Assembly (NCBI GenBank): GCA_025357175.1
Contig: JANXPS010000018.1
Location: 1 to 38,393 of the forward strand
From: Deltaproteobacteria bacterium
GTDB lineage: Bacteria > Desulfobacterota > Deferrimicrobia > Deferrimicrobiales > Deferrimicrobiaceae
Reading direction: 5' to 3'
DNA length: 38,393 nt
Shown here: one piece after another, positions 1 to 38,393 of the stretch
Numbering within the stretch: the stretch's first letter is position 1
Layout of the letters: every line of letters begins with the position of its first letter
Program-made: the position numbers and the translations under genes
Notes under the pieces: model-generated
The model's input: only the letters and a program-made list of their open reading frames with translations
The model's database searches: none
Told to the model about the DNA's origin: nothing

Positions 1-3000
1 CACTCGCGGTCGACCACGTGTCGGCGGGCGCCGAAGTCCGTCTCAAGGGCAAGAGCGGCCTGACCGACGGGCGGGCCGCCGACTCCGACGTCGCCAACGT
101 CACGGGCGGCGACATCATCCTCGAGGGCGGCAGCGGCGGCATAGGCGCACCCGGCGCCGGCAACGCGTTCGACGTCCTCCTCAACGGGACCACCGGCCTG
201 ACGGCGCGGGCGGCCAACGACGTGTACATCACCTCCGAGGGCGACCTCCGGTTGATGGAGATTTATTCCGCGGGCGGCACGATCGACCTGCGCAGCAAAC
301 TGTCGATCCTCGACGCGTACGACGAGGTCACCCAGGCGACGCTCGCCGAAAAGCCGTTCGCGAAGATCACGGGCGCTTCCGCCTACCTCAAGGCCGGCGA
401 CCATATCGGCACTTCAGGCAATGCGATCGAGACCAAGCTCGGGACGATCTCGGCCACGGCCGAAAACGACATCTTCCTGTACGAGATTTCCACGCACGCG
501 ATGTCTGTCGGGACGGTCGAATCGACCGGCGGCGACGTGTCGCTTTCCGCCGACTACGGCATCGAGAAAAAGGCCGGCAGCACGGGGGCCAACGTCATCG
601 GCGACAGCATCGTGCTGTCGAACCTCATGGCCGGTTCCATCGGCGTGGCAGGCGGCAGCCAGGACCTCGTGGTCAAGACGCGCGCCTTGACCGGGGCGGG
701 CGTCCCGACGGAAGACCGGGGCCTCTCGACCCACGCCTTCGGCAACATCTACATCCAGGCGTCGGGCGACCTCTACCTCAACGCCGTGTCCGCCGACAAC
801 GGCGGCGACGCCTACATCTCGGCGCCGACCGGCCGCATCATCAACGGCCGCCTCTCGGGCGGGGCCAACGTCACCTCGGGCCGCACGCGCCTCTTCGCCA
901 ATGGCGACATCGGGGCGGCGGGCAACGCGATCACCTCCGAAGTCAGCGCCCTCGAAGGGCTCTCGATCGCCGGCTCCTTCTTCCTCGCCAACAGCGGCGA
1001 CATGACGATCGGCGGCATCACCGGCGCGGCCAAGGCGATCGACGCGGCCGGCCCGGTCGACATCTCCAACGCCTGCGAAACCTGGGTCGAAGGCGACGTC
1101 GAGTCCGACGGCAACGTCAACATCACCACCGACGACGACTGGCAGCCCGGTGACGAGGAAGCGCGCGACGAGATCATCGTCCGAAGCGGCAAAACCATCC
1201 GCTCCACCGACCTGGTTCACGGCAGCGTCACGCTCAGGGCCGGCGACGGGGTCAAGGTCGAGGCCGGCGGAACCGTCGCCTCGGGCCACATCGTGATCGG
1301 CACCGTGGACGGCGACGGCGACGGCAACGTCATCGAGCTTTACGGAACGCTGACCGCGGGCGACGTTCTCGTCGAGGGCGGCGCCCACAACGACACCATC
1401 GTGATCACCAACACGTCCAGCCCGACGACCGTCAACGCGGGCGGCGGCGACGATACCGTCCACATCGGCAGCCACGCGACGCCGACGACGAATACCGGCG
1501 GGACGACGCAGCGGATCGCGGCCGGACTGACGGTCAACGGCGGCACCGGGAACGATACGGTCGTCGTCGACGACACCGGCTCGAACACGGCGCGCACCCT
1601 CGTACTCACCGACTCCACGATCGACGGAATCTCCCCGGCGACCATCCATTATTCCGGCCTCGAAACGCTCGACATCCACCTCGGGAACCTCGGCAACACG
1701 GCGAAAGTGCGCTCGACGGCGCTCGACGCCACGACGACGATCACGACCGGCGGCGGCTCCGACACGATCTACGTCGGCAGCAGCGACGACGGCGTCAGCA
1801 CGGTCAACGGCCTGGCGGGCCGCCTGATTCTCGACGGGCAGGTCGGCACCGACACGCTCCGCATAGACGACATGGGCGATGACTCCGACAACACGGGCGC
1901 GATGACGCGCGACTCCGTCACCGGCCTTGGCACCGCGGGGATCGACTACACGCGCCTCGAGGCGATGACCGTCGACATGGGCACGGGCGGCGACGATTTC
2001 ACGATTTCCAGCGTGAACGCGGCGACCTCGACCTTCGTCAACGGAAACGCCGGCAACGACATCGTCCGCGTCGGGACGCTGCTGACCGATATCGGCGGCC
2101 CCCTTTACATCCAGGGCGGCGAGGGCGACGACCGGCTGGTGGTCGACAATTCCTCCCAGACGCAGGGACAGGAAGGGACGATGCTGGCCGAGACGCGCGA
2201 AGGGGCCGATCCCGACACGTACCTGCTCTCCGGCTTCGGCCTCTCTCCCGCCGGAATCGATTACCGGGCGTTCGAGAAGTTCGCCCTCAAGCTCGGCACC
2301 GGCGACGACAAGCTGTATGTCGCCACCACGATCCCCGGCGACAACGTCATCGACCTGAACGACGGCAACGACGTCGTCAACATCAACGAGATCGACGGCA
2401 GCGTGGTCCCGACGAAAACCGGCAGCACGACGGTCTTCGGCGGCATCGGGAACGACATCTTCCGGGTGAACTACGACGGCAACGGCAACCAGACGTTCCA
2501 GAACGGTATCCACGGCGAGTTGTCGCTGCACGGCGGCGCCGGCAGCGACCTTTACCAGATCGGCCTCTCCGGCGGCGGCTCCTCGATCATCAACGTCACC
2601 GACCTTGCGCCGTCAAACGACCTCGGCATCAACATCATGGAAGTCTACGGGACGAACCTGCCCGACTACTTCCTGTTCCGCCCGAACACGATCGCGTCGG
2701 TCGAACTGGGCGCCGAACGCCAGCCGCTGCCCGGCGGCGGGATCGAACGGATCAACTACGACCGCAGCCTGAACGGCGGGATCAACGTATACGGCCGCGA
2801 CGGGGACGACACGTTCGTCTTCGACGAAACGAGCGCCCCGTTGACCGTCTACGGCGACGGCGGCAACGACACATTCCAGGTCGGCCAGATGTTCAAGTCG
2901 CAGCGAGACGCAGCGGCGGGCCTGGCACCGGAAGACACCTTCGAAACGATCGCAACCACGCAGGGCTACCTGAGCAACGGCGCCAGCGAGCCGCTCACGC

Positions 3001-6000
3001 TTTACGGCGGCACGGGCGACGATTCTTTCACCGTCTACCACACCGGCGCCGAACTGTTCCTGTTCGGCGAAGCGGGCGACGACACCTTCCGCGTCCACGC
3101 GTTCGTCAAGATCGATCCGAACGACCTGAAGAAGCCGTTTACGAACATCAACGGGGGGCAGGGTTCCGACTTCATCACCTACACGGTCAACGCCCCGGTC
3201 AACATCGACGGCGGCGATGGCTTCGACACGCTCACCATCGTCGGAAGCGAGTTCGGCGACGACTTCGTCATCACCGACAAGGGAATCTACGGCGCCGGCT
3301 TCCCGGTCCGCTATACCGGCCTCGAGAAGATCACCGTCGACGGCATGCAGGGCAACGACACCTTCTTCATCGAGAGCACGCCCGAGAACGTCCAGCTCGA
3401 GATCGTGGGCGGCCTCGGCAGCGACACATTCAACATCGGAGGCAGCAACGGGCAGCCGGTCACCGTGGTCGGGAAGAACATGGACGGCCACAGCGGGCTG
3501 ATCGACAACGACATCAACGCGGCCCTTTCCTCCGCGGATTACGCGAACCTGTTCGTGCCCGACGTTTCCGCGATCATCGCCGACGCCGACAGCGCCGGTG
3601 TGGTCATCCGCCCGGTCGACGACACGACGACGCTCCTCGAGGGCGGCACGACGCTGATGACCTACGCGGTCGTCCTGGCGCGGCAGCCCGAGGAAGACGT
3701 CCGCGTCACCGCCACGCAGAGCAAGCCGAACGAATCCGACGCGAAGGCCGGCGGCAAGGGCGTCCTTCTCAACGGCTGCGCCGACGGCGTCACGCTTCTG
3801 TTCAGCCGAGACAACTGGTACGTCCCGCAGTACGTGACGGTTTCCGCTCCGGCCGACGCGCTGGCCGAAGGCACCAAGTCGTATGTCATCCAGCACACCG
3901 CGGTGCAGGGCGCCGATCCGAACGACGGCGGCGCTTACGACGGCGTCAAGGTGGCATCGCTCAAGACCACCGTGCTCGATGGCGACCAGGCCGGCGTCAT
4001 GGTGACGCAGACGAACGGCGGCACCGCCGTCGCGGAAGGGGCGTCCGACGTCAACGGCACCTCCCGCACCGACACCTACCAGGTGGTGCTGACGCAGAAA
4101 CCGACGGGCACGGTTCACATCGTCCTCACGAACGCCGACGGAAGGCTGCTGCTCGACGGCTCTCCGGCCACCGCGTCAGCAGACGACACGGTCAACCGTT
4201 TCGAACTCACCTTCGACGAGACGAACTGGAACGTTGCCCAGACCGTCGTCGTCGCCTCCGCCGGCCCGGACGGCGTGGTGCAGGGAAACGCCTACTCGCG
4301 CATCACGCAGCGGGTCGACTCGAACGACCTGTCCGCCTTCTATGCGCTGTCCGTCGACAACGTCGCCTCGAACCTCTCCGGGAAACTCGCAGGCGAAGTG
4401 ACGCAGGATTATGCGACCTCCTACGACCCGGCAACCCGCATCCTTTCCGTCACGGGCTCCGGCTTCAGCGCGTCGGCGTCGTTCAAGTATTCCGCCTACG
4501 CCGATCCGTCGGCACTCGAAATCACCGACTCCGCTCCGAGCGGATCGAAGTGGCTCGAAGCCGGCGTCACCCTGTCCGGAACCCCGGAGGCGGGTCAGAG
4601 CTGGTCGCTCGTCCTGAACGGAAAGTCCTACTCGTACAACGTCGAGGAGGGCGACTCGCTCCAGTACGTCGAGCATGTGCTGTCGCTGCAGGCCGGCGTC
4701 CGCGGATACGCGACCTCGTTCGACGGAACCTCGATCTCCATCACGGCGAAGGATGGCTCCGCCTTCTCGGCCTCGCTCAAGATCGACGGCGTCCTAACGC
4801 CAGGGCAGATCGCCGTGGAAGGCACCCGCGCCCTCGGGCGCGTCGACATCCAACTCGGCGATTCTGCGGCGCTCGGAAACGTCTGGACCGTTACGCTCAA
4901 CGGCAAGGCGTACGCCTTCACAGCCGGGGGCAACCGGACGGCCGAGGAGATCGCTCCGCTGGACGTCCTGGTCGCCGACGCCGACACACCGGGCGTCCTG
5001 GTCACGCAGACGGGAGGCAACACGCAGGTGATCGAGCCGACCGACTACTCGGTCATCGGAAGCGGTGCGGTCACATCGGCGATCGACGGATCGCACTTCA
5101 TCGCGGACTTCGGCCAGTCGGTCCTGCAGGAAACCTCATCGCTGCACGACACGATCGACTCCGCGCAGGACCTCGATCTCGGCAAGTGGAGCCTCAACGC
5201 CAATACCGAGATACAGCAGGCCGGAGAGATCCCGCACATCACCCTGCAGGCGGCGGGCGACAACACGCCCGACTACTACAAGTTCACCGTCACCCAGAAG
5301 ATGATCGCCGACGCGACCGACGGAAAAGTATCGGTGATCCTCGACGTCGACCACGGCTACGAAGATGGCGACACGGTCTTCTGGGGGAGCCAGATCACGC
5401 TGTTCGACGCAGCGGGACAGGTGATGACGGATACCTCCCGGACCGTCTCCCCCTTGGACTGGACCGTCAATTCCGATTCGAACGGCCACCCGATCTCGAT
5501 GGGGACCGGCTTCTCCGATCCCGCGACGGCCGGCGCGGGAGGCAGCAGCACCTACCTCGACGACTACCTCGCGTGGGACGTCACATCGGCCGGCACCTAC
5601 ACGGTCAAGGTCGACAACTGGCTCTCCTGGTACACCTACTGGCAGACCGGTTCCACGACCGGCGTCCCCCAAGGCACCGACTACGACCTGCAGGTGTCCG
5701 TCGAGAATCACGGGACCAACAACTTCCGCTTCAGTCCCGACCCGATCTTCGAGGCCGAACCGGTCAACAACGTCTCGCAAAACATCGACGCGACGGGCAA
5801 CTGGTCCACCTTCTACGACCCCAAGGTCGGCAACACCGACTACACGGGCGGCCTCACGGGTTCGAGCACTCCGTACGTCAAGATCATCGGCTCGGGCGAC
5901 GGCAGCAAGGACGTCTACCAGTTCACGGTCACGAGCGACATGCTCAACCCGACGTCGACGGACAACGTCACCGGACCCACGGTGGCCGGCAGCTACTACA

Positions 6001-9000
6001 AGAGCGCCGATCTCGTCTTCCGCGGTGCCGGATCCGTCGGCGACGTGTGGACGCTGACGCTCGACGGCAAGGACTACAGCTACACCGCGACGACCGCCAG
6101 CCTGTCCGAGGTCGTCATCGGACTCGAGGCGACATTGCCGACCGGCACGGCCGGATACGGGCTCTCGACCGGGACGACCGGCGAGACCGGCGACACGCTG
6201 TCCATCAGCCTTGCGAACGGCTTCCGGATCGACGGCCTCAAGCGCGTCGCGGCCGACGCCGGCACCACCTCCCGCCTCGAGACGACCGGGGGCACCGCGT
6301 TCACGCACGCCGATATCGCCCTGGGCGGTACCGTCTCGCCCGGCGGCCGCTGGACGCTCACCGTGGGCGGCAACGTCTACTTCCGCGATATCGGGGCGAC
6401 TGCGGTCGGGCAGGACGTCATCGCTGCGGACATCGTCTCGCAGATCACGGGCGACAGCGGCGCGACCTTCACGGCCTCCGTCGATTCCGTCGACGACCGG
6501 CTGATCCACATCGACGCCAAGGCCGGCAACACGGCCGGCTTCACCGTCGCCTTCATGCAGTCCGGCAGCAGCGCGCAGCTGCTGTCCGGAACCGCGGATA
6601 TCTCCGGCACGCCGGTGCAGTCCACCGCCTCGACGGTCCGCTGGTCGACCGCCGATCTTGTCCTCCAGGGAAGCGCGGTCCAGAACGAGACGTGGCGGGT
6701 GACGCTCGGCCTCATCCAGATCAATTCGGCCATGGTTTCCTCGACGGACACGCTGGACGACGTCGGCGCCGACCTGATGGGAAAGATCAACAGCGACAGC
6801 CGGACGAAGGACGACTACGTCGCGGCGTACTCCGCGGACAGCAAGACGCTGGAAATCAAGCTGAAGGCAGGCGGGTCCGTCAAGAGCTTCACCGCCGCGA
6901 TCGACATCCTGCCCGGCTCCAGGGGCACCATCACCGCAGGCAGCGGCGTCGTGACGCACGGCATCACGCTCACAGGCACGCCGGCGGCGGGGCAGATCTG
7001 GTCGCTGGTGGCCGATGCGGGATCCGCGGGCAAGACGACCGTCACCCAGGTCGTCGACGCGACGCACGATACATTGGGCAAGATCGCGGAGTCGCTGGCC
7101 GGCAAGCTGGTTGCCGCCAACTCCGACTACCGCGCCGTGGACGACAACGGAACCGTCGTGGCCAGCAACGTCAACAACGACGCCTTCACGGTCACCTCCA
7201 CCGTCAACCCGCTCCTCTCCTCCGCCGACGTCTCGACGTCTGTCCGCACGGTTTCATTGACCGGAACGGTCGTCACGGGCGAGAAGTGGACGGTCTCGTT
7301 CGACATCAACGGGACCGCCGATTCGGTCGAGCACCTCGTCGCCGATTCCGCAACCGAAATGCTGGCCGACATCGCCAAGGACCTTTCCGACAAGCTCGTG
7401 GCGAAGGGCTGCACGTCGGTCTCCGTCGGCGGGACGGTTATCGTCGAAGGACTCGCCTCCGGCGACACGGTCACCGCATCCACCACATCGGCGGGCACGG
7501 TGACGGCCGACGATTCCAACGCGAGCGCGCGCACCCTCGATCTGGCCGGTACCCGCACCAAGGACGAAGTCTGGACGATGTCGATCATGTCCGGCGCCAC
7601 CGTCCTCGGGACCGCATCGCATACCGTTGGGGCCAATGGCGAGAGCCTCACGACCATCGCCCTGGATTTGGCGACCCAGCTTTCGGCGGGCGATTACGGG
7701 GCGGTCAGCGACAGCGGTCGCGTCACCGTTGCGGGGCTCGCTTCGGGGAGCGCATTCACCCTGACCTATACGGTAGATGGCGTTGCAGGTTCCGCGACGG
7801 ATTCCGCGGCGACCGTTCACCGCTTCAACATCGGCGGAACGGCGGGGACCGGAGAGACCTTCAGCATCACGGAAGGAACGACGACCAGGACCCACGTTGC
7901 CGCGGACGGCCAGCTGCCGGGCGCCATCGCAACCGACTTTGCCACCAAGCTTACGACCGGCAACTACAAGGCATTCGCGAGCGGCGGTTCGGTCGTCATC
8001 GTCCGGATCGACAGCGGCACATACGGCGCCTCCACGAGCTCGGTGTCGAAGGGCGGGGTCGATACGGTCTCGACGCCCAAGGCGACGGCCTTCACGCTCG
8101 AAGGCACGCCTGCATCCGGGCAGATCTGGTCGGCTTCGATTTCCGGCGGCGGCCCGTCCACGTCGCATCCGTTCGCCACAGGCGATACCGTTCCGAAGAT
8201 CGCCACCGCCCTTGCATCCGGTCTTGTCGGTTCGGGCTACGTCGCCTACGCGACCGGAGACACCGTCACGGTCTGCAAGATCGACGGGAGCTCCTTCACC
8301 GCAACCTTCACGCTTTCCCCCGGCGGATCCGCGGCGACGGTCGCGACGTCGATCATCGCGCTGGGCGGAACGGCCTCGATCGGCGAGACATGGTCCGTGT
8401 CCGTCGATGGCGGCGGGCCGGTCGCTTCCCACATCGTCGCCGCGAACGGAGAGGCGATGTCCGTCATCGCCGCCGATCTCGTCGGCCAGCTGAACGGAAC
8501 CGAAACGGACGGCTACACCGCCGTGTACAAGAACGGGAAGATCGTCGTCTCGAAGGTCGGGGCGGCCTCCCTGACGATTACCAAGCCCCCGGTCCAGTCG
8601 CCTCCCTCCGCCGGCAGCGTGCTCTTCAAGGGCACGCCGAAAACGACCTTCTCCCAGTCCGCGTCGCTGCTCGACGTCGACGGCGTCGCCGACGGAAAGT
8701 GCGCAAGCGACGACCAGTGGACGATCACCGTCGGGGGGCACACGTTCACCTGGCCGGCGACCGTCTCCGGCACCCCGACCGACGCATCGGTCGACCTCGA
8801 CACCGTGGCCGCCGGGCTTGCCGGGCTGCTGAACGGTTCCGCGTACGGCTACACGGCGACCGCGACCAACCACTCCGTCAGCGTTTCGAAGGCCGACGGA
8901 TCCTCCCTGTCGGTCGGCGACGTATCGGTCTCCATCAAGCGCGCAGGGACGACGCCCGTCACCGAATCCGACACGCGCACGCACTACAGCACGGCGCACG

Positions 9001-12000
9001 TGTTCCTCTCCAGCGCAGCCGACGTCGTGCACTCGGGCGACGTCTGGTCGATCGCGGTCAACGGGCGGACGTTCCGTTACACGGTGCCCAACGTCGATCC
9101 GGACCACTACGTCTACAGTTCCGACCTGAACATCAACCTGGTCGCGCAAGGGTTGGCCGACGCGATCAACGCGGCGAACCTCTCCTTCTCCGCGTCGAAC
9201 TCGAGCAACGAGGTCACCATCAACGACCGGGACGGCGTGCTCACCGGGCCTTCCCAGACGATCACGGTCGATACGCGCCGGGGCGACGGCACGGTCCGCA
9301 GCATCTTCGACATCGATTCGGTCACCGAGAACGTCGGGTTCATCGTCGCCGACGGCGGCGTCCACTATTACATCGACCGCCCGACGCTTACGCTGCTCAA
9401 GGACGGCAACCCGACCCCGCTCGCCTACAGCAACGGCTCGACGCTCGTCGACAAGGGGAGCCAGTCGACCGACGACCCGTTCCTCGACTACAAGATCGCC
9501 AGCGCAGGCAGCTACAGCGTCCAGGTCGGCACCGTTCGCCACTATACCGACGGCTTCCGGCCCGATGCCGAACTCGGAGTGGTCGCCCCCGGCATCTCCT
9601 ATCAGCTCGATGTCTCCGTTCCCGAACATGCGTACAACCACGACATCCTGGGCCTCGTGGGCAAGCAGGTGCGCATCACCGGCGGCACGGGCATGGGCGA
9701 GTCGGCCACCATCACGAAGTACGACGCCGAGCGGAAGCAGTTCACGATCGACTCGACCTGGGCCACGCTGCCCGACGACACCAGCATCATCGAGATCGGG
9801 ACGGCCTCCGCGATCCCGCCCGCGGTCGACACCTACAGCGTCGTACTCTCGAGCGCCCCGCAGGGCGACGTCGTCGTCGACGTCGTGCCGCAGGCGACAC
9901 GCACCTACAATTCGGCAAAGGCGTTCGACCCGGCATCCAACTTCGGACAGAGCAACATCGTCCAGGTAAAAGCCGCGACGACGCAGGCGATGTTCCACCT
10001 TTCCGGCACGGCTACGGACGGGCTCGACTGGACGGTGACGCTCAACAGCGGCAGCTACACCGCCACCGGTGCCGACCTCGCGACGGTCGCGGCGAACCTG
10101 GCCGACGAAATCAACAAGGACATCCGCTTCACGGCGACGGTCGGAGAGGACGGCGTCACGCTGTTCGTCACCTCGGACGACCGCTTCTACGCCGGCGCAT
10201 CGCTCGAGGCAGGCCTCCAGGGCAGCGTGACGGTCACGCCGCAGCTGCGCTTCACCGCCGGCAACTGGGGCACCCCCCAGTCCGTCGAGGTGCAGGGCCT
10301 CGCCGACCACCTCGTCGACGGCAGCGACGCCCTGGTCTTCCCCGCGTTCGCAGACCGCGTCAACGCGATCCGGGGGCCGGTCACCATCGACGGCGGCATC
10401 AAGATCAACGCCGAGCGTTCGCTCAACGATCCGTTCCTGCTGCCGGGCGAGACCAACTATCCGAAGGCCGACGGAAGCCTGTCCGGCTTCGGCTTCATCG
10501 ACATCGACGGTGTCCGCTACGCGACGCTCACCGACGCCTCGGCCACGCACGTCGATCCGGGCGTCGGCATCAAGGACGGCTTCGATCCGCGCATGAACGG
10601 CTACCCGTACGCCTTCACGATCCTCTCCGGCCCCGACAAGGGCGCCGTCTACGACGTCAAGCAAGTGCTTCTCGACGGCGACGGCAACCCGACGGGCACG
10701 ATCGTCCTCGACATTGCCTACGACAGCGTCGCGGCCGGTTCGAGGCCGGGTTCCGGCGACAGCTACTTCTACGCGCCGGTCAACCGCAACTTCCTCGTGA
10801 CGGAAACGGACCAGGTCGACACGCTCAACGTCTTCAACGGCAACAGCCCCTCCGACGACACGGGCGTGCTGACCGGCACGCACATCGGCGGACTCGGAAT
10901 GGGTGGCGACACGGTCATCGGCGGAAGCCCCATCCAGGGCGGCATCGATTACCGCAATATCGAGGCGCTGAACATCGACCTCGGCAGCGGAAATGACACG
11001 TTCACGGTCGAGTCCACCCACGCGGGTTCCACCGCCATCAACACCGGCGCAGGAAACGACGTCGTCACCGTCAAGACGATCTCGGGCCACACCACGATCT
11101 CGACCGGCGCCGGAGCCGACGTCGTGAACGTCGGCAGCGACAACGGCATCGTCGACCAGATCGCCGGTCTCCTTGCGGTGAACATGGGCGGCAATTCAGG
11201 CGACAAGCTCGCCGCCGTCAACACGGGCGACAGCGGCGACAACGTCGCGACGGTGACCGGCACCACCATCACCGGCCTCGACATGCCGACGGTCGGCAGC
11301 GTGCAGAGCGTCTACGTCCAGGCTCGCACCGGTTCTTTCGCGTTGTCCGCGGCCGGATACGGGCAGATCATGGTCGAGTACGGCACCTCAGCCTCCGACG
11401 TCCAGGCTGCGCTCAACGACCTGTTCGGAACGGCCGACGACGTCAAGGTCGCCGAGTCGCGGGACGTCCGCTACGGGGAGCTGTGGTCGGTCTCCTACAA
11501 CGTCACCTTCGTCGACTCCCTCGCCGGAACCGCGATTCCGCAACTTGCGTGGGTCGAGGGGCAGGGCGGCCTCACGGGCTATCCCGACTCCTCCGCCTAT
11601 GTACGCGTTTCCACGGCGGTCGATCCGCAGGCGCCGCCGCAGCTGCCGTCGGTCCAGACCGTGACCGTCCATGCGACGGAAGGGACCTTCCGGATCGGCT
11701 TTGCGCTTGATCCCACCGATCCGTCCGCGATCACTTATACCGGCGACATCAAGGCCGGCGCCTCCGGCGACGACGTGCTCAAGGCGCTCTCGGCCGTCCT
11801 CGACCCGAACAACGTCCACCCGGACCGGCCGTACACCAAGAACGTGGCCGTGAGGCAGTTCGGGGACGACTACGTGATCACCTTCCAGGGCGCGCAGCGC
11901 ACCCTGACGATCTCCGGAATCGTAAACGACACGGACGGCTCCGTCACCTGCGCGACGCGGATGAACGGCATCAACTACTACGGCGTGGATACGCTCGACC

Positions 12001-14564
12001 TGACGCTCGGGGCGGGCAACGACATCGTCAACGTGCAGGGTACCGGCGCGACGGCCGCCACGAAGATCGACAGCGGCGCGGGCGACGACAAGATCTTCGT
12101 CTCCTCCGACGCCAACGTGGCCGCGCAGTGGGCGACGGACGGCTTCCTCGCGGGCGACACGTTCCGCTTCCTCGGCGGGACCGACGCACCGTCGCTCGCC
12201 TTCACGATGCCTTCCGGAGCGAAAGCGGCGCGCCTCGATATCCGCGACGCGAACGGCACGCTCGTCCGCACGATCGGCCTGGGCGACCTTGCCGCAGGCG
12301 ACTTCACGCAGAGCTGGGACGGCAGGGCCGACGACGGCCGCACCCTGGCTCCCGGCGCTTTCCGCTTCACGGTCACCGGGGAGGGCCTCGCCGGATCCGT
12401 CGTGACGGCCACCGGCACGATGGCCGGGACGCTCGACGGCCTCGCGTACGCCCTCGACGTCGAGGCGGGCGCGGGCAACAACACGCTCATGGTCAGCGAC
12501 GCCGGGTCACGGACGGGCGATACCGCAACGCTGGCCGCAGACCGCATCCTGGGGCTGTCGGACGGGGATATCACCTACGTGTCGACCGGCGGCGACTTCA
12601 ACGGCGGCATCACGGTCTGGAGCGGCTACGGCGCCGACAACATCACCGTGACCGGTTCCGCTTCCGATGTCGAAGGACGCACCGTCACGACGGTCAACAC
12701 CGGCCTGGGAGACGACCATGTTTCCGTGTCGCTCCACGCGGGCACGGACGGCTTCTTCGTCCTCAACACGCAAGGGGCGTACGACCACGACAATCTGAAT
12801 GCCGACATCACCGACAACGACACCGTCGATGCATCGGCCTCCACGCTGCCGCTGGTCATCTTCGGCGGCCAGGGCGACGACAACCTCACGGGCGGCAGCG
12901 GCAACGACATCATCTTCGGCGACCGCGGCCGGGTCGACTATCTCGACGCAGACGGCAACGTCGTCGCGACCCTCGGACGCGGCGGACTCGGCGACGCGAC
13001 GGACGGCCTGCAGCACACGGCGCTTTCCGCACACACGGTCGATCCGGCCGTCGGCGGCGACGATACGATCGATGCGCGCGAGGGCGACAACCTCGTCTTC
13101 GGCGGCGCCGCCAACGATCACATCACCTCCGGCACGGGCAACGACGTCCTGGCCGGCGACAGCGGCATCGCCACCATCGCGGCGTCCGGGGTGCTGTCCG
13201 GGGTCGCTTCGACCGACGCCGGAATCGGCGGAAACGATACGATCATCTCCGGCGACGGCAACGACGTCGTGATCGGCGGATTCGGCGGCGACACCCTCAC
13301 GGACGGAACCGGCCGCGGTTACCTGCTCGGCGACAACGGGACGGTCTCCTTCGATTCGACCGGCCGCGTGGCGATCGTCTCGACGTCGGACACCGTCGCG
13401 GAAACGGGCGGAGACGACACGATCACGACCGGCGACGGCGACAAATACGTCTTCGGGGGTGTCGGCGACGACACGATCACGACCGGCAGCGGCGACGACG
13501 TCCTCACCGGCGACAACGGTGTGCTCTCCTTCAAGAAGGACGGGACGCCGGGCCTCCTCAGGACCGTGTTGCCGTCGCTTGGCGGCGACGACACGATCCA
13601 CGCGGGCGAAGGCGACAACATCGTGATCGGCGGGATGGGGAGCGACACGCTCGACGCCGGTGCGGGTGACGACATCCTCATCGGTGACGGCGGCAGGGCC
13701 GAATGGACCGGGAGCCATTCAATCGTCGTCGAGTCGACCGATCCCTTCGTCGGGAAAGCCGATGTCCTGAACGGCCAGGGCGGGAACAACGTCCTGATCG
13801 GCGGGGCGGGGAGCGATCTCTTCTACGGCAACCTGTCCAAGGATCTGATGATCGGCGACAACGGCCGGGTGACGATTGAAAACGGGCAGGTGACGACCGT
13901 CGTCCTCATGGGTCAATATCCGCTCGACCTGATATCCTCGATCGAGTTCGGCCTCTACGGATCGCCCTGGGTCGGAGCGTCCGCCTCGGGCGGGGAAGAA
14001 AAGGCGGGGCAGGGGCTCGTGCTGCCCGAGACGATGAGGGGGGTCAGTCCCATCAACGACTTCCTGAAGACCGTGATCAACTTCTACGCACCCCGTCCGA
14101 CGGTCTGGACGGCGCCCGCGATGACGTTCCACGGCAGCGCCGCGGCAGCGCCCGCCCCGGCGACTCCGGCTCCCTCCGCCGACAGGGAGTCGGTCGAGAA
14201 ATCGATCCAGTCGCTCCTCGACTTCTTCGTCCCCGTCGCGCTGGCGGAGTCGGGGGATGAACGGATCGCCGCCTTGTGCGAAGATGGTTCGTCGACCGTC
14301 ATGACCGACGACGGCCTGATCGTGGACGCACGCCTCTCCGGCGGCGACGCCGGCGCGGCCAAGGCGCTGGCGAACGCCGCTCCGCCTTCCGCCCCGGCCA
14401 AGGAATCCGGCGAACCGGCGGCGCTCGAATCGCTGGTCGCGGGGGTTGCGGGCTGGAACGTCGCATCCAACGGCGCTTCCGACCGGAAGGTCAGGCTCGA
14501 CCGGGAGGCATTCGAGAATCTGGAACGGAAAACGCGCGAGCGCAAATTCCGCAAGTGGCACTAA
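1..14564 (+). CDS. Giant secreted mosaic repeat protein (RTX / Calx-beta-like / PPC-like adhesin-type), 5'-partial; >4848 aa in window
   Basis: Single uninterrupted frame from the window edge (no stop in codons 3-17 upstream of the listed GTG at 18) to TAA at 14562-14564. G/C-rich third positions. Readable domain content: beta-helix-like N-terminal part, many GGxGxD motifs, Calx-beta-like segments, C-terminal GGxGxDxUx nonapeptides. Confidence 0.9.
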   Translation, partial: LAVDHVSAGAEVRLKGKSGLTDGRAADSDVANVTGGDIILEGGSGGIGAPGAGNAFDVLLNGTTGLTARAANDVYITSEGDLRLMEIYSAGGTIDLRSKLSILDAYDEVTQATLAEKPFAKITGASAYLKAGDHIGTSGNAIETKLGTISATAENDIFLYEISTHAMSVGTVESTGGDVSLSADYGIEKKAGSTGANVIGDSIVLSNLMAGSIGVAGGSQDLVVKTRALTGAGVPTEDRGLSTHAFGNIYIQASGDLYLNAVSADNGGDAYISAPTGRIINGRLSGGANVTSGRTRLFANGDIGAAGNAITSEVSALEGLSIAGSFFLANSGDMTIGGITGAAKAIDAAGPVDISNACETWVEGDVESDGNVNITTDDDWQPGDEEARDEIIVRSGKTIRSTDLVHGSVTLRAGDGVKVEAGGTVASGHIVIGTVDGDGDGNVIELYGTLTAGDVLVEGGAHNDTIVITNTSSPTTVNAGGGDDTVHIGSHATPTTNTGGTTQRIAAGLTVNGGTGNDTVVVDDTGSNTARTLVLTDSTIDGISPATIHYSGLETLDIHLGNLGNTAKVRSTALDATTTITTGGGSDTIYVGSSDDGVSTVNGLAGRLILDGQVGTDTLRIDDMGDDSDNTGAMTRDSVTGLGTAGIDYTRLEAMTVDMGTGGDDFTISSVNAATSTFVNGNAGNDIVRVGTLLTDIGGPLYIQGGEGDDRLVVDNSSQTQGQEGTMLAETREGADPDTYLLSGFGLSPAGIDYRAFEKFALKLGTGDDKLYVATTIPGDNVIDLNDGNDVVNINEIDGSVVPTKTGSTTVFGGIGNDIFRVNYDGNGNQTFQNGIHGELSLHGGAGSDLYQIGLSGGGSSIINVTDLAPSNDLGINIMEVYGTNLPDYFLFRPNTIASVELGAERQPLPGGGIERINYDRSLNGGINVYGRDGDDTFVFDETSAPLTVYGDGGNDTFQVGQMFKSQRDAAAGLAPEDTFETIATTQGYLSNGASEPLTLYGGTGDDSFTVYHTGAELFLFGEAGDDTFRVHAFVKIDPNDLKKPFTNINGGQGSDFITYTVNAPVNIDGGDGFDTLTIVGSEFGDDFVITDKGIYGAGFPVRYTGLEKITVDGMQGNDTFFIESTPENVQLEIVGGLGSDTFNIGGSNGQPVTVVGKNMDGHSGLIDNDINAALSSADYANLFVPDVSAIIADADSAGVVIRPVDDTTTLLEGGTTLMTYAVVLARQPEEDVRVTATQSKPNESDAKAGGKGVLLNGCADGVTLLFSRDNWYVPQYVTVSAPADALAEGTKSYVIQHTAVQGADPNDGGAYDGVKVASLKTTVLDGDQAGVMVTQTNGGTAVAEGASDVNGTSRTDTYQVVLTQKPTGTVHIVLTNADGRLLLDGSPATASADDTVNRFELTFDETNWNVAQTVVVASAGPDGVVQGNAYSRITQRVDSNDLSAFYALSVDNVASNLSGKLAGEVTQDYATSYDPATRILSVTGSGFSASASFKYSAYADPSALEITDSAPSGSKWLEAGVTLSGTPEAGQSWSLVLNGKSYSYNVEEGDSLQYVEHVLSLQAGVRGYATSFDGTSISITAKDGSAFSASLKIDGVLTPGQIAVEGTRALGRVDIQLGDSAALGNVWTVTLNGKAYAFTAGGNRTAEEIAPLDVLVADADTPGVLVTQTGGNTQVIEPTDYSVIGSGAVTSAIDGSHFIADFGQSVLQETSSLHDTIDSAQDLDLGKWSLNANTEIQQAGEIPHITLQAAGDNTPDYYKFTVTQKMIADATDGKVSVILDVDHGYEDGDTVFWGSQITLFDAAGQVMTDTSRTVSPLDWTVNSDSNGHPISMGTGFSDPATAGAGGSSTYLDDYLAWDVTSAGTYTVKVDNWLSWYTYWQTGSTTGVPQGTDYDLQVSVENHGTNNFRFSPDPIFEAEPVNNVSQNIDATGNWSTFYDPKVGNTDYTGGLTGSSTPYVKIIGSGDGSKDVYQFTVTSDMLNPTSTDNVTGPTVAGSYYKSADLVFRGAGSVGDVWTLTLDGKDYSYTATTASLSEVVIGLEATLPTGTAGYGLSTGTTGETGDTLSISLANGFRIDGLKRVAADAGTTSRLETTGGTAFTHADIALGGTVSPGGRWTLTVGGNVYFRDIGATAVGQDVIAADIVSQITGDSGATFTASVDSVDDRLIHIDAKAGNTAGFTVAFMQSGSSAQLLSGTADISGTPVQSTASTVRWSTADLVLQGSAVQNETWRVTLGLIQINSAMVSSTDTLDDVGADLMGKINSDSRTKDDYVAAYSADSKTLEIKLKAGGSVKSFTAAIDILPGSRGTITAGSGVVTHGITLTGTPAAGQIWSLVADAGSAGKTTVTQVVDATHDTLGKIAESLAGKLVAANSDYRAVDDNGTVVASNVNNDAFTVTSTVNPLLSSADVSTSVRTVSLTGTVVTGEKWTVSFDINGTADSVEHLVADSATEMLADIAKDLSDKLVAKGCTSVSVGGTVIVEGLASGDTVTASTTSAGTVTADDSNASARTLDLAGTRTKDEVWTMSIMSGATVLGTASHTVGANGESLTTIALDLATQLSAGDYGAVSDSGRVTVAGLASGSAFTLTYTVDGVAGSATDSAATVHRFNIGGTAGTGETFSITEGTTTRTHVAADGQLPGAIATDFATKLTTGNYKAFASGGSVVIVRIDSGTYGASTSSVSKGGVDTVSTPKATAFTLEGTPASGQIWSASISGGGPSTSHPFATGDTVPKIATALASGLVGSGYVAYATGDTVTVCKIDGSSFTATFTLSPGGSAATVATSIIALGGTASIGETWSVSVDGGGPVASHIVAANGEAMSVIAADLVGQLNGTETDGYTAVYKNGKIVVSKVGAASLTITKPPVQSPPSAGSVLFKGTPKTTFSQSASLLDVDGVADGKCASDDQWTITVGGHTFTWPATVSGTPTDASVDLDTVAAGLAGLLNGSAYGYTATATNHSVSVSKADGSSLSVGDVSVSIKRAGTTPVTESDTRTHYSTAHVFLSSAADVVHSGDVWSIAVNGRTFRYTVPNVDPDHYVYSSDLNINLVAQGLADAINAANLSFSASNSSNEVTINDRDGVLTGPSQTITVDTRRGDGTVRSIFDIDSVTENVGFIVADGGVHYYIDRPTLTLLKDGNPTPLAYSNGSTLVDKGSQSTDDPFLDYKIASAGSYSVQVGTVRHYTDGFRPDAELGVVAPGISYQLDVSVPEHAYNHDILGLVGKQVRITGGTGMGESATITKYDAERKQFTIDSTWATLPDDTSIIEIGTASAIPPAVDTYSVVLSSAPQGDVVVDVVPQATRTYNSAKAFDPASNFGQSNIVQVKAATTQAMFHLSGTATDGLDWTVTLNSGSYTATGADLATVAANLADEINKDIRFTATVGEDGVTLFVTSDDRFYAGASLEAGLQGSVTVTPQLRFTAGNWGTPQSVEVQGLADHLVDGSDALVFPAFADRVNAIRGPVTIDGGIKINAERSLNDPFLLPGETNYPKADGSLSGFGFIDIDGVRYATLTDASATHVDPGVGIKDGFDPRMNGYPYAFTILSGPDKGAVYDVKQVLLDGDGNPTGTIVLDIAYDSVAAGSRPGSGDSYFYAPVNRNFLVTETDQVDTLNVFNGNSPSDDTGVLTGTHIGGLGMGGDTVIGGSPIQGGIDYRNIEALNIDLGSGNDTFTVESTHAGSTAINTGAGNDVVTVKTISGHTTISTGAGADVVNVGSDNGIVDQIAGLLAVNMGGNSGDKLAAVNTGDSGDNVATVTGTTITGLDMPTVGSVQSVYVQARTGSFALSAAGYGQIMVEYGTSASDVQAALNDLFGTADDVKVAESRDVRYGELWSVSYNVTFVDSLAGTAIPQLAWVEGQGGLTGYPDSSAYVRVSTAVDPQAPPQLPSVQTVTVHATEGTFRIGFALDPTDPSAITYTGDIKAGASGDDVLKALSAVLDPNNVHPDRPYTKNVAVRQFGDDYVITFQGAQRTLTISGIVNDTDGSVTCATRMNGINYYGVDTLDLTLGAGNDIVNVQGTGATAATKIDSGAGDDKIFVSSDANVAAQWATDGFLAGDTFRFLGGTDAPSLAFTMPSGAKAARLDIRDANGTLVRTIGLGDLAAGDFTQSWDGRADDGRTLAPGAFRFTVTGEGLAGSVVTATGTMAGTLDGLAYALDVEAGAGNNTLMVSDAGSRTGDTATLAADRILGLSDGDITYVSTGGDFNGGITVWSGYGADNITVTGSASDVEGRTVTTVNTGLGDDHVSVSLHAGTDGFFVLNTQGAYDHDNLNADITDNDTVDASASTLPLVIFGGQGDDNLTGGSGNDIIFGDRGRVDYLDADGNVVATLGRGGLGDATDGLQHTALSAHTVDPAVGGDDTIDAREGDNLVFGGAANDHITSGTGNDVLAGDSGIATIAASGVLSGVASTDAGIGGNDTIISGDGNDVVIGGFGGDTLTDGTGRGYLLGDNGTVSFDSTGRVAIVSTSDTVAETGGDDTITTGDGDKYVFGGVGDDTITTGSGDDVLTGDNGVLSFKKDGTPGLLRTVLPSLGGDDTIHAGEGDNIVIGGMGSDTLDAGAGDDILIGDGGRAEWTGSHSIVVESTDPFVGKADVLNGQGGNNVLIGGAGSDLFYGNLSKDLMIGDNGRVTIENGQVTTVVLMGQYPLDLISSIEFGLYGSPWVGASASGGEEKAGQGLVLPETMRGVSPINDFLKTVINFYAPRPTVWTAPAMTFHGSAAAAPAPATPAPSADRESVEKSIQSLLDFFVPVALAESGDERIAALCEDGSSTVMTDDGLIVDARLSGGDAGAAKALANAAPPSAPAKESGEPAALESLVAGVAGWNVASNGASDRKVRLDREAFENLERKTRERKFRKWH
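1431..3445 (+). repeat. About 19 dispersed calcium-binding-like G-G-x-G-x-D-T/D-hydrophobic repeats inside the giant CDS
   Basis: Read in translation: NAGGGDDTVHIGS, NGGTGNDTVVVDD, TGGGSDTIYVGS, QGGEGDDRLVVDN, YGDGGNDTFQVGQ, YGGTGDDSFTVYH, FGEAGDDTFRVHA, VGGLGSDTFNIGG and others, spaced about 30-60 aa apart. Confidence 0.6.
3579..4325 (+). other. Two consecutive Calx-beta-like domains in the giant CDS
   Basis: ADADSAGVVIRPVDDTTTLLEGGTTLMTYAVVLARQPEEDVRVTA...WYVPQYVTVSAPADALAEGTKSYVIQH, then DGDQAGVMVTQTNGGTAVAEG...YQVVLTQKPTGTVHIVLT...WNVAQTVVVASAGPDGVVQGNAYSRITQRV. Pattern recognition only. Confidence 0.45.
4560..10210 (+). repeat. Array of about 14 degenerate 88-114-aa modules centred on G-x-x-x-G-(E/Q/D)-x-W-(S/T)-hydrophobic, interrupted by PPC-like domains
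   Basis: Conserved Trp codons at 4602, 4884, 6048, 6351, 6693, 6999, 7287, 7572, (Phe at ~7860), 8127, 8391, 8718, 9045 and 10029. Each is followed about 20-30 aa later by an amphipathic L-x-x-I/V-A-x-x-L-A-x-x-L segment and then by a G-x-x-V-x-V...F-T strand pair. Confidence 0.6.
12201..12386 (+). other. FlgD Ig-like (FlgD_ig-type) domain embedded in the giant CDS
   Basis: FTMPSGAKAARLDIRDANGTLVRTIGLGDLAAGDFTQSWDGRADDGRTLAPGAFRFTVTG matches the characteristic 'v.I.D..G..Vr.l.lG....G...f.WDG.d..G......G.Y.f.v' pattern. Confidence 0.45.
12861..13875 (+). repeat. C-terminal RTX (hemolysin-type Ca-binding GGxGxDxUx) nonapeptide block with a higher-order ~60-aa period
   Basis: FGGQGDDNLTGGSGNDIIFGDRG; GGDDTIDAREGDNLVFGGAANDHITSGTGNDVLAGDSG; GGNDTIISGDGNDVVIGGFGGDTLTDG; GGDDTITTGDGDKYVFGGVGDDTITTGSGDDVLTGDNG; GGDDTIHAGEGDNIVIGGMGSDTLDAGAGDDILIGDGG; GQGGNNVLIGGAGSDLFYG. 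Confidence 0.85.
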
Positions 14565-14589
14565 AATAACGAGTCGAGGAGAATCACAG

Positions 14590-14892
14590 ATGGTGCAGGA
14601 CAAGAAGAACGTTCAGGAAACCAAGGCGCCGGCCGGCGGTACGCAGATCCGCTGGGACCACTCCAAGATGGAGACGACCTACGCCAACGTCTGCAACGTG
14701 ACGAGCACGCGTGAGGAGGTTTCGGTCCTCTTCGGAACCAACAAGACGCTCAACGTGGGCCAGCCTGGCGAGATCATCGTCGAACTGACCGACCGGATCG
14801 TCATGAACCCGTTCACCGCCAAGCGCTTCTCCGCGGTCATCAACAAGGTGGTCGCCGATTACGAAGCCGCCCACGGCCCGCTGCCGCTCTAA
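14590..14892 (+). CDS. DUF3467-like small protein (100 aa), paralog 1
   Basis: ATG at 14590, 9 nt after AGGAG (14576-14580). The upstream part of the listed ORF (from 14446) overlaps the giant gene. Core is YANVCNVTSTREEVSVLFG...VELTDRIVMNPFTAKRFSAVINKVVADYEAAHGPL. The DUF3467 assignment is from memory of that family's pattern. Confidence 0.8.
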   Translation: MVQDKKNVQETKAPAGGTQIRWDHSKMETTYANVCNVTSTREEVSVLFGTNKTLNVGQPGEIIVELTDRIVMNPFTAKRFSAVINKVVADYEAAHGPLPL

Positions 14893-14945
14893 GGCGCAGG
14901 ATCCACCGGGAGTAACGACCACGTCCGAATGAGGAGCCTTTTTTC

Positions 14946-15281
14946 ATGAGCAATCGTCCGAAGACCGAAGAGAACCAGACCGCCGAAACCCGTCCGAATC
15001 CCGCCGACGGCCCCCGGATCCAGTGGGACCAGTCGAAGATGAAGACCACCTACGCGAACGTGTGCAACGTCTCCAGCACGCGCGAGGAAGTCTCGATCAT
15101 GTTCGGAACCAACCAGTCGATCAACCTCGGGCAGGGAGAGATCACGATCGAACTGACCGACCGGATCATCCTCAACCCGTACGCCGCCAAGCGCCTCGCC
15201 CAGATCCTGGCGGGCATCGTCAAGCAGTACGAGGCCGCGTTCGGTCCCCTCCCGATCGAGGGCGAAGGTAAATCCCACTGA
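14946..15281 (+). CDS. DUF3467-like small protein (111 aa), paralog 2
   Basis: ATG at 14946 preceded by GAGGAG (~14931-14936). About 60% identical to the preceding gene over an ~83-aa core by my hand alignment (YANVCNVSSTREEVSIMFG...IELTDRIILNPYAAKRLAQILAGIVKQYEAAFGPL). Confidence 0.8.
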   Translation: MSNRPKTEENQTAETRPNPADGPRIQWDQSKMKTTYANVCNVSSTREEVSIMFGTNQSINLGQGEITIELTDRIILNPYAAKRLAQILAGIVKQYEAAFGPLPIEGEGKSH

Positions 15282-15319
15282 TCGTCGAAGGAGAGGACAC
15301 TCCCGGCTCCCGGGCGTCA

Positions 15320-17140
15320 TTGTGGGAGCGATTCCGTGACGCGCAAGGCGACGATTATCTCCATTACTGGCTGGCGCTGCAGTCCGGCCTGATCGAAGGG
15401 GCGGTCCAGGGCCTTCTCGTGATGGGAACGCCCGGGGCCGGTCCCCCGGTCCCGGTCGCCCGCTGGCCGGAGAGCGGGGCCGATCCAGTCCGGCTGGCCG
15501 AGATCTGCGAGCGCGTCCTCGAAGAGCCCGGCGGTCTCCTCTGCACCTTGCCTGCGCGACCCTCCGAACCGTCGTCCGGAGGGTCGCAGCCGTTTGCGAT
15601 CGCCTATCCCGTCCTGGTGGGCGGCGAGTCGCACGGCGTCGTCGCGTTCGAGGTCGCCGCGATTTCCGAAGAGAATCTGGCTCCGGCCATGAACCAGCTC
15701 CAGTGGGGCGTCTCCTGGCTCGAGCTTTTCGTCCGCCGGCGCAATGCGCAGGACAACGATTCCGTACTCTCCGAAATGAGATCCTCCTTCGACCTTTTGG
15801 CGGCGGTCGTCGACGAGGAGCCCTCCAGCGCGTGGATGCGCTTCGTCACCGAGCTGGCCACGCGGATGCAGTGCGACCGTGCCAGCCTGGGGACTCTGAA
15901 AGGGCACCAGGTCACCGTCCGGGCGATTTCCCACAGCGCCCAGTTCGACCGGAACACGAACCTGGTCCGGCTGATCGGGCGTGCGATGGAAGAGTCGGTG
16001 CTGCAGCGGGACGAGGTGATCTTCCCCCCCCCCGAAGGCGGAAAGATTCTCGTAACCAAGGATCACGACGAGCTGTCCCGCGAACAGGGGGGCGAGGCGA
16101 TCCTGACGATCCCCGTCTACTCGGGCGGGCGGTATACGGGTGCATTGACGCTCGAGCGTCCCGCCTCAGTCCCGTTCGGGGAAACCGAGGTCGGCATCTG
16201 CCGCGGAATCGTCGCGCTGGTCTCCCCCATCCTCGAGCTCAAGCGGCAAAACGACCGCCCCCTGGCGTTCAAGGCCGCGGAATCTCTCCGGGAACAGGCG
16301 GTCCGCCTCTTCGGGCCCCGTTACCCAGGCCGCAAACTGGCGATCCTCCTCGCCTTCGGCGTCGCGTATTTCCTCGCCACGGCCACCGCCGATTACCGGA
16401 TCACCGCTACGGCGGTCCTCGAACCGCTGATCCGCCGCTCGGTCGTCTCCCCCTTCAACGGCTACGTCAAGGAGGCGTTCGTCCGGCCCGGAGACATCGT
16501 CCGGAAGGCGGCGCCGCTCTGCACGCTCGACGACCGCGATCTCCATCTCGAGCGCGCCAAGTGGCAAAACCAGAAGACCCAGTACGAGCGCCAGCAGCAG
16601 GAGGCGGCGGCCACGAACGACCGCGCGAAGGCCAAGATCATCGCCTCCCAGTTCGAACAGGCGGTCGCCCAGCTCGACATGGTCGACCGTCAGCTCAAGC
16701 GGACCAGCCTGGTGGCCCCCTTCGACGGAATCGTGGTCAGCGGCGACCTGAGCCAGCGGATCGACGGCGCCGTCGAGCAGGGCGAGGTGCTGTTCGAGGT
16801 CGCCCCCTTGAACGCCTACCGGGTCATCCTCCAGGTCGTCGAGTACAAGATCGGCGACGTGCATCCGGGCCAGACGGGGGAACTCGTCCTTCCGGCGCGC
16901 ACCGACCTCAAGTACCGCTTCACGGTCGAGAAGATCACCCCGATCGCCTCGCAGAAGGACGGCCAGAACTATTTCCGGGTCGAGGCCAAGCTCGAAGGTT
17001 CGGGCGTGGCCGACCAGACGCTGCGGCCGGGCATGGAAGGGGCCGGAAAGATCCAGGTCGGCCGCGGGAAGCTGCTGGCAATCCGCACGCGCGAACTGGT
17101 CGACTGGGTACGCCTCAAGGTCTGGGCCTGGCTGCCTTGA
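15320..17140 (+). CDS. HlyD-family periplasmic adaptor with a ~330-aa cytoplasmic tandem GAF-like N-terminal region and one TM segment
   Basis: First start after the in-frame TAA at 15269 is TTG at 15320; ATG at 15422 is an alternative. GAF-like segment: FVTELATRMQCDRASLGTLKGHQVTVRAISHSAQFD...LTIPVYSGGRYTGALTLER. TM: LAILLAFGVAYFLATATA. HlyD lipoyl/coiled-coil/barrel: GYVKEAFVRPGDIVRKAAPLCTLDDRDL...LVAPFDGIVVSGD. Confidence 0.8.
   Translation: MWERFRDAQGDDYLHYWLALQSGLIEGAVQGLLVMGTPGAGPPVPVARWPESGADPVRLAEICERVLEEPGGLLCTLPARPSEPSSGGSQPFAIAYPVLVGGESHGVVAFEVAAISEENLAPAMNQLQWGVSWLELFVRRRNAQDNDSVLSEMRSSFDLLAAVVDEEPSSAWMRFVTELATRMQCDRASLGTLKGHQVTVRAISHSAQFDRNTNLVRLIGRAMEESVLQRDEVIFPPPEGGKILVTKDHDELSREQGGEAILTIPVYSGGRYTGALTLERPASVPFGETEVGICRGIVALVSPILELKRQNDRPLAFKAAESLREQAVRLFGPRYPGRKLAILLAFGVAYFLATATADYRITATAVLEPLIRRSVVSPFNGYVKEAFVRPGDIVRKAAPLCTLDDRDLHLERAKWQNQKTQYERQQQEAAATNDRAKAKIIASQFEQAVAQLDMVDRQLKRTSLVAPFDGIVVSGDLSQRIDGAVEQGEVLFEVAPLNAYRVILQVVEYKIGDVHPGQTGELVLPARTDLKYRFTVEKITPIASQKDGQNYFRVEAKLEGSGVADQTLRPGMEGAGKIQVGRGKLLAIRTRELVDWVRLKVWAWLP
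16024..16033 (+). repeat. Poly-C tract of 10 nt inside the GAF-HlyD CDS
   Basis: Sequence reads ...gatcttCCCCCCCCCCgaagg... and encodes F-P-P-P-E. It is the longest homopolymer I found in the window. Confidence 0.95.
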
Positions 17141-19296
17141 GCGGCACGCGCGAACAATCCCTTTACAGCCCATCGTGGTACCGGATCGCCGGCCTGAAAC
17201 CGCGGCTGCGGGGGCACGTCCGGATCCACCGCCAGTACTTCCGCGAGCGGGAATGGTTCGTCCTGCAGGACCGTTCCACCGGCCGCTTCCACCGGATCTC
17301 CCCCGAGGCGTACTACCTCGTCGGCCTGATGGACGGCAACCGGACGATGACCGAGATCTGGGACGCCGCCTGCCTCCGGCTGGGCGACGCCGTGCCCACG
17401 CAGGACGAGGTGATTTCCCTGCTGTCGCAGATCCATCGCTTCGACGGCCTTCAATCCGACCTGCCGCCCGATATCGACGACCTGTCCGACCGTTCCGCGA
17501 AAGAGAAACGGTCGAAGCTCTTCGGCTACATCGCCTCCCCGACCTCCTTCAAGATTCCGCTGCTCGACCCCGACCGCTTTCTCGACCGCACCATCGGCCT
17601 GGTGCGCCCCTTCCTCGGTTGGGGCGGTTTCCTCGCCTGGCTCGCGGTGGTCGGGTACGGCCTCCTGCTCGCCGGCATCCACTGGCGCGAACTCACCTCG
17701 AACGTCACCGACCGGATGCTCAGCGTCGAAAACCTCGTCGTCCTGTCGCTCGTCTTCCCGATCGTGAAGACGCTCCACGAACTCGGCCACGCCTATGCCG
17801 TCAAGCGCGGCGGGGGCGAGGTGCACGAGATGGGGATCATGCTCCTGGTGTTCGTCCCCAACCCCTATGTCGACGCGACCGCCTCATACGCCTTCCGGAC
17901 CAAGTATCCGCGCATGTTCGTCGGCGCCGCCGGGATCATGGTCGAGCTGTTTCTCGCGGGCCTCGGCGCGATCGTGTGGACCAGCGTCGAGCCTGGCGCG
18001 CTGCGGGCGGTCGCCTTCAACACGATGGTGCTGTGCGGCGTATCGACGCTCGTGATGAACGGCAATCCGTTGATCCGCTACGACGCCTACTACATCCTTT
18101 CCGATTACCTCGAGATCCCGAACCTGGGGGCGCGCTCCACGGAATATCTCGGCTATTTCCTCCGCCGCCGGATTCTCGGGATCAAGGAGGCGACACCCAC
18201 GGCGAACGGCGCAAGAGAAGCGTTCATCCTCGCGTCCTACGGCGTCGCCTCGTTCATCTACCGGATCTTCGTCATGTCGGCGATCGCGATGGCGATCGCG
18301 GGCCGCTTCTTCGTGGTCGGGACGATCCTCGCGATCTGGGTGGTCGGCGGATTCGTCGCGATCCCCGCCTGGCGGGCGATCCGCACGATGGGCTCCGATT
18401 CCCTCATGCGCCGCTACCGCGTGCGGGTGGTCCTGGCGGCGACCGTTCTTGCGGGAGTCGTCCTGTTCGCCACCTTCGGTGTCCCCGTCCCCTCGTTCAC
18501 CGTGGTCGAGGGGGTGACCTGGGTCCCCGCGGAATCGCAGATCAACGCGACGGCGGACGGCATCGTCAACGCGCTCCTGGCCGCTCCGGAATCGGTCGTC
18601 CACCGGGGCGACCCGCTGATCCGGATCGAGGCGCTGAAGCTGGAAAAGGACGTCCGCGTCCTCGAGGGCTCGCTGCGCGAGGCCGAATCGCGCTACCAGG
18701 CCAGCCTCGTCTCCGACCGCACGGCGATGGGAATCTACCGGGACGACATGGAAAAGGCACGCCTTGAGCTGACGCGCTCCCGGGAAAAGCTCGGAGGGCT
18801 TCTCGTGCGCAGTCCGGCCGACGGGCTGCTGCTCATCCCGTCCGCGGCCGACCTCCCCGGCCGATACGTCAAGAAGGGCGAGGGGCTGGGCTACGTGGTC
18901 GACTTCCCGAGGGCGGTCGTCCGGATCGCCGTCGACCAGGACGACGTCGAGCGGATCCGCCGGAGGGTCACGAAAGTCGAGGGCCGGCTCGCCGGGGCGA
19001 TCGGAACCGTCATTCCCGCCACCGTCGTCCGCGAGGTGCCCACCGCATCCAACGATTTGCCGAGCCAGGCGCTCTCCGTCGCCGGCGGCGGTCTGATTGC
19101 CGTTTCTCCGGAGGGGGGCGGGCGGAAGCCGAAGTCGATCCGGCGATTCTTTACTTTCGACATCGCCCTGAAGGACGCCCCGATCCGGCGTGTGGGCGAA
19201 CGCGCGTTCATCCGCTTCACCCATCAACCCGAGACGCTGGGAGACCGCTGGATCCGGTCGCTCCGCCGGCTCCTGCTCAGCAAGTTCGACCTGTAG
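17137..19296 (+). CDS. Three-part fusion: PqqD/RRE-like N-domain, polytopic peptidase M50 (site-2-protease-type, HELGH) domain, C-terminal HlyD-type adaptor domain
   Basis: TTG at 17137 overlaps the upstream TGA (TTGA, 17137-17140). The upstream part of the listed 1197-aa ORF overlaps the previous gene. PqqD-like: FHRISPEAYYLVGLMDGNRTMTEIWDAACLRLGDAVPTQDEVISLLSQIHRFDGL. HELGH at 17776-17790, followed by VFVPNPYVDAT. Multiple TM helices. HlyD-like C-terminal part: RGDPLIRIEALKLEKDVRVLEGSLREAESRY...LLVRSPADGLLL. Confidence 0.8.
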   Translation: MSGTREQSLYSPSWYRIAGLKPRLRGHVRIHRQYFREREWFVLQDRSTGRFHRISPEAYYLVGLMDGNRTMTEIWDAACLRLGDAVPTQDEVISLLSQIHRFDGLQSDLPPDIDDLSDRSAKEKRSKLFGYIASPTSFKIPLLDPDRFLDRTIGLVRPFLGWGGFLAWLAVVGYGLLLAGIHWRELTSNVTDRMLSVENLVVLSLVFPIVKTLHELGHAYAVKRGGGEVHEMGIMLLVFVPNPYVDATASYAFRTKYPRMFVGAAGIMVELFLAGLGAIVWTSVEPGALRAVAFNTMVLCGVSTLVMNGNPLIRYDAYYILSDYLEIPNLGARSTEYLGYFLRRRILGIKEATPTANGAREAFILASYGVASFIYRIFVMSAIAMAIAGRFFVVGTILAIWVVGGFVAIPAWRAIRTMGSDSLMRRYRVRVVLAATVLAGVVLFATFGVPVPSFTVVEGVTWVPAESQINATADGIVNALLAAPESVVHRGDPLIRIEALKLEKDVRVLEGSLREAESRYQASLVSDRTAMGIYRDDMEKARLELTRSREKLGGLLVRSPADGLLLIPSAADLPGRYVKKGEGLGYVVDFPRAVVRIAVDQDDVERIRRRVTKVEGRLAGAIGTVIPATVVREVPTASNDLPSQALSVAGGGLIAVSPEGGGRKPKSIRRFFTFDIALKDAPIRRVGERAFIRFTHQPETLGDRWIRSLRRLLLSKFDL

Positions 19297-19309
19297 CGGC
19301 GGCCTTCCC

Positions 19310-21301
19310 ATGCTGCGCGACCTCCTCGACCATCCGCCGGCCACGCACGAGAATCGCTCCGAGCGTCCGGATCCGACGCCGGGCGCCCTCGAGTCGGCTT
19401 TCGACGCCGTCGGCGGGTTTGTCGGGCGGCTGATCCGCTCCCGCCTCCGCAGTCCGGATCGAATCATTTCCCTCGTGGCGTCGCACGCCGGTGAAATGAC
19501 CCGGATGAGCGACGATGGATTGCGCGCCGAGGCGGGCCGGCTCGGCGCCGAAATGCGGCGAAACGGCTTCCGCGACGACCTGGTCGGCCGCACGTTCGCG
19601 CTGATCCGCGAGACGGCGACGCGGACGGTCGGCAAGCGCCACTACGACGTCCAGCTCATGGGCGGGTGGGTGCTGCTTTCGGGTTCGGTCGCCGAGATGG
19701 AAACGGGCGAGGGGAAGACGCTGACGGCGACGCTGGCCGCCGGGACGGTCGCGCTCGCCGGCGTACCGGTCCACGTCCTCTCGGTCAACGACTACCTCAC
19801 CGCGCGCGACGCCGAGGAAATGGGGCCGGTCTACCGGGCGCTGGGTCTCCGCGTCGGATGCGTCGTCCACGACGTGGCGCTCGACAGGCGGCGCGAGCAA
19901 TACCTGTGCGACATCGTCTACTGCACGAACAAGGACGTGGTGTTCGACTACCTGCGCGACCGTCTGGTGCTCAAGGAGTTCGGCGGGATGCCGCTGCGCC
20001 TGCAGGCCGAGGCGCTCTACGAACAGGGGGCGCGGAGCCGTCGCCTCATGCTGCGCGGCCTGCATTACGCGATCACGGACGAGGCCGACTCCCTCCTGAT
20101 CGACGAGTCGCGAACGCCGCTGATCATCTCGGGCGCGGTGGTCGGCCGCGACGAGATCCGTTTCCTAGAGGATGTCCTCGACTTCGCCAGGGCGCTCGAA
20201 AACGGCACCGACTTCAAGCTCGACCTGAACAAGCGCATCGTCGTCGTGACCGCGGAGGGCGACCGCAAGATCGACGACTTTCCCCTGCCGACCGGGTCGC
20301 CCTGGATCAACAGCATCCGCAAGAACGAAATGGTCCGGCGCGCGGTCTCGGCGCTCTACCTGTTCGACCGCGACAAGGAATACCTGGTCCGCGACGGCAA
20401 GGTGCAGATCATCGACGTGTTCACCGGCCGCGTGATGCCAGACCGTTCGTGGGAGCAGGGGCTGCAGCAGCTCATCGAGATCAAGGAAGGGTGCGAGCCG
20501 AGCACCCAGCAGGATACCGTCGCCAAGATCAGCTACCAGACCTTCTTCCGGAAGTACCGCCACCTCTCGGGGATGACGGGCACCGCGAAGGAGGTCCGGG
20601 GAGAGCTGGGGACGGTCTACGGCCTGCCGGTGATCCGGATCCGGACCCACCGGGCGCTGCGGCGGCAGAAGCTTCCCACGCGCATCGTGGCGACGATCGC
20701 CGGGAAGGAGCAGTTGCTGCTTCAGCGGATCGGCGAGATCCACGCGACGGGGCGTCCCGTCCTCGTCGGCACCGGCTCGGTCGCCGCCTCCGAGCGGCTG
20801 AGCGCGTTTCTTGCCGGGGTGGGATTGCCGCACCGGGTCCTCAATGCGAAGAACGACCGGGAGGAGGCGGCCATCGTCGCCCGCGCGGGGGAAATGGGCT
20901 CGGTCACCATCGCCACCAGCATGGCCGGCCGCGGCACCGACATCAAGCTCGGCCCCGGCGTCGAGGCGCTCGGCGGCCTCCACGTCATCCTGACCGAACG
21001 CAACGAGGCCGCGCGGATCGACCGACAGCTGGCCGGCCGTTGCGCGCGCCAGGGAGACCCCGGCATCTACGAGGAGATCCTGTCGCTCGAGGATCCGCTG
21101 CTCGAAGGCGGAGCGGGGGCCGCGGCGTGGATCCTCCGGCGGATTCCCTCGGGGTCGCCCCTGTGGTCGTTCGTGGCCGGGTCGGCGATCGACCGGGCCC
21201 AGAAAAGGACGGAAAGCCACTACCGGCGGATGCGGCGCGACCTCTTCCGGCAGGATTCCCAGTCGAAAAACCGGATGTCATTTTCCGGCCGCGAGGAGTA
21301 A
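19310..21301 (+). CDS. SecA-like DEAD-motor ATPase, C-terminally truncated relative to canonical SecA (663 aa)
   Basis: ATG at 19310; the listed ORF start at 19190 overlaps the previous gene. SecA signatures: EMETGEGKTLTATL (GEGKT at 19706-19720), VHVLSVNDYLTARDAEEMG, IVYCTNKDVVFDYLRD, LHYAITDEADSLLIDESRTPLIISG (DEAD at 20078-20089), SGMTGTA, VLVGTGSVAASERLS, LNAKNDREEAAIVARAG, TIATSMAGRGTDIKLG, GGLHVILTERNEAARIDRQLAGRCARQGDPG. Confidence 0.9.
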   Translation: MLRDLLDHPPATHENRSERPDPTPGALESAFDAVGGFVGRLIRSRLRSPDRIISLVASHAGEMTRMSDDGLRAEAGRLGAEMRRNGFRDDLVGRTFALIRETATRTVGKRHYDVQLMGGWVLLSGSVAEMETGEGKTLTATLAAGTVALAGVPVHVLSVNDYLTARDAEEMGPVYRALGLRVGCVVHDVALDRRREQYLCDIVYCTNKDVVFDYLRDRLVLKEFGGMPLRLQAEALYEQGARSRRLMLRGLHYAITDEADSLLIDESRTPLIISGAVVGRDEIRFLEDVLDFARALENGTDFKLDLNKRIVVVTAEGDRKIDDFPLPTGSPWINSIRKNEMVRRAVSALYLFDRDKEYLVRDGKVQIIDVFTGRVMPDRSWEQGLQQLIEIKEGCEPSTQQDTVAKISYQTFFRKYRHLSGMTGTAKEVRGELGTVYGLPVIRIRTHRALRRQKLPTRIVATIAGKEQLLLQRIGEIHATGRPVLVGTGSVAASERLSAFLAGVGLPHRVLNAKNDREEAAIVARAGEMGSVTIATSMAGRGTDIKLGPGVEALGGLHVILTERNEAARIDRQLAGRCARQGDPGIYEEILSLEDPLLEGGAGAAAWILRRIPSGSPLWSFVAGSAIDRAQKRTESHYRRMRRDLFRQDSQSKNRMSFSGREE

Positions 21302-21311
21302 CCTCCTGAAT

Positions 21312-22064
21312 ATGATGAGAATGAAGCGCTTTCTAGCAGTCGTTTGCCTAGCCGGAATCCTGTCGCCCGTCCGGCCCATGGCCGCTCCGCGCGCGATTCC
21401 CGCCGAGGAATTCGACGCGATGATCTACCCCAACGAGACCGTCAAGCTGAGCAGCCAGATCGCCGGAATCCTCGAGGAGGTCTCCGTCGAAAGAGGGGAC
21501 GTCGTCAAGGCGGGACAGGTCGTGGCGCGTCTCAAGGCCGGCGTCGAAAAGGTCGAGGTCGCCCTCGCCGGCGCCAATGTCGACTACCAGAGGCGCAAGA
21601 TCGAACGGAACGCCGAGCTGGCCCGGAAGAAGCTGATTTCCGCGCAGGAGAACGACGACCTCGAGGGCGATCTCAAGAAGGGCGAGCTGATCCTCCAGGA
21701 GGCCGGGGAAAAGCTCAAGATGCGGACCATCCTCTCGACCGTCGACGGCGTCGTGACCGAACGGTTGCTGTCGCCCGGCGATTACGTGGGCGAGGCACCC
21801 ATCCTCAAGATCGCCAGCATCGATCCGCTCAAGGTCGAGGTCATCGTCTCGGCCCGCAAGTACGGATCGATCCGCAAGGGAATGCGCGCCGAGATCCGTC
21901 CCGAGGCGCCGGTCGGCGGCCTCTATTACGGGAAGGTCACGATCGTCGACAAGGTCATCGATCCGGCGAGCAGCACATTCGGCGTCCGGATCGAGTTGGC
22001 CAACCCCGGCTTCCGGCTGCCTTCGGGGCTGAAATGCCGCGTCCGGTTCCTCAAAGAGCCTTGA
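21312..22064 (+). CDS. Small periplasmic membrane-fusion (HlyD/RND-adaptor type) protein with signal peptide (250 aa)
   Basis: ATG at 21312 (ATGs at 21315 and 21321 are alternatives), with GAGGAG at 21293-21298. Signal peptide MMRMKRFLAVVCLAGILSPVRPMAA. Lipoyl-like GILEEVSVERGDVVKAGQVVARL, a short coiled coil, TILSTVDGVVTERLLSPGDYV and a beta-barrel segment. Confidence 0.8.
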   Translation: MMRMKRFLAVVCLAGILSPVRPMAAPRAIPAEEFDAMIYPNETVKLSSQIAGILEEVSVERGDVVKAGQVVARLKAGVEKVEVALAGANVDYQRRKIERNAELARKKLISAQENDDLEGDLKKGELILQEAGEKLKMRTILSTVDGVVTERLLSPGDYVGEAPILKIASIDPLKVEVIVSARKYGSIRKGMRAEIRPEAPVGGLYYGKVTIVDKVIDPASSTFGVRIELANPGFRLPSGLKCRVRFLKEP

Positions 22065-23170
22065 TCCCCGTCCGCCCCGACATATTCGACGTGACCGGCT
22101 CCCGCGAGGCGATCTCGATCGATTTCGGGACGGTTTCCGGCCTTGGTCCCGATCGGAACGGCGTGGCCGCCACGCTCGAGACGCGCGTCATCATGTCGCC
22201 GCTGATCGCCGCCCGCGTCGCCACGCTTCTCGAAAACAACATCCGCAAATACGAGGCCGCCTTCGGCGAACTGACGCAGGAAGTGCCGCCCCGGCCCGTG
22301 GGCCGGACCGAGTCCGACCTGCTGTTCGACCCGGTGCCCGGCCTGAGCATCGACGGAAGCGCCGACCGGGCCGCCTTCCTGTTCGAGTCGGTCGAGCGTC
22401 TCGGCATCCCCTACGCCTACGAACGGTCGTTCAAGCTGATGGCCGGCACGATCCTCCCGAACCGCTTCCTGTGCGGGGTCAAGAAGGGTTTCCTCGGGGA
22501 CGGATCCGACGGGATCCTGATCGAACTCTGCCGCAAGATCGGGATGCCGCCGCAGTTCCTCGAAACGTTCGCAAGCCGTGTCCAACACGCCGACTACGTC
22601 CATTTCGGCTTCGAAGAGGGCGTTTCCGGCTGCATCTACAAGGTCTACATCGAATTCGACGTCGGCCTGAAGCGGGAGCATGTCGACCTCCGCCACATGC
22701 CGGCGGAACCGTTCGAACTCCACATCGCGTTCAAGTGGTCTCCCGCGGACGAGTCGGTCCGCGCCGTTTCCCGGTACACCGGTTTTCCATTCATGACGAA
22801 GGAAACGATCGAAGGGCGGATCGCCGACATCTGCCGCGACGCGCCGGACGGCGAGTGCCTCGGACTGACGGGCCGCCTCCTCGACCGGGTTTACGGAAAG
22901 CTGCCGCTTCACGGTTTCTTCTACGTCGAGGTCCGGGAGGAGGGCAACCCGAGGGTTTCCTTCGACGTGAAGGTCTACGAGGCGGGAATCCCGATGCGGG
23001 AGATCTTCCCGATCGCCGACGGCTACCGCAGGCACTTCGCCATTCCCGACGACCGCTTCCTCCCGCTGTACGAGCGGATCGGCGATTCGACGTTCGGGCA
23101 CGTCACGGGGGGGATCGACCGGAGCGGGAACGAGTTCCTGACGCTCTATTTCGGAGTCGAGTGGCGCTGA
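22061..23170 (+). CDS. DUF3467-like N-terminal module (~75 aa) fused to an unrecognised ~290-aa domain
   Basis: TTG at 22061 overlaps the upstream TGA (TTGA, 22061-22064); GTG at 22091 is an alternative. N-terminal IFDVTGSREAISIDFGT...LETRVIMSPLIAARVATLLENNIRKYEAAFGEL aligns with the two small paralogs. The listed ORF start at 21344 overlaps the previous gene in another frame. Confidence 0.75.
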   Translation: MIPVRPDIFDVTGSREAISIDFGTVSGLGPDRNGVAATLETRVIMSPLIAARVATLLENNIRKYEAAFGELTQEVPPRPVGRTESDLLFDPVPGLSIDGSADRAAFLFESVERLGIPYAYERSFKLMAGTILPNRFLCGVKKGFLGDGSDGILIELCRKIGMPPQFLETFASRVQHADYVHFGFEEGVSGCIYKVYIEFDVGLKREHVDLRHMPAEPFELHIAFKWSPADESVRAVSRYTGFPFMTKETIEGRIADICRDAPDGECLGLTGRLLDRVYGKLPLHGFFYVEVREEGNPRVSFDVKVYEAGIPMREIFPIADGYRRHFAIPDDRFLPLYERIGDSTFGHVTGGIDRSGNEFLTLYFGVEWR

Positions 23171-26100
23171 TCCGGCAGCAGCGGTTCGATCAGGTGCACC
23201 GGCAGTTTCAGCGTCCGCTCCAGAATCCCCAGCAGTCCCGACCCGACACCGGCCGTCGGAATGATCGAAACGCCCGGGTCGCCGAGCGGCCCGCTGACCT
23301 TGAACGGAACCGCGACCAGCCGTCCCTTCAGGATATAGCGGACGATCGGGATCAGCCGGATGATCGAATCGACGGTCTTGAACGGAGATGCGACCAGGAC
23401 GGCGTCCACGGTTTTCCGGGAGATATCGACCTCGCCCTCCGCCGCGATGTTCGCGGAGGCCGCGTCGAGCACCAGGTGGGGAACCTTGATCCGTCCGTTC
23501 GCGAGTTCGCCCTTGATCTTCAGCGAGTTGTAGGCGAAGCCGTCTTCAGCGAGATCCGGCACCTTCCCGACTAGAATCTGGGTGACGTTCAGCAGGGCGA
23601 GCACCTTCATCAGGACGTTGGCCTTGTGGATCCGGCCTTTTCGCGCCTCGAACGACAGCGGGCCGTGCAGTGAGGACACGAGCGCATCGCCCCGGCCCAC
23701 CCCGGTCACGTGCGCGGACAGCGTGTACGTCCCGGTCATCCGGAAATCCTTTTCCCCCATGCACGCGAGCGACGCCTCGACCGGCTGATCTGCCGCCGTC
23801 GCCTTGAGGTCGACCGACGTCCCCTCCGGGGTGACGCGAATGGCTCCGGATGTCTCGATGCCGCAAAGCTTCGACTCGTTCACGACCACCGACACCGCCT
23901 GGGGGGCCAGCCCGACATCGGCCCGGAACGGCTTCCATGCGAACGTCTTCCATGTGAACGCGTCCGCGGTCACCCGGACCGTTCCGGTGACCGGGAGCCG
24001 CCACGGCCTTGCCGAAGTTCCGGGGGCGGGGCCGTACCGCGCGAGTTCATGTTCGATCTCTTCCCATGAAAACGTGGAGGCGTGGACGTCGAGGTCGGCC
24101 GTGATGCCGTCGGTGCCGTTGACGAGCGTCCCCTTGAGGGTGAACGGTTTCCCATCCCACGCGAGATCGGCCGGGCCCACGGTGAGGCGGACGCCCGCGG
24201 CCTCGAGGGAAAGGCGGGAAACGGTCAGCGGGCCCAGCAATTCGGGAAAGTGAAGCGACCGGGCTTCGAGCGTCCCCTTCGCGTGGATTCGAACCACGTT
24301 GTCGCGCGGAATCCGGAGGCGGATGTCGCCCGCGATCCACTCGTTTCCCGGTTCCCTGCCCGGAAACAGACGGCTGACCGAGGAGGCGGCCAGATGGCCG
24401 GCGAAACGGAGCGTCAATCCGCCAGGCGTGTGGCTCAGGGAGCCGGTTGCGTCGGAGTCCGCGTCGCGAAGCGATGCCGACCGGATCTCGAGCGCTCCCG
24501 GACGGCCCGACAGATCCAGGGTGACGACCGGCCCGTCCGTGACGGAGAAGGAGCCGGAGAGGGCCGCCGTGTTGTCGTCTGCGAGCATGAGGCGCACCCC
24601 CGAAAGGGTGACGGGCGCGCGCGGGGAGAAGGCGGGCGGGAGCTTGCCGAGCGCCATTAAGCGACGGACCGATTCGGGACCGAGGATGCCTCCGAGACCC
24701 GACGCCTCGACGGCGTGCCTTTCCCCCCGGATCCCGGTCCACGCCCCGGACCCGGCCAGTTCGGCGTCTAGCAGCGATCCCCGCAGCGCCTCGAAGGCAA
24801 GCGAGTCCGCCGCCGCCGTGACCTTTCCGGAGTGGAGCGTCAGCGGTCCCGGAAGTTTGCCCCCCGACAGGCGAAGCTCGTGCATCGTTCCGGTACCTTC
24901 GAATCGCAGCGACTGCGGCCGGAGCAGCGCGCCCTCCAGCCGGGAGACCGACAGGTCAAGCGTCCCCCCGGAGGCCGTGATCCCTCCGGTTGCGGAGGCC
25001 GCCCAGGGCGACGTCGCGACCCAGGCCGAGATTTCCCCCGGGTCGGCCTCGACCCGGCCGGAAACGTTGTCGACCGGGTAATCGCCGCCAACCTTCATGC
25101 GACCTGAAACGGCCGAGAACTTTGTGCGGCCGAGCGTGCCCGAGTGCCCGGTGAGCCGGATCGTGTCCCCGGACAGTGCGAAGAAACCGTCTGAAACCGT
25201 GAAGGGGAGGGGAACCCTCCGGTGCCGCCCGGCGAGCCGGATCGAAGATGCGGCCACGGCGGTGCGGACCCCCGAATCGTCTCCTTCCAGCGTCAGTCGT
25301 CCGGTCGCGCTCCCCTCGAGCGAGGAGATGTCGGCGAAGAGCGCGGCGGCCTCTGCGGGTAGCGGAAGGCGGGCCATGACGCCGGGGAGCTGCGACAGGT
25401 CGGCGTGCAGAGGGGCTTCGACCCGGAACGGAGTTCCTTTCCGGGCGAAGGAGACCGCGACGGAGGCATCGGATGTCCGGGAATTCCCGAGTGAAGCGGA
25501 AATGCCGCGTGCTTTCAGCGCTCCCCCGTCGAGTGACACGTCGCCGCGCACCGCTTCAAGATCCAGATTTCCGGGGCCGACATGGATCAGGGCGTCGCGA
25601 AGGCTCGCCCGCAGCCTCATCGCGGCCAGGGTGGCCAACCCGGACGGGAAACGTCCCTGCGATGAAATGTCGAGCGACGGGATCGTGCCGCCCCGGAGCC
25701 AGTCGAAGATGTCGGGGAGGGGGTCGAGGTCGCCCGCGAAGGAAAGGAGGGTCTCCCGGGCCGCTCCGATATTCACATTCCCGGCATGGAGGGAGGCTGT
25801 TGCCCGGGAGGTGGGGAAATCCAGGTGGAAATCTCCGGACGCGTCGAGTCGCGGGGCGGATGCGGACAGCCGGAGCGCGTTCAGCGCCAGCGCCTTCTCG
25901 TCGAGGCGGATCGCGCCGGAGAAACGGATGTCGCGGGCATCGATTCGTCGGGCGGAACGACGGACGGAAATCGCGGGGACGCTTCCCTTGAAATCGGCGC
26001 GCAGCGTCCGGAAGTCGGCGCATTCGAAATCGGCTTCGGCATCGGGGAAGGCGCCGGAAAGGACGAGGGCGGGGTGCGGAGGCAGGAACGGCGCCAGCTT

Positions 26101-26772
26101 GTCGCCCGCGAGGTGCGTGACGCGGAACGTCCCGGTGGCCTTGAGGCCGTCGGGGTCCAGGCGGACCTTCGCCGTCAGCCGTTCCCAAAGCGACGACGCG
26201 CAGGCGATTTCAATGTCGAGCCTGCCGGGGGGCGCATCGATGCGAGCGGAGAGGCCGGTCGCGTCATACAGGACGATGCCGTCCCGCAGGAGCGTCAGTC
26301 GTCCGCGCGACAGTTCGATCACCGCACCCGGAATGGCGTCCGAAAGGGCGGTCAGCAGCTTCGCGCTCTTCTCGCGGAGCTCCCGGAGCGTCAGCGGTTT
26401 TTTGTGCGCATTGTCCGTGGACGGAAGGGTGATCCGGAAATCGGGCGCGTCGGCCTGCACTTCCGCAAGCCGGAATTCCTTTCGGAAGAGGGAGATGATC
26501 GTGGGGGATATCTTCAGCGTCTCGACCGTCCCGTCGGCGATTCCCGGGATCAGCACTTTTGCCCGGTGCAGCACGACCCGGGGGCGCGGAAAGAAAGCGA
26601 GTTCGATCCGTTCGCACGAGAGGCGCGCGCCGAACGCGCGGGAGGCGGTTTCCATGATGCGGACGCGGACCGCGTCCAGGTTGATCCACCGGGGCGCGAA
26701 AAGGAGCCCCCCGAAGAGCGCGAGGAGGGTCAGTAGAATTGCGGCCGCCGTCCGTAAACCGATTCGTCGCAT
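23146..26772 (-). CDS. AsmA-family / YhdP-like large envelope protein (1208 aa)
   Basis: N-terminal anchor MRRIGLRTAAAILLTLLALFGGLLFAPRW plus an AsmA-type start (RLSCERIELAFFPRPRVVLHRAKV). AsmA-like C-terminal region: DGFAYNSLKIKGELANGRIKVPHLVLDAASANIAAEGEVDISRKTVDAVLVASPFKTVDSIIRLIPIVRYILKGRLVAVPFKVSGPLGDPGVS. GGAGAGG Shine-Dalgarno on the minus strand (plus 26781-26787). Confidence 0.85.
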   Translation of the reverse strand: MRRIGLRTAAAILLTLLALFGGLLFAPRWINLDAVRVRIMETASRAFGARLSCERIELAFFPRPRVVLHRAKVLIPGIADGTVETLKISPTIISLFRKEFRLAEVQADAPDFRITLPSTDNAHKKPLTLRELREKSAKLLTALSDAIPGAVIELSRGRLTLLRDGIVLYDATGLSARIDAPPGRLDIEIACASSLWERLTAKVRLDPDGLKATGTFRVTHLAGDKLAPFLPPHPALVLSGAFPDAEADFECADFRTLRADFKGSVPAISVRRSARRIDARDIRFSGAIRLDEKALALNALRLSASAPRLDASGDFHLDFPTSRATASLHAGNVNIGAARETLLSFAGDLDPLPDIFDWLRGGTIPSLDISSQGRFPSGLATLAAMRLRASLRDALIHVGPGNLDLEAVRGDVSLDGGALKARGISASLGNSRTSDASVAVSFARKGTPFRVEAPLHADLSQLPGVMARLPLPAEAAALFADISSLEGSATGRLTLEGDDSGVRTAVAASSIRLAGRHRRVPLPFTVSDGFFALSGDTIRLTGHSGTLGRTKFSAVSGRMKVGGDYPVDNVSGRVEADPGEISAWVATSPWAASATGGITASGGTLDLSVSRLEGALLRPQSLRFEGTGTMHELRLSGGKLPGPLTLHSGKVTAAADSLAFEALRGSLLDAELAGSGAWTGIRGERHAVEASGLGGILGPESVRRLMALGKLPPAFSPRAPVTLSGVRLMLADDNTAALSGSFSVTDGPVVTLDLSGRPGALEIRSASLRDADSDATGSLSHTPGGLTLRFAGHLAASSVSRLFPGREPGNEWIAGDIRLRIPRDNVVRIHAKGTLEARSLHFPELLGPLTVSRLSLEAAGVRLTVGPADLAWDGKPFTLKGTLVNGTDGITADLDVHASTFSWEEIEHELARYGPAPGTSARPWRLPVTGTVRVTADAFTWKTFAWKPFRADVGLAPQAVSVVVNESKLCGIETSGAIRVTPEGTSVDLKATAADQPVEASLACMGEKDFRMTGTYTLSAHVTGVGRGDALVSSLHGPLSFEARKGRIHKANVLMKVLALLNVTQILVGKVPDLAEDGFAYNSLKIKGELANGRIKVPHLVLDAASANIAAEGEVDISRKTVDAVLVASPFKTVDSIIRLIPIVRYILKGRLVAVPFKVSGPLGDPGVSIIPTAGVGSGLLGILERTLKLPVHLIEPLLPDQRHSTPK

Positions 26773-26796
26773 CTTCGATTCCTCTCCGATGCCCCG

Positions 26797-26802
26797 ATTA
26801 TA
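26797..26802 (-). promoter_or_regulatory. Candidate -10 box (perfect TATAAT on the minus strand) upstream of the AsmA-like gene
   Basis: Plus-strand attata at 26797-26802 reads TATAAT on the minus strand, about 25 nt upstream of the ATG at 26772 and just upstream of the SD. I could not identify a convincing -35. Confidence 0.25.
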
Positions 26803-26929
26803 ATACCGACCTGCCGGAACCGGCCCTCGAAACCGTCCAGGAACAGCTTTCGGGATCGTTGCAAACCCGCGTTCGCGTCACCCCCGTTTCCCTTGGCGAC
26901 GCGGAGATCATCGAAGTCGGTGCGCCGGT

Positions 26930-28207
26930 CTACCCGATGCAGGCCCGGTTGCGCCCGGCGTCTTTCGCGGCATAAAGGGCGGCGTCGGCCCGGGCGATCA
27001 GCCGCTCGACGGTCTCGCCCTGATGCAGGAGGGCGATGCCGATGCTGACCGTCAGCCGAACGGGTTCCCCCGCGTCCACCGCCGCCTTCAGCGATTCCAC
27101 GTGCTCCCGAAGCCGTTCCGCGGCCGACGACGCCTGGTCCAGCGGCGTCTCGGGCATGATCACGAGGAACTCCTCCCCGCCGTAGCGGCAGACGACGTCG
27201 TATCCCCGGAGCGTGGACCGGATCGCCTGCGCGACGGCCTTGAGAACCGCATCGCCGGCACCGTGCCCGCGCGTGTCGTTGACCCGCTTGAAATGATCGA
27301 TGTCGACCATGAGGACCGACAACGGCCTTTCCTGACGCCTGGCTCTCGCCTCCTCCAGCTCGGCCAGGCGGAACATTTCCCGACGGGTCAAAAGCCCCGT
27401 CAGCGAGTCGCGGGTCGCCATCTCGACGAGCCGCTCCTCGGCCGCCCGAAGCTCGGTCAGGAAGGAGCGGGAAATGGTGCCGATGATCCCGAAGGTGACT
27501 CCGAGGATCGCCAGCGCGGACAGCAGGAGGTAGTCGCGGTGGATCCTGATCCGCCGGATCAGCCTAGTGGCGTCGATCGTCACGCTGATGCCGCCCCGGA
27601 CATCCCCCTCCTTGTATCCCTGGAATGCGTGGCAGAGAAGGCAGGCTTTCCCGACCGCGAGAGGCGCCATGTACCGGAAGAAGGTCTTCCCCGCCCGGGT
27701 TTCGTAGACGGATGCCTCCTTCGCGCCCCGTTTGAAATCGGAGAGCGCCGCACGCTCGAAGCCGTCGGGTGCGTTCGCCGGGTTGAGCGGTTTGTCGCTC
27801 GTGATCCGGAACCCGAAGACGCCGTTCTTTTCGGCGAGTTCGGATATCTCGCGCGTGACGAGCGCGGGGTTCTTGAGGGTGTACGCTTCCCCCGATTCGT
27901 CCCGGATCACGACCTTCAGGCCGGGAACCTTGAGGAGCCACGGGTTGTTTTCGACGCCGGGCCGCATCCGGACGTAAACCCCGCCATGGTCGGATATCCA
28001 TTCGCGGTGGAGGACGATCTGGGTGAAGAAGGCGCGGCCCTGCCCCAGCATCTGCTCGCGAAGCATCGCGGTAGCATCGATGTGGAAGCCCCAGAATATC
28101 GAGAGGATGACCGGGGCGACGAGGAGGAAGAGCCACCAAAGGTATTTCCGGACGAACCTGGACGAAAAGGTTTCCGGTGGGGGAACCCGGGAAGGGGGGA
28201 ATGTCAT
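26930..28207 (-). CDS. Diguanylate cyclase (GGDEF) with an N-terminal DUF3365/Tll0287-like c-type-heme sensor domain
   Basis: N-terminal TM, then a periplasmic domain with CLLCH (plus 27629-27643). Second TM: YLLLSALAILGVTFGIIG. GGDEF domain with RYGGEEF and an RGYD I-site 5 residues upstream. DHFKRVNDTRGHGAGD. Confidence 0.85.
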   Translation of the reverse strand: MTFPPSRVPPPETFSSRFVRKYLWWLFLLVAPVILSIFWGFHIDATAMLREQMLGQGRAFFTQIVLHREWISDHGGVYVRMRPGVENNPWLLKVPGLKVVIRDESGEAYTLKNPALVTREISELAEKNGVFGFRITSDKPLNPANAPDGFERAALSDFKRGAKEASVYETRAGKTFFRYMAPLAVGKACLLCHAFQGYKEGDVRGGISVTIDATRLIRRIRIHRDYLLLSALAILGVTFGIIGTISRSFLTELRAAEERLVEMATRDSLTGLLTRREMFRLAELEEARARRQERPLSVLMVDIDHFKRVNDTRGHGAGDAVLKAVAQAIRSTLRGYDVVCRYGGEEFLVIMPETPLDQASSAAERLREHVESLKAAVDAGEPVRLTVSIGIALLHQGETVERLIARADAALYAAKDAGRNRACIG

Positions 28208-28225
28208 GGACCGGTGCCCGATCCG

Positions 28226-29512
28226 TCAGCGCCTGGGCGACCAGGACGCGGAACCGATCCCCGGCAGTCCTGAAAAGACGCGGCGCGAGGTGCGTCCGTC
28301 GATCGAGATGATCCGCAATTCGGAGCGGCCCTTTTCCTGGAATGTGTATGCCAGGAATCGTCCGTCCGGGGAAAAGGTCGGGTCGATGTAATCGCCGCCG
28401 CCCGAGAGGAGCTGGCGAAGGTCGGACCCGTCGGGGCGCACGAGCATCAGGGAGAATTTGCCGTGTTCCTGCGAGGTGAAGGCGATCTGGTCGCCCGCCG
28501 GGGACCAGCAGGGCGAGGTGGCGAATCTCCCCGCCGGGGTGATCAGCCGCTCGGACGCCGTTTTCCCGAGTTCCTTCACGAATATGCCCGGGGAACCGTT
28601 CCGGTCGGAGACGAACGCCATGAGCGTCCCGTCCGGCGAGACCGTCGGCGAGGTCGAAATGGCGCCGCTGGCGACGCGGGCCGGGCTCTCGCCGTCAACC
28701 GGCAACGCGTAGATGTCGGTGCTGCCGGATTCGCTTTTGGAATAATAGAGGATGTCGCCGGATGGGGAGAAGCCGCCGGGCGACATGGAGGAGCCGGACG
28801 AGACGAGGACGTCTTCGCGCCGGGATTCGACGTCGAGCAGGTAGATCCGGGGAACACCGGTTCTGAAAGACGTGAAGGCGATCGTGCGGCCGCCCGGCGC
28901 CCAGCGCGGGAACAGGTTGAAGCTCCCGTTGCCCGTCACCTGCCTCAGGTTTTCCCCGTCGATCCCGACGACGTAGATTTCCTTGCCCCGGCCGGTTTCC
29001 CCCCCGGCGACCGGGTGGGCGGAAAAGGCGATATCGGTGTCGAAGATGCCCCGAACCCCGGTGAAAGCGAACGGGACGTCGTTCGCGAGCCGGTGAGCGG
29101 CCATCCGGTGCCCTCCCGGCGGGGCCGAGTACTTCCTCCCGAAAATCAGGGCGTTGCCGGCCGTGTCGAGGATCCGCACCTCGAGCGTCAGGGCGTCGGC
29201 CCGTTGCCCCACTTTTCCGGCCAGCACGGCCCCAGCCGCTTCCGGGGCGACCAGGTCGAATGTCGAAGTCAGCCCGAGGTCGCCCGCGACGATCGCCGCG
29301 ATTTCCCTGCCGAGCCCGGGAGATGCATCTCCTTCTACGACGAAGTCGGGGATCGCCAGCGCGATCCTGTGTTCGCCGGAGAGTTCCCGGCCCGCTTCCG
29401 CCTTTCGCGCCGCCTTGCCCGCCCCCGTGCAATAACCGTCGGTCCCCGATGTAAAGAAAAATGCCAGCAGCGCCGGAAAGAGCCAGATCATTTCACGCCG
29501 TCTTCCAGGCAT
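28226..29512 (-). CDS. TolB-like periplasmic beta-propeller protein (428 aa)
   Basis: TolB_N-like IALAIPDFVVEGDASPGLGREIAAIVAGDLGLTSTFDLV followed by repeated PD40-type blades (PRWAPGGRTIAFTS, GGFSPSGDILYYS, PTVSPDGTLMAFVS, PCWSPAGDQIAFTS, PTFSPDGRFLAYT). An alternative start is ATG at 29491 (MIWLFPALL...). Confidence 0.85.
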   Translation of the reverse strand: MPGRRREMIWLFPALLAFFFTSGTDGYCTGAGKAARKAEAGRELSGEHRIALAIPDFVVEGDASPGLGREIAAIVAGDLGLTSTFDLVAPEAAGAVLAGKVGQRADALTLEVRILDTAGNALIFGRKYSAPPGGHRMAAHRLANDVPFAFTGVRGIFDTDIAFSAHPVAGGETGRGKEIYVVGIDGENLRQVTGNGSFNLFPRWAPGGRTIAFTSFRTGVPRIYLLDVESRREDVLVSSGSSMSPGGFSPSGDILYYSKSESGSTDIYALPVDGESPARVASGAISTSPTVSPDGTLMAFVSDRNGSPGIFVKELGKTASERLITPAGRFATSPCWSPAGDQIAFTSQEHGKFSLMLVRPDGSDLRQLLSGGGDYIDPTFSPDGRFLAYTFQEKGRSELRIISIDGRTSRRVFSGLPGIGSASWSPRR

Positions 29513-29636
29513 CGAGCGATTCCTCCGATATGACTTCCCGCTTGAAACCCGCGGGGGAAAGGTTCGTAATGTTAATCAGGGTATCAATCGGGACGGCAAC
29601 CTCCAGACCAACGTTAACAACCGGAGGTACGAAGCG

Positions 29637-29939
29637 ATGTTCTCTCCCACCGGTCTCTACGCATGCGCCGCCTTGTTCATCTCGATCATGTTCGCATCCA
29701 GGTTCCTCTCAAGGAAAAAGACGGCGGGGCTGGTCCTGGCCGCGGCCGCTTTCACGGCGGTCGAGTCGGGGCTCCTGACCGATTTCGGGCTGCCGCTGCC
29801 CGCAGGCCTGCTGCTGGTCCTTGCCGGGATCCGGGTGCAGCTTTTCGCCTCGGCCGCAATCCTGGCGATCAACCTGCTGCTGGGATGGCTCCTCTTTCGG
29901 CTGATCCCGGGGCACGGGGCGCACCCGCACCACGCCTGA
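29637..29939 (+). CDS. Small hydrophobic membrane protein (100 aa), unknown function
   Basis: GGAGG at 29623-29627, 9 nt before ATG 29637. G/C-rich third positions. Three predicted hydrophobic helices and a His-rich tail (GHGAHPHHA). Confidence 0.55.
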   Translation: MFSPTGLYACAALFISIMFASRFLSRKKTAGLVLAAAAFTAVESGLLTDFGLPLPAGLLLVLAGIRVQLFASAAILAINLLLGWLLFRLIPGHGAHPHHA

Positions 29940-29948
29940 CGGGCCGGG

Positions 29949-32366
<2,418 letters not shown>

Positions 32367-32422
32367 ACCTGTACTGTCGACCCTGTCCGTCTGTTATCTA
32401 TCGGCAAAACGCGCGCGGATGT

Positions 32423-38393: not shown

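Follow-up and report, generated by a model that had tools for sequence, protein, structure and literature searches.

The seven co-directional genes located directly 3' of a giant RTX-type open reading frame (ORF), at positions 14590-23170 of the analysed stretch of 38,393 nucleotides (the window), are best read, judged by their sequences, as encoding a machine for export and processing that spans the envelope and includes a SecA-derived ATPase. This reading is based on the findings that the gene set is syntenic, contains no ABC pump, is linked to TolC in several genomes and lies beside giants. The module probably secretes giant proteins bearing an N-terminal LEPR-XLL tag. A sequence-only reading of the DNA had already proposed an export machine with a SecA-type motor, and the ABC-less syntenic set, the TolC link and the giant neighbour speak for it; the motor, channel and cleavage steps are what we infer. 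The locus is a further instance of a module predicted in 2015 (Kamneva, Poudel and Ward, PLoS One, PMC4452313), and the core idea is not new. Added here are the link to LEPR-XLL giants as cargo, the species spread, the TolC linkage, a role for the DUF3467 proteins and the ABBA fold.

Organization of the locus and its products

From the giant ORF to g7, the consecutive intergenic gaps amount to 25, 53, 38, -4, 13, 10 and -4 nt, in agreement with the layout described earlier (seven same-strand genes beginning 25 nt after the giant, with gaps of -4 to +53 nt). g1 is preceded by a strong AGGAG ribosome-binding site. Because the gaps range from -4 to 53 nt, TTGA start/stop overlaps occur between genes of the string, and neither an internal promoter nor a plus-strand terminator was found within it, the giant gene and the seven downstream genes are rather likely to form one operon, encoding an ABC-independent, TolC-dependent exporter dedicated to the giant RTX-type protein. 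Searches of the 38-kb window with Pfam, and by phmmer with an ABC NBD, found no ABC, RND pump or TolC gene, matching the earlier description of a string without an ABC, RND or MFS pump or a TolC gene. An MFS gene at 32423-33652 on the opposite strand is unrelated to the module.

Table 1. Features of the giant gene and the seven-gene module in the window.
Feature	Position	Strand	Basis or remark
Giant RTX-type gene, 3' part	1..14564	+	ORF open at the left end of the window
Cargo C-terminal motif	14427..14561	+	hydrophobic LVAGVAGW stretch, then basic tail ending RKFRKWH
g1, DUF3467 protein, 100 aa	14590..14892	+	Pfam PF11950, E 7e-21
g2, DUF3467 protein, 111 aa, paralogue of g1	14946..15281	+	Pfam PF11950, E 3e-22
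g3, GAF/TM/MFP inner-membrane adaptor	15320..17140	+	Pfam GAF, HlyD_3, HlyD_D23; TM prediction
g4, PqqD-like/M50-type/MFP protein	17137..19296	+	NCBIfam daptide_HExxH, HlyD_3, TM prediction
HELGH zinc-binding motif of g4	17776..17790	+	invariant in family alignment
g5, SecA-like ATPase, 663 aa	19310..21301	+	Pfam; alignment to B. subtilis SecA
g6, short secreted MFP-type adaptor, 250 aa	21312..22064	+	TIGR01730 RND_mfp, HlyD_D23, Biotin_lipoyl_2
g7, DUF3467-like and ABBA (PT-barrel) prenyltransferase-like domain	22061..23170	+	Pfam DUF3467; AF2/Foldseek

Profile searches confirmed the SecA_DEAD, SecA_PP_bind, HlyD, GAF and DUF3467 assignments made from the sequence alone, with a weak Peptidase_M50 match and with PqqD found only in relatives. 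The g5 product, recognised earlier as a truncated SecA-like ATPase, indeed matches SecA_DEAD (E 3e-97), SecA_PP_bind and P-loop_SecA in Pfam and aligns to residues 23-605 of the 841 residues of B. subtilis SecA (E about 1e-134). It shares with SecA and SecA2 the NBD1-PPXD-NBD2 architecture, followed by the start of the scaffold helix, and intact Walker A, DEAD and arginine-finger motifs (GEGKT, DEAD and GRGTD), but it differs in having no wing domain, two-helix finger or C-terminal tail (C-terminal linker/zinc finger), and its gene is linked to MFP and M50 genes and not to secY2 or asp. By these features g5 is predicted to be a SecA-type ATPase with intact catalytic motifs, minus the SecY-inserting and SecB-binding parts. 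An assignment as canonical SecA or accessory SecA2 was rejected, as the C-domain is absent and the NCBIfam SecA/SecA2 scores of 567.6, 557.1 and 480.3 lie below the equivalog-level cut-offs of 814, 800 and 930. The SecA-like gene of the module is plasmid-borne in several records and has been reported to be secondary to the canonical SecA (PMC4452313), which indirectly supports its being accessory to a full-length SecA encoded elsewhere in the genome. In a sub-clade of Burkholderiales the SecA-like protein has lost Walker A, DEAD box and arginine finger, so that ATP hydrolysis by that protein cannot drive export there.

The product of g4 matches HlyD_3, and Peptidase_M50 weakly (18 bits versus a cut-off of 27 bits, Pfam). 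Its residues 22-418 cover nearly the whole daptide_HExxH model NF041824 (E 2.5e-44), at a score of 152 bits that lies below the curated cut-off of 300 bits; an identity as a daptide-type RiPP protease proper was rejected on this score. HExxH and NxxPxxxxD are invariant in the family alignment (H214, E215, H218, N308..D316), about seven TM segments are predicted in the M50-type core, and the C-terminal domain is most similar to MacA, EmrA and MexA. PqqD is not significant in g4 of the window and significant in 10 of 12 close family members. Of the PqqD(RRE)/M50(HELGH)/HlyD fusion proposed earlier, the HlyD part thus stands, as does HELGH within a sub-cut-off M50 match, while the PqqD part is borne out in relatives only. 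g4 is accordingly best described, from sequence, as a putative inner-membrane protein whose M50 active site is intact and which has a PqqD-like domain in the cytoplasm and an MFP domain in the periplasm. The daptide protease (NF041824) and YydH/LiaK (NF058609) resemble g4 in HExxH and polytopic core, and the g4 family also has their PqqD-like N-terminal domain; they differ in that g4 is fused to a periplasmic MFP domain and its presumed substrate has thousands of residues, in contrast to a short peptide.

Two further proteins, g3 and g6, bring the number with an MFP domain to three. For g3, Pfam matches to GAF (E 5e-7) and to HlyD_3/HlyD_D23 were obtained, and in the predicted topology a single TM segment (aa 340-358) separates the GAF region in the cytoplasm from the MFP/HlyD domain in the periplasm. 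The TM and HlyD parts of the proposed tandem-GAF/TM/HlyD adaptor were thus retained; a single GAF domain passes Pfam and the first 170 aa are only faintly GAF-like, so the tandem arrangement was not. The g6 product matches HlyD_D23/HlyD_3 and Biotin_lipoyl_2 and scores 119.8 in RND_mfp TIGR01730 (cut-off 94.9); together with a hydrophobic, signal-peptide-like N-terminal segment (aa 7-25) this agrees with the membrane-fusion adaptor of 250 aa with a signal peptide that had been suggested.

The PF11950 matches of g1 and g2 likewise confirm two paralogous DUF3467-like proteins of about 100 aa. An alignment of 34 DUF3467 sequences has a mean column identity of 52% with 12 invariant residues, and the predicted topology is three strands followed by a helix. 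The whole core is conserved, with no hypervariable core peptide and 0-12 variable tail residues, and fewer than half of the loci have DUF3467 genes, those of Geomonas having none. As the core is conserved throughout and the genes are absent from many loci, the DUF3467 proteins are, by sequence, taken to be conserved accessory proteins and not cargo. The fusion of a DUF3467 domain in g7 was also predicted correctly (Pfam, E 3e-9), but its further C-terminal domain of about 290 aa, previously called unrecognised, adopts an ABBA (PT-barrel) prenyltransferase fold in the AF2 model (pLDDT 89, five beta-beta/alpha-alpha repeats). All 50 of the 50 Foldseek PDB matches listed are ABBA prenyltransferases (probability 1.00, E 7e-7 to 1e-4), among them CdpNPT, LimF, IptA, PagF, PatF and KgpF; no Pfam or PDB sequence match was found for this domain. 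The modelled ten-stranded alpha-beta-beta-alpha barrel is common to g7 and these enzymes, which include the cyanobactin enzymes PagF, LimF, KgpF and PatF, whereas g7 has a sequence identity of 10-15% to them and is fused to a DUF3467 domain. On the barrel strands, conserved K, R and Y residues point inward, and the g7 family has 837 representatives. In relatives, genes for radical SAM proteins, O-methyltransferases and Trp-halogenases recur near the module.

Conservation of the module and its giant neighbours

Relatives of g4 were identified in at least 593 GTDB species, and carriers include rhizobia, Methylobacterium, Pseudomonas, Vibrio, Accumulibacter, Geobacter relatives and Omnitrophota. 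In a survey of 84 related loci, in which fractions count the loci with room for the neighbour, the GAF-MFP gene adjoins g4 in 74/74 (four automated misses being reassigned as ORF-extension artefacts), a SecA-like gene is located downstream in 72/74, and 59/67 have the short MFP. The arrangement is syntenic across phyla, far beyond chance, as would be expected had the sequence-only reading grouped the genes correctly. TolC genes occur inside or beside the module at six loci (our L011, L026, L027, L031 and L042, and a Methylosinus plasmid). No HlyB-type ABC gene was found in the window or near 84-92 related loci, and no ABC-like gene upstream of the giants on three plasmids; a classification of the module as a T1SS was rejected on these grounds. 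A phmmer search with the MalK NBD over 1.67 Mb of loci yielded five small stand-alone NBD ORFs at four loci, with no shared position. Genes for SapC, an accessory of the Campylobacter S-layer T1SS, recur in the loci.

The giant ORF comprises at least 4,853 codons within the window, and its N-terminus lies beyond the left end. In Pfam, aa 4051-4127 match FlgD_ig and four stretches near aa 4351 match HemolysinCabind, and no TM segment was predicted in the visible part. Homologous giants of 5,340-17,800 aa precede the module at the same position in 4/4 of the first loci looked up (L001-L004). An open-ended giant ORF fills 31 of the 46 complete upstream flanks of related loci; 12/46 have no giant immediately upstream, and at some other loci the giant is downstream of the module or divergent. 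The LEPR-XLL motif is present in all nine visible N-termini of giants adjoining related modules, NCBIfam NF012209 scores above cut-off in four of the five cargo N-termini tested, and PGAP labels two plasmid giants (10,603 and 12,918 aa) 'LEPR-XLL domain-containing protein'. For the giant of the window itself, we infer the tag from these relatives. A hydrophobic signal-peptide core was not found in the cargo N-termini examined. At the C-terminal end, the giants have retained RTX repeats as well as conserved motifs specific to individual clades. Of 39 cargo C-termini, 13 have [RK]R[FY]xx[WY] in about the last 45 aa, and looser variants occur among the others. These conserved features could be a C-terminal signal after all.

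At one Omnitrophota locus (L042), OEP, MFP, DUF3467, GAF-MFP and M50-MFP genes are followed by the LEPR-XLL giant, without a separate SecA-like gene. The association of the module with giant LEPR-XLL proteins recurs from phylum to phylum, and in some cases the operon includes TolC as well. The cargo is, on this evidence, almost certainly the giant protein and not the DUF3467 proteins; both had been named as candidates, and the LEPR-XLL giants beside the module favour the former, while core conservation and absence from many loci speak against the latter. The targeting signal is probably N-terminal (LEPR-XLL), unlike the C-terminal signal logic of the T1SS, and such a signal suits the PqqD-like and M50 domains of g4.

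Proposed mechanism and earlier predictions

A basic N-terminal leader, ending in F-E-x-L-E-P-R-x-L-L-S-A, would be bound by the PqqD-like (RRE-type) domain of g4, by the clamp of the SecA-like motor, or by both. The motor would then drive the unfolded chain, led by its N-terminus, across the inner membrane in a conduit assembled around an oligomeric M50 core, the M50 site would remove the leader, and the chain would pass through an MFP tube (g3, g4 and g6) and a TolC-family channel encoded elsewhere in the genome, with Ca2+-driven RTX folding outside helping to pull it out. For the GAF region, a role in gating or docking the motor is probable. The DUF3467 proteins may act as conserved cytoplasmic accessory or adaptor proteins, and the DUF3467 domain of g7 may tether the prenyltransferase-like tailoring enzyme to the pathway. 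To our knowledge, M50 proteases are not known as pore formers, and we know of no component of the module for which protein conduction has been proven. With its C-terminal signal, a T1SS cannot start export before synthesis ends; with an N-terminal signal and a processive motor, export could start before a chain of 5,000-18,000 aa is finished.

The 2015 study described a GAF / M50 / secondary SecA_DEAD / HlyD locus, exemplified by META1p2402-2399 of M. extorquens AM1, and proposed SecA_DEAD as the substitute for the ABC ATPase and M50 as a candidate for the pore; the SecA_DEAD protein was secondary to the canonical SecA, in a clade sister to actinobacterial SecA2, and in exponential phase only the GAF gene was clearly expressed in M. 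extorquens AM1 (PMC4452313). We found no experimental follow-up of this locus in the literature. The sequence-only reading had known of no characterised system with this gene set, which holds with respect to experiments, but the hypothesis itself had been published. GAF(+HlyD), Peptidase_M50(+HlyD), SecA_DEAD minus wing/scaffold and HlyD/Biotin_lipoyl genes occur in the same order in both, and OEP is occasionally linked, with no ABC; the window has the wing-less SecA_DEAD, the weak M50 with HlyD and TM segments, GAF with HlyD, the short HlyD/Biotin_lipoyl protein and no ABC. In contrast, the 2015 study names no substrate and does not mention giant cargo, LEPR-XLL, DUF3467, PqqD or tailoring enzymes, and the window adds two DUF3467 genes and the DUF3467-prenyltransferase fusion in a Desulfuromonadota-like (Geomonas-related) context.

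Alternative readings and implications

With the T1SS (HlyBD-TolC; LapBCE) the module shares MFPs, an in-cluster TolC in some relatives, giant RTX cargo without a Sec signal peptide and SapC-type accessories. It differs in having a SecA-derived ATPase and no ABC transporter, three MFPs rather than one, with cytoplasmic or membrane modules fused to two of the three, and cargo with a conserved N-terminal tag. It might therefore be argued that a conventional T1SS (ABC, MFP, TolC) encoded elsewhere exports the giant by a C-terminal signal, and that the role of the module is confined to processing, tailoring or regulating it, for instance by cleaving off the leader or by controlling release and retention in the manner of LapG/LapD. 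The RTX repeats and conserved C-terminal motifs of the cargo, the recurrence of SapC, the degenerate SecA-like protein of one sub-clade and the GAF domain, which suggests regulation, would fit; yet three MFPs, with TolC at some loci, would be superfluous for purely cytoplasmic processing, no HlyB-type ABC gene was found near any of 92 loci or upstream of the three plasmid giants, and a conserved N-terminal tag is unusual among T1SS substrates. We regard this explanation as unlikely. Similarly improbable is a two-step route in which the SecA-like ATPase, as an accessory SecA2-type protein, hands the giant to SecYEG and the MFPs and TolC take over from the periplasm. In its favour, g5 is a genuine homologue of SecA that contains PPXD and whose ATPase site is intact, actinobacterial SecA2 is the sister group of its clade (PMC4452313), and MacAB-type MFPs, to which the C-terminal domain of g4 is closest, can take periplasmic substrates, but the two-helix finger, wing and C-tail that SecA uses at SecY/SecB are missing, the cargo N-termini have no hydrophobic signal-peptide core, and the strict linkage to a polytopic M50-MFP fusion points to a membrane partner of its own.

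The resemblance of g4 to the daptide intramembrane leader peptidase and YydH/LiaK, the PqqD domain of its family, the fusion of an ABBA peptide-prenyltransferase-like domain to DUF3467 and the recurring radical SAM, O-methyltransferase and Trp-halogenase genes are reminiscent of a RiPP-like pathway. There, DUF3467 or another peptide would be bound by PqqD, tailored (prenylation, methylation, radical SAM chemistry, halogenation), cut by M50 and pumped out, the giant being a mere neighbour. We consider this very unlikely, given that DUF3467 is core-conserved without a hypervariable core peptide (0-12 variable tail residues) and is missing from more than half of the loci and from Geomonas, that the constant neighbours are the LEPR-XLL giants, and that an ABC pump is normal for RiPP exporters. 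Returning to SecA-driven export, it may tentatively be speculated that the module represents a distinct pathway for the largest bacterial proteins, in which a LEPR-XLL leader is read by the RRE and clipped by M50, a SecA-derived motor feeds the chain N-terminus first, possibly during translation and with no ABC pump, into an MFP-TolC conduit, and DUF3467 recruits tailoring enzymes; the ABBA prenyltransferase might lipidate the conserved C-terminal tryptophans and so anchor the adhesin.

For the export of bacterial proteins of 5,000-40,000 residues, a T1SS needs the C-terminus, so the whole chain must first be kept unfolded in the cytoplasm. Found in at least several hundred species, the module would offer another route, with a SecA-derived motor and an N-terminal tag as address. 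The link to LEPR-XLL giants provides a concrete, easily testable substrate for the orphan locus of 2015, and the tag in turn gains a candidate recognition and processing machine. If confirmed, the module would be a new class among tripartite TolC-dependent systems and a possible means of secreting very long recombinant fibrous proteins; if true, this would also unify the secondary SecA_DEAD locus of 2015, the orphan LEPR-XLL sorting tag and the SecA domains contained within Omnitrophota giants. The latter were reported by West-Roberts et al. (2023, bioRxiv 10.1101/2023.11.21.568195), who found SecA_DEAD and PPXD domains within giants of Omnitrophota and Actinobacteria and proposed that they serve the export of the giants themselves. 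Both cases associate a wing-less SecA module with giant proteins; in the window, however, the SecA-like protein of 663 aa is encoded by a separate gene, and the neighbours of the embedded form are type II secretion and carbohydrate-import genes, not HlyD, M50 and GAF.

Gene string and its proteins

Re-reading of the gene coordinates reproduced the positions and gaps of the seven co-directional genes (g1 to g7) that had been placed 3' of the giant RTX-type gene in the sequence-only reading; the string is real, and its interpretation as an export machine is the best available. The gaps from the giant gene to g7 are, in order, 25, 53, 38, -4, 13, 10 and -4 nt, with two TTGA start/stop overlaps, and inside the string neither a promoter-like site nor a terminator-like site on the + strand was found. 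The giant ORF, whose start lies outside the window, encodes more than 4,853 residues; near its C-terminus Pfam recognizes a FlgD Ig-like domain and four RTX nonapeptide stretches, and no transmembrane segment is predicted. A metagenome scan with its first 500 residues in the window returned no relative, and a protein search with its last 300 residues, which was swamped by low-complexity words, gave three hits. The rest of the window encodes YhdP-like, GGDEF and TolB-like proteins, a hybrid kinase, an MFS transporter and an MCP, and neither an ABC pump nor a TolC protein.

Features of the window, with domain matches and notable properties
Feature	Position	Strand	Content
giant RTX-type ORF	left edge of window to 14564	+	no stop codon before first listed start
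C-terminal stretch of giant	14427-14561		short hydrophobic AG-x-x-GW stretch, then basic tail
g1	14590-14892	+	DUF3467, E 7e-21
g2	14946-15281	+	DUF3467, E 3e-22
g3	15320-17140	+	GAF and HlyD_3/HlyD_D23, one TM segment
g4	17137-19296	+	HlyD_3, sub-threshold Peptidase_M50
g5	19310-21301	+	SecA_DEAD, SecA_PP_bind, P-loop_SecA
g6	21312-22064	+	250-aa HlyD-type periplasmic adaptor (MFP), signal-like N-terminal segment
g7	22061-23170	+	most of a DUF3467 domain at N-terminus
YhdP/AsmA-like gene	23146-26772	-	1,208 aa
signalling-rich genes	26930-33652	-
signalling-rich genes	34168-35703	+
long ORF	34737-36044	-	no Pfam match
long ORF	36202-37305	+	no Pfam match
long ORF	37484-38365	-	no Pfam match

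Profile HMM searches came out in favour of the gene assignments, with matches to SecA, HlyD, DUF3467 and GAF and a sub-threshold one to M50. The adaptor g3 had been described as carrying tandem GAF domains, of which one, together with the TM segment (residues 340-358) and the HlyD part, was recovered, while the second, N-terminal one is only faintly suggested: a single GAF passes Pfam, and internal similarity over the first 170 residues is marginal (E 0.13). The proposed fusion of PqqD-like, M50 and HlyD domains in g4 is supported, for PqqD through its relatives. Almost the whole NCBIfam model of the daptide intramembrane metalloprotease is covered by residues 22-418, with E 2.5e-44 and 152 bits, short of the 300-bit cut-off, and the HExxH (H214, E215, H218) and N308..P311..D316 motifs are invariant in an alignment of 12 relatives, ten of which match Pfam PqqD. 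Some seven TM segments are predicted in residues 163-449, and the periplasmic C-terminal domain is closest to MacA, EmrA and MexA. Similarly, the view of g5 as a truncated SecA-like ATPase is borne out, as the protein aligns to residues 23-605 of the 841 of Bacillus subtilis SecA with GEGKT, DEAD and GRGTD intact, every NCBIfam SecA/SecA2 score staying under its cut-off. Given this alignment span and the established SecA domain boundaries, wing domain, two-helix finger and C-terminal tail are all missing from g5. Its truncated architecture, homologous modules on plasmids and the literature argue that g5 is an accessory gene rather than the only secA of its genome. The short membrane-fusion adaptor assigned to g6 was likewise found.

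Conservation of the module and previous predictions

The g4 family is large, with 5,721 of 8,000 scored candidates at E <= 0.001, and a scan of one genome per GTDB species yielded at least 593 relatives in Desulfobacterota, Alpha-, Beta- and Gammaproteobacteria, Acidobacteriota, Myxococcota, Omnitrophota, Flavobacteriales and Phycisphaerae. Each of the first four long contigs carries a giant gene (5,365, 5,340, 17,800 and 9,463 aa) and after it the four genes of the module, that is, GAF-MFP (as g3), M50-MFP (g4), SecA-like (g5) and short MFP (g6), with a DUF3467 gene between giant and module on three of them. Across 84 loci, the GAF-MFP gene adjoins that of the M50-MFP in all 74 with room for it (four automated misses, which were ORF-extension artefacts, being counted as adjacent), the SecA-like gene lies downstream of the M50-MFP gene in 72 of 74, 59 of 67 loci have the short MFP, and about 32 of the 84 have a small DUF3467 gene. 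Co-occurrence of the module genes across genomes and phyla, which the sequence-only reading had asked about, is observed. In 31 of the 46 loci with a full upstream flank, one ORF extends over the whole flank and past its end; in other loci the giant is located downstream of the module or is divergently transcribed. The large upstream ORFs of three of the related loci (L047, L062 and L073) were rejected as cargo genes, being HrpA-type helicases.

A conventional T1SS encoded nearby would have been another explanation for export of the giants. A phmmer search of all 92 sequences (1.67 Mb) with a MalK NBD as query revealed no fused HlyB-type exporter; it returned five small stand-alone NBD ORFs in four loci, which share no position. 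A regular expression for Walker A plus LSGGQ, a pattern that is too strict, gave zero ABC matches in greedily called ORFs of at least 180 aa, and on three plasmids with full annotation no T1SS was found when the regions 5' of the giants were read. TolC-family genes do occur inside or beside the module (L011, L026, L027, L031, L042 and a Methylosinus plasmid), the order on the Methylosinus plasmid being giant, DUF3467, GAF-MFP, PqqD/M50-MFP, SecA-like, MFP and TolC. Thus, the synteny, ABC and domain results all favour the finding, as against a lack of synteny, a T1SS nearby or failed domain assignments.

A secondary SecA_DEAD locus, in which SecA_DEAD without wing and scaffold is encoded beside GAF, Peptidase_M50 and HlyD/Biotin_lipoyl proteins, sometimes with a TolC-family (OEP) gene and with no ABC transporter, was described by Kamneva et al. 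(2015, PMC4452313), who suggested co-option of SecA_DEAD as the ATPase and a possible role of the M50 protein as membrane pore; no substrate is named, and RTX, cargo, DUF3467 and PqqD are absent from the text. The window locus belongs to this system, predicted in 2015 and uncharacterised. The earlier remark that no characterised system with this gene set was known holds, since our literature search found no experimental study of the module; the core itself is not new. The same search found no functional study of DUF3467, LEPR-XLL, DUF4347 or SecA+HlyD+M50, and the module does not appear in the accessible part of a large T1SS review from 2021. New here are the assignment of LEPR-XLL giants as cargo, the reading of g4 as RRE plus leader peptidase, the in-operon TolC, DUF3467 as accessory and the prenyltransferase fold of g7.

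Annotation-based searches cannot see the module. In RefSeq, the SecA-like gene is labelled 'prepilin peptidase' on two plasmids (L085:22213-24129 and L089:23056-25080) and 'DEAD/DEAH box helicase' or 'hypothetical protein' on others, and g4 homologues appear as 'PqqD family protein', 'site-2 protease family protein' or 'HlyD family efflux transporter periplasmic adaptor subunit'. Genes of the SapC family are found repeatedly inside or next to the module (L032, L041, L045, L056, L069, L070, L078, L079 and L089:22242-23063); on a Pseudosulfitobacter plasmid such a gene lies between the M50-MFP and SecA-like genes. In Campylobacter fetus, SapC is known as an accessory of the S-layer T1SS locus.

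Giant proteins as probable cargo and the proposed export scheme

All nine visible N-termini of module-adjacent giants carry a motif of the LEPR-XLL type, and none of the nine has the hydrophobic core of a Sec-type signal; the N-terminus of the window giant lies outside the window. A basic stretch of 20-70 residues precedes the pattern [FLM]-[ED]-x-[LM]-E-[PQS]-R-x-L-[LF]-[SN]-A, as seen in L011, L040, L042, L054, L070, L092 and the giant of the Methylosinus plasmid (8,847 aa). NF012209 ('LEPR-XLL domain', NCBIfam) scored above cut-off in four of five giants scanned, PGAP names the giants of Pontibrevibacter (10,603 aa) and Pseudosulfitobacter (12,918 aa) 'LEPR-XLL domain-containing protein', and the motif is present in both in the alignment of giant N-termini. 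No publication tying LEPR-XLL to secretion machinery was found in the literature search. PqqD-like domains are the classic leader-peptide recognition elements of RiPP pathways. As such a domain is fused in g4 to an M50 core resembling leader peptidases, we infer that this fusion would bind the N-terminal LEPR-XLL leader and cut it off.

The small DUF3467 proteins had been named as alternative cargo. They are missing from many loci, and their core is conserved throughout (80 residues, 52% mean column identity, 12 invariant positions, short variable ends), and a role as RiPP precursor or cargo was therefore rejected. The same subfamily is found on other long contigs, again between giants, TolC and module, and this pattern fits a conserved accessory or adaptor protein, as opposed to a secreted substrate or a RiPP precursor. 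The predicted fold, three strands and then a long helix, is of low confidence for g2 alone (AlphaFold2 pLDDT 59) and of high confidence within g7. A profile search found no PDB relatives of DUF3467, Foldseek with the poor g2 model gave no significant structural match, and a SecB-like chaperone is unsupported, SecB appearing only at E about 0.7 and TM about 0.17.

Taken together, it appears rather probable that the module is dedicated to export and processing of the adjacent giant and works with a TolC-family channel and without an ABC pump. The full scheme, in which export would start at the N-terminus, include leader cleavage and be driven by the SecA-like protein, is put forward tentatively, as a possibility that we would not yet favour. 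Three observations weigh most against these readings: the N-terminal tag of the window giant is missing, cargo C-termini are conserved, and in a Burkholderiales sub-clade the ATPase motifs of the SecA-like protein are destroyed. The degenerate gene (L028:12161-14092; also L035, L060 and L076, from Burkholderiales and relatives; 26% identity to g5) has DESRR for the Walker A GEGKT, EDAD for DEAD and AERSI for GRGTD. Its product is probably a pseudo-ATPase without activity and hard to reconcile with the SecA-like protein as a universal motor. As for the C-termini, that of the window giant reads ...LVAGVAGWNVAS...RERKFRKWH. Many cargo proteins share a motif in which the AG-x-x-GW stretch precedes a basic tail ending in [RK]R[FY]xx[WY], among them giants of L001-L004, L008, L020, L037, L038 and L046. 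Its strict form is present in 13 of 39 cargo C-termini, with variants in others; further conserved Trp-containing C-termini include NPNAxLR(V/I)QI in Burkholderiales and Pseudomonas and (I/V)xW in rhizobia. A C-terminal signal or retention function thus stays on the table.

Wing-less SecA_DEAD+PPXD embedded in giant proteins of Omnitrophota and Actinobacteria has been suggested to act in their own export (West-Roberts et al. 2023, bioRxiv 10.1101/2023.11.21.568195). In an Omnitrophota MAG (JAFGTC010000218.1; L042:5142-22097), OEP, MFP, DUF3467, GAF-MFP and M50-MFP genes lead straight into the gene of a LEPR-XLL giant of at least 3,153 aa. A separate SecA-like gene is absent, and the locus ends before the C-terminal part of the giant, in which an embedded SecA domain would be located. 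This locus may link the module to the giants with embedded SecA domains.

The g7 protein and neighbouring genes

The DUF3467 fusion proposed for g7 was confirmed, and the domain that had been called unrecognised has an ABBA prenyltransferase fold by AlphaFold2 and Foldseek. The model, built from an alignment of 60 family members, is confident (pLDDT 89) and shows five beta-beta/alpha-alpha repeats in the C-terminal 270 residues, with conserved K, R and Y residues on the barrel strands. Among the PDB matches listed by Foldseek, all 50 are ABBA (PT-barrel) prenyltransferases (probability 1.00, E 7e-7 to 1e-4), including the peptide prenyltransferases LimF, PagF, PatF and KgpF. Clustered at 50% identity, the family comprises 837 representatives. 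Among relatives there are tandem duplications and fusions with a Trp-halogenase domain (L065) or with a P-loop kinase-like domain (L063), and radical SAM and O-methyltransferase genes lie beside them. Because of the fold, the fusions and these neighbours, the pathway seems to include tailoring enzymes recruited through the DUF3467 domain. That the cargo might be prenylated is speculation.

Genes of tailoring type, coding for radical SAM proteins, O-methyltransferases, P-loop kinase-like ATPases, flavin-dependent Trp halogenases and g7-like prenyltransferase-fold proteins, recur near the module (L003, L005, L006, L021, L063, L065, L028:15114-16745, L076:14868-16457 and L090:1093-2624) and lend the loci a RiPP-like flavour. 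In the four loci with the degenerate SecA-like gene, the short MFP is encoded on the opposite strand and a Trp halogenase gene is adjacent.

YhdP-type proteins are envelope-spanning lipid transporters. The YhdP/AsmA-like gene of the window converges on g7, their 3' ends overlapping by 25 nt, and no tie of this gene to the module was seen in the other loci. The three long ORFs without Pfam match lie in a region of 66% G+C, where spurious antisense ORFs are common. The signalling-rich stretches encode a GGDEF cyclase with a Tll0287-like sensor, a TolB-like beta-propeller protein, a PAS hybrid histidine kinase, the MFS transporter and the MCP. In several other loci (L002, L005, L011 and L046) the module is likewise flanked by kinase and response-regulator genes, and the GGDEF gene near the module is of interest beside the GAF domain of g3.

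Follow-up and report, generated by a model that had tools for sequence, protein, structure and literature searches.

The closest described system is the conserved "secondary SecA_DEAD" locus with T1SS-related proteins reported by Kamneva, Poudel & Ward (2015, PLoS One, PMC4452313) from comparative genomics only. That locus encodes a GAF/HlyD protein, a Peptidase_M50/HlyD protein, a SecA_DEAD protein without the rest of SecA, an HlyD/biotin-lipoyl protein and sometimes an OEP/TolC protein; in the authors' proposal, these make up a T1SS-like machine whose ATPase is SecA_DEAD and whose pore is the M50 protein. The main text of that paper makes no mention of DUF3467, giant cargo, LEPR-XLL or tailoring enzymes; its supplementary "cluster 5" holds conserved hypothetical proteins adjoining GAF genes, and these proteins, unnamed there, are probably the products of DUF3467 genes. 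We found no literature on the machine beyond this 2015 genome-based prediction, and it has apparently never been studied experimentally since. Literature searches returned only a line in a proteomics table for "DUF3467", no occurrence of "PF11950", and no more than brief mentions of "LEPR-XLL" in two papers.

In the 38,393-nucleotide contig of a deltaproteobacterium that we analyzed (the window), all four core components of this locus are present at 15320-22064, and the same order is found in related loci (Table 1). The described locus has an optional OEP/TolC gene, whereas no TolC was found in the window ORFs examined (23146-38365); TolC genes are present in the Methylosinus and Thalassospira clusters. 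Two small free-standing genes, here dufA and dufB, separate a giant gene from the machine genes, all on one strand, and a third copy of their domain is found in the last gene of the string.

Table 1. Features of the locus, with positions in the window.
Feature	Position	Strand	Description
Giant repetitive protein gene	18..14564	+	ORF; 5' end beyond window; >4848 aa present
dufA	14590..14892	+	free-standing DUF3467 protein, 100 aa; ATG start; PF11950 E 7.1e-21
dufB	14946..15281	+	free-standing DUF3467 protein, 111 aa; ATG start; PF11950 E 2.8e-22
GAF-HlyD	15320..17140	+	606 aa; Pfam GAF, HlyD_3, HlyD_D23; NCBIfam RND_mfp
PqqD-like/M50-HlyD	17137..19296	+	719 aa; Pfam Peptidase_M50, HlyD_3
Shortened SecA-like ATPase	19310..21301	+	663 aa; Pfam SecA_DEAD E 2.8e-97, SecA_PP_bind, P-loop_SecA
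Small periplasmic adaptor (membrane-fusion protein)	21312..22064	+	250 aa; N-terminal signal or anchor; RND_mfp
DUF3467-PT fusion	22061..23170	+	N-truncated DUF3467 at about aa 1-75, linker, ABBA (PT-barrel) prenyltransferase-like domain at about aa 95-369

Our analysis confirmed that dufA and dufB, for which the first-pass annotation had given exact coordinates and lengths, encode members of the Pfam family DUF3467, i.e., PF11950 as that annotation had given it, with bit scores of 74.5 and 79, respectively, against a gathering cutoff of 25 bits. A GAGGAG Shine-Dalgarno sequence precedes each gene by 8-10 nt, and no promoter-like or terminator-like sites were found in the short gaps around the two genes. 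A hand alignment had put their identity at about 60% over some 83 residues; BLASTP gave 63% identity and 85% positives over 87 aa (E 3e-45), a similarity that far exceeds chance, and the N-terminal ~20 residues and the tails (GPLPL versus GPLPIEGEGKSH) are indeed unlike. The same annotation had seen no signal peptide in either protein, and the N-termini are not hydrophobic; there is also no TM-grade segment in dufA or dufB (Kyte-Doolittle maximum over 19 residues of 0.8-1.2), and neither an RTX repeat nor a LEPR-XLL leader occurs in the DUF3467 proteins. The predicted pI is 6.7 for dufA and 5.8 for dufB, with a family median of 6.2.

A search with dufB returned 1650 homologue clusters, and the alignment of the family (A1) contains 25 invariant residues, the YANVCNVSSTREEV motif among them. 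The Cys/Ser/Thr-rich loop NVCNVSSTREE is likewise invariant and is modeled at low confidence; it could equally serve as a modification or cleavage site. Conservation covers the whole DUF3467 domain, with only 0-15 hydrophilic residues following the FGxLP motif and with dufA stopping at GPLPL itself. Across the genome loci, the median identity to the window is 58% for DUF3467 and 43-50% for the machine parts, making DUF3467 the most conserved component of the cluster, unlike the giant proteins, which diverge freely. The dufA protein is 90% identical to the first copy in one related locus (L081) and about 60% identical to the first copies in two others (L001 and L086), and therefore belongs to an old A lineage. 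In a Geobacter-like clade, identities are 60-90% among A orthologues, 70-76% among B orthologues and 51-64% between A and B. Separate, recent duplications were found in three other loci (L008, 96% identity; L016, 79%; L149, 81%), and about 90% of loci carry a single DUF3467 copy.

In the last 854 aa of the giant protein, Pfam identified RTX nonapeptide repeats (HemolysinCabind, E 2.5e-23) along with a FlgD_ig domain, and giants of related loci of the Desulfobacterota type retain the C-terminal tail of this protein, LVAGVAGWNV...DREAFENLERKTRERKFRKWH. Of 75 testable loci, 49 have a giant ORF whose end is less than 1.5 kb upstream of the DUF3467 gene. The giants of related clusters carry a leader-like LEPR-XLL motif at the N-terminus, which is a new observation, and the likely cargo class consists of giants of 5,000-12,000 aa with this leader and RTX repeats, with the giant adjacent to dufA as the presumed and obvious cargo here. 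A candidate motif, I-x-W-D, common to the DUF3467 N-terminus and the C-terminal tails of giants was regarded as unproven, with only 15% of tails scoring above the 95th percentile of interior segments in a PSSM comparison.

Judging by domain matches, the GAF-HlyD protein would combine a cytoplasmic GAF domain with a membrane-fusion (periplasmic adaptor) domain, and the product of the following gene, which begins with a TTG overlapping the upstream stop codon, is predicted to consist of a PqqD-like N-domain, an M50 (site-2-protease-like) membrane metalloprotease and an HlyD domain. This second protein matches the NCBIfam models daptide_HExxH (E 2.5e-44, under the cutoff) and YydH/LiaK (E 1.9e-7); its PqqD match is weak (E 0.039), PGAP calls its orthologues "PqqD family protein", and its HExxH and NxxPxxxxD motifs are invariant in the corresponding alignment (A3). 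The SecA-like protein stops after the second motor domain, has no scaffold/wing domain, and scores under the cutoff of every NCBIfam SecA model; its gene is downstream of the M50-HlyD gene in 52 of 52 testable metagenome loci. The small adaptor reaches 119.8 bits against RND_mfp (cutoff 94.9) and also matches Pfam HlyD_D23, HlyD_3 and Biotin_lipoyl_2. Further downstream, the window holds a GGDEF gene at 26930-28207, and GGDEF genes are frequent neighbors elsewhere (ORF cluster 8, 10 loci).

Comparison of loci by tblastn and HMM searches, used in place of a greedy ORF clustering that long antisense ORFs, frequent in this GC-rich DNA, had contaminated, demonstrated that the linkage of DUF3467 to truncated SecA and HlyD genes, for which the first-pass annotation had proposed co-occurrence statistics, recurs across phyla. 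The order DUF3467, GAF-HlyD, M50-HlyD, SecA-like is present in 47 of 63 genome loci, these being the closest relatives from the best 80 of 484 matches, and it spans Desulfobacterota, Burkholderiales, Gammaproteobacteria, Nitrospirota and others. The same order is found on annotated plasmids of cultured Alphaproteobacteria, namely Mesorhizobium, Methylosinus, Pseudosulfitobacter and Pseudohalocynthiibacter, and the gene directly downstream of DUF3467 is GAF-HlyD in most related loci. Since these loci come from the best 80 of 484 matches and were found with subfamily-specific patterns, the linkage holds for this subfamily of Pfam DUF3467. No DUF3467 relative of this subfamily was found in a phage collection.

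The association extends to the cargo as well as to the machine, as far as gene neighborhoods can suggest. For example, "orphan" DUF3467 genes with no machine gene nearby are likewise found beside giant ORFs or LEPR-XLL giants (L055, L056 and L058), and a Thalassospira cluster that lacks a SecA-like gene has both DUF3467 and a LEPR-XLL giant. Conversely, 17 of 42 machine clusters (about 40%) are devoid of any DUF3467 gene even by HMM search, also a new observation, and in several of these the protease and the giant are retained and the giant gene abuts GAF-HlyD directly. The machine can thus work without DUF3467, and this distribution fits an accessory factor, and not a core subunit or a sole substrate.

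The first-pass annotation had seen the same core recur at the N-terminus of the last gene, and this recurrence is real (37.4 bits, E 2.8e-9) but partial, covering profile positions 34-91 of 92, with 35% identity to dufB over 68 aa. The gene begins with a TTG that overlaps the preceding stop codon as TTGA, and the N-truncation is genuine because the closest homologues start at the same MIPxRPD. The remainder of the protein matches nothing in Pfam or NCBIfam, and a profile of the fusion homologues (A2) found no match among PDB sequences. Its AlphaFold model (pLDDT 83), in contrast, shows ten strands in ABBA order with repeated alpha-beta-beta-alpha units, and Foldseek against the PDB returned 92 matches at E<=1e-3 for the fusion partner, with probability 1.00 and E down to 1e-7, the best being CdpNPT, 5-DMATS, LimF, KgpF, PirF, PagF and PatF, so that the top matches are all prenyltransferases. 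Cyanobactin- and DMATS-type enzymes such as PagF, LimF, KgpF and 5-DMATS have the PT-barrel fold in common with this domain, which differs from the known ABBA prenyltransferases in its low sequence identity (9-15%) and in the fused DUF3467. Invariant Lys, Arg, Tyr and Glu residues of an enzyme-like kind occupy the strands of the domain in alignment A2. On this structural model we assign an ABBA prenyltransferase fold, with prenyl transfer itself only putative; the fold speaks against the name "tryptophan halogenase" given by JGI to stand-alone homologues. The predicted fusion of DUF3467 to such a fold is, like the two observations above, new.

The idea of a portable module is thereby confirmed and can be extended beyond this locus, for DUF3467 is joined to a prenyltransferase-fold domain in many proteins, and DUF3467-PT and DUF3467-PT-PT architectures are common among representatives clustered at 50% identity. 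The matches of this search (A4) were mostly PT-domain proteins, with PT columns having become profile positions, so it informs on the fusion family and not on the breadth of DUF3467. The PT domain is found without DUF3467 too, and often adjoins radical SAM and methyltransferase genes within the cluster, such genes being present in some clusters only. The fusion occurs in about 7 of 113 DUF3467 loci, and the invariant loop is retained in all of these loci.

We tentatively favor, at somewhat less than even confidence, a role for DUF3467 as a cytoplasmic accessory module, i.e., an adaptor or holdase, of a T1SS-like export system for giant proteins, and the best reading of its architectures is a module used free or fused to tailoring enzymes. 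The system would consist of three membrane-fusion-type proteins (GAF-HlyD, PqqD-like/M50-HlyD and the small adaptor), the shortened SecA motor and, in some genomes, TolC. The dufA and dufB proteins would bind the unfolded giant encoded upstream, or a docking site on the machine, maintain the giant in an export-competent state and hand it over at the machine's cytoplasmic face; we infer this binding, the holdase activity and the cytoplasmic residence of the proteins. On the fusion protein, DUF3467 may bring the tailoring enzyme to the same cargo or site, following the logic of a RiPP recognition element. Prenyl diphosphate donors are cytoplasmic metabolites, and because the PT fold uses them, the PT-fused copy is expected to be cytoplasmic and to recruit the enzyme there. 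The absence of export signals and the highest conservation in the cluster also appear unlike cargo. Several observations count against an adaptor: DUF3467 has no detectable kinship to any known secretion chaperone, its near-neutral pI is unlike that of the acidic SecB and T3SS chaperones, about 40% of the machine clusters do without it, and its invariant loop could equally well be modified or cleaved.

The first-pass annotation had left open whether the pair were chaperones or cargo. Our results, which are indirect, lean toward an adaptor, but the specific analogies to SecB and to T3SS chaperones find no support. SecB is small and soluble like the DUF3467 proteins, of which dufB is encoded beside a SecA-type motor, and has a role in export competence like the one proposed here; it is acidic, however, and has no sequence or profile similarity to the near-neutral DUF3467. 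Homology to SecB at the sequence level was rejected, with hhalign of A1 against E. coli SecB giving a probability of 0.4%. There was no SecB match for DUF3467 in Pfam or NCBIfam, and PDB sequence searches with dufB and profile A1 gave chance-level matches only, with no SecB chain at E<=10. The AlphaFold model of dufB, from a shallow alignment of 27 sequences, is poor (pLDDT 63; four strands, then a long helix), and Foldseek with this model found no SecB in the PDB and nothing under E 0.36. SecB binds the C-terminal tail of E. coli SecA, a tail that the window protein should lack because it ends after its second motor domain, and the Thalassospira cluster, which keeps DUF3467, is without a SecA-like gene. 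Class I chaperones of the T3SS (CesT/SycE) are proteins of about 100-130 aa encoded beside a presumed substrate and secretion genes, as is the DUF3467 pair, which sits directly downstream of the giant gene; these chaperones are acidic and DUF3467 is not, and neither the sequence nor the low-confidence dufB model matches them. In a third comparison, the PqqD-like recognition element resembles DUF3467 in the logic of its architecture, in that both are small modules, discrete or fused to tailoring enzymes of their own gene cluster. DUF3467 belongs to another family with another predicted fold, M50-HlyD in this cluster already carries a PqqD-like domain, and the presumed client of DUF3467 is a protein of several thousand residues and not a peptide.

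The cargo or precursor reading, in which the DUF3467 proteins are themselves the substrates (RiPP-like precursors or small cargo), is weaker than the adaptor reading, and we consider it unlikely. Here the PqqD-like domain would recognize them, the PT, radical SAM and methyltransferase enzymes tailor them, the M50 protease cut them and the HlyD and SecA-like proteins export them, with an enzyme-borne DUF3467 pairing with a precursor DUF3467. The tandem paralogues in the window and the independent recent duplications in other loci are in keeping with this, as are the tailoring enzymes inside some clusters, the Cys, Ser, Thr and Arg residues of the invariant loop, and an M50 domain closest to RiPP maturation proteases (daptide, YydH/LiaK) and preceded by a PqqD-like N-domain. 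The earlier proposal of tandem precursor genes nevertheless fares poorly against the single copy in most loci, the absence of a hypervariable core joined to a conserved leader or follower, and the adjacent giant. The termini are short, hydrophilic and sometimes absent, and the domain shows stronger conservation over its full length than the machine does. Tailoring genes do not co-occur regularly with DUF3467, and the invariant loop is kept everywhere, although few loci carry the PT fusion. The clusters that keep protease and giant without DUF3467 point the same way, and the LEPR-XLL motif of the giants fits the PqqD/M50 pair better.

It is also improbable that DUF3467 is a regulatory or gating subunit that binds the SecA-like ATPase, the GAF domain or the PqqD-like domain, and not cargo, and that either holds the system off or couples it to translation of the giant gene. 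Its high conservation relative to its partners, its optional presence, its placement immediately upstream of the sensor-type GAF-HlyD subunit in most related loci and the frequent GGDEF neighbors would be consistent with such a role. DUF3467 is, however, kept in Thalassospira without the SecA-like protein and beside giants without a nearby machine gene, a role in regulation alone does not readily account for the fusion to a tailoring enzyme, and neither Pfam nor NCBIfam shows a regulatory domain signature in DUF3467. Least probable is that dufA and dufB form an obligate A/B heterodimer, a structural core subunit at the cytoplasmic entry of the channel in this lineage: the Geobacter-like clade has kept A and B as an old pair, the dufB monomer model is poor and its weak fold matches are to dimerization modules, but such a heterodimer is not a general requirement because most lineages carry only one DUF3467 gene and many clusters lack it altogether.

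A more far-reaching reading is conceivable, though we regard it as doubtful: DUF3467 may be the client-recognition module of a distinct, TolC-coupled, shortened-SecA pathway in which LEPR-XLL/RTX giants are handled like oversized RiPP precursors. The PqqD-like domain would read the N-terminal leader of the giant, and the M50 protease would cut it. Fused DUF3467 would bring in the optional enzymes (prenyltransferase, radical SAM and methyltransferase), and the unfolded giant would be held and delivered by the free DUF3467 proteins. The client might supply a strand that completes the N-truncated DUF3467 on the enzyme.

With the linkage described here, a Pfam family without an assigned function gains a first functional context. 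To the 2015 prediction our analysis adds a likely cargo class, a conserved small accessory protein and optional tailoring enzymes tethered via the same module. Genetics is feasible in cultured carriers, among them Mesorhizobium ciceri (strain R30, plasmid NZ_CP088148.1), Methylosinus, Pseudosulfitobacter (DSM 107133), Methylobacterium extorquens AM1 and Rhizobium. If the adaptor reading is true, DUF3467 would represent a novel class of secretion chaperone with no kinship to SecB or the T3SS chaperones, and would offer a handle on how very long polypeptides stay export-competent.

The window carries a single gene string on the + strand, in which a giant gene, whose very long product is the presumed cargo, is followed by two tandem free-standing DUF3467 genes (dufA and dufB), by genes for what we call the machine (a GAF-HlyD protein, a PqqD-like/M50-HlyD protein, a shortened SecA-like ATPase and a small periplasmic adaptor), and by a DUF3467 fusion gene. 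Our analysis places the tandem pair exactly where the first-pass annotation did and confirms its assignment to DUF3467, with both proteins matching the Pfam profile (PF11950) far over threshold (dufA, E 7.1e-21; dufB, E 2.8e-22). The two are also paralogous as claimed (63% identity over 87 residues, E 3e-45), diverge in the N-terminal ~20 residues and the C-terminal tails, and contain neither a signal peptide nor a membrane segment in their sequences. Both are hydrophilic (pI 6.7 and 5.8, respectively), and our DUF3467 alignment has 25 invariant residues, among them YANVCNVSSTREEV. Each gene is preceded by a GAGGAG ribosome-binding site, and the 25-53 nt gaps separating the giant gene, dufA, dufB and the next gene contain no promoter-like or terminator-like sites. 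At two junctions, 17137-17140 and 22061-22064, a TTG start overlaps the upstream TGA stop (TTGA), an arrangement that suggests translational coupling inside an operon. The nearest relatives of the M50 domain are the daptide and YydH/LiaK RiPP proteases, and its HExxH and NxxPxxxxD motifs are invariant. The downstream minus-strand ORFs that were scanned encode YhdP-like, GGDEF, TolB-like, hybrid histidine-kinase and MFS proteins, and include neither an ABC exporter nor TolC.

Features of the window and of related loci (L-numbers)
Feature	Location	Strand	Details
Giant protein	5' end cut by left window edge	+	>4848 aa present; RTX repeats and FlgD_ig near C-terminus
dufA	14590-14892	+	100 aa, ATG start
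dufB	14946-15281	+	111 aa, ATG start
GAF-HlyD protein	after dufB	+	from domain matches
M50-HlyD protein	after GAF-HlyD	+	PqqD-like (weak) N-domain, M50 metalloprotease and HlyD domain in one protein
SecA-like ATPase	after M50-HlyD	+	663 aa; two motor domains and preprotein-binding domain; scaffold/wing domain absent
Periplasmic adaptor	between SecA-like and fusion gene	+	250 aa
DUF3467 + predicted ABBA (PT-barrel) fusion	22061-23170	+	last gene of string
YhdP-like (AsmA-family) protein	23146-26772	-	1208 aa; convergent, directly past cluster
GGDEF gene, window	26930-28207	-	
GGDEF genes, related loci	L015 11111-12811; L023 4756-6495; L032 10862-12601; L046 1297-3042		
Inserted radical SAM, methyltransferase and small unknown genes	L083 11926-14756; L085 11614-12989; one further JGI place		
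Mesorhizobium ciceri R30			giant gene 31.5 kb
Methylosinus sp. C49			giant gene 26.5 kb; TolC within cluster
Pseudosulfitobacter sp. DSM 107133			giant gene 38 kb
Pseudohalocynthiibacter			plasmid carries cluster
Thalassospira marina pCSC3H3 (L168)	NZ_CP024200.1 193606-212571		LEPR-XLL giant, DUF3467, HlyD, M50-HlyD, adaptor, TolC
LEPR-XLL giant leaders	L169 5607-5906; L170 2983-3282; L171 1228-1527 (-); L056 ~10640-10800; L058 ~1640-1770		

A one-genome-per-species scan returned 484 relatives of the window's DUF3467 subfamily, and the best 80 of these loci were fetched. Retrieval used the motifs NVCNV[ST]STR and [LI][NS]P[YF]AAKRL[AS], so that the linkage statistics cover this subfamily rather than all DUF3467, and the sample includes near-duplicate loci, which makes the counts approximate. 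The conserved linkage to SecA-like and HlyD genes that the first-pass annotation had raised is clearly present: where 7 kb or more of downstream sequence was available, 47 of 63 loci encode GAF-HlyD, M50-HlyD and SecA-like proteins directly 3' of DUF3467, and 3 further loci contain a partial machine gene set. Taxonomically, the loci span Geobacter and further Desulfobacterota, Burkholderiales, Thiomicrorhabdus and Thermodesulfovibrionia, among other groups. Orphans, i.e., DUF3467 genes without machine genes nearby (n = 13), are often still flanked by giant ORFs of 2000-3300 aa, and 49 of the 75 loci that allowed the test have a giant ORF whose end lies no more than 1.5 kb 5' of DUF3467. DUF3467 is the component most similar to its counterpart in the window (median identity 58%), ahead of the machine proteins at 43-50%. 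Two free DUF3467 copies occur in only about one in ten loci; the dufA and dufB lineages are an old, retained pair in a Geobacter-like clade, and duplications elsewhere are recent and independent. In the reverse test, using the M50-HlyD protein as query against metagenome contigs, a SecA-like gene follows in all 52 testable loci, and DUF3467 lies upstream in only 25 of 42. HMM searches identified no DUF3467 in the other 17, in several of which the giant gene abuts GAF-HlyD. These counts make DUF3467 an accessory that is common but not obligatory.

The same cluster is present on plasmids of several cultured Alphaproteobacteria. The Thalassospira marina cluster lacks a SecA-like gene, showing that this motor is not always co-encoded. 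RefSeq names for these proteins are inconsistent or misleading. The M50-HlyD protein goes by 'PqqD family protein' (its PGAP name), 'biotin/lipoyl-binding protein' and 'hypothetical protein'; the SecA-like protein appears under PGAP as 'translocase', as 'DEAD/DEAH box helicase' and, wrongly, as 'prepilin peptidase', the last two labels coming from different genomes (Methylosinus pMSC49a, L167 16458-18374, and Mesorhizobium, L166 17376-19337). In all three complete giants examined, a basic N-terminal segment of 35-50 aa leads into LEPRxLLSAD (NCBIfam LEPR-XLL, NF012209), and this leader occurs on giants at other loci too, two of them directly 3' of orphan DUF3467 genes. On these giants of related clusters the leader could be the signal that the PqqD-like/M50 protein recognises and cleaves; the window's own giant is truncated at its 5' end. 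The C-terminal extremity of the window's giant (~14400-14564, + strand) reads LVAGVAGWNV...DREAFENLERKTRERKFRKWH, a motif conserved among the giants found at Desulfobacterota-type loci. Giants of the Burkholderiales type have another ending (I-[DN]-W ... SPFG ... N-x-x-[DE]-F), whose likeness to the 'IxWDxS' start of DUF3467 is weakly supported. In 10 loci, GGDEF (diguanylate cyclase) genes occur in the neighbourhood of DUF3467 and giant genes, in several orphan loci directly 3' of DUF3467, and control through c-di-GMP is possible by analogy with Lap-type adhesin systems.

The third DUF3467 copy described in the last gene of the string was also recovered in N-truncated form (profile positions 34-91 only, E 2.8e-9; 35% identity to dufB), and the nearest homologues begin at the same residues as its overlapping TTG start. 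The C-terminal ~270 aa have no match in Pfam, NCBIfam or PDB sequences and contain many invariant charged and aromatic residues. The AlphaFold model of this region is confident (pLDDT 83) and consists of repeated alpha-beta-beta-alpha units; a Foldseek search of PDB gave 92 matches at E<=1e-3, with all top ones being ABBA prenyltransferases (CdpNPT, 5-DMATS and the RiPP enzymes LimF, KgpF, PirF, PagF and PatF). By this model, the domain has an ABBA prenyltransferase (PT) fold. The PT domain occurs alone, duplicated, or fused to DUF3467, FAD-oxidoreductase or sulfotransferase domains; the DUF3467-PT fusion family is large, and the JGI label on stand-alone homologues, 'tryptophan halogenase', is a mislabel. 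In some related clusters the PT domain is followed by a radical SAM gene and, in many cases, a methyltransferase gene, sited between DUF3467 and the machine genes, and such inserts lend these clusters a RiPP-like tailoring flavour.

A genome-based description of the machine already exists (Kamneva, Poudel and Ward 2015; PMC4452313), in which the authors proposed a T1SS-like system with the SecA_DEAD protein as power source and the M50 protein as inner-membrane pore. Their text makes no mention of DUF3467, cargo or tailoring enzymes; their supplementary table includes an unnamed conserved-hypothetical cluster adjoining GAF genes, which is probably DUF3467, and in supplementary file 3 SapC family proteins (cluster 4) are among the neighbours that recur at the SecA_DEAD locus. 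A preprint on giant genes reports SecA motor domains without scaffold/wing inside giant proteins of other phyla, a parallel to the shortened ATPase of the window.

That DUF3467 is itself a precursor or cargo keeps some weight, given the RiPP-type cluster protease, the tailoring enzymes of some clusters and an invariant Cys/Ser/Thr loop of low model confidence; however, DUF3467 has no variable core and is single-copy in most loci, tailoring enzymes are rare, and there are clusters with a giant and protease that lack DUF3467. A regulatory role is possible, as is a structural one for a dufA/dufB heterodimer. DUF3467 does not belong to the SecB or T3SS-chaperone families, with no profile similarity or fold match (the dufB model is poor) and a protein that is not acidic; an identification as SecB is rejected at the sequence level.

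We favour DUF3467 as a cytoplasmic adaptor or holdase module, because it lacks every export signal found on the giants, is conserved above machine level with cargo diverging freely, tracks giant genes even where machine or SecA-like genes are not adjacent, is optional, and in its fused form is attached to an enzyme fold that draws on prenyl diphosphates, donors found in the cytoplasm. RiPP recognition elements are likewise found free or enzyme-fused. We infer that DUF3467 may act in a chaperone-like manner, and the fusion would make sense if the module docks an enzyme onto a client or onto the machine.

Follow-up and report, generated by a model that had tools for sequence, protein, structure and literature searches.

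The gene at positions 17,137–19,296 of the window (the whole 38,393-nt stretch of contig JANXPS010000018.1; all features described here lie on the forward strand) encodes a 719-aa fusion protein, M50-HlyD, that combines, on one chain, a domain for docking peptides, a zinc protease core embedded in the membrane and a periplasmic secretion adaptor, these roles being predicted. Profile, Foldseek and AlphaFold2 evidence bore out the three-part reading of the original prediction (PqqD/RRE-like, M50 and HlyD). Relatives of the protein, nearly all of about 715 aa, were found in at least 595 species genomes and about 3,300 sequence clusters. With roughly even confidence, we propose that M50-HlyD acts as an RRE-guided leader peptidase within a type-1-like exporter of giant surface proteins that lacks an ABC transporter and is driven by a SecA-like ATPase.

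Architecture of the M50-HlyD protein

The extent of the gene was assessed from its ORF, composition and homologue alignment. GC3 was 0.89, level with adjacent genes, which indicates that the gene is genuine. The TTG at 17,137 was the only in-frame start within ~240 nt and sits on the TGA of the gene upstream, forming a TTGA overlap. Since homologues aligned from residue 7–9 onward, we conclude that the N-domain is translated and that no start codon far downstream is used. The AlphaFold2 model (pLDDT 79) comprised a β3-α3 N-domain, seven transmembrane (TM) helices and an adaptor made up of lipoyl, α-hairpin and β-barrel parts.

The PqqD/RRE-like winged-helix domain (aa 28–101; 17,218–17,439), which has three strands followed by three helices and is predicted to be cytoplasmic, was identified from Pfam, AlphaFold2, Foldseek and profile comparisons; the N-terminal peptide highlighted in the original prediction corresponds to aa 59–105. 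Its top Foldseek matches were the lasso-peptide RREs TbiB1 and B1 (target-normalised TM-scores 0.66–0.70), and the two top PDB matches of a profile built from the N-domain only were PqqD structures (3g2b and 5sxy). For the single protein, the PqqD and M50 profile matches both fell below Pfam cut-offs (PqqD, E = 0.03, 15 bits against a cut-off of 23 bits; Peptidase_M50, E = 0.0017, 18 bits against 27 bits). Among 58 relatives, all full-length, PqqD was matched in 30 (best E = 6e-6) and Peptidase_M50 in 54 (best E = 9e-8).

Within the membrane core, AlphaFold2 and topology prediction placed TM1 (aa 162–181; 17,620–17,679) running in to out, TM2 (aa 197–224; 17,725–17,808), TM3 and TM4 (aa 256–308; 17,902–18,060) and TM5–TM7 (aa 361–448; 18,217–18,480), with TM7 running into the periplasm. 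The HELGH motif was confirmed at aa 214–218 (17,776–17,790), near the cytoplasmic end of TM2, and H214, E215 and H218 did not vary among 77 relatives representing several phyla. The HExxH helix is followed by a β-hairpin (aa 225–250; 17,809–17,886; GGEVHEMG...PNPYVD), seen in both the AlphaFold2 model and the conservation analysis, which was conserved more strongly than any other segment and contains an invariant histidine, H230. The segment N308-G-N-P311-L-I-R-Y-D316 (18,058–18,084), identified from conservation and the M50 motif definition, holds a further three residues (N308, P311 and D316) that were invariant in the 77 relatives, and N308-x2-P311-x4-D316 is the NxxPxxxxD motif of family M50. 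D316 of this invariant motif is, in all likelihood, the third zinc ligand. PNPYVD (aa 241–246; 17,857–17,874), which had been suggested for that role, lies in the hairpin after HExxH and is the less likely candidate. Across the 77 relatives, the hairpin, the NPxxxxD region and the RRE domain were more conserved than either TM5–7 or the adaptor. The predicted topology obeyed the positive-inside rule and, in a check set beforehand, located the adaptor in the periplasm, with both the N-domain and HExxH at the cytoplasmic side. No solved site-2-protease structure was recovered among the fold or profile search matches of the protein.

The periplasmic HlyD/MFP adaptor (aa 449–719; 18,481–19,293) was supported by Pfam HlyD_3, PDB profile, Foldseek and conservation evidence and consists of a lipoyl domain, an α-hairpin (aa 500–553), a β-barrel and a conserved GGG loop (aa 641–662). 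HlyD_3 passed the Pfam cut-off for the protein alone (E = 1e-7) and was matched in 55 of the 58 full-length relatives. PDB profile matches were to MacA, EmrA and HlyD-type MFPs, while Foldseek returned MexA, MacA and EmrA at E of about 1e-11. In the conservation analysis, the usual TolC-docking RLS motif was not evident at the tip of the α-hairpin.

The N-domain and the M50 core together also resembled named RiPP proteases. The daptide intramembrane metalloprotease model NF041824 matched aa 22–418 over profile positions 1–372 of 379 (E = 2.5e-44), and the YydH/LiaK epipeptide protease model NF058609 matched with E = 1.9e-7; the N-domain plus M50 module therefore recurs in annotated RiPP maturation or leader-removing proteases.

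A conserved cassette and its giant neighbours

M50-HlyD is the second gene of a cassette with a fixed order (GAF-HlyD, M50-HlyD, a truncated SecA-like ATPase and a small HlyD) that was near-universal across 84 loci. Based on profile matches and locus comparison, the partners in the window are a 606-aa GAF-HlyD protein with one TM segment at aa 339–359 (15,320–17,140), a 663-aa ATPase with SecA_DEAD, preprotein-binding and P-loop domains (19,310–21,301) and a 250-aa HlyD/RND-type adaptor with an N-terminal hydrophobic segment (21,312–22,064). The domain scan detected no scaffold/wing domain in the ATPase, which does retain its Walker A (GEGKT) and DEAD motifs. Of the window ORFs scanned, none was recognisably TolC-like, and the loci compared held no conserved modification enzyme, sigma/anti-sigma factor or DNA-binding domain in the cassette.

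Profile match and locus comparison also identified a 111-aa DUF3467 protein (14,946–15,281) and a second DUF3467-type protein of uncertain start codon (22,061–23,170), which bears a C-terminal extension of roughly 290 aa without an assigned family. A DUF3467 gene adjoined the cassette in about half of the loci and was missing from many (for example L001, L016 and L027). As conserved, folded proteins that many loci lack, the DUF3467 proteins make improbable substrates, contrary to what had been suggested. At one relative's locus, a radical SAM gene stood next to a DUF3467 fusion.

The probable cargo of the cassette is the giant RTX-type protein whose gene runs out of the window at its left edge; the 3' part that remains (positions 3–14,564) codes for at least 4,853 aa. 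The protein is Gly/Asp-rich with C-terminal RTX repeats. Of the 50 loci with enough flank, 36 had a giant ORF (≥1,500 aa) beside the cassette, and in four of four contigs looked up, annotated giants of 5,340 to 17,800 aa were directly upstream. About 28% of loci lacked a giant gene within 10 kb, which counts against export of giants. Eight ORFs next to a cassette had both a visible N-terminus and a match to the LEPR motif; all of these, including every real ORF of ≥1,500 aa in the group, scored above the cut-off of NF012209 (LEPR-XLL). The leader (consensus RRRxMRFExLEPRLLLSAD) was conserved across phyla, also at positions outside the search pattern. A reciprocal scan from the LEPR motif gave about 25 of 80 loci in which cassette genes lay immediately upstream of a giant ORF. 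Since the N-terminus of the window's giant lies outside the window, its leader is inferred from these other loci.

A proposed coupling of leader cleavage to export, and its alternatives

We suggest that M50-HlyD would be the inner-membrane recognition-and-processing subunit of the exporter. Its RRE-like domain would dock a short leader in the cargo, for which LEPR-XLL is the likeliest candidate, and the M50 site would then cut this leader off at the cytoplasmic face. The SecA-like motor would provide the ATP-driven push that falls to the ABC transporter in a classical type 1 system, and the three HlyD-type proteins may jointly form a periplasmic duct leading to a TolC-like outer-membrane channel encoded elsewhere. 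Homology of the N-domain and M50 core to RiPP leader peptidases strengthens this model of leader cleavage coupled to export, and the LEPR-XLL leader of the neighbouring giants is a better substrate candidate than the DUF3467 proteins. Weighing against it are the sub-cut-off Pfam M50 and PqqD scores of the protein alone, the lack of a site-2-protease structure among the search matches, the loci with no giant nearby, and the absence of a recognised TolC-like gene and of an evident RLS motif. In addition, many LEPR-XLL genes had no cassette within the visible flank, and the LEPR-XLL segment is not a transmembrane helix, whereas site-2 proteases classically cleave transmembrane helices.

A first alternative, which we consider unlikely, retains the same machine but makes the C-terminus of the giant, not its leader, the target of both the RRE-like domain and the M50 site. 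Tail comparison and HMM analysis revealed a conserved module of roughly 50 aa (14,415–14,561; LVAGVAGW ... RLDREAFENLER ... RKFRKWH; general pattern AGxxGW ... ϕ-DRxx-ϕ-xxL ... RRFxKW) that closes the window's giant and those at 11 other cassette loci. An HMM of these 12 sequences picked up the ends of four more ORFs next to a cassette; two of these matches were clear (E = 9e-11 and 5e-10), the other two weaker (E = 1e-4 and 0.003), and no other ORF among 10,940 scored better than E = 0.1. RTX repeats immediately precede the module, as in type 1 substrates, and C-terminal precedents include classical type 1 secretion signals and the sorting signals cut by exosortase or rhombosortase. However, the module was seen in only about 16 of 84 loci, with unrelated tails elsewhere, while the RRE domain is strongly conserved family-wide and LEPR-XLL is kept across phyla; moreover, the hydrophobic stretch of the module is too short for a membrane anchor.

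Somewhat more doubtful is the possibility that the M50-like core is a non-proteolytic inner-membrane pore or scaffold replacing the ABC membrane domain, as already proposed by Kamneva et al. (PMC4452313). ORFs with an ABC-transporter signature motif were found near the cassette in none of the 50 loci with enough flank, and each chain contributes seven TM helices fused to a normally oligomerising adaptor. Nevertheless, the invariance of HExxH, NxxPxxxxD and the hairpin, the most conserved parts across 77 diverse relatives, is hard to explain without catalysis. We also know of no polypeptide conduction by site-2-protease folds, and pore and protease roles are not mutually exclusive.

There is a slim chance that the protein instead performs regulated intramembrane proteolysis, cleaving GAF-HlyD or another membrane protein for signalling or to dismantle the machine. 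GAF-HlyD is a single-pass, N-in, C-out (type II) protein, the typical orientation of a site-2-protease substrate, and its GAF domain suggests sensing, but the cassette has none of the conserved regulatory partners sought above, the RRE-like domain points to recognition of soluble peptides, and a purely regulatory role leaves the adaptor fusion unexplained. We give slightly less credence still to maturation and export of a nearby small RiPP/bacteriocin-type peptide (DUF3467 or a short ORF) with the giant as a mere neighbour, since the RiPP homology, the frequent DUF3467 gene and the single radical SAM neighbour that speak for it are set against a DUF3467 that is a conserved domain of about 90 aa (51% mean identity) rather than a leader-core peptide and is often missing, a cassette without a conserved modification enzyme, and a SecA-like motor with three adaptors that would be excessive for a small peptide.

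Relation to known systems

A secondary SecA_DEAD cassette was described bioinformatically by Kamneva, Poudel & Ward (2015, PLoS One, PMC4452313), and the window's M50-HlyD gene belongs to its 'peptidase' cluster. The two cassettes agree in gene content and order, each running GAF-HlyD, Peptidase_M50-like-HlyD, SecA_DEAD protein and HlyD/biotin-lipoyl protein, and the spread over Proteobacteria, Nitrospirae and the PVC group is equally broad. A text search of that paper returned no mention of PqqD, DUF3467 or giant proteins, and in the portions consulted none was found of RiPP leader peptidase homology, LEPR-XLL leaders or invariant catalytic motifs; relative to that paper, the homology to RiPP leader peptidases, the giant-gene, ABC-less context and the LEPR-XLL leaders are new. 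We found no experimental work on the SecA_DEAD/M50-HlyD cassette in the literature.

Homology to the daptide, YydH, EpeP and LiaK proteases spans the RRE-like N-domain and the whole M50 core, whereas the 379-position daptide model stops before the adaptor. M50-HlyD is not itself a daptide protease, as its 152 bits fall far under the NF041824 equivalog cut-off of 300. To our knowledge, daptide/YydH-type proteases carry no HlyD adaptor; they occur in small-peptide clusters with modifying enzymes, not with giant genes and a SecA-like ATPase. EpeP is thought to export its own peptide as well as cleave it (PMC10885120).

Like RseP, SpoIVFB and MjS2P (MEROPS M50), M50-HlyD has HExxH in a TM helix, then a β-hairpin and later NxxPxxxxD, with active-site motifs predicted near the cytoplasmic face. 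Sequence similarity to these is weak at the Pfam level, and in place of a PDZ or CBS domain the protein has the fused RRE-like domain and adaptor.

West-Roberts et al. (2023, bioRxiv 10.1101/2023.11.21.568195) reported SecA_DEAD domains within giant proteins of Omnitrophota. There, too, a SecA motor without scaffold/wing is tied to giant proteins, of which it is the proposed exporter, but it is part of the giant itself rather than a separate ATPase. Text search of that paper returned no mention of M50, HlyD, GAF or DUF3467. At one Omnitrophota locus in our set (L038), GAF-HlyD, M50-HlyD, small HlyD and DUF3467 genes adjoin a LEPR-XLL giant gene.

The system further resembles LapA/LapBCE and HlyA/HlyBD-TolC in its giant Gly/Asp-rich cargo with C-terminal RTX repeats, its HlyD-type adaptors and an outer-membrane channel encoded elsewhere (PMC8277102). 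It differs from classical type 1 systems in having no ABC transporter, three different adaptor-type proteins, a SecA-like ATPase and an inner-membrane protease. Peptidase-containing ABC transporters of the CvaB/CvaA type, with their HlyD partner, are the functional analogue of the proposed machine. These recognise an N-terminal leader and cleave it on the cytoplasmic side while the cargo is entering the tripartite duct, using a C39 cysteine peptidase that is fused to the ABC transporter. In the present cassette, by contrast, no ABC-transporter signature was found nearby, and it is an M50 metalloprotease that is fused to the adaptor.

Gene, domains and cassette of the fusion protein

The reading frame at 17137-19296 on the forward strand is a genuine gene, with a third-codon GC content of 0.89 that matches that of its neighbours, and encodes a 719-aa fusion protein. 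The TTG at 17137 is the sole in-frame start within ~240 nt; it shares bases with the upstream gene's TGA (TTGA), suggesting that translation of the two genes is coupled. Residues conserved among homologues begin at position 9 (SLYSPSWYR), so the N-terminal domain is translated, as the original prediction had supposed. More than 5,700 database proteins matched the full-length query, the best 120 of which covered about 91–100% of it, and a search with residues 1-418 against 1.84 billion cluster representatives returned 10,413 matches at E ≤ 1e-3 (3,312 at E ≤ 1e-30), the best 150 of which were nearly all ~715 aa long, i.e. of full fusion length. Relatives were encoded in at least 595 species-representative genomes. 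The closest named relative was from Geomonas paludis (56% identity), and close relatives also occurred in cultivable Neptuniibacter caesariensis, Marinobacterium mangrovicola, Methylobacterium, Bradyrhizobium and Pseudomonas strains. Database names for this family are inconsistent and include 'HlyD family efflux transporter periplasmic adaptor subunit', 'peptidase M50' and 'putative peptide zinc metalloprotease protein'.

The division of the protein into a PqqD/RRE-like domain, an M50 core and a HlyD adaptor, which had been proposed from the sequence, held in NCBIfam searches, in 58 relatives, in AlphaFold2 models and in Foldseek and PDB profile searches. For the single protein, HlyD_3 was the only part that passed its Pfam cut-off (E 1e-7; 33 bits vs. 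22.2), with Peptidase_M50 (PF02163) at 18.2 bits, under its gathering cut-off of 27.2 (E 0.0017), and PqqD (PF05402), searched with the isolated N-domain, at 15.2 bits, under its cut-off of 23.4 (E 0.03). Across the 58 full-length relatives, HlyD_3 was detected in 55 and, with a threshold of E ≤ 0.01, Peptidase_M50 in 54 (best 9e-8) and PqqD in 30 (best 6e-6). The NCBIfam model of the daptide biosynthesis intramembrane metalloprotease (NF041824) aligned residues 22-418 with profile positions 1-372 of 379 (E 2.5e-44) at a score of 152 bits, below the curated equivalog cut-off of 300 bits; by this alignment, the fusion protein is homologous along the whole model, yet is no daptide-protease equivalog. 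The YydH/LiaK epipeptide protease model also matched (E 1.9e-7).

An AlphaFold2 model of the full protein, built on the 58 relatives (mean pLDDT 79), placed strands at residues 28-35, 38-45 and 50-54 of the N-domain, followed by helices at 56-63, 71-85 and 89-101. This winged-helix order of three strands and three helices is the RRE topology, and a second model of residues 1-452 (16 sequences; pLDDT 60 overall) agreed with it. With this poorer model, the best meaningful Foldseek matches of the N-domain were all bona fide RREs, namely TbiB1 (5v1v), lasso B1 (6jx3), CteB and ThcOx, with target-normalised TM-scores of 0.66–0.70 for TbiB1 and B1 and probabilities of 0.72–1.00 over the four, at E-values of only 0.4–3.7; the matched TbiB1 and B1 structures are complexes with leader peptides. 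An N-domain profile built from 43 relatives, searched against 177,635 PDB sequences, gave PqqD 3g2b (E 0.017, over the whole domain) and 5sxy as its top two matches. Beyond the N-domain, the full model contained seven long hydrophobic helices and then a lipoyl, alpha-hairpin (500-553) and beta-barrel adaptor, which matched MexA, MacA, EmrA and AcrA in Foldseek (E ~1e-11) and MacA in the PDB profile search (E 1e-6). A TolC-docking RLS motif was not evident at the tip of the adaptor hairpin. The periplasmic barrel also carries a conserved LPSxALSxxGGG loop with an invariant GGG (residues 641-662, window 19057-19122; pLDDT < 50). No site-2 protease structure was among the best 50 of 428 Foldseek matches to the full model, all of which were adaptor proteins, or among the matches of the PDB profile search with the fusion protein; nor did the model of residues 1-452, in which the TM region was poorly modelled (pLDDT 38–60), give a site-2 protease fold match.

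Kamneva, Poudel and Ward 2015 (PMC4452313) described a conserved four-protein locus that encodes a GAF-HlyD protein, a weakly Peptidase_M50-like HlyD protein, a secondary SecA_DEAD protein and a HlyD/biotin-lipoyl protein, with Chlorobi among its carriers. Exactly this order is found at 15320-22064 of the window, and it was the same in nearly all of 84 related loci. The fusion protein is a member of a large family that had already been described in silico, and is not a one-off. All four window genes lie on the forward strand. The GAF-HlyD protein (15320-17140) comprises a cytoplasmic region of ~335 aa with a GAF domain, one TM segment (residues 339-359) and a periplasmic adaptor domain; together with the fusion protein and the small HlyD protein (21312-22064), it therefore brings the number of different adaptor-type proteins per cassette to three. 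Two apparent fusions of the GAF-HlyD and M50-HlyD proteins, the 1,181-aa database protein P0235 and an ORF at 7919-12643 of locus L054, looked like a frameshift artefact and a spurious high-GC frame, respectively, and are not evidence of a physical complex between the two. The SecA-like ATPase (19310-21301; 663 aa) consists of a DEAD motor, a preprotein-binding domain and a P-loop domain and retains the Walker A (GEGKT) and DEAD motifs; no SecA scaffold/wing domain was detected in its 663 aa. Within ~10 kb, an ORF with LSGGQ plus Walker A, as in an ABC exporter, was absent from all 50 loci that had a flank of 8 kb or more, and the scanned window genes showed no ABC-transporter domain. Downstream of the cassette, the reverse strand at 23146-29512 encodes a YhdP/AsmA-like protein (1,208 aa), a Tll0287-GGDEF diguanylate cyclase and a TolB-like beta-propeller protein, and the downstream gene set is consistent with a Geobacter-like Desulfobacterota host. 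Farther on are genes for a PAS histidine kinase with a receiver domain, an MFS transporter, a chemoreceptor and a multihaem cytochrome.

Giant neighbours and their candidate leader

The cassette is preceded in the window by a giant ORF (3-14564, forward strand) of at least 4,853 aa. There is no stop codon back to the left edge, so the window cuts the gene off; the GTG at 18 is an ORF-call start only. The product is rich in Gly, Thr, Ala and Asp, with a FlgD-Ig domain (residues ~4046-4122) and, close to the C-terminus, RTX nonapeptide repeats. In all four contigs that were looked up, annotated giants (5,340, 5,365, 9,463 and 17,800 aa) lay directly upstream, and 36 of the 50 loci with a flank of 8 kb or more included an ORF that was 1,500 aa long or longer. 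Assuming a length similar to that of the 5,365-aa relative in L002, the missing part of the window giant would probably amount to a few kb only. Searches for the missing N-terminus with the window fragment gave only short, distant protein matches and, in a metagenome scan, nothing.

The window giant ends in a C-terminal module (14415-14561, forward strand) that reads PAALESLVAGVAGW...RKFRKWH. This ~50-aa module (AGxxGW ... phi-DRxx-phi-xxL ... RRFxKW) ends 12 giant proteins, namely those of the window and of loci L001-L004, L007, L013, L016-L018, L032 and L075. An HMM of these 12 sequences recovered the ends of four further cassette-adjacent ORFs, located upstream in L006, L008, L033 and L062 (two clear, two weaker), with no other ORF better than E 0.1 among 10,940 ORFs. 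The module had no NCBIfam match.

At the other end of the giants, all eight cassette-adjacent LEPR-motif ORFs with a visible N-terminus matched NF012209 (LEPR-XLL, 'LEPR-8K') above its cut-off; the eight take in all real ORFs of 1,500 aa or more within this group. Each begins with a basic stretch followed by F-E-x-L-E-P-R-x-L-L-S-A (leader consensus RRRxMRFExLEPRLLLSADL), and the eight loci (L036, L038, L041, L047, L055, L064, L069 and L084) are from Nitrospira, Omnitrophota, Burkholderiales, Gammaproteobacteria and Desulfofustis. A reciprocal scan of metagenome contigs for EPR[LI]L[LF]SAD returned 80 loci (L085-L164), in which the LEPR ORF usually spanned the whole 10-kb flank and so was at least 3,300 aa long. 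Cassette genes were located directly upstream of the LEPR ORF in ~25 of these 80 loci, and in 8–9 of the 26 with at least 5 kb of upstream sequence. Leader positions outside the search pattern were also conserved (Glu at -3 in 99%, Phe at -4 in 70%, Arg-Arg at -9/-8 in 65–70%), and the motif lay ~25–65 residues from the protein start.

As the docked segment, we prefer the LEPR-XLL leader to the C-terminal module. One reason is that LEPR-XLL is conserved in the very phyla where the RRE domain shows strong conservation (column means of 0.67–0.69, vs. 0.51–0.54 for TM5-7 and the adaptor); the other is that just part of the loci have a detectable copy of the module. It was not found in the LEPR-XLL loci, in which C-termini are mostly beyond the locus ends. 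That the module, for all its recurrence at the ends of cassette-adjacent giants, is the handle seems doubtful to us. The LEPR-XLL leader would be expected by analogy with the other loci on the window's own giant, whose N-terminus is encoded outside the window.

Active site and membrane topology

M50 proteases carry the signature NxxPxxxxDG, the Asp of which is the third zinc ligand, and site-2 proteases have a membrane-reentrant beta-hairpin directly after the HExxH helix. In the fusion protein, HELGH (residues 214-218, nt 17776-17790), the motif on which the M50 assignment had first been based, lies inside a predicted helix (197-224), and H214, E215 and H218 were invariant both in the 58 relatives and in 77 full-length relatives that span Desulfobacterota, Alpha-, Beta- and Gammaproteobacteria, Nitrospira, Omnitrophota, Rokubacteria, Myxococcota and Flavobacteriales. 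Also invariant in the 77 were N308, N310, P311, L312, R314, D316, Y318 and Y319. The segment N308-G-N-P311-L-I-R-Y-D316 directly follows TM4, and its next residue is Ala, not Gly. Because the N308-x2-P311-x4-D316 spacing is exactly that of the M50 signature, D316 is the probable third zinc ligand, rather than the Asp of PNPYVD (residues 241-246) that the original prediction had suggested for this role; PNPYVD falls in a beta-hairpin (229-247) behind the HExxH helix. This hairpin was the most conserved segment of the fusion protein among the 77 relatives. An extra invariant His, H230 (feature at residues 227-230, window 17815-17826), is present beside the active site in the hairpin sequence GGEVHEMG.

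Lys and Arg residues in the inter-helix loops numbered 4, 7 and 3 for the loops predicted to face inwards, against 2, 0 and 1 for those facing outwards. The predicted topology would have a cytoplasmic N-terminus, the HExxH motif at the cytoplasmic end of TM2, the NxxPxxxxD motif shortly past TM4 on the cytoplasmic side and the adaptor in the periplasm after TM7, so that HELGH is placed by prediction at the membrane/cytoplasm interface, as a site-2 protease reading would have it.

Kamneva et al. (PMC4452313) proposed that the M50 membrane domain is possibly the pore. The catalytic residues are invariant, which speaks against a pore without catalytic activity, and we regard this reading as unlikely. 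An active M50 site might instead serve regulatory intramembrane proteolysis of the GAF-HlyD partner, a role that we consider quite improbable for the fusion protein.

DUF3467 neighbours, proposed pathway and known systems

Two DUF3467 genes flank the cassette on the forward strand, one encoding a stand-alone protein of 111 aa (14946-15281) and the other a DUF3467-type fusion (22061-23170) with a ~290-aa C-terminal region without a family match. The latter arrangement recurs in relatives (e.g. L002 and L003, the L003 copy adjoining a radical SAM gene), and in the reciprocal-scan loci a DUF3467 gene was often directly ahead of the LEPR-XLL gene. The DUF3467 proteins had been put forward as substrates of the fusion protein, which is probably wrong, as DUF3467 is a conserved folded domain and is missing from many loci. 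The same two observations, together with the lack of conserved modifying enzymes, make it most improbable that the system matures a small peptide. A SecB-like chaperone role for DUF3467 was considered and is unsupported: there was no PDB match by sequence or profile, no SecB Pfam match in 31 members and no significant hhalign match (probability 0.5%) to an approximate E. coli SecB sequence; that alignment paired IILNPYAAKRL with ILFPYARECI, which is at most a lead. Overall, the original prediction is partly supported: it stands in its domain reading and, as a favoured model, in its general idea of leader removal coupled to export, and is probably mistaken in the zinc-ligand detail and the choice of substrates.

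To our knowledge, there is little explanation, outside ABC-driven type 1 systems, of how bacteria export proteins with 5,000 to >17,000 residues. Hundreds of species, ranging over Desulfobacterota, Proteobacteria, Nitrospira and Omnitrophota, carry the cassette, which lies next to giant genes of this kind and is a credible candidate for a distinct giant-protein export pathway. In the mechanism that we consider most likely, the cytoplasmic RRE-like domain would bind a leader segment of the cargo, the M50 site would cut the bound leader off, and the SecA-like ATPase would power translocation, with the three HlyD-type proteins forming a periplasmic duct to an outer-membrane channel; no gene for such a channel was recognised in the window. 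A more tentative reading is that the cassette is a distinct, widespread pathway in which an N-terminal LEPR-XLL leader marks the cargo and is captured and removed by the fusion protein, and in which the truncated SecA-like ATPase, in place of an ABC transporter, threads the cargo from N- to C-terminus through a hetero-oligomeric ring of the three HlyD-type proteins. This hypothesis is testable and rests on the intact M50 site motifs, the leader-docking domain of the RiPP-peptidase type and the presence of LEPR-XLL on neighbouring giants. If true, it would give the LEPR-XLL domain a role, carry the RiPP recognition element beyond the biosynthesis of small peptides into protein secretion and establish a new class of secretion system; if wrong, it still leaves a correct annotation for a member of a large, inconsistently named family.

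Our literature searches on DUF3467, SecA_DEAD/M50, PqqD/M50/HlyD, giant genes/SecA and site-2 protease/MFP yielded as relevant only Kamneva 2015 and a preprint on Omnitrophota giant genes; searches on daptides gave nothing useful, and no experimental follow-up of the Kamneva cassette was found. PMC4452313 proposes a type-1-like system with SecA_DEAD in place of the ABC ATPase, and relative to what was found in that paper the link to RiPP leader peptidases, the giant neighbours, the absence of an ABC signature, the C-terminal module, the LEPR-XLL leader and the reciprocal association are additions made here. Classical type 1 and peptidase-containing ABC transporter systems have a dedicated ABC energiser, whereas the cassette has no ABC signature nearby. 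Similarly truncated SecA domains are known from the giant proteins of Omnitrophota (bioRxiv 10.1101/2023.11.21.568195), but are internal to the giant protein there, and in Chlorobium chlorochromatii of the Chlorochromatium consortium a horizontally acquired secA (Cag_1676) is reported to be co-expressed with the giant symbiosis genes (bioRxiv 10.64898/2026.03.19.712371). The RiPP maturation proteases of the NCBIfam families are homologous to the combined RRE-like domain and M50 core, and among M50 proteases of peptide systems, EpeP has been described as accounting for cleavage as well as export of its peptide (reviewed in PMC10885120).

What the first reader, a model, noticed from the sequence alone, without database searches (positions are those of the whole stretch)
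19310..21301. SecA paralog that keeps the motor but lacks the SecY-engaging C-terminal third
The 663-aa product has all the SecA NBD1/NBD2 signatures I can recognise: GEGKT Walker A, the DEAD-type TDEADSLLIDESRTPLIISG, TIATSMAGRGTDIKLG and RIDRQLAGRCARQGDPG. It also has a visibly shortened preprotein-crosslinking insert.

The sequence ends about 60 aa after the start of the scaffold helix (IDRAQKRTESHYRRMRRDLFRQ...). Canonical SecA (about 840-900+ aa) continues from there with the helical wing, the two-helix finger (IRA1) that inserts into SecY, and the C-terminal tail. Without these, canonical SecYEG coupling seems unlikely, so the motor probably works with other partners, such as the neighbouring M50-HlyD and GAF-HlyD proteins.
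Basis: partly seen in the sequence, partly recalled or inferred. Interest (0 to 1): 0.7.

Follow-up and report, generated by a model that had tools for sequence, protein, structure and literature searches.

The report
Wingless SecA motor beside giant protein
This gene encodes a naturally shortened copy of the protein-export motor SecA, from a family first noted in 2015, and it sits in a conserved operon that looks like a dedicated export machine for the giant calcium-binding protein encoded just upstream.

Summary
ORF 19310..21301 (663 aa) is a SecA paralog with intact ATPase motifs and a preprotein cross-linking domain. It ends at E. coli SecA residue ~665, near the end of the long scaffold helix. 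The helical wing, two-helix finger and C-terminal tail are absent. This is not an artefact: 80 of 81 related loci stop at the same aligned position.

The family is already described. Kamneva et al. [quoted passage not shown] I found no experiments on it.

What I add:
- The module lies directly downstream of a giant RTX-repeat gene. This one is over 4853 aa; relatives reach 5340-17800 aa.
- It is usually accompanied by small DUF3467 proteins.
- The giants share a C-terminal motif.
- The M50-HlyD protein has a conserved HExxH site and an N-terminal PqqD-like peptide-recognition domain.
- No ABC transporter is present.

Best reading: the SecA-derived ATPase takes the place of the ABC transporter in a type-I-like exporter for the giant protein. 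Whether a housekeeping secA exists in this genome could not be tested.

The parts
3..14564 (+). 3' part of a giant gene, cut by the contig end (over 4853 aa). The product is Gly/Thr/Ala/Asp-rich with 7 Cys. It carries an FlgD Ig-like domain, RTX calcium-binding repeats near aa 4288-4600, and a C-terminal GWN...LDREAFENL...RKFRKW motif. Proposed cargo.
   Evidence: The frame is open from base 3. Pfam FlgD_ig 1.1e-16 and HemolysinCabind 4.4e-10. The C-terminal motif is shared with giants in other loci: 23 of 43 tails versus 0 of 447 internal windows. Upstream giants on long contigs are 5340-17800 aa.
14590..14892 (+). DUF3467 protein, copy 1 (100 aa). Candidate cargo chaperone or adaptor.
   Evidence: Pfam DUF3467 1.1e-19; ORF.
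14946..15281 (+). DUF3467 protein, copy 2 (111 aa).
   Evidence: Pfam DUF3467 2.8e-22. A DUF3467 gene lies upstream of the module in 41 of 52 loci. The model shows four strands plus a long helix at pLDDT 64.
15320..17140 (+). GAF-HlyD protein (606 aa): cytoplasmic GAF domain, one transmembrane helix (340-358), periplasmic membrane-fusion domain.
   Evidence: Pfam GAF 4.9e-07, HlyD_3 8.3e-17, HlyD_D23 8.6e-15. Hydropathy. Present upstream in 57 of 58 loci.
17137..19296 (+). PqqD-like domain + M50-type intramembrane metalloprotease + HlyD fusion (719 aa). The TTG start overlaps the GAF-HlyD stop. About 160 aa are cytoplasmic, followed by about 7 predicted transmembrane helices that include HELGH and NPLxxxD, then a periplasmic HlyD domain.
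   Evidence: NCBIfam daptide_HExxH 2.1e-44, below its cutoff. Pfam HlyD_3 and Peptidase_M50, the latter weak. HExxH and NxxPxxxxD are at least 97% conserved in 66 sequences. The N-terminal domain matches PqqD in 22 of 23 members (best 3.3e-06), and the profile's top PDB hit is PqqD 3G2B at 0.0031. Adjacent upstream in 65 of 67 loci.
19310..21301 (+). The finding: a truncated SecA paralog (663 aa) with NBD1, cross-linking domain, NBD2 and the long scaffold helix only.
21312..22064 (+). Small periplasmic adaptor (membrane-fusion protein, 250 aa) with an N-terminal signal or lipoprotein-like sequence.
   Evidence: Pfam HlyD_D23 1.5e-19; NCBIfam RND_mfp 1.2e-34, above its cutoff. Hydropathy. Within 1 kb downstream in 66 of 75 loci.
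22061..23170 (+). Fusion protein (369 aa): N-terminal DUF3467 domain plus about 290 aa of unknown fold. The TTG start overlaps the adaptor's stop. Last gene of the operon.
   Evidence: Pfam DUF3467 2.8e-09. No PDB or Pfam match for the C-terminal part. Homologs occur in about a dozen loci. Start context.

Best explanation
[quoted passage not shown] It is a SecA paralog that stops at the end of the long scaffold helix.

**Proposed role.** It is the cytoplasmic ATPase of an envelope-spanning exporter that resembles a type I secretion system. The usual ABC transporter is replaced by two parts:
- this SecA-derived motor;
- a membrane protein that fuses a PqqD-like peptide-recognition domain, an M50-type intramembrane metalloprotease and a HlyD periplasmic domain.

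A GAF-HlyD protein and a small periplasmic adaptor complete the periplasmic conduit. A TolC-like outer-membrane channel would be encoded elsewhere.

**Proposed cargo.** The giant RTX-repeat protein encoded immediately upstream, probably held unfolded or delivered by the small DUF3467 proteins. It would be recognised through its conserved C-terminal motif and possibly clipped by the M50 site.

**Shown here:** domain content, conserved catalytic motifs, the conserved truncation point, conserved gene order, RTX repeats and the C-terminal motif of the giants, and the absence of an ABC transporter.

**Inferred:** ATPase activity, physical contacts, which protein is the cargo, the direction of threading, and proteolysis.
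For: **Motor**
- ATPase motifs are intact and invariant.
- The fold matches SecA: Foldseek top hit 1tf5 at 1e-41, and phmmer to 3jv2 at 4e-134.
- The protein ends at E. coli residue 665.

**Truncation is the native state**
- The stop is at the same position in 80 of 81 loci.
- 139 of the 150 nearest cluster representatives are 640-700 aa.

**Conserved module**
- M50-HlyD adjacent in 65 of 67 loci.
- GAF-HlyD in 57 of 58.
- Small adaptor in 66 of 75.
- DUF3467 in 41 of 52.
- Gene starts overlap the preceding stops, and no promoter- or terminator-like site lies on the + strand inside the operon.

**Giant neighbour**
- 33 of 42 loci with at least 9 kb of upstream sequence carry a giant ORF or a homolog of this one.
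- Gene calls on 8 of 8 long contigs give 5340, 15071, 17800, 9463, 8436, 7310, 10998 and a fragmented 2463+418 aa.
- RTX repeats occur in this giant and in 5 of 5 giants sampled from other phyla.
- The C-terminal RRFxxW / RSWxW motif is in 23 of 43 tails and 0 of 447 internal windows.

**No ABC transporter**
- An ABC-ATPase-like ORF occurs within 10 kb in only 4 of 82 loci, never adjacent.

**M50-HlyD protein**
- Active-site residues are at least 97% conserved.
- The N-terminal domain is PqqD-like.

**Literature**
- The type-I-like hypothesis for the four-gene module is in PMC4452313.
- SecA-like domains lacking scaffold and wing, fused to giant proteins, are reported in 10.1101/2023.11.21.568195.
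Against: - There is no experimental evidence for any step. In Methylobacterium extorquens the module was barely expressed in exponential phase (PMC4452313).
- No TolC-like gene is in this window.
- About a fifth of loci with enough upstream sequence show no giant gene.
- Only about half of the giant tails carry the motif as I wrote it; others have a second type of tail.
- The DUF3467 fold model has low confidence and matches nothing, so its chaperone role is a guess.
- The M50 part scores below the curated cutoffs of both Pfam and NCBIfam.
- How a soluble SecA fragment without a two-helix finger would push a chain through an M50-type membrane domain has no precedent.
Confidence: 0.6

Rival explanations
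1. It is an accessory SecA (SecA2-like) that still delivers a special set of substrates to the ordinary SecYEG channel, alone or together with the housekeeping SecA. The HlyD and M50 proteins would act only after the substrate has crossed the inner membrane.
For: It matches SecA2 models and structures strongly (TIGR04221 5.7e-126; 4uaq 3.8e-92; 6sxh 2.3e-124). From my own knowledge, mycobacterial SecA2 lacks the helical wing yet works with SecYEG. Kamneva's tree places the family next to actinobacterial SecA2.
Against: All SecA2 models score far below their cutoffs. The two-helix finger, and not only the wing, is missing, and the N-terminal helix is interrupted by an insertion. The tight, translationally coupled synteny is with membrane proteins that have cytoplasmic domains (PqqD-like, GAF) able to dock a cytoplasmic motor. 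The giant's visible portion carries RTX repeats and a conserved C-terminal motif, typical of Sec-independent type I substrates. Its N-terminus is not in the window, so a signal peptide cannot be excluded.
Confidence: 0.12
2. The module is a peptide (RiPP-like) maturation and export machine. The PqqD-like domain and M50 protease would process a small precursor peptide, the HlyD proteins would export it, and the SecA-like protein would act as an unfoldase or leader-binding ATPase. The giant gene would be a neighbour, not the cargo.
For: The best named match of the M50 protein is the daptide biosynthesis intramembrane metalloprotease (2.1e-44), then the YydH/LiaK epipeptide protease. The N-terminal domain is PqqD-like in 22 of 23 members. 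Two relatives carry radical SAM and methyltransferase genes plus DUF3467 fusions next to the module. About a fifth of loci lack a visible giant.
Against: The daptide model scores 152 against a cutoff of 300. This window has no radical SAM or other modification enzymes in the operon. The giant gene is the most consistent neighbour after the core genes and has its own family-specific C-terminal motif. DUF3467 is too conserved and folded-looking to be a typical precursor, with 25 invariant columns in 37 sequences.
Confidence: 0.15
3. The gene is a decaying or mis-assembled secA, truncated by a frameshift, a sequencing error or a contig artefact, and has no function of its own.
For: None beyond the short length. 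NCBI names some members 'prepilin peptidase', which shows that annotation pipelines handle the family poorly.
Against: The same stop position occurs in 80 of 81 loci from many phyla. 139 of 150 cluster representatives are 640-700 aa. Catalytic residues are invariant. GC3 is 0.90. The next gene starts 10 nt downstream. There are no C-terminal SecA remnants in any frame.
Confidence: 0.01

Closest known systems
[quoted passage not shown] M. extorquens META1p2402-2399)
   Same: Same domain content, with the SecA scaffold-wing domain lost or reduced to a fragment. Same four genes in the same order. Same proposed type-I-like role, with the SecA_DEAD protein as ATPase and the M50 protein as membrane component.
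   Different: That paper does not mention Geobacter-type hosts, DUF3467, a cargo or a giant neighbour.
SecA-like domains fused inside giant proteins of Omnitrophota and Actinobacteria (West-Roberts et al. 2023, bioRxiv 10.1101/2023.11.21.568195)
   Same: SecA DEAD and preprotein-binding domains without scaffold and wing, associated with giant proteins, and proposed to export the giant itself. A normal SecA is present elsewhere in those genomes.
   Different: There the domain is part of the giant polypeptide, next to transmembrane regions. Here it is a separate 663-aa protein in an operon with HlyD and M50 proteins, which that paper does not mention. Whether the two groups are one clade was not tested.
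E. coli SecA-N68, the engineered C-terminal truncation (PDB 5K9T)
   Same: Nearly the same parts: NBD1, cross-linking domain and NBD2. It is a strong structural and sequence match.
   Different: N68 is a laboratory fragment. From my own knowledge it has deregulated, elevated ATPase activity because IRA1 is missing. The natural protein also keeps the long scaffold helix and has family-specific insertions.
Classical type I secretion of giant RTX adhesins (ABC transporter + HlyD-type adaptor + TolC, e.g. SiiE or LapA systems; review PMC8277102)
   Same: Giant, acidic, Cys-poor cargo with RTX repeats near the C-terminus and a conserved C-terminal region. HlyD-type adaptors are encoded next to the cargo.
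   Different: There is no ABC transporter. There are three HlyD-domain proteins instead of one. The ATPase comes from the SecA family, and the membrane component is an M50-type protease with a PqqD-like domain.
Accessory SecA2 of mycobacteria and Gram-positive bacteria (TIGR04221, TIGR03714; PDB 4UAQ, 6SXH)
   Same: A second SecA-family ATPase for special substrates, with high sequence similarity in the motor.
   Different: All SecA2 models score below their cutoffs. From my own knowledge, SecA2 proteins are about 760-800 aa and keep the two-helix finger. There is no SecY2 or Asp context here.

Membership tests
Secondary SecA_DEAD domain proteins (Kamneva et al. 2015) | SecA_DEAD motor with cross-linking domain and NBD2 present | tested here: met
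   Pfam SecA_DEAD 2.8e-97, SecA_PP_bind 4.2e-23, P-loop_SecA 1.1e-46.
Secondary SecA_DEAD domain proteins (Kamneva et al. 2015) | Scaffold-wing domain (SecA_SW) absent or reduced to a small fragment | tested here: met
   No SecA_SW hit. The alignment ends at E. coli residue 665 and only the long helix is kept. No remnants elsewhere.
Secondary SecA_DEAD domain proteins (Kamneva et al. 2015) | Encoded in a module with GAF, Peptidase_M50 and HlyD/biotin-lipoyl proteins | tested here: met
   The window order is GAF-HlyD, M50-HlyD, SecA-like, HlyD adaptor, the same order as META1p2402-2399. It is conserved in the 80 loci surveyed.
Secondary SecA_DEAD domain proteins (Kamneva et al. 2015) | Present in addition to a canonical full-length SecA in the same genome | not testable with these tools
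   Only one 38-kb contig of this genome is available, and the look-up of the protein's source record failed. For the family, the paper reports them as second copies.
Secondary SecA_DEAD domain proteins (Kamneva et al. 2015) | Forms a group separate from canonical SecA | tested here: met
   Tested by similarity ranking only; no tree was built. The 150 best cluster representatives (40-53% identity) are almost all about 663 aa and end where this protein ends. Identity to E. coli SecA is 38%.
Housekeeping SecA (NCBIfam NF009538 / TIGR00963) | Score at or above the curated equivalog cutoff | tested here: not met
   567.6 bits against a cutoff of 814, and 557.1 against 800. The matches cover only model positions up to about 494 of 814.
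Housekeeping SecA (NCBIfam NF009538 / TIGR00963) | Helical wing domain, two-helix finger (IRA1) and C-terminal tail | tested here: not met
   The protein ends at E. coli residue 665 of 901. No match to E. coli 640-901 occurs anywhere in the window.
Accessory SecA2 (TIGR03714, TIGR04221, TIGR04397, NF012136) | Score at or above the curated cutoff of a SecA2 model | tested here: not met
   480 against 930; 422 against 725; 503 against 1085; 380 against 1100.
Type I secretion system (ABC transporter, membrane-fusion protein, TolC-like channel) | ABC transporter with ATPase as inner-membrane component | tested here: not met
   None in the operon. A motif scan finds an ABC-ATPase-like ORF in only 4 of 82 loci, never adjacent.
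Type I secretion system (ABC transporter, membrane-fusion protein, TolC-like channel) | HlyD-type membrane-fusion protein | tested here: met
   Three proteins carry HlyD domains.
Type I secretion system (ABC transporter, membrane-fusion protein, TolC-like channel) | TolC-like outer-membrane factor | tested here: inconclusive
   None among the window's ORFs scanned. It is often unlinked in classical systems. One relative (L073) has an ORF with a TolC-like C-terminal sequence, judged by eye, between the giant and an adaptor gene. Kamneva et al. saw OEP-domain genes in some loci.
Type I secretion system (ABC transporter, membrane-fusion protein, TolC-like channel) | Cargo with RTX repeats and an uncleaved C-terminal signal | tested here: met
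   RTX repeats are in this giant and in 5 of 5 others. A conserved C-terminal motif is present. That it acts as a secretion signal is inferred.
Site-2-protease / M50 intramembrane metalloproteases (partner protein 17137..19296) | HExxH and NxxPxxxxD(G) motifs within transmembrane segments | tested here: met
   Both motifs are at least 97% conserved in 66 sequences and lie among the hydrophobic segments. The Pfam score itself is below cutoff, 17.2 against 27.2.

The most novel reading that the evidence does not exclude
A widespread, still unnamed secretion system, found in at least 546 species representatives. In it a SecA-derived motor without wing or finger, docked on a membrane protein that combines a PqqD-like domain, an M50 protease and a HlyD domain, takes the place of the ABC transporter of type I secretion. 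Its job would be to export proteins of 5,000-18,000 residues. DUF3467 proteins would be the dedicated chaperones, and the C-terminal RRFxxW-type motif the export signal. The SecA-like domains fused into the giant proteins of Omnitrophota would be the same solution in cis.
Probability: 0.45. Interest if true: 0.8.

Novelty: new member of a known kind. Interest (0 to 1): 0.58.

Why it matters
How bacteria move proteins of 10,000 or more residues across two membranes is unresolved. The known routes for giant adhesins all use an ABC transporter.

This module has no ABC transporter, but it has a complete SecA motor stripped of the parts that engage SecY. If the proposed mechanism holds, it shows that the SecA ATPase has been reused with a different membrane partner. 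It would also link two separate literature observations: the secondary SecA_DEAD module (2015) and SecA-like domains in giant proteins (2023).

The finding yields a defined, testable set of parts: motor, recognition domain, protease, three adaptors, candidate chaperone, and cargo with a candidate signal. Some carriers are named isolates that may be culturable, such as Geomonas paludis, Desulfoluna limicola and Roseateles albus.

As a single gene call it is not new. Its value lies in the context.

Tried and rejected
- **Hidden C-terminus by frameshift, or a split gene.** tblastn with E. coli SecA 640-901 against the window and all loci found nothing. The apparent long tblastn extensions in six loci run through the stop codon into the next gene.
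- **DUF3467 as a SecB-like chaperone.** The model has a four-strand-plus-helix layout, but confidence is low (pLDDT 64). Foldseek against the PDB gave no hit better than E 0.4 and no SecB among the 50 matches listed. hhalign against E. coli SecB gave probability 0.3%, with only a 13-residue 'ILxPYA' match. A profile search of PDB sequences found nothing. Not supported.
- **Protein search with the last 250 aa of the giant.** No hit at E 0.001, probably swamped by low-complexity candidates. One of the three searches was wasted.
- **Look-up of the window protein's source record.** Not on record. The organism and a second secA therefore could not be checked.
- **Anti-phage defence link.** No PADLOC match for five operon proteins.
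- **C-terminal 290 aa of the DUF3467 fusion protein.** No Pfam or PDB match.
- **First, stricter regular expression for the giant C-terminal motif.** It under-counted and picked wrong ORFs, and was replaced by a simpler one with an internal control.
- **Literature.** No paper links SecA with DUF3467, none follows up the 2015 module experimentally, and none mentions the M. extorquens locus tags.
Full report
**1. The observation**

The ORF runs from ATG 19310 to TAA 21299-21301 and encodes 663 aa. Its third-position GC is 0.90, like every other gene I assign to the operon.

Pfam finds SecA_DEAD (2.8e-97), P-loop_SecA (1.1e-46) and SecA_PP_bind (4.2e-23, model positions 6-110 of 110). The protein aligns end to end with solved SecA structures. 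It covers B. subtilis SecA residues 20-602 at E 4e-134 and E. coli SecA residues 18-665 of 901 at 38% identity.

They are invariant or nearly so in an alignment of 27 relatives: Walker A K136, D257/E258 of the DEAD-type box, R541 in MAGRGTDI, and R569, R577 and R580.

The AlphaFold model is of moderate quality (pLDDT 68). It ends with a helix at 617-652. Its best structural matches are SecA structures, including the engineered E. coli fragment SecA-N68.

By the usual E. coli domain map, which I take from my own knowledge of the SecA literature, the long scaffold helix spans about 621-668. The protein therefore keeps most of that helix. It lacks the helical wing, the second half of the scaffold with the two-helix finger (IRA1), and the C-terminal tail with the zinc finger.

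One detail needs correction. The cross-linking domain is about 18 residues shorter than in E. coli, but it has the same length as in B. subtilis. It is not a distinguishing feature.

The real family-specific differences are two insertions:
- about 20 residues in NBD1 (225-244);
- about 28 residues that interrupt the N-terminal helix.

**2. The truncation is native**

- The next gene starts 10 nt after the stop.
- tblastn with E. coli SecA 640-901 finds nothing in any frame of the window or of the related loci.
- A scan of species-representative genomes found at least 546 relatives, of which I examined 80 loci. In 80 of 81 loci, counting the window, the stop codon falls at the same aligned position.
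- A full HMMER pass over 1.84 billion cluster representatives returns, as its 150 best hits (40-53% identity), proteins with a median length of 663 aa. Of these, 139 lie between 640 and 700 aa.
- Hosts include Geobacteraceae (closest, 64-68% identity), many other Desulfobacterota, Acidobacteriota, Rokubacteria, Methylomirabilia, Nitrospirota, Burkholderiales, Gamma- and Alphaproteobacteria and Planctomycetes.
- NCBI labels some members 'prepilin peptidase', which is an annotation error.

**3. What is already known**

Kamneva, Poudel and Ward (PLoS One 2015, PMC4452313) described 'secondary SecA_DEAD domain proteins'. These lack the SecA scaffold-wing domain entirely or keep only a small fragment.
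- They form a clade apart from the hosts' canonical SecA.
- They lie in a conserved module with a GAF protein, a Peptidase_M50-like protein and HlyD/biotin-lipoyl proteins.
- In M. extorquens AM1 the order is GAF, M50, SecA_DEAD, HlyD.
- The authors proposed a type-I-like secretion role, with the SecA_DEAD protein as ATPase and the M50 protein as membrane component.

The window shows exactly this order. The finding is therefore a new member of a described family.

In the library I could search, there is no experimental follow-up. That paper does not mention a cargo, DUF3467 or Geobacter-type hosts.

**4. The operon**

All genes are on the + strand:

| Coordinates | Product | Size |
|---|---|---|
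| 3..14564 | giant gene, cut by the contig end | over 4853 aa |
| 14590..14892 | DUF3467, copy 1 | 100 aa |
| 14946..15281 | DUF3467, copy 2 | 111 aa |
| 15320..17140 | GAF-HlyD | 606 aa |
| 17137..19296 | M50-HlyD | 719 aa |
| 19310..21301 | SecA-like | 663 aa |
| 21312..22064 | small adaptor | 250 aa |
| 22061..23170 | DUF3467 fusion | 369 aa |

Two junctions are TTGA start/stop overlaps. No promoter-like or terminator-like site lies on the + strand inside the operon. A convergent YhdP-like gene closes it.

Across the surveyed loci:

| Neighbour | Loci with it / loci with enough sequence |
|---|---|
| M50-HlyD directly upstream | 65 / 67 |
| GAF-HlyD upstream | 57 / 58 |
| adaptor within 1 kb downstream | 66 / 75 |
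| DUF3467 upstream | 41 / 52 |

**5. New context: the giant neighbour**

Among 42 loci with at least 9 kb of upstream sequence, 33 carry either an open frame of at least 1000 aa on the same strand or a homolog of this window's giant. In 27 of them the open frame runs off the fetched sequence.

Gene calls on long contigs give the full sizes: 5340, 15071, 17800, 9463, 8436, 7310 and 10998 aa, plus one fragmented case of 2463+418 aa. That is 8 of 8 contigs.

The window's giant is Gly/Thr/Ala/Asp-rich with 7 Cys in 4853 residues. It carries an FlgD Ig-like domain and RTX calcium-binding repeats in its last 600 residues. Five of five giants sampled from other phyla also have RTX repeats.

Their C-termini share a motif. 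In the window it reads GWNVASNGASDRKVRLDREAFENLERKTRERKFRKWH. The core RRFxxW or RSWxW occurs in the last 130 residues of 23 of 43 candidates, and in 0 of 447 internal windows of the same proteins. A second tail type (sWLxxFv...dPNxxIxI) is seen in several others.

An ABC-ATPase-like ORF is within 10 kb in only 4 of 82 loci and is never adjacent.

**6. New context: the partner proteins**

The M50-HlyD protein has about 160 cytoplasmic residues, then about seven hydrophobic segments, then a periplasmic HlyD domain.
- HExxH and the NxxPxxxxD motif are at least 97% conserved in 66 sequences, so the protease site is probably active.
- Its best named relative is the daptide biosynthesis intramembrane metalloprotease, at 2.1e-44 but below the cutoff.
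- Its N-terminal domain matches PqqD in 22 of 23 members (best 3.3e-06). A profile of it finds PqqD (3G2B) as the top PDB sequence at E 0.0031.
- From my own knowledge, PqqD-like domains serve as peptide-recognition elements in RiPP pathways. This is a plausible receptor for the cargo's motif.

GAF-HlyD has a cytoplasmic GAF domain, one transmembrane helix and a periplasmic HlyD domain.

DUF3467 is strongly conserved, with 25 invariant columns in 37 sequences. Its model shows four strands and a long helix, but at low confidence. It has no significant structural or profile match, including to SecB.

**7. Mechanism proposed**

The SecA-derived motor would bind the unfolded giant chain in its clamp. 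It would dock on the cytoplasmic PqqD-like and/or GAF domains and drive the chain through a membrane and periplasmic assembly built from the M50-HlyD, GAF-HlyD and small adaptor proteins. A TolC-like channel encoded elsewhere would complete the route. Calcium-driven folding of the RTX repeats outside the cell would prevent back-sliding, as in classical type I secretion. The M50 site may clip the recognition motif. DUF3467 may keep the cargo export-competent.

From my own knowledge, loss of IRA1 deregulates the ATPase of SecA fragments such as N68. Partner proteins would then have to supply the regulation.

What is shown and what is inferred:
- **Shown here:** sequence features, conservation and gene order.
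- **Inferred:** every physical step.

I put 0.6 on the overall statement. Family membership alone I put at about 0.97.

**8. Rivals**

- **SecA2-like helper of SecYEG.** All SecA2 models score far below their cutoffs, the finger is missing, and the synteny points to other partners.
- **RiPP-type peptide machine with the giant as bystander.** It draws on the daptide-protease and PqqD similarities, and on the radical SAM, methyltransferase and DUF3467-fusion genes next to the module in two relatives. It does not explain the giant's conserved position and tail motif.
- **Pseudogene or assembly artefact.** Excluded.

**9. Relation to giant-gene work**

West-Roberts et al. (bioRxiv 2023) report SecA DEAD and preprotein-binding domains without scaffold and wing, fused inside giant proteins of Omnitrophota and Actinobacteria. 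They suggest that these domains export the giant itself. They do not mention HlyD or M50.

The present family looks like the same association, but with the motor encoded as a separate gene. Whether the two groups share ancestry was not tested.

**10. Limits**

- The genome of this window is not available, so a housekeeping secA could not be sought. For the family, the 2015 paper reports a canonical copy alongside.
- No tree was built.
- Transmembrane segments come from a simple hydropathy scan.
- The giant's N-terminus is outside the window.

**Verdict**

The gene belongs to a known but experimentally untouched family. The link to giant RTX proteins gives it moderate to high interest.

Noticed in passing
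L084:12767-20378 and L085:12767-18772 (relatives; opposite strand, downstream of the module): In two relatives the module is followed by two or three radical SAM genes, an O-methyltransferase-like gene and larger DUF3467 fusion proteins (390 and 688 aa). This hints at post-translational modification linked to DUF3467. The window has only the 369-aa DUF3467 fusion and no radical SAM genes.
   Followed up: no
window 22061-23170: The last operon gene fuses a DUF3467 domain to about 290 residues with no Pfam or PDB match. Homologs occur in about a dozen related loci, on either strand.
   Followed up: partly
tails of upstream giants in L054, L057, L068, L070, L038: A second type of conserved giant C-terminus (sWLxxFv ... 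dPNxxIxIxv) replaces the RRFxxW-type motif. This suggests two classes of recognition signal.
   Followed up: no
P0005, P0048 (relatives of the finding): NCBI names these truncated SecA paralogs 'prepilin peptidase', an evident annotation error that propagates in Geobacter and Geomonas records.
   Followed up: no
window 23146-26772 (- strand): A 1207-aa YhdP/AsmA-like protein is convergent with the operon (Pfam YhdP 9.5e-25, NCBIfam below cutoff). From my own knowledge, such proteins are implicated in lipid transport to the outer membrane. No link to the module was examined.
   Followed up: no
window 26930-38365: The rest of the window holds ordinary signalling and respiration genes: a GGDEF protein with a Tll0287-like sensor, a TolB-like beta-propeller, a hybrid PAS histidine kinase, an MFS transporter, a chemoreceptor and a multihaem MtrC/OmcA-like cytochrome. 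This fits a Geobacter-like host.
   Followed up: no
literature: bioRxiv 10.64898/2026.03.19.712371: Chlorobium chlorochromatii, which has experimentally detected giant proteins, is reported to carry one horizontally acquired secA (Cag_1676). Kamneva et al. list one Chlorobi species with a secondary SecA_DEAD protein. Whether these are the same gene, and whether it serves the giants, was not checked.
   Followed up: no
L073:2256-3650: An ORF whose C-terminal sequence looks TolC-like by eye lies between the giant gene and an adaptor gene in one Burkholderiales relative. This is a possible example of the missing outer-membrane component encoded in cis; it was not scanned against any domain library.
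   Followed up: no
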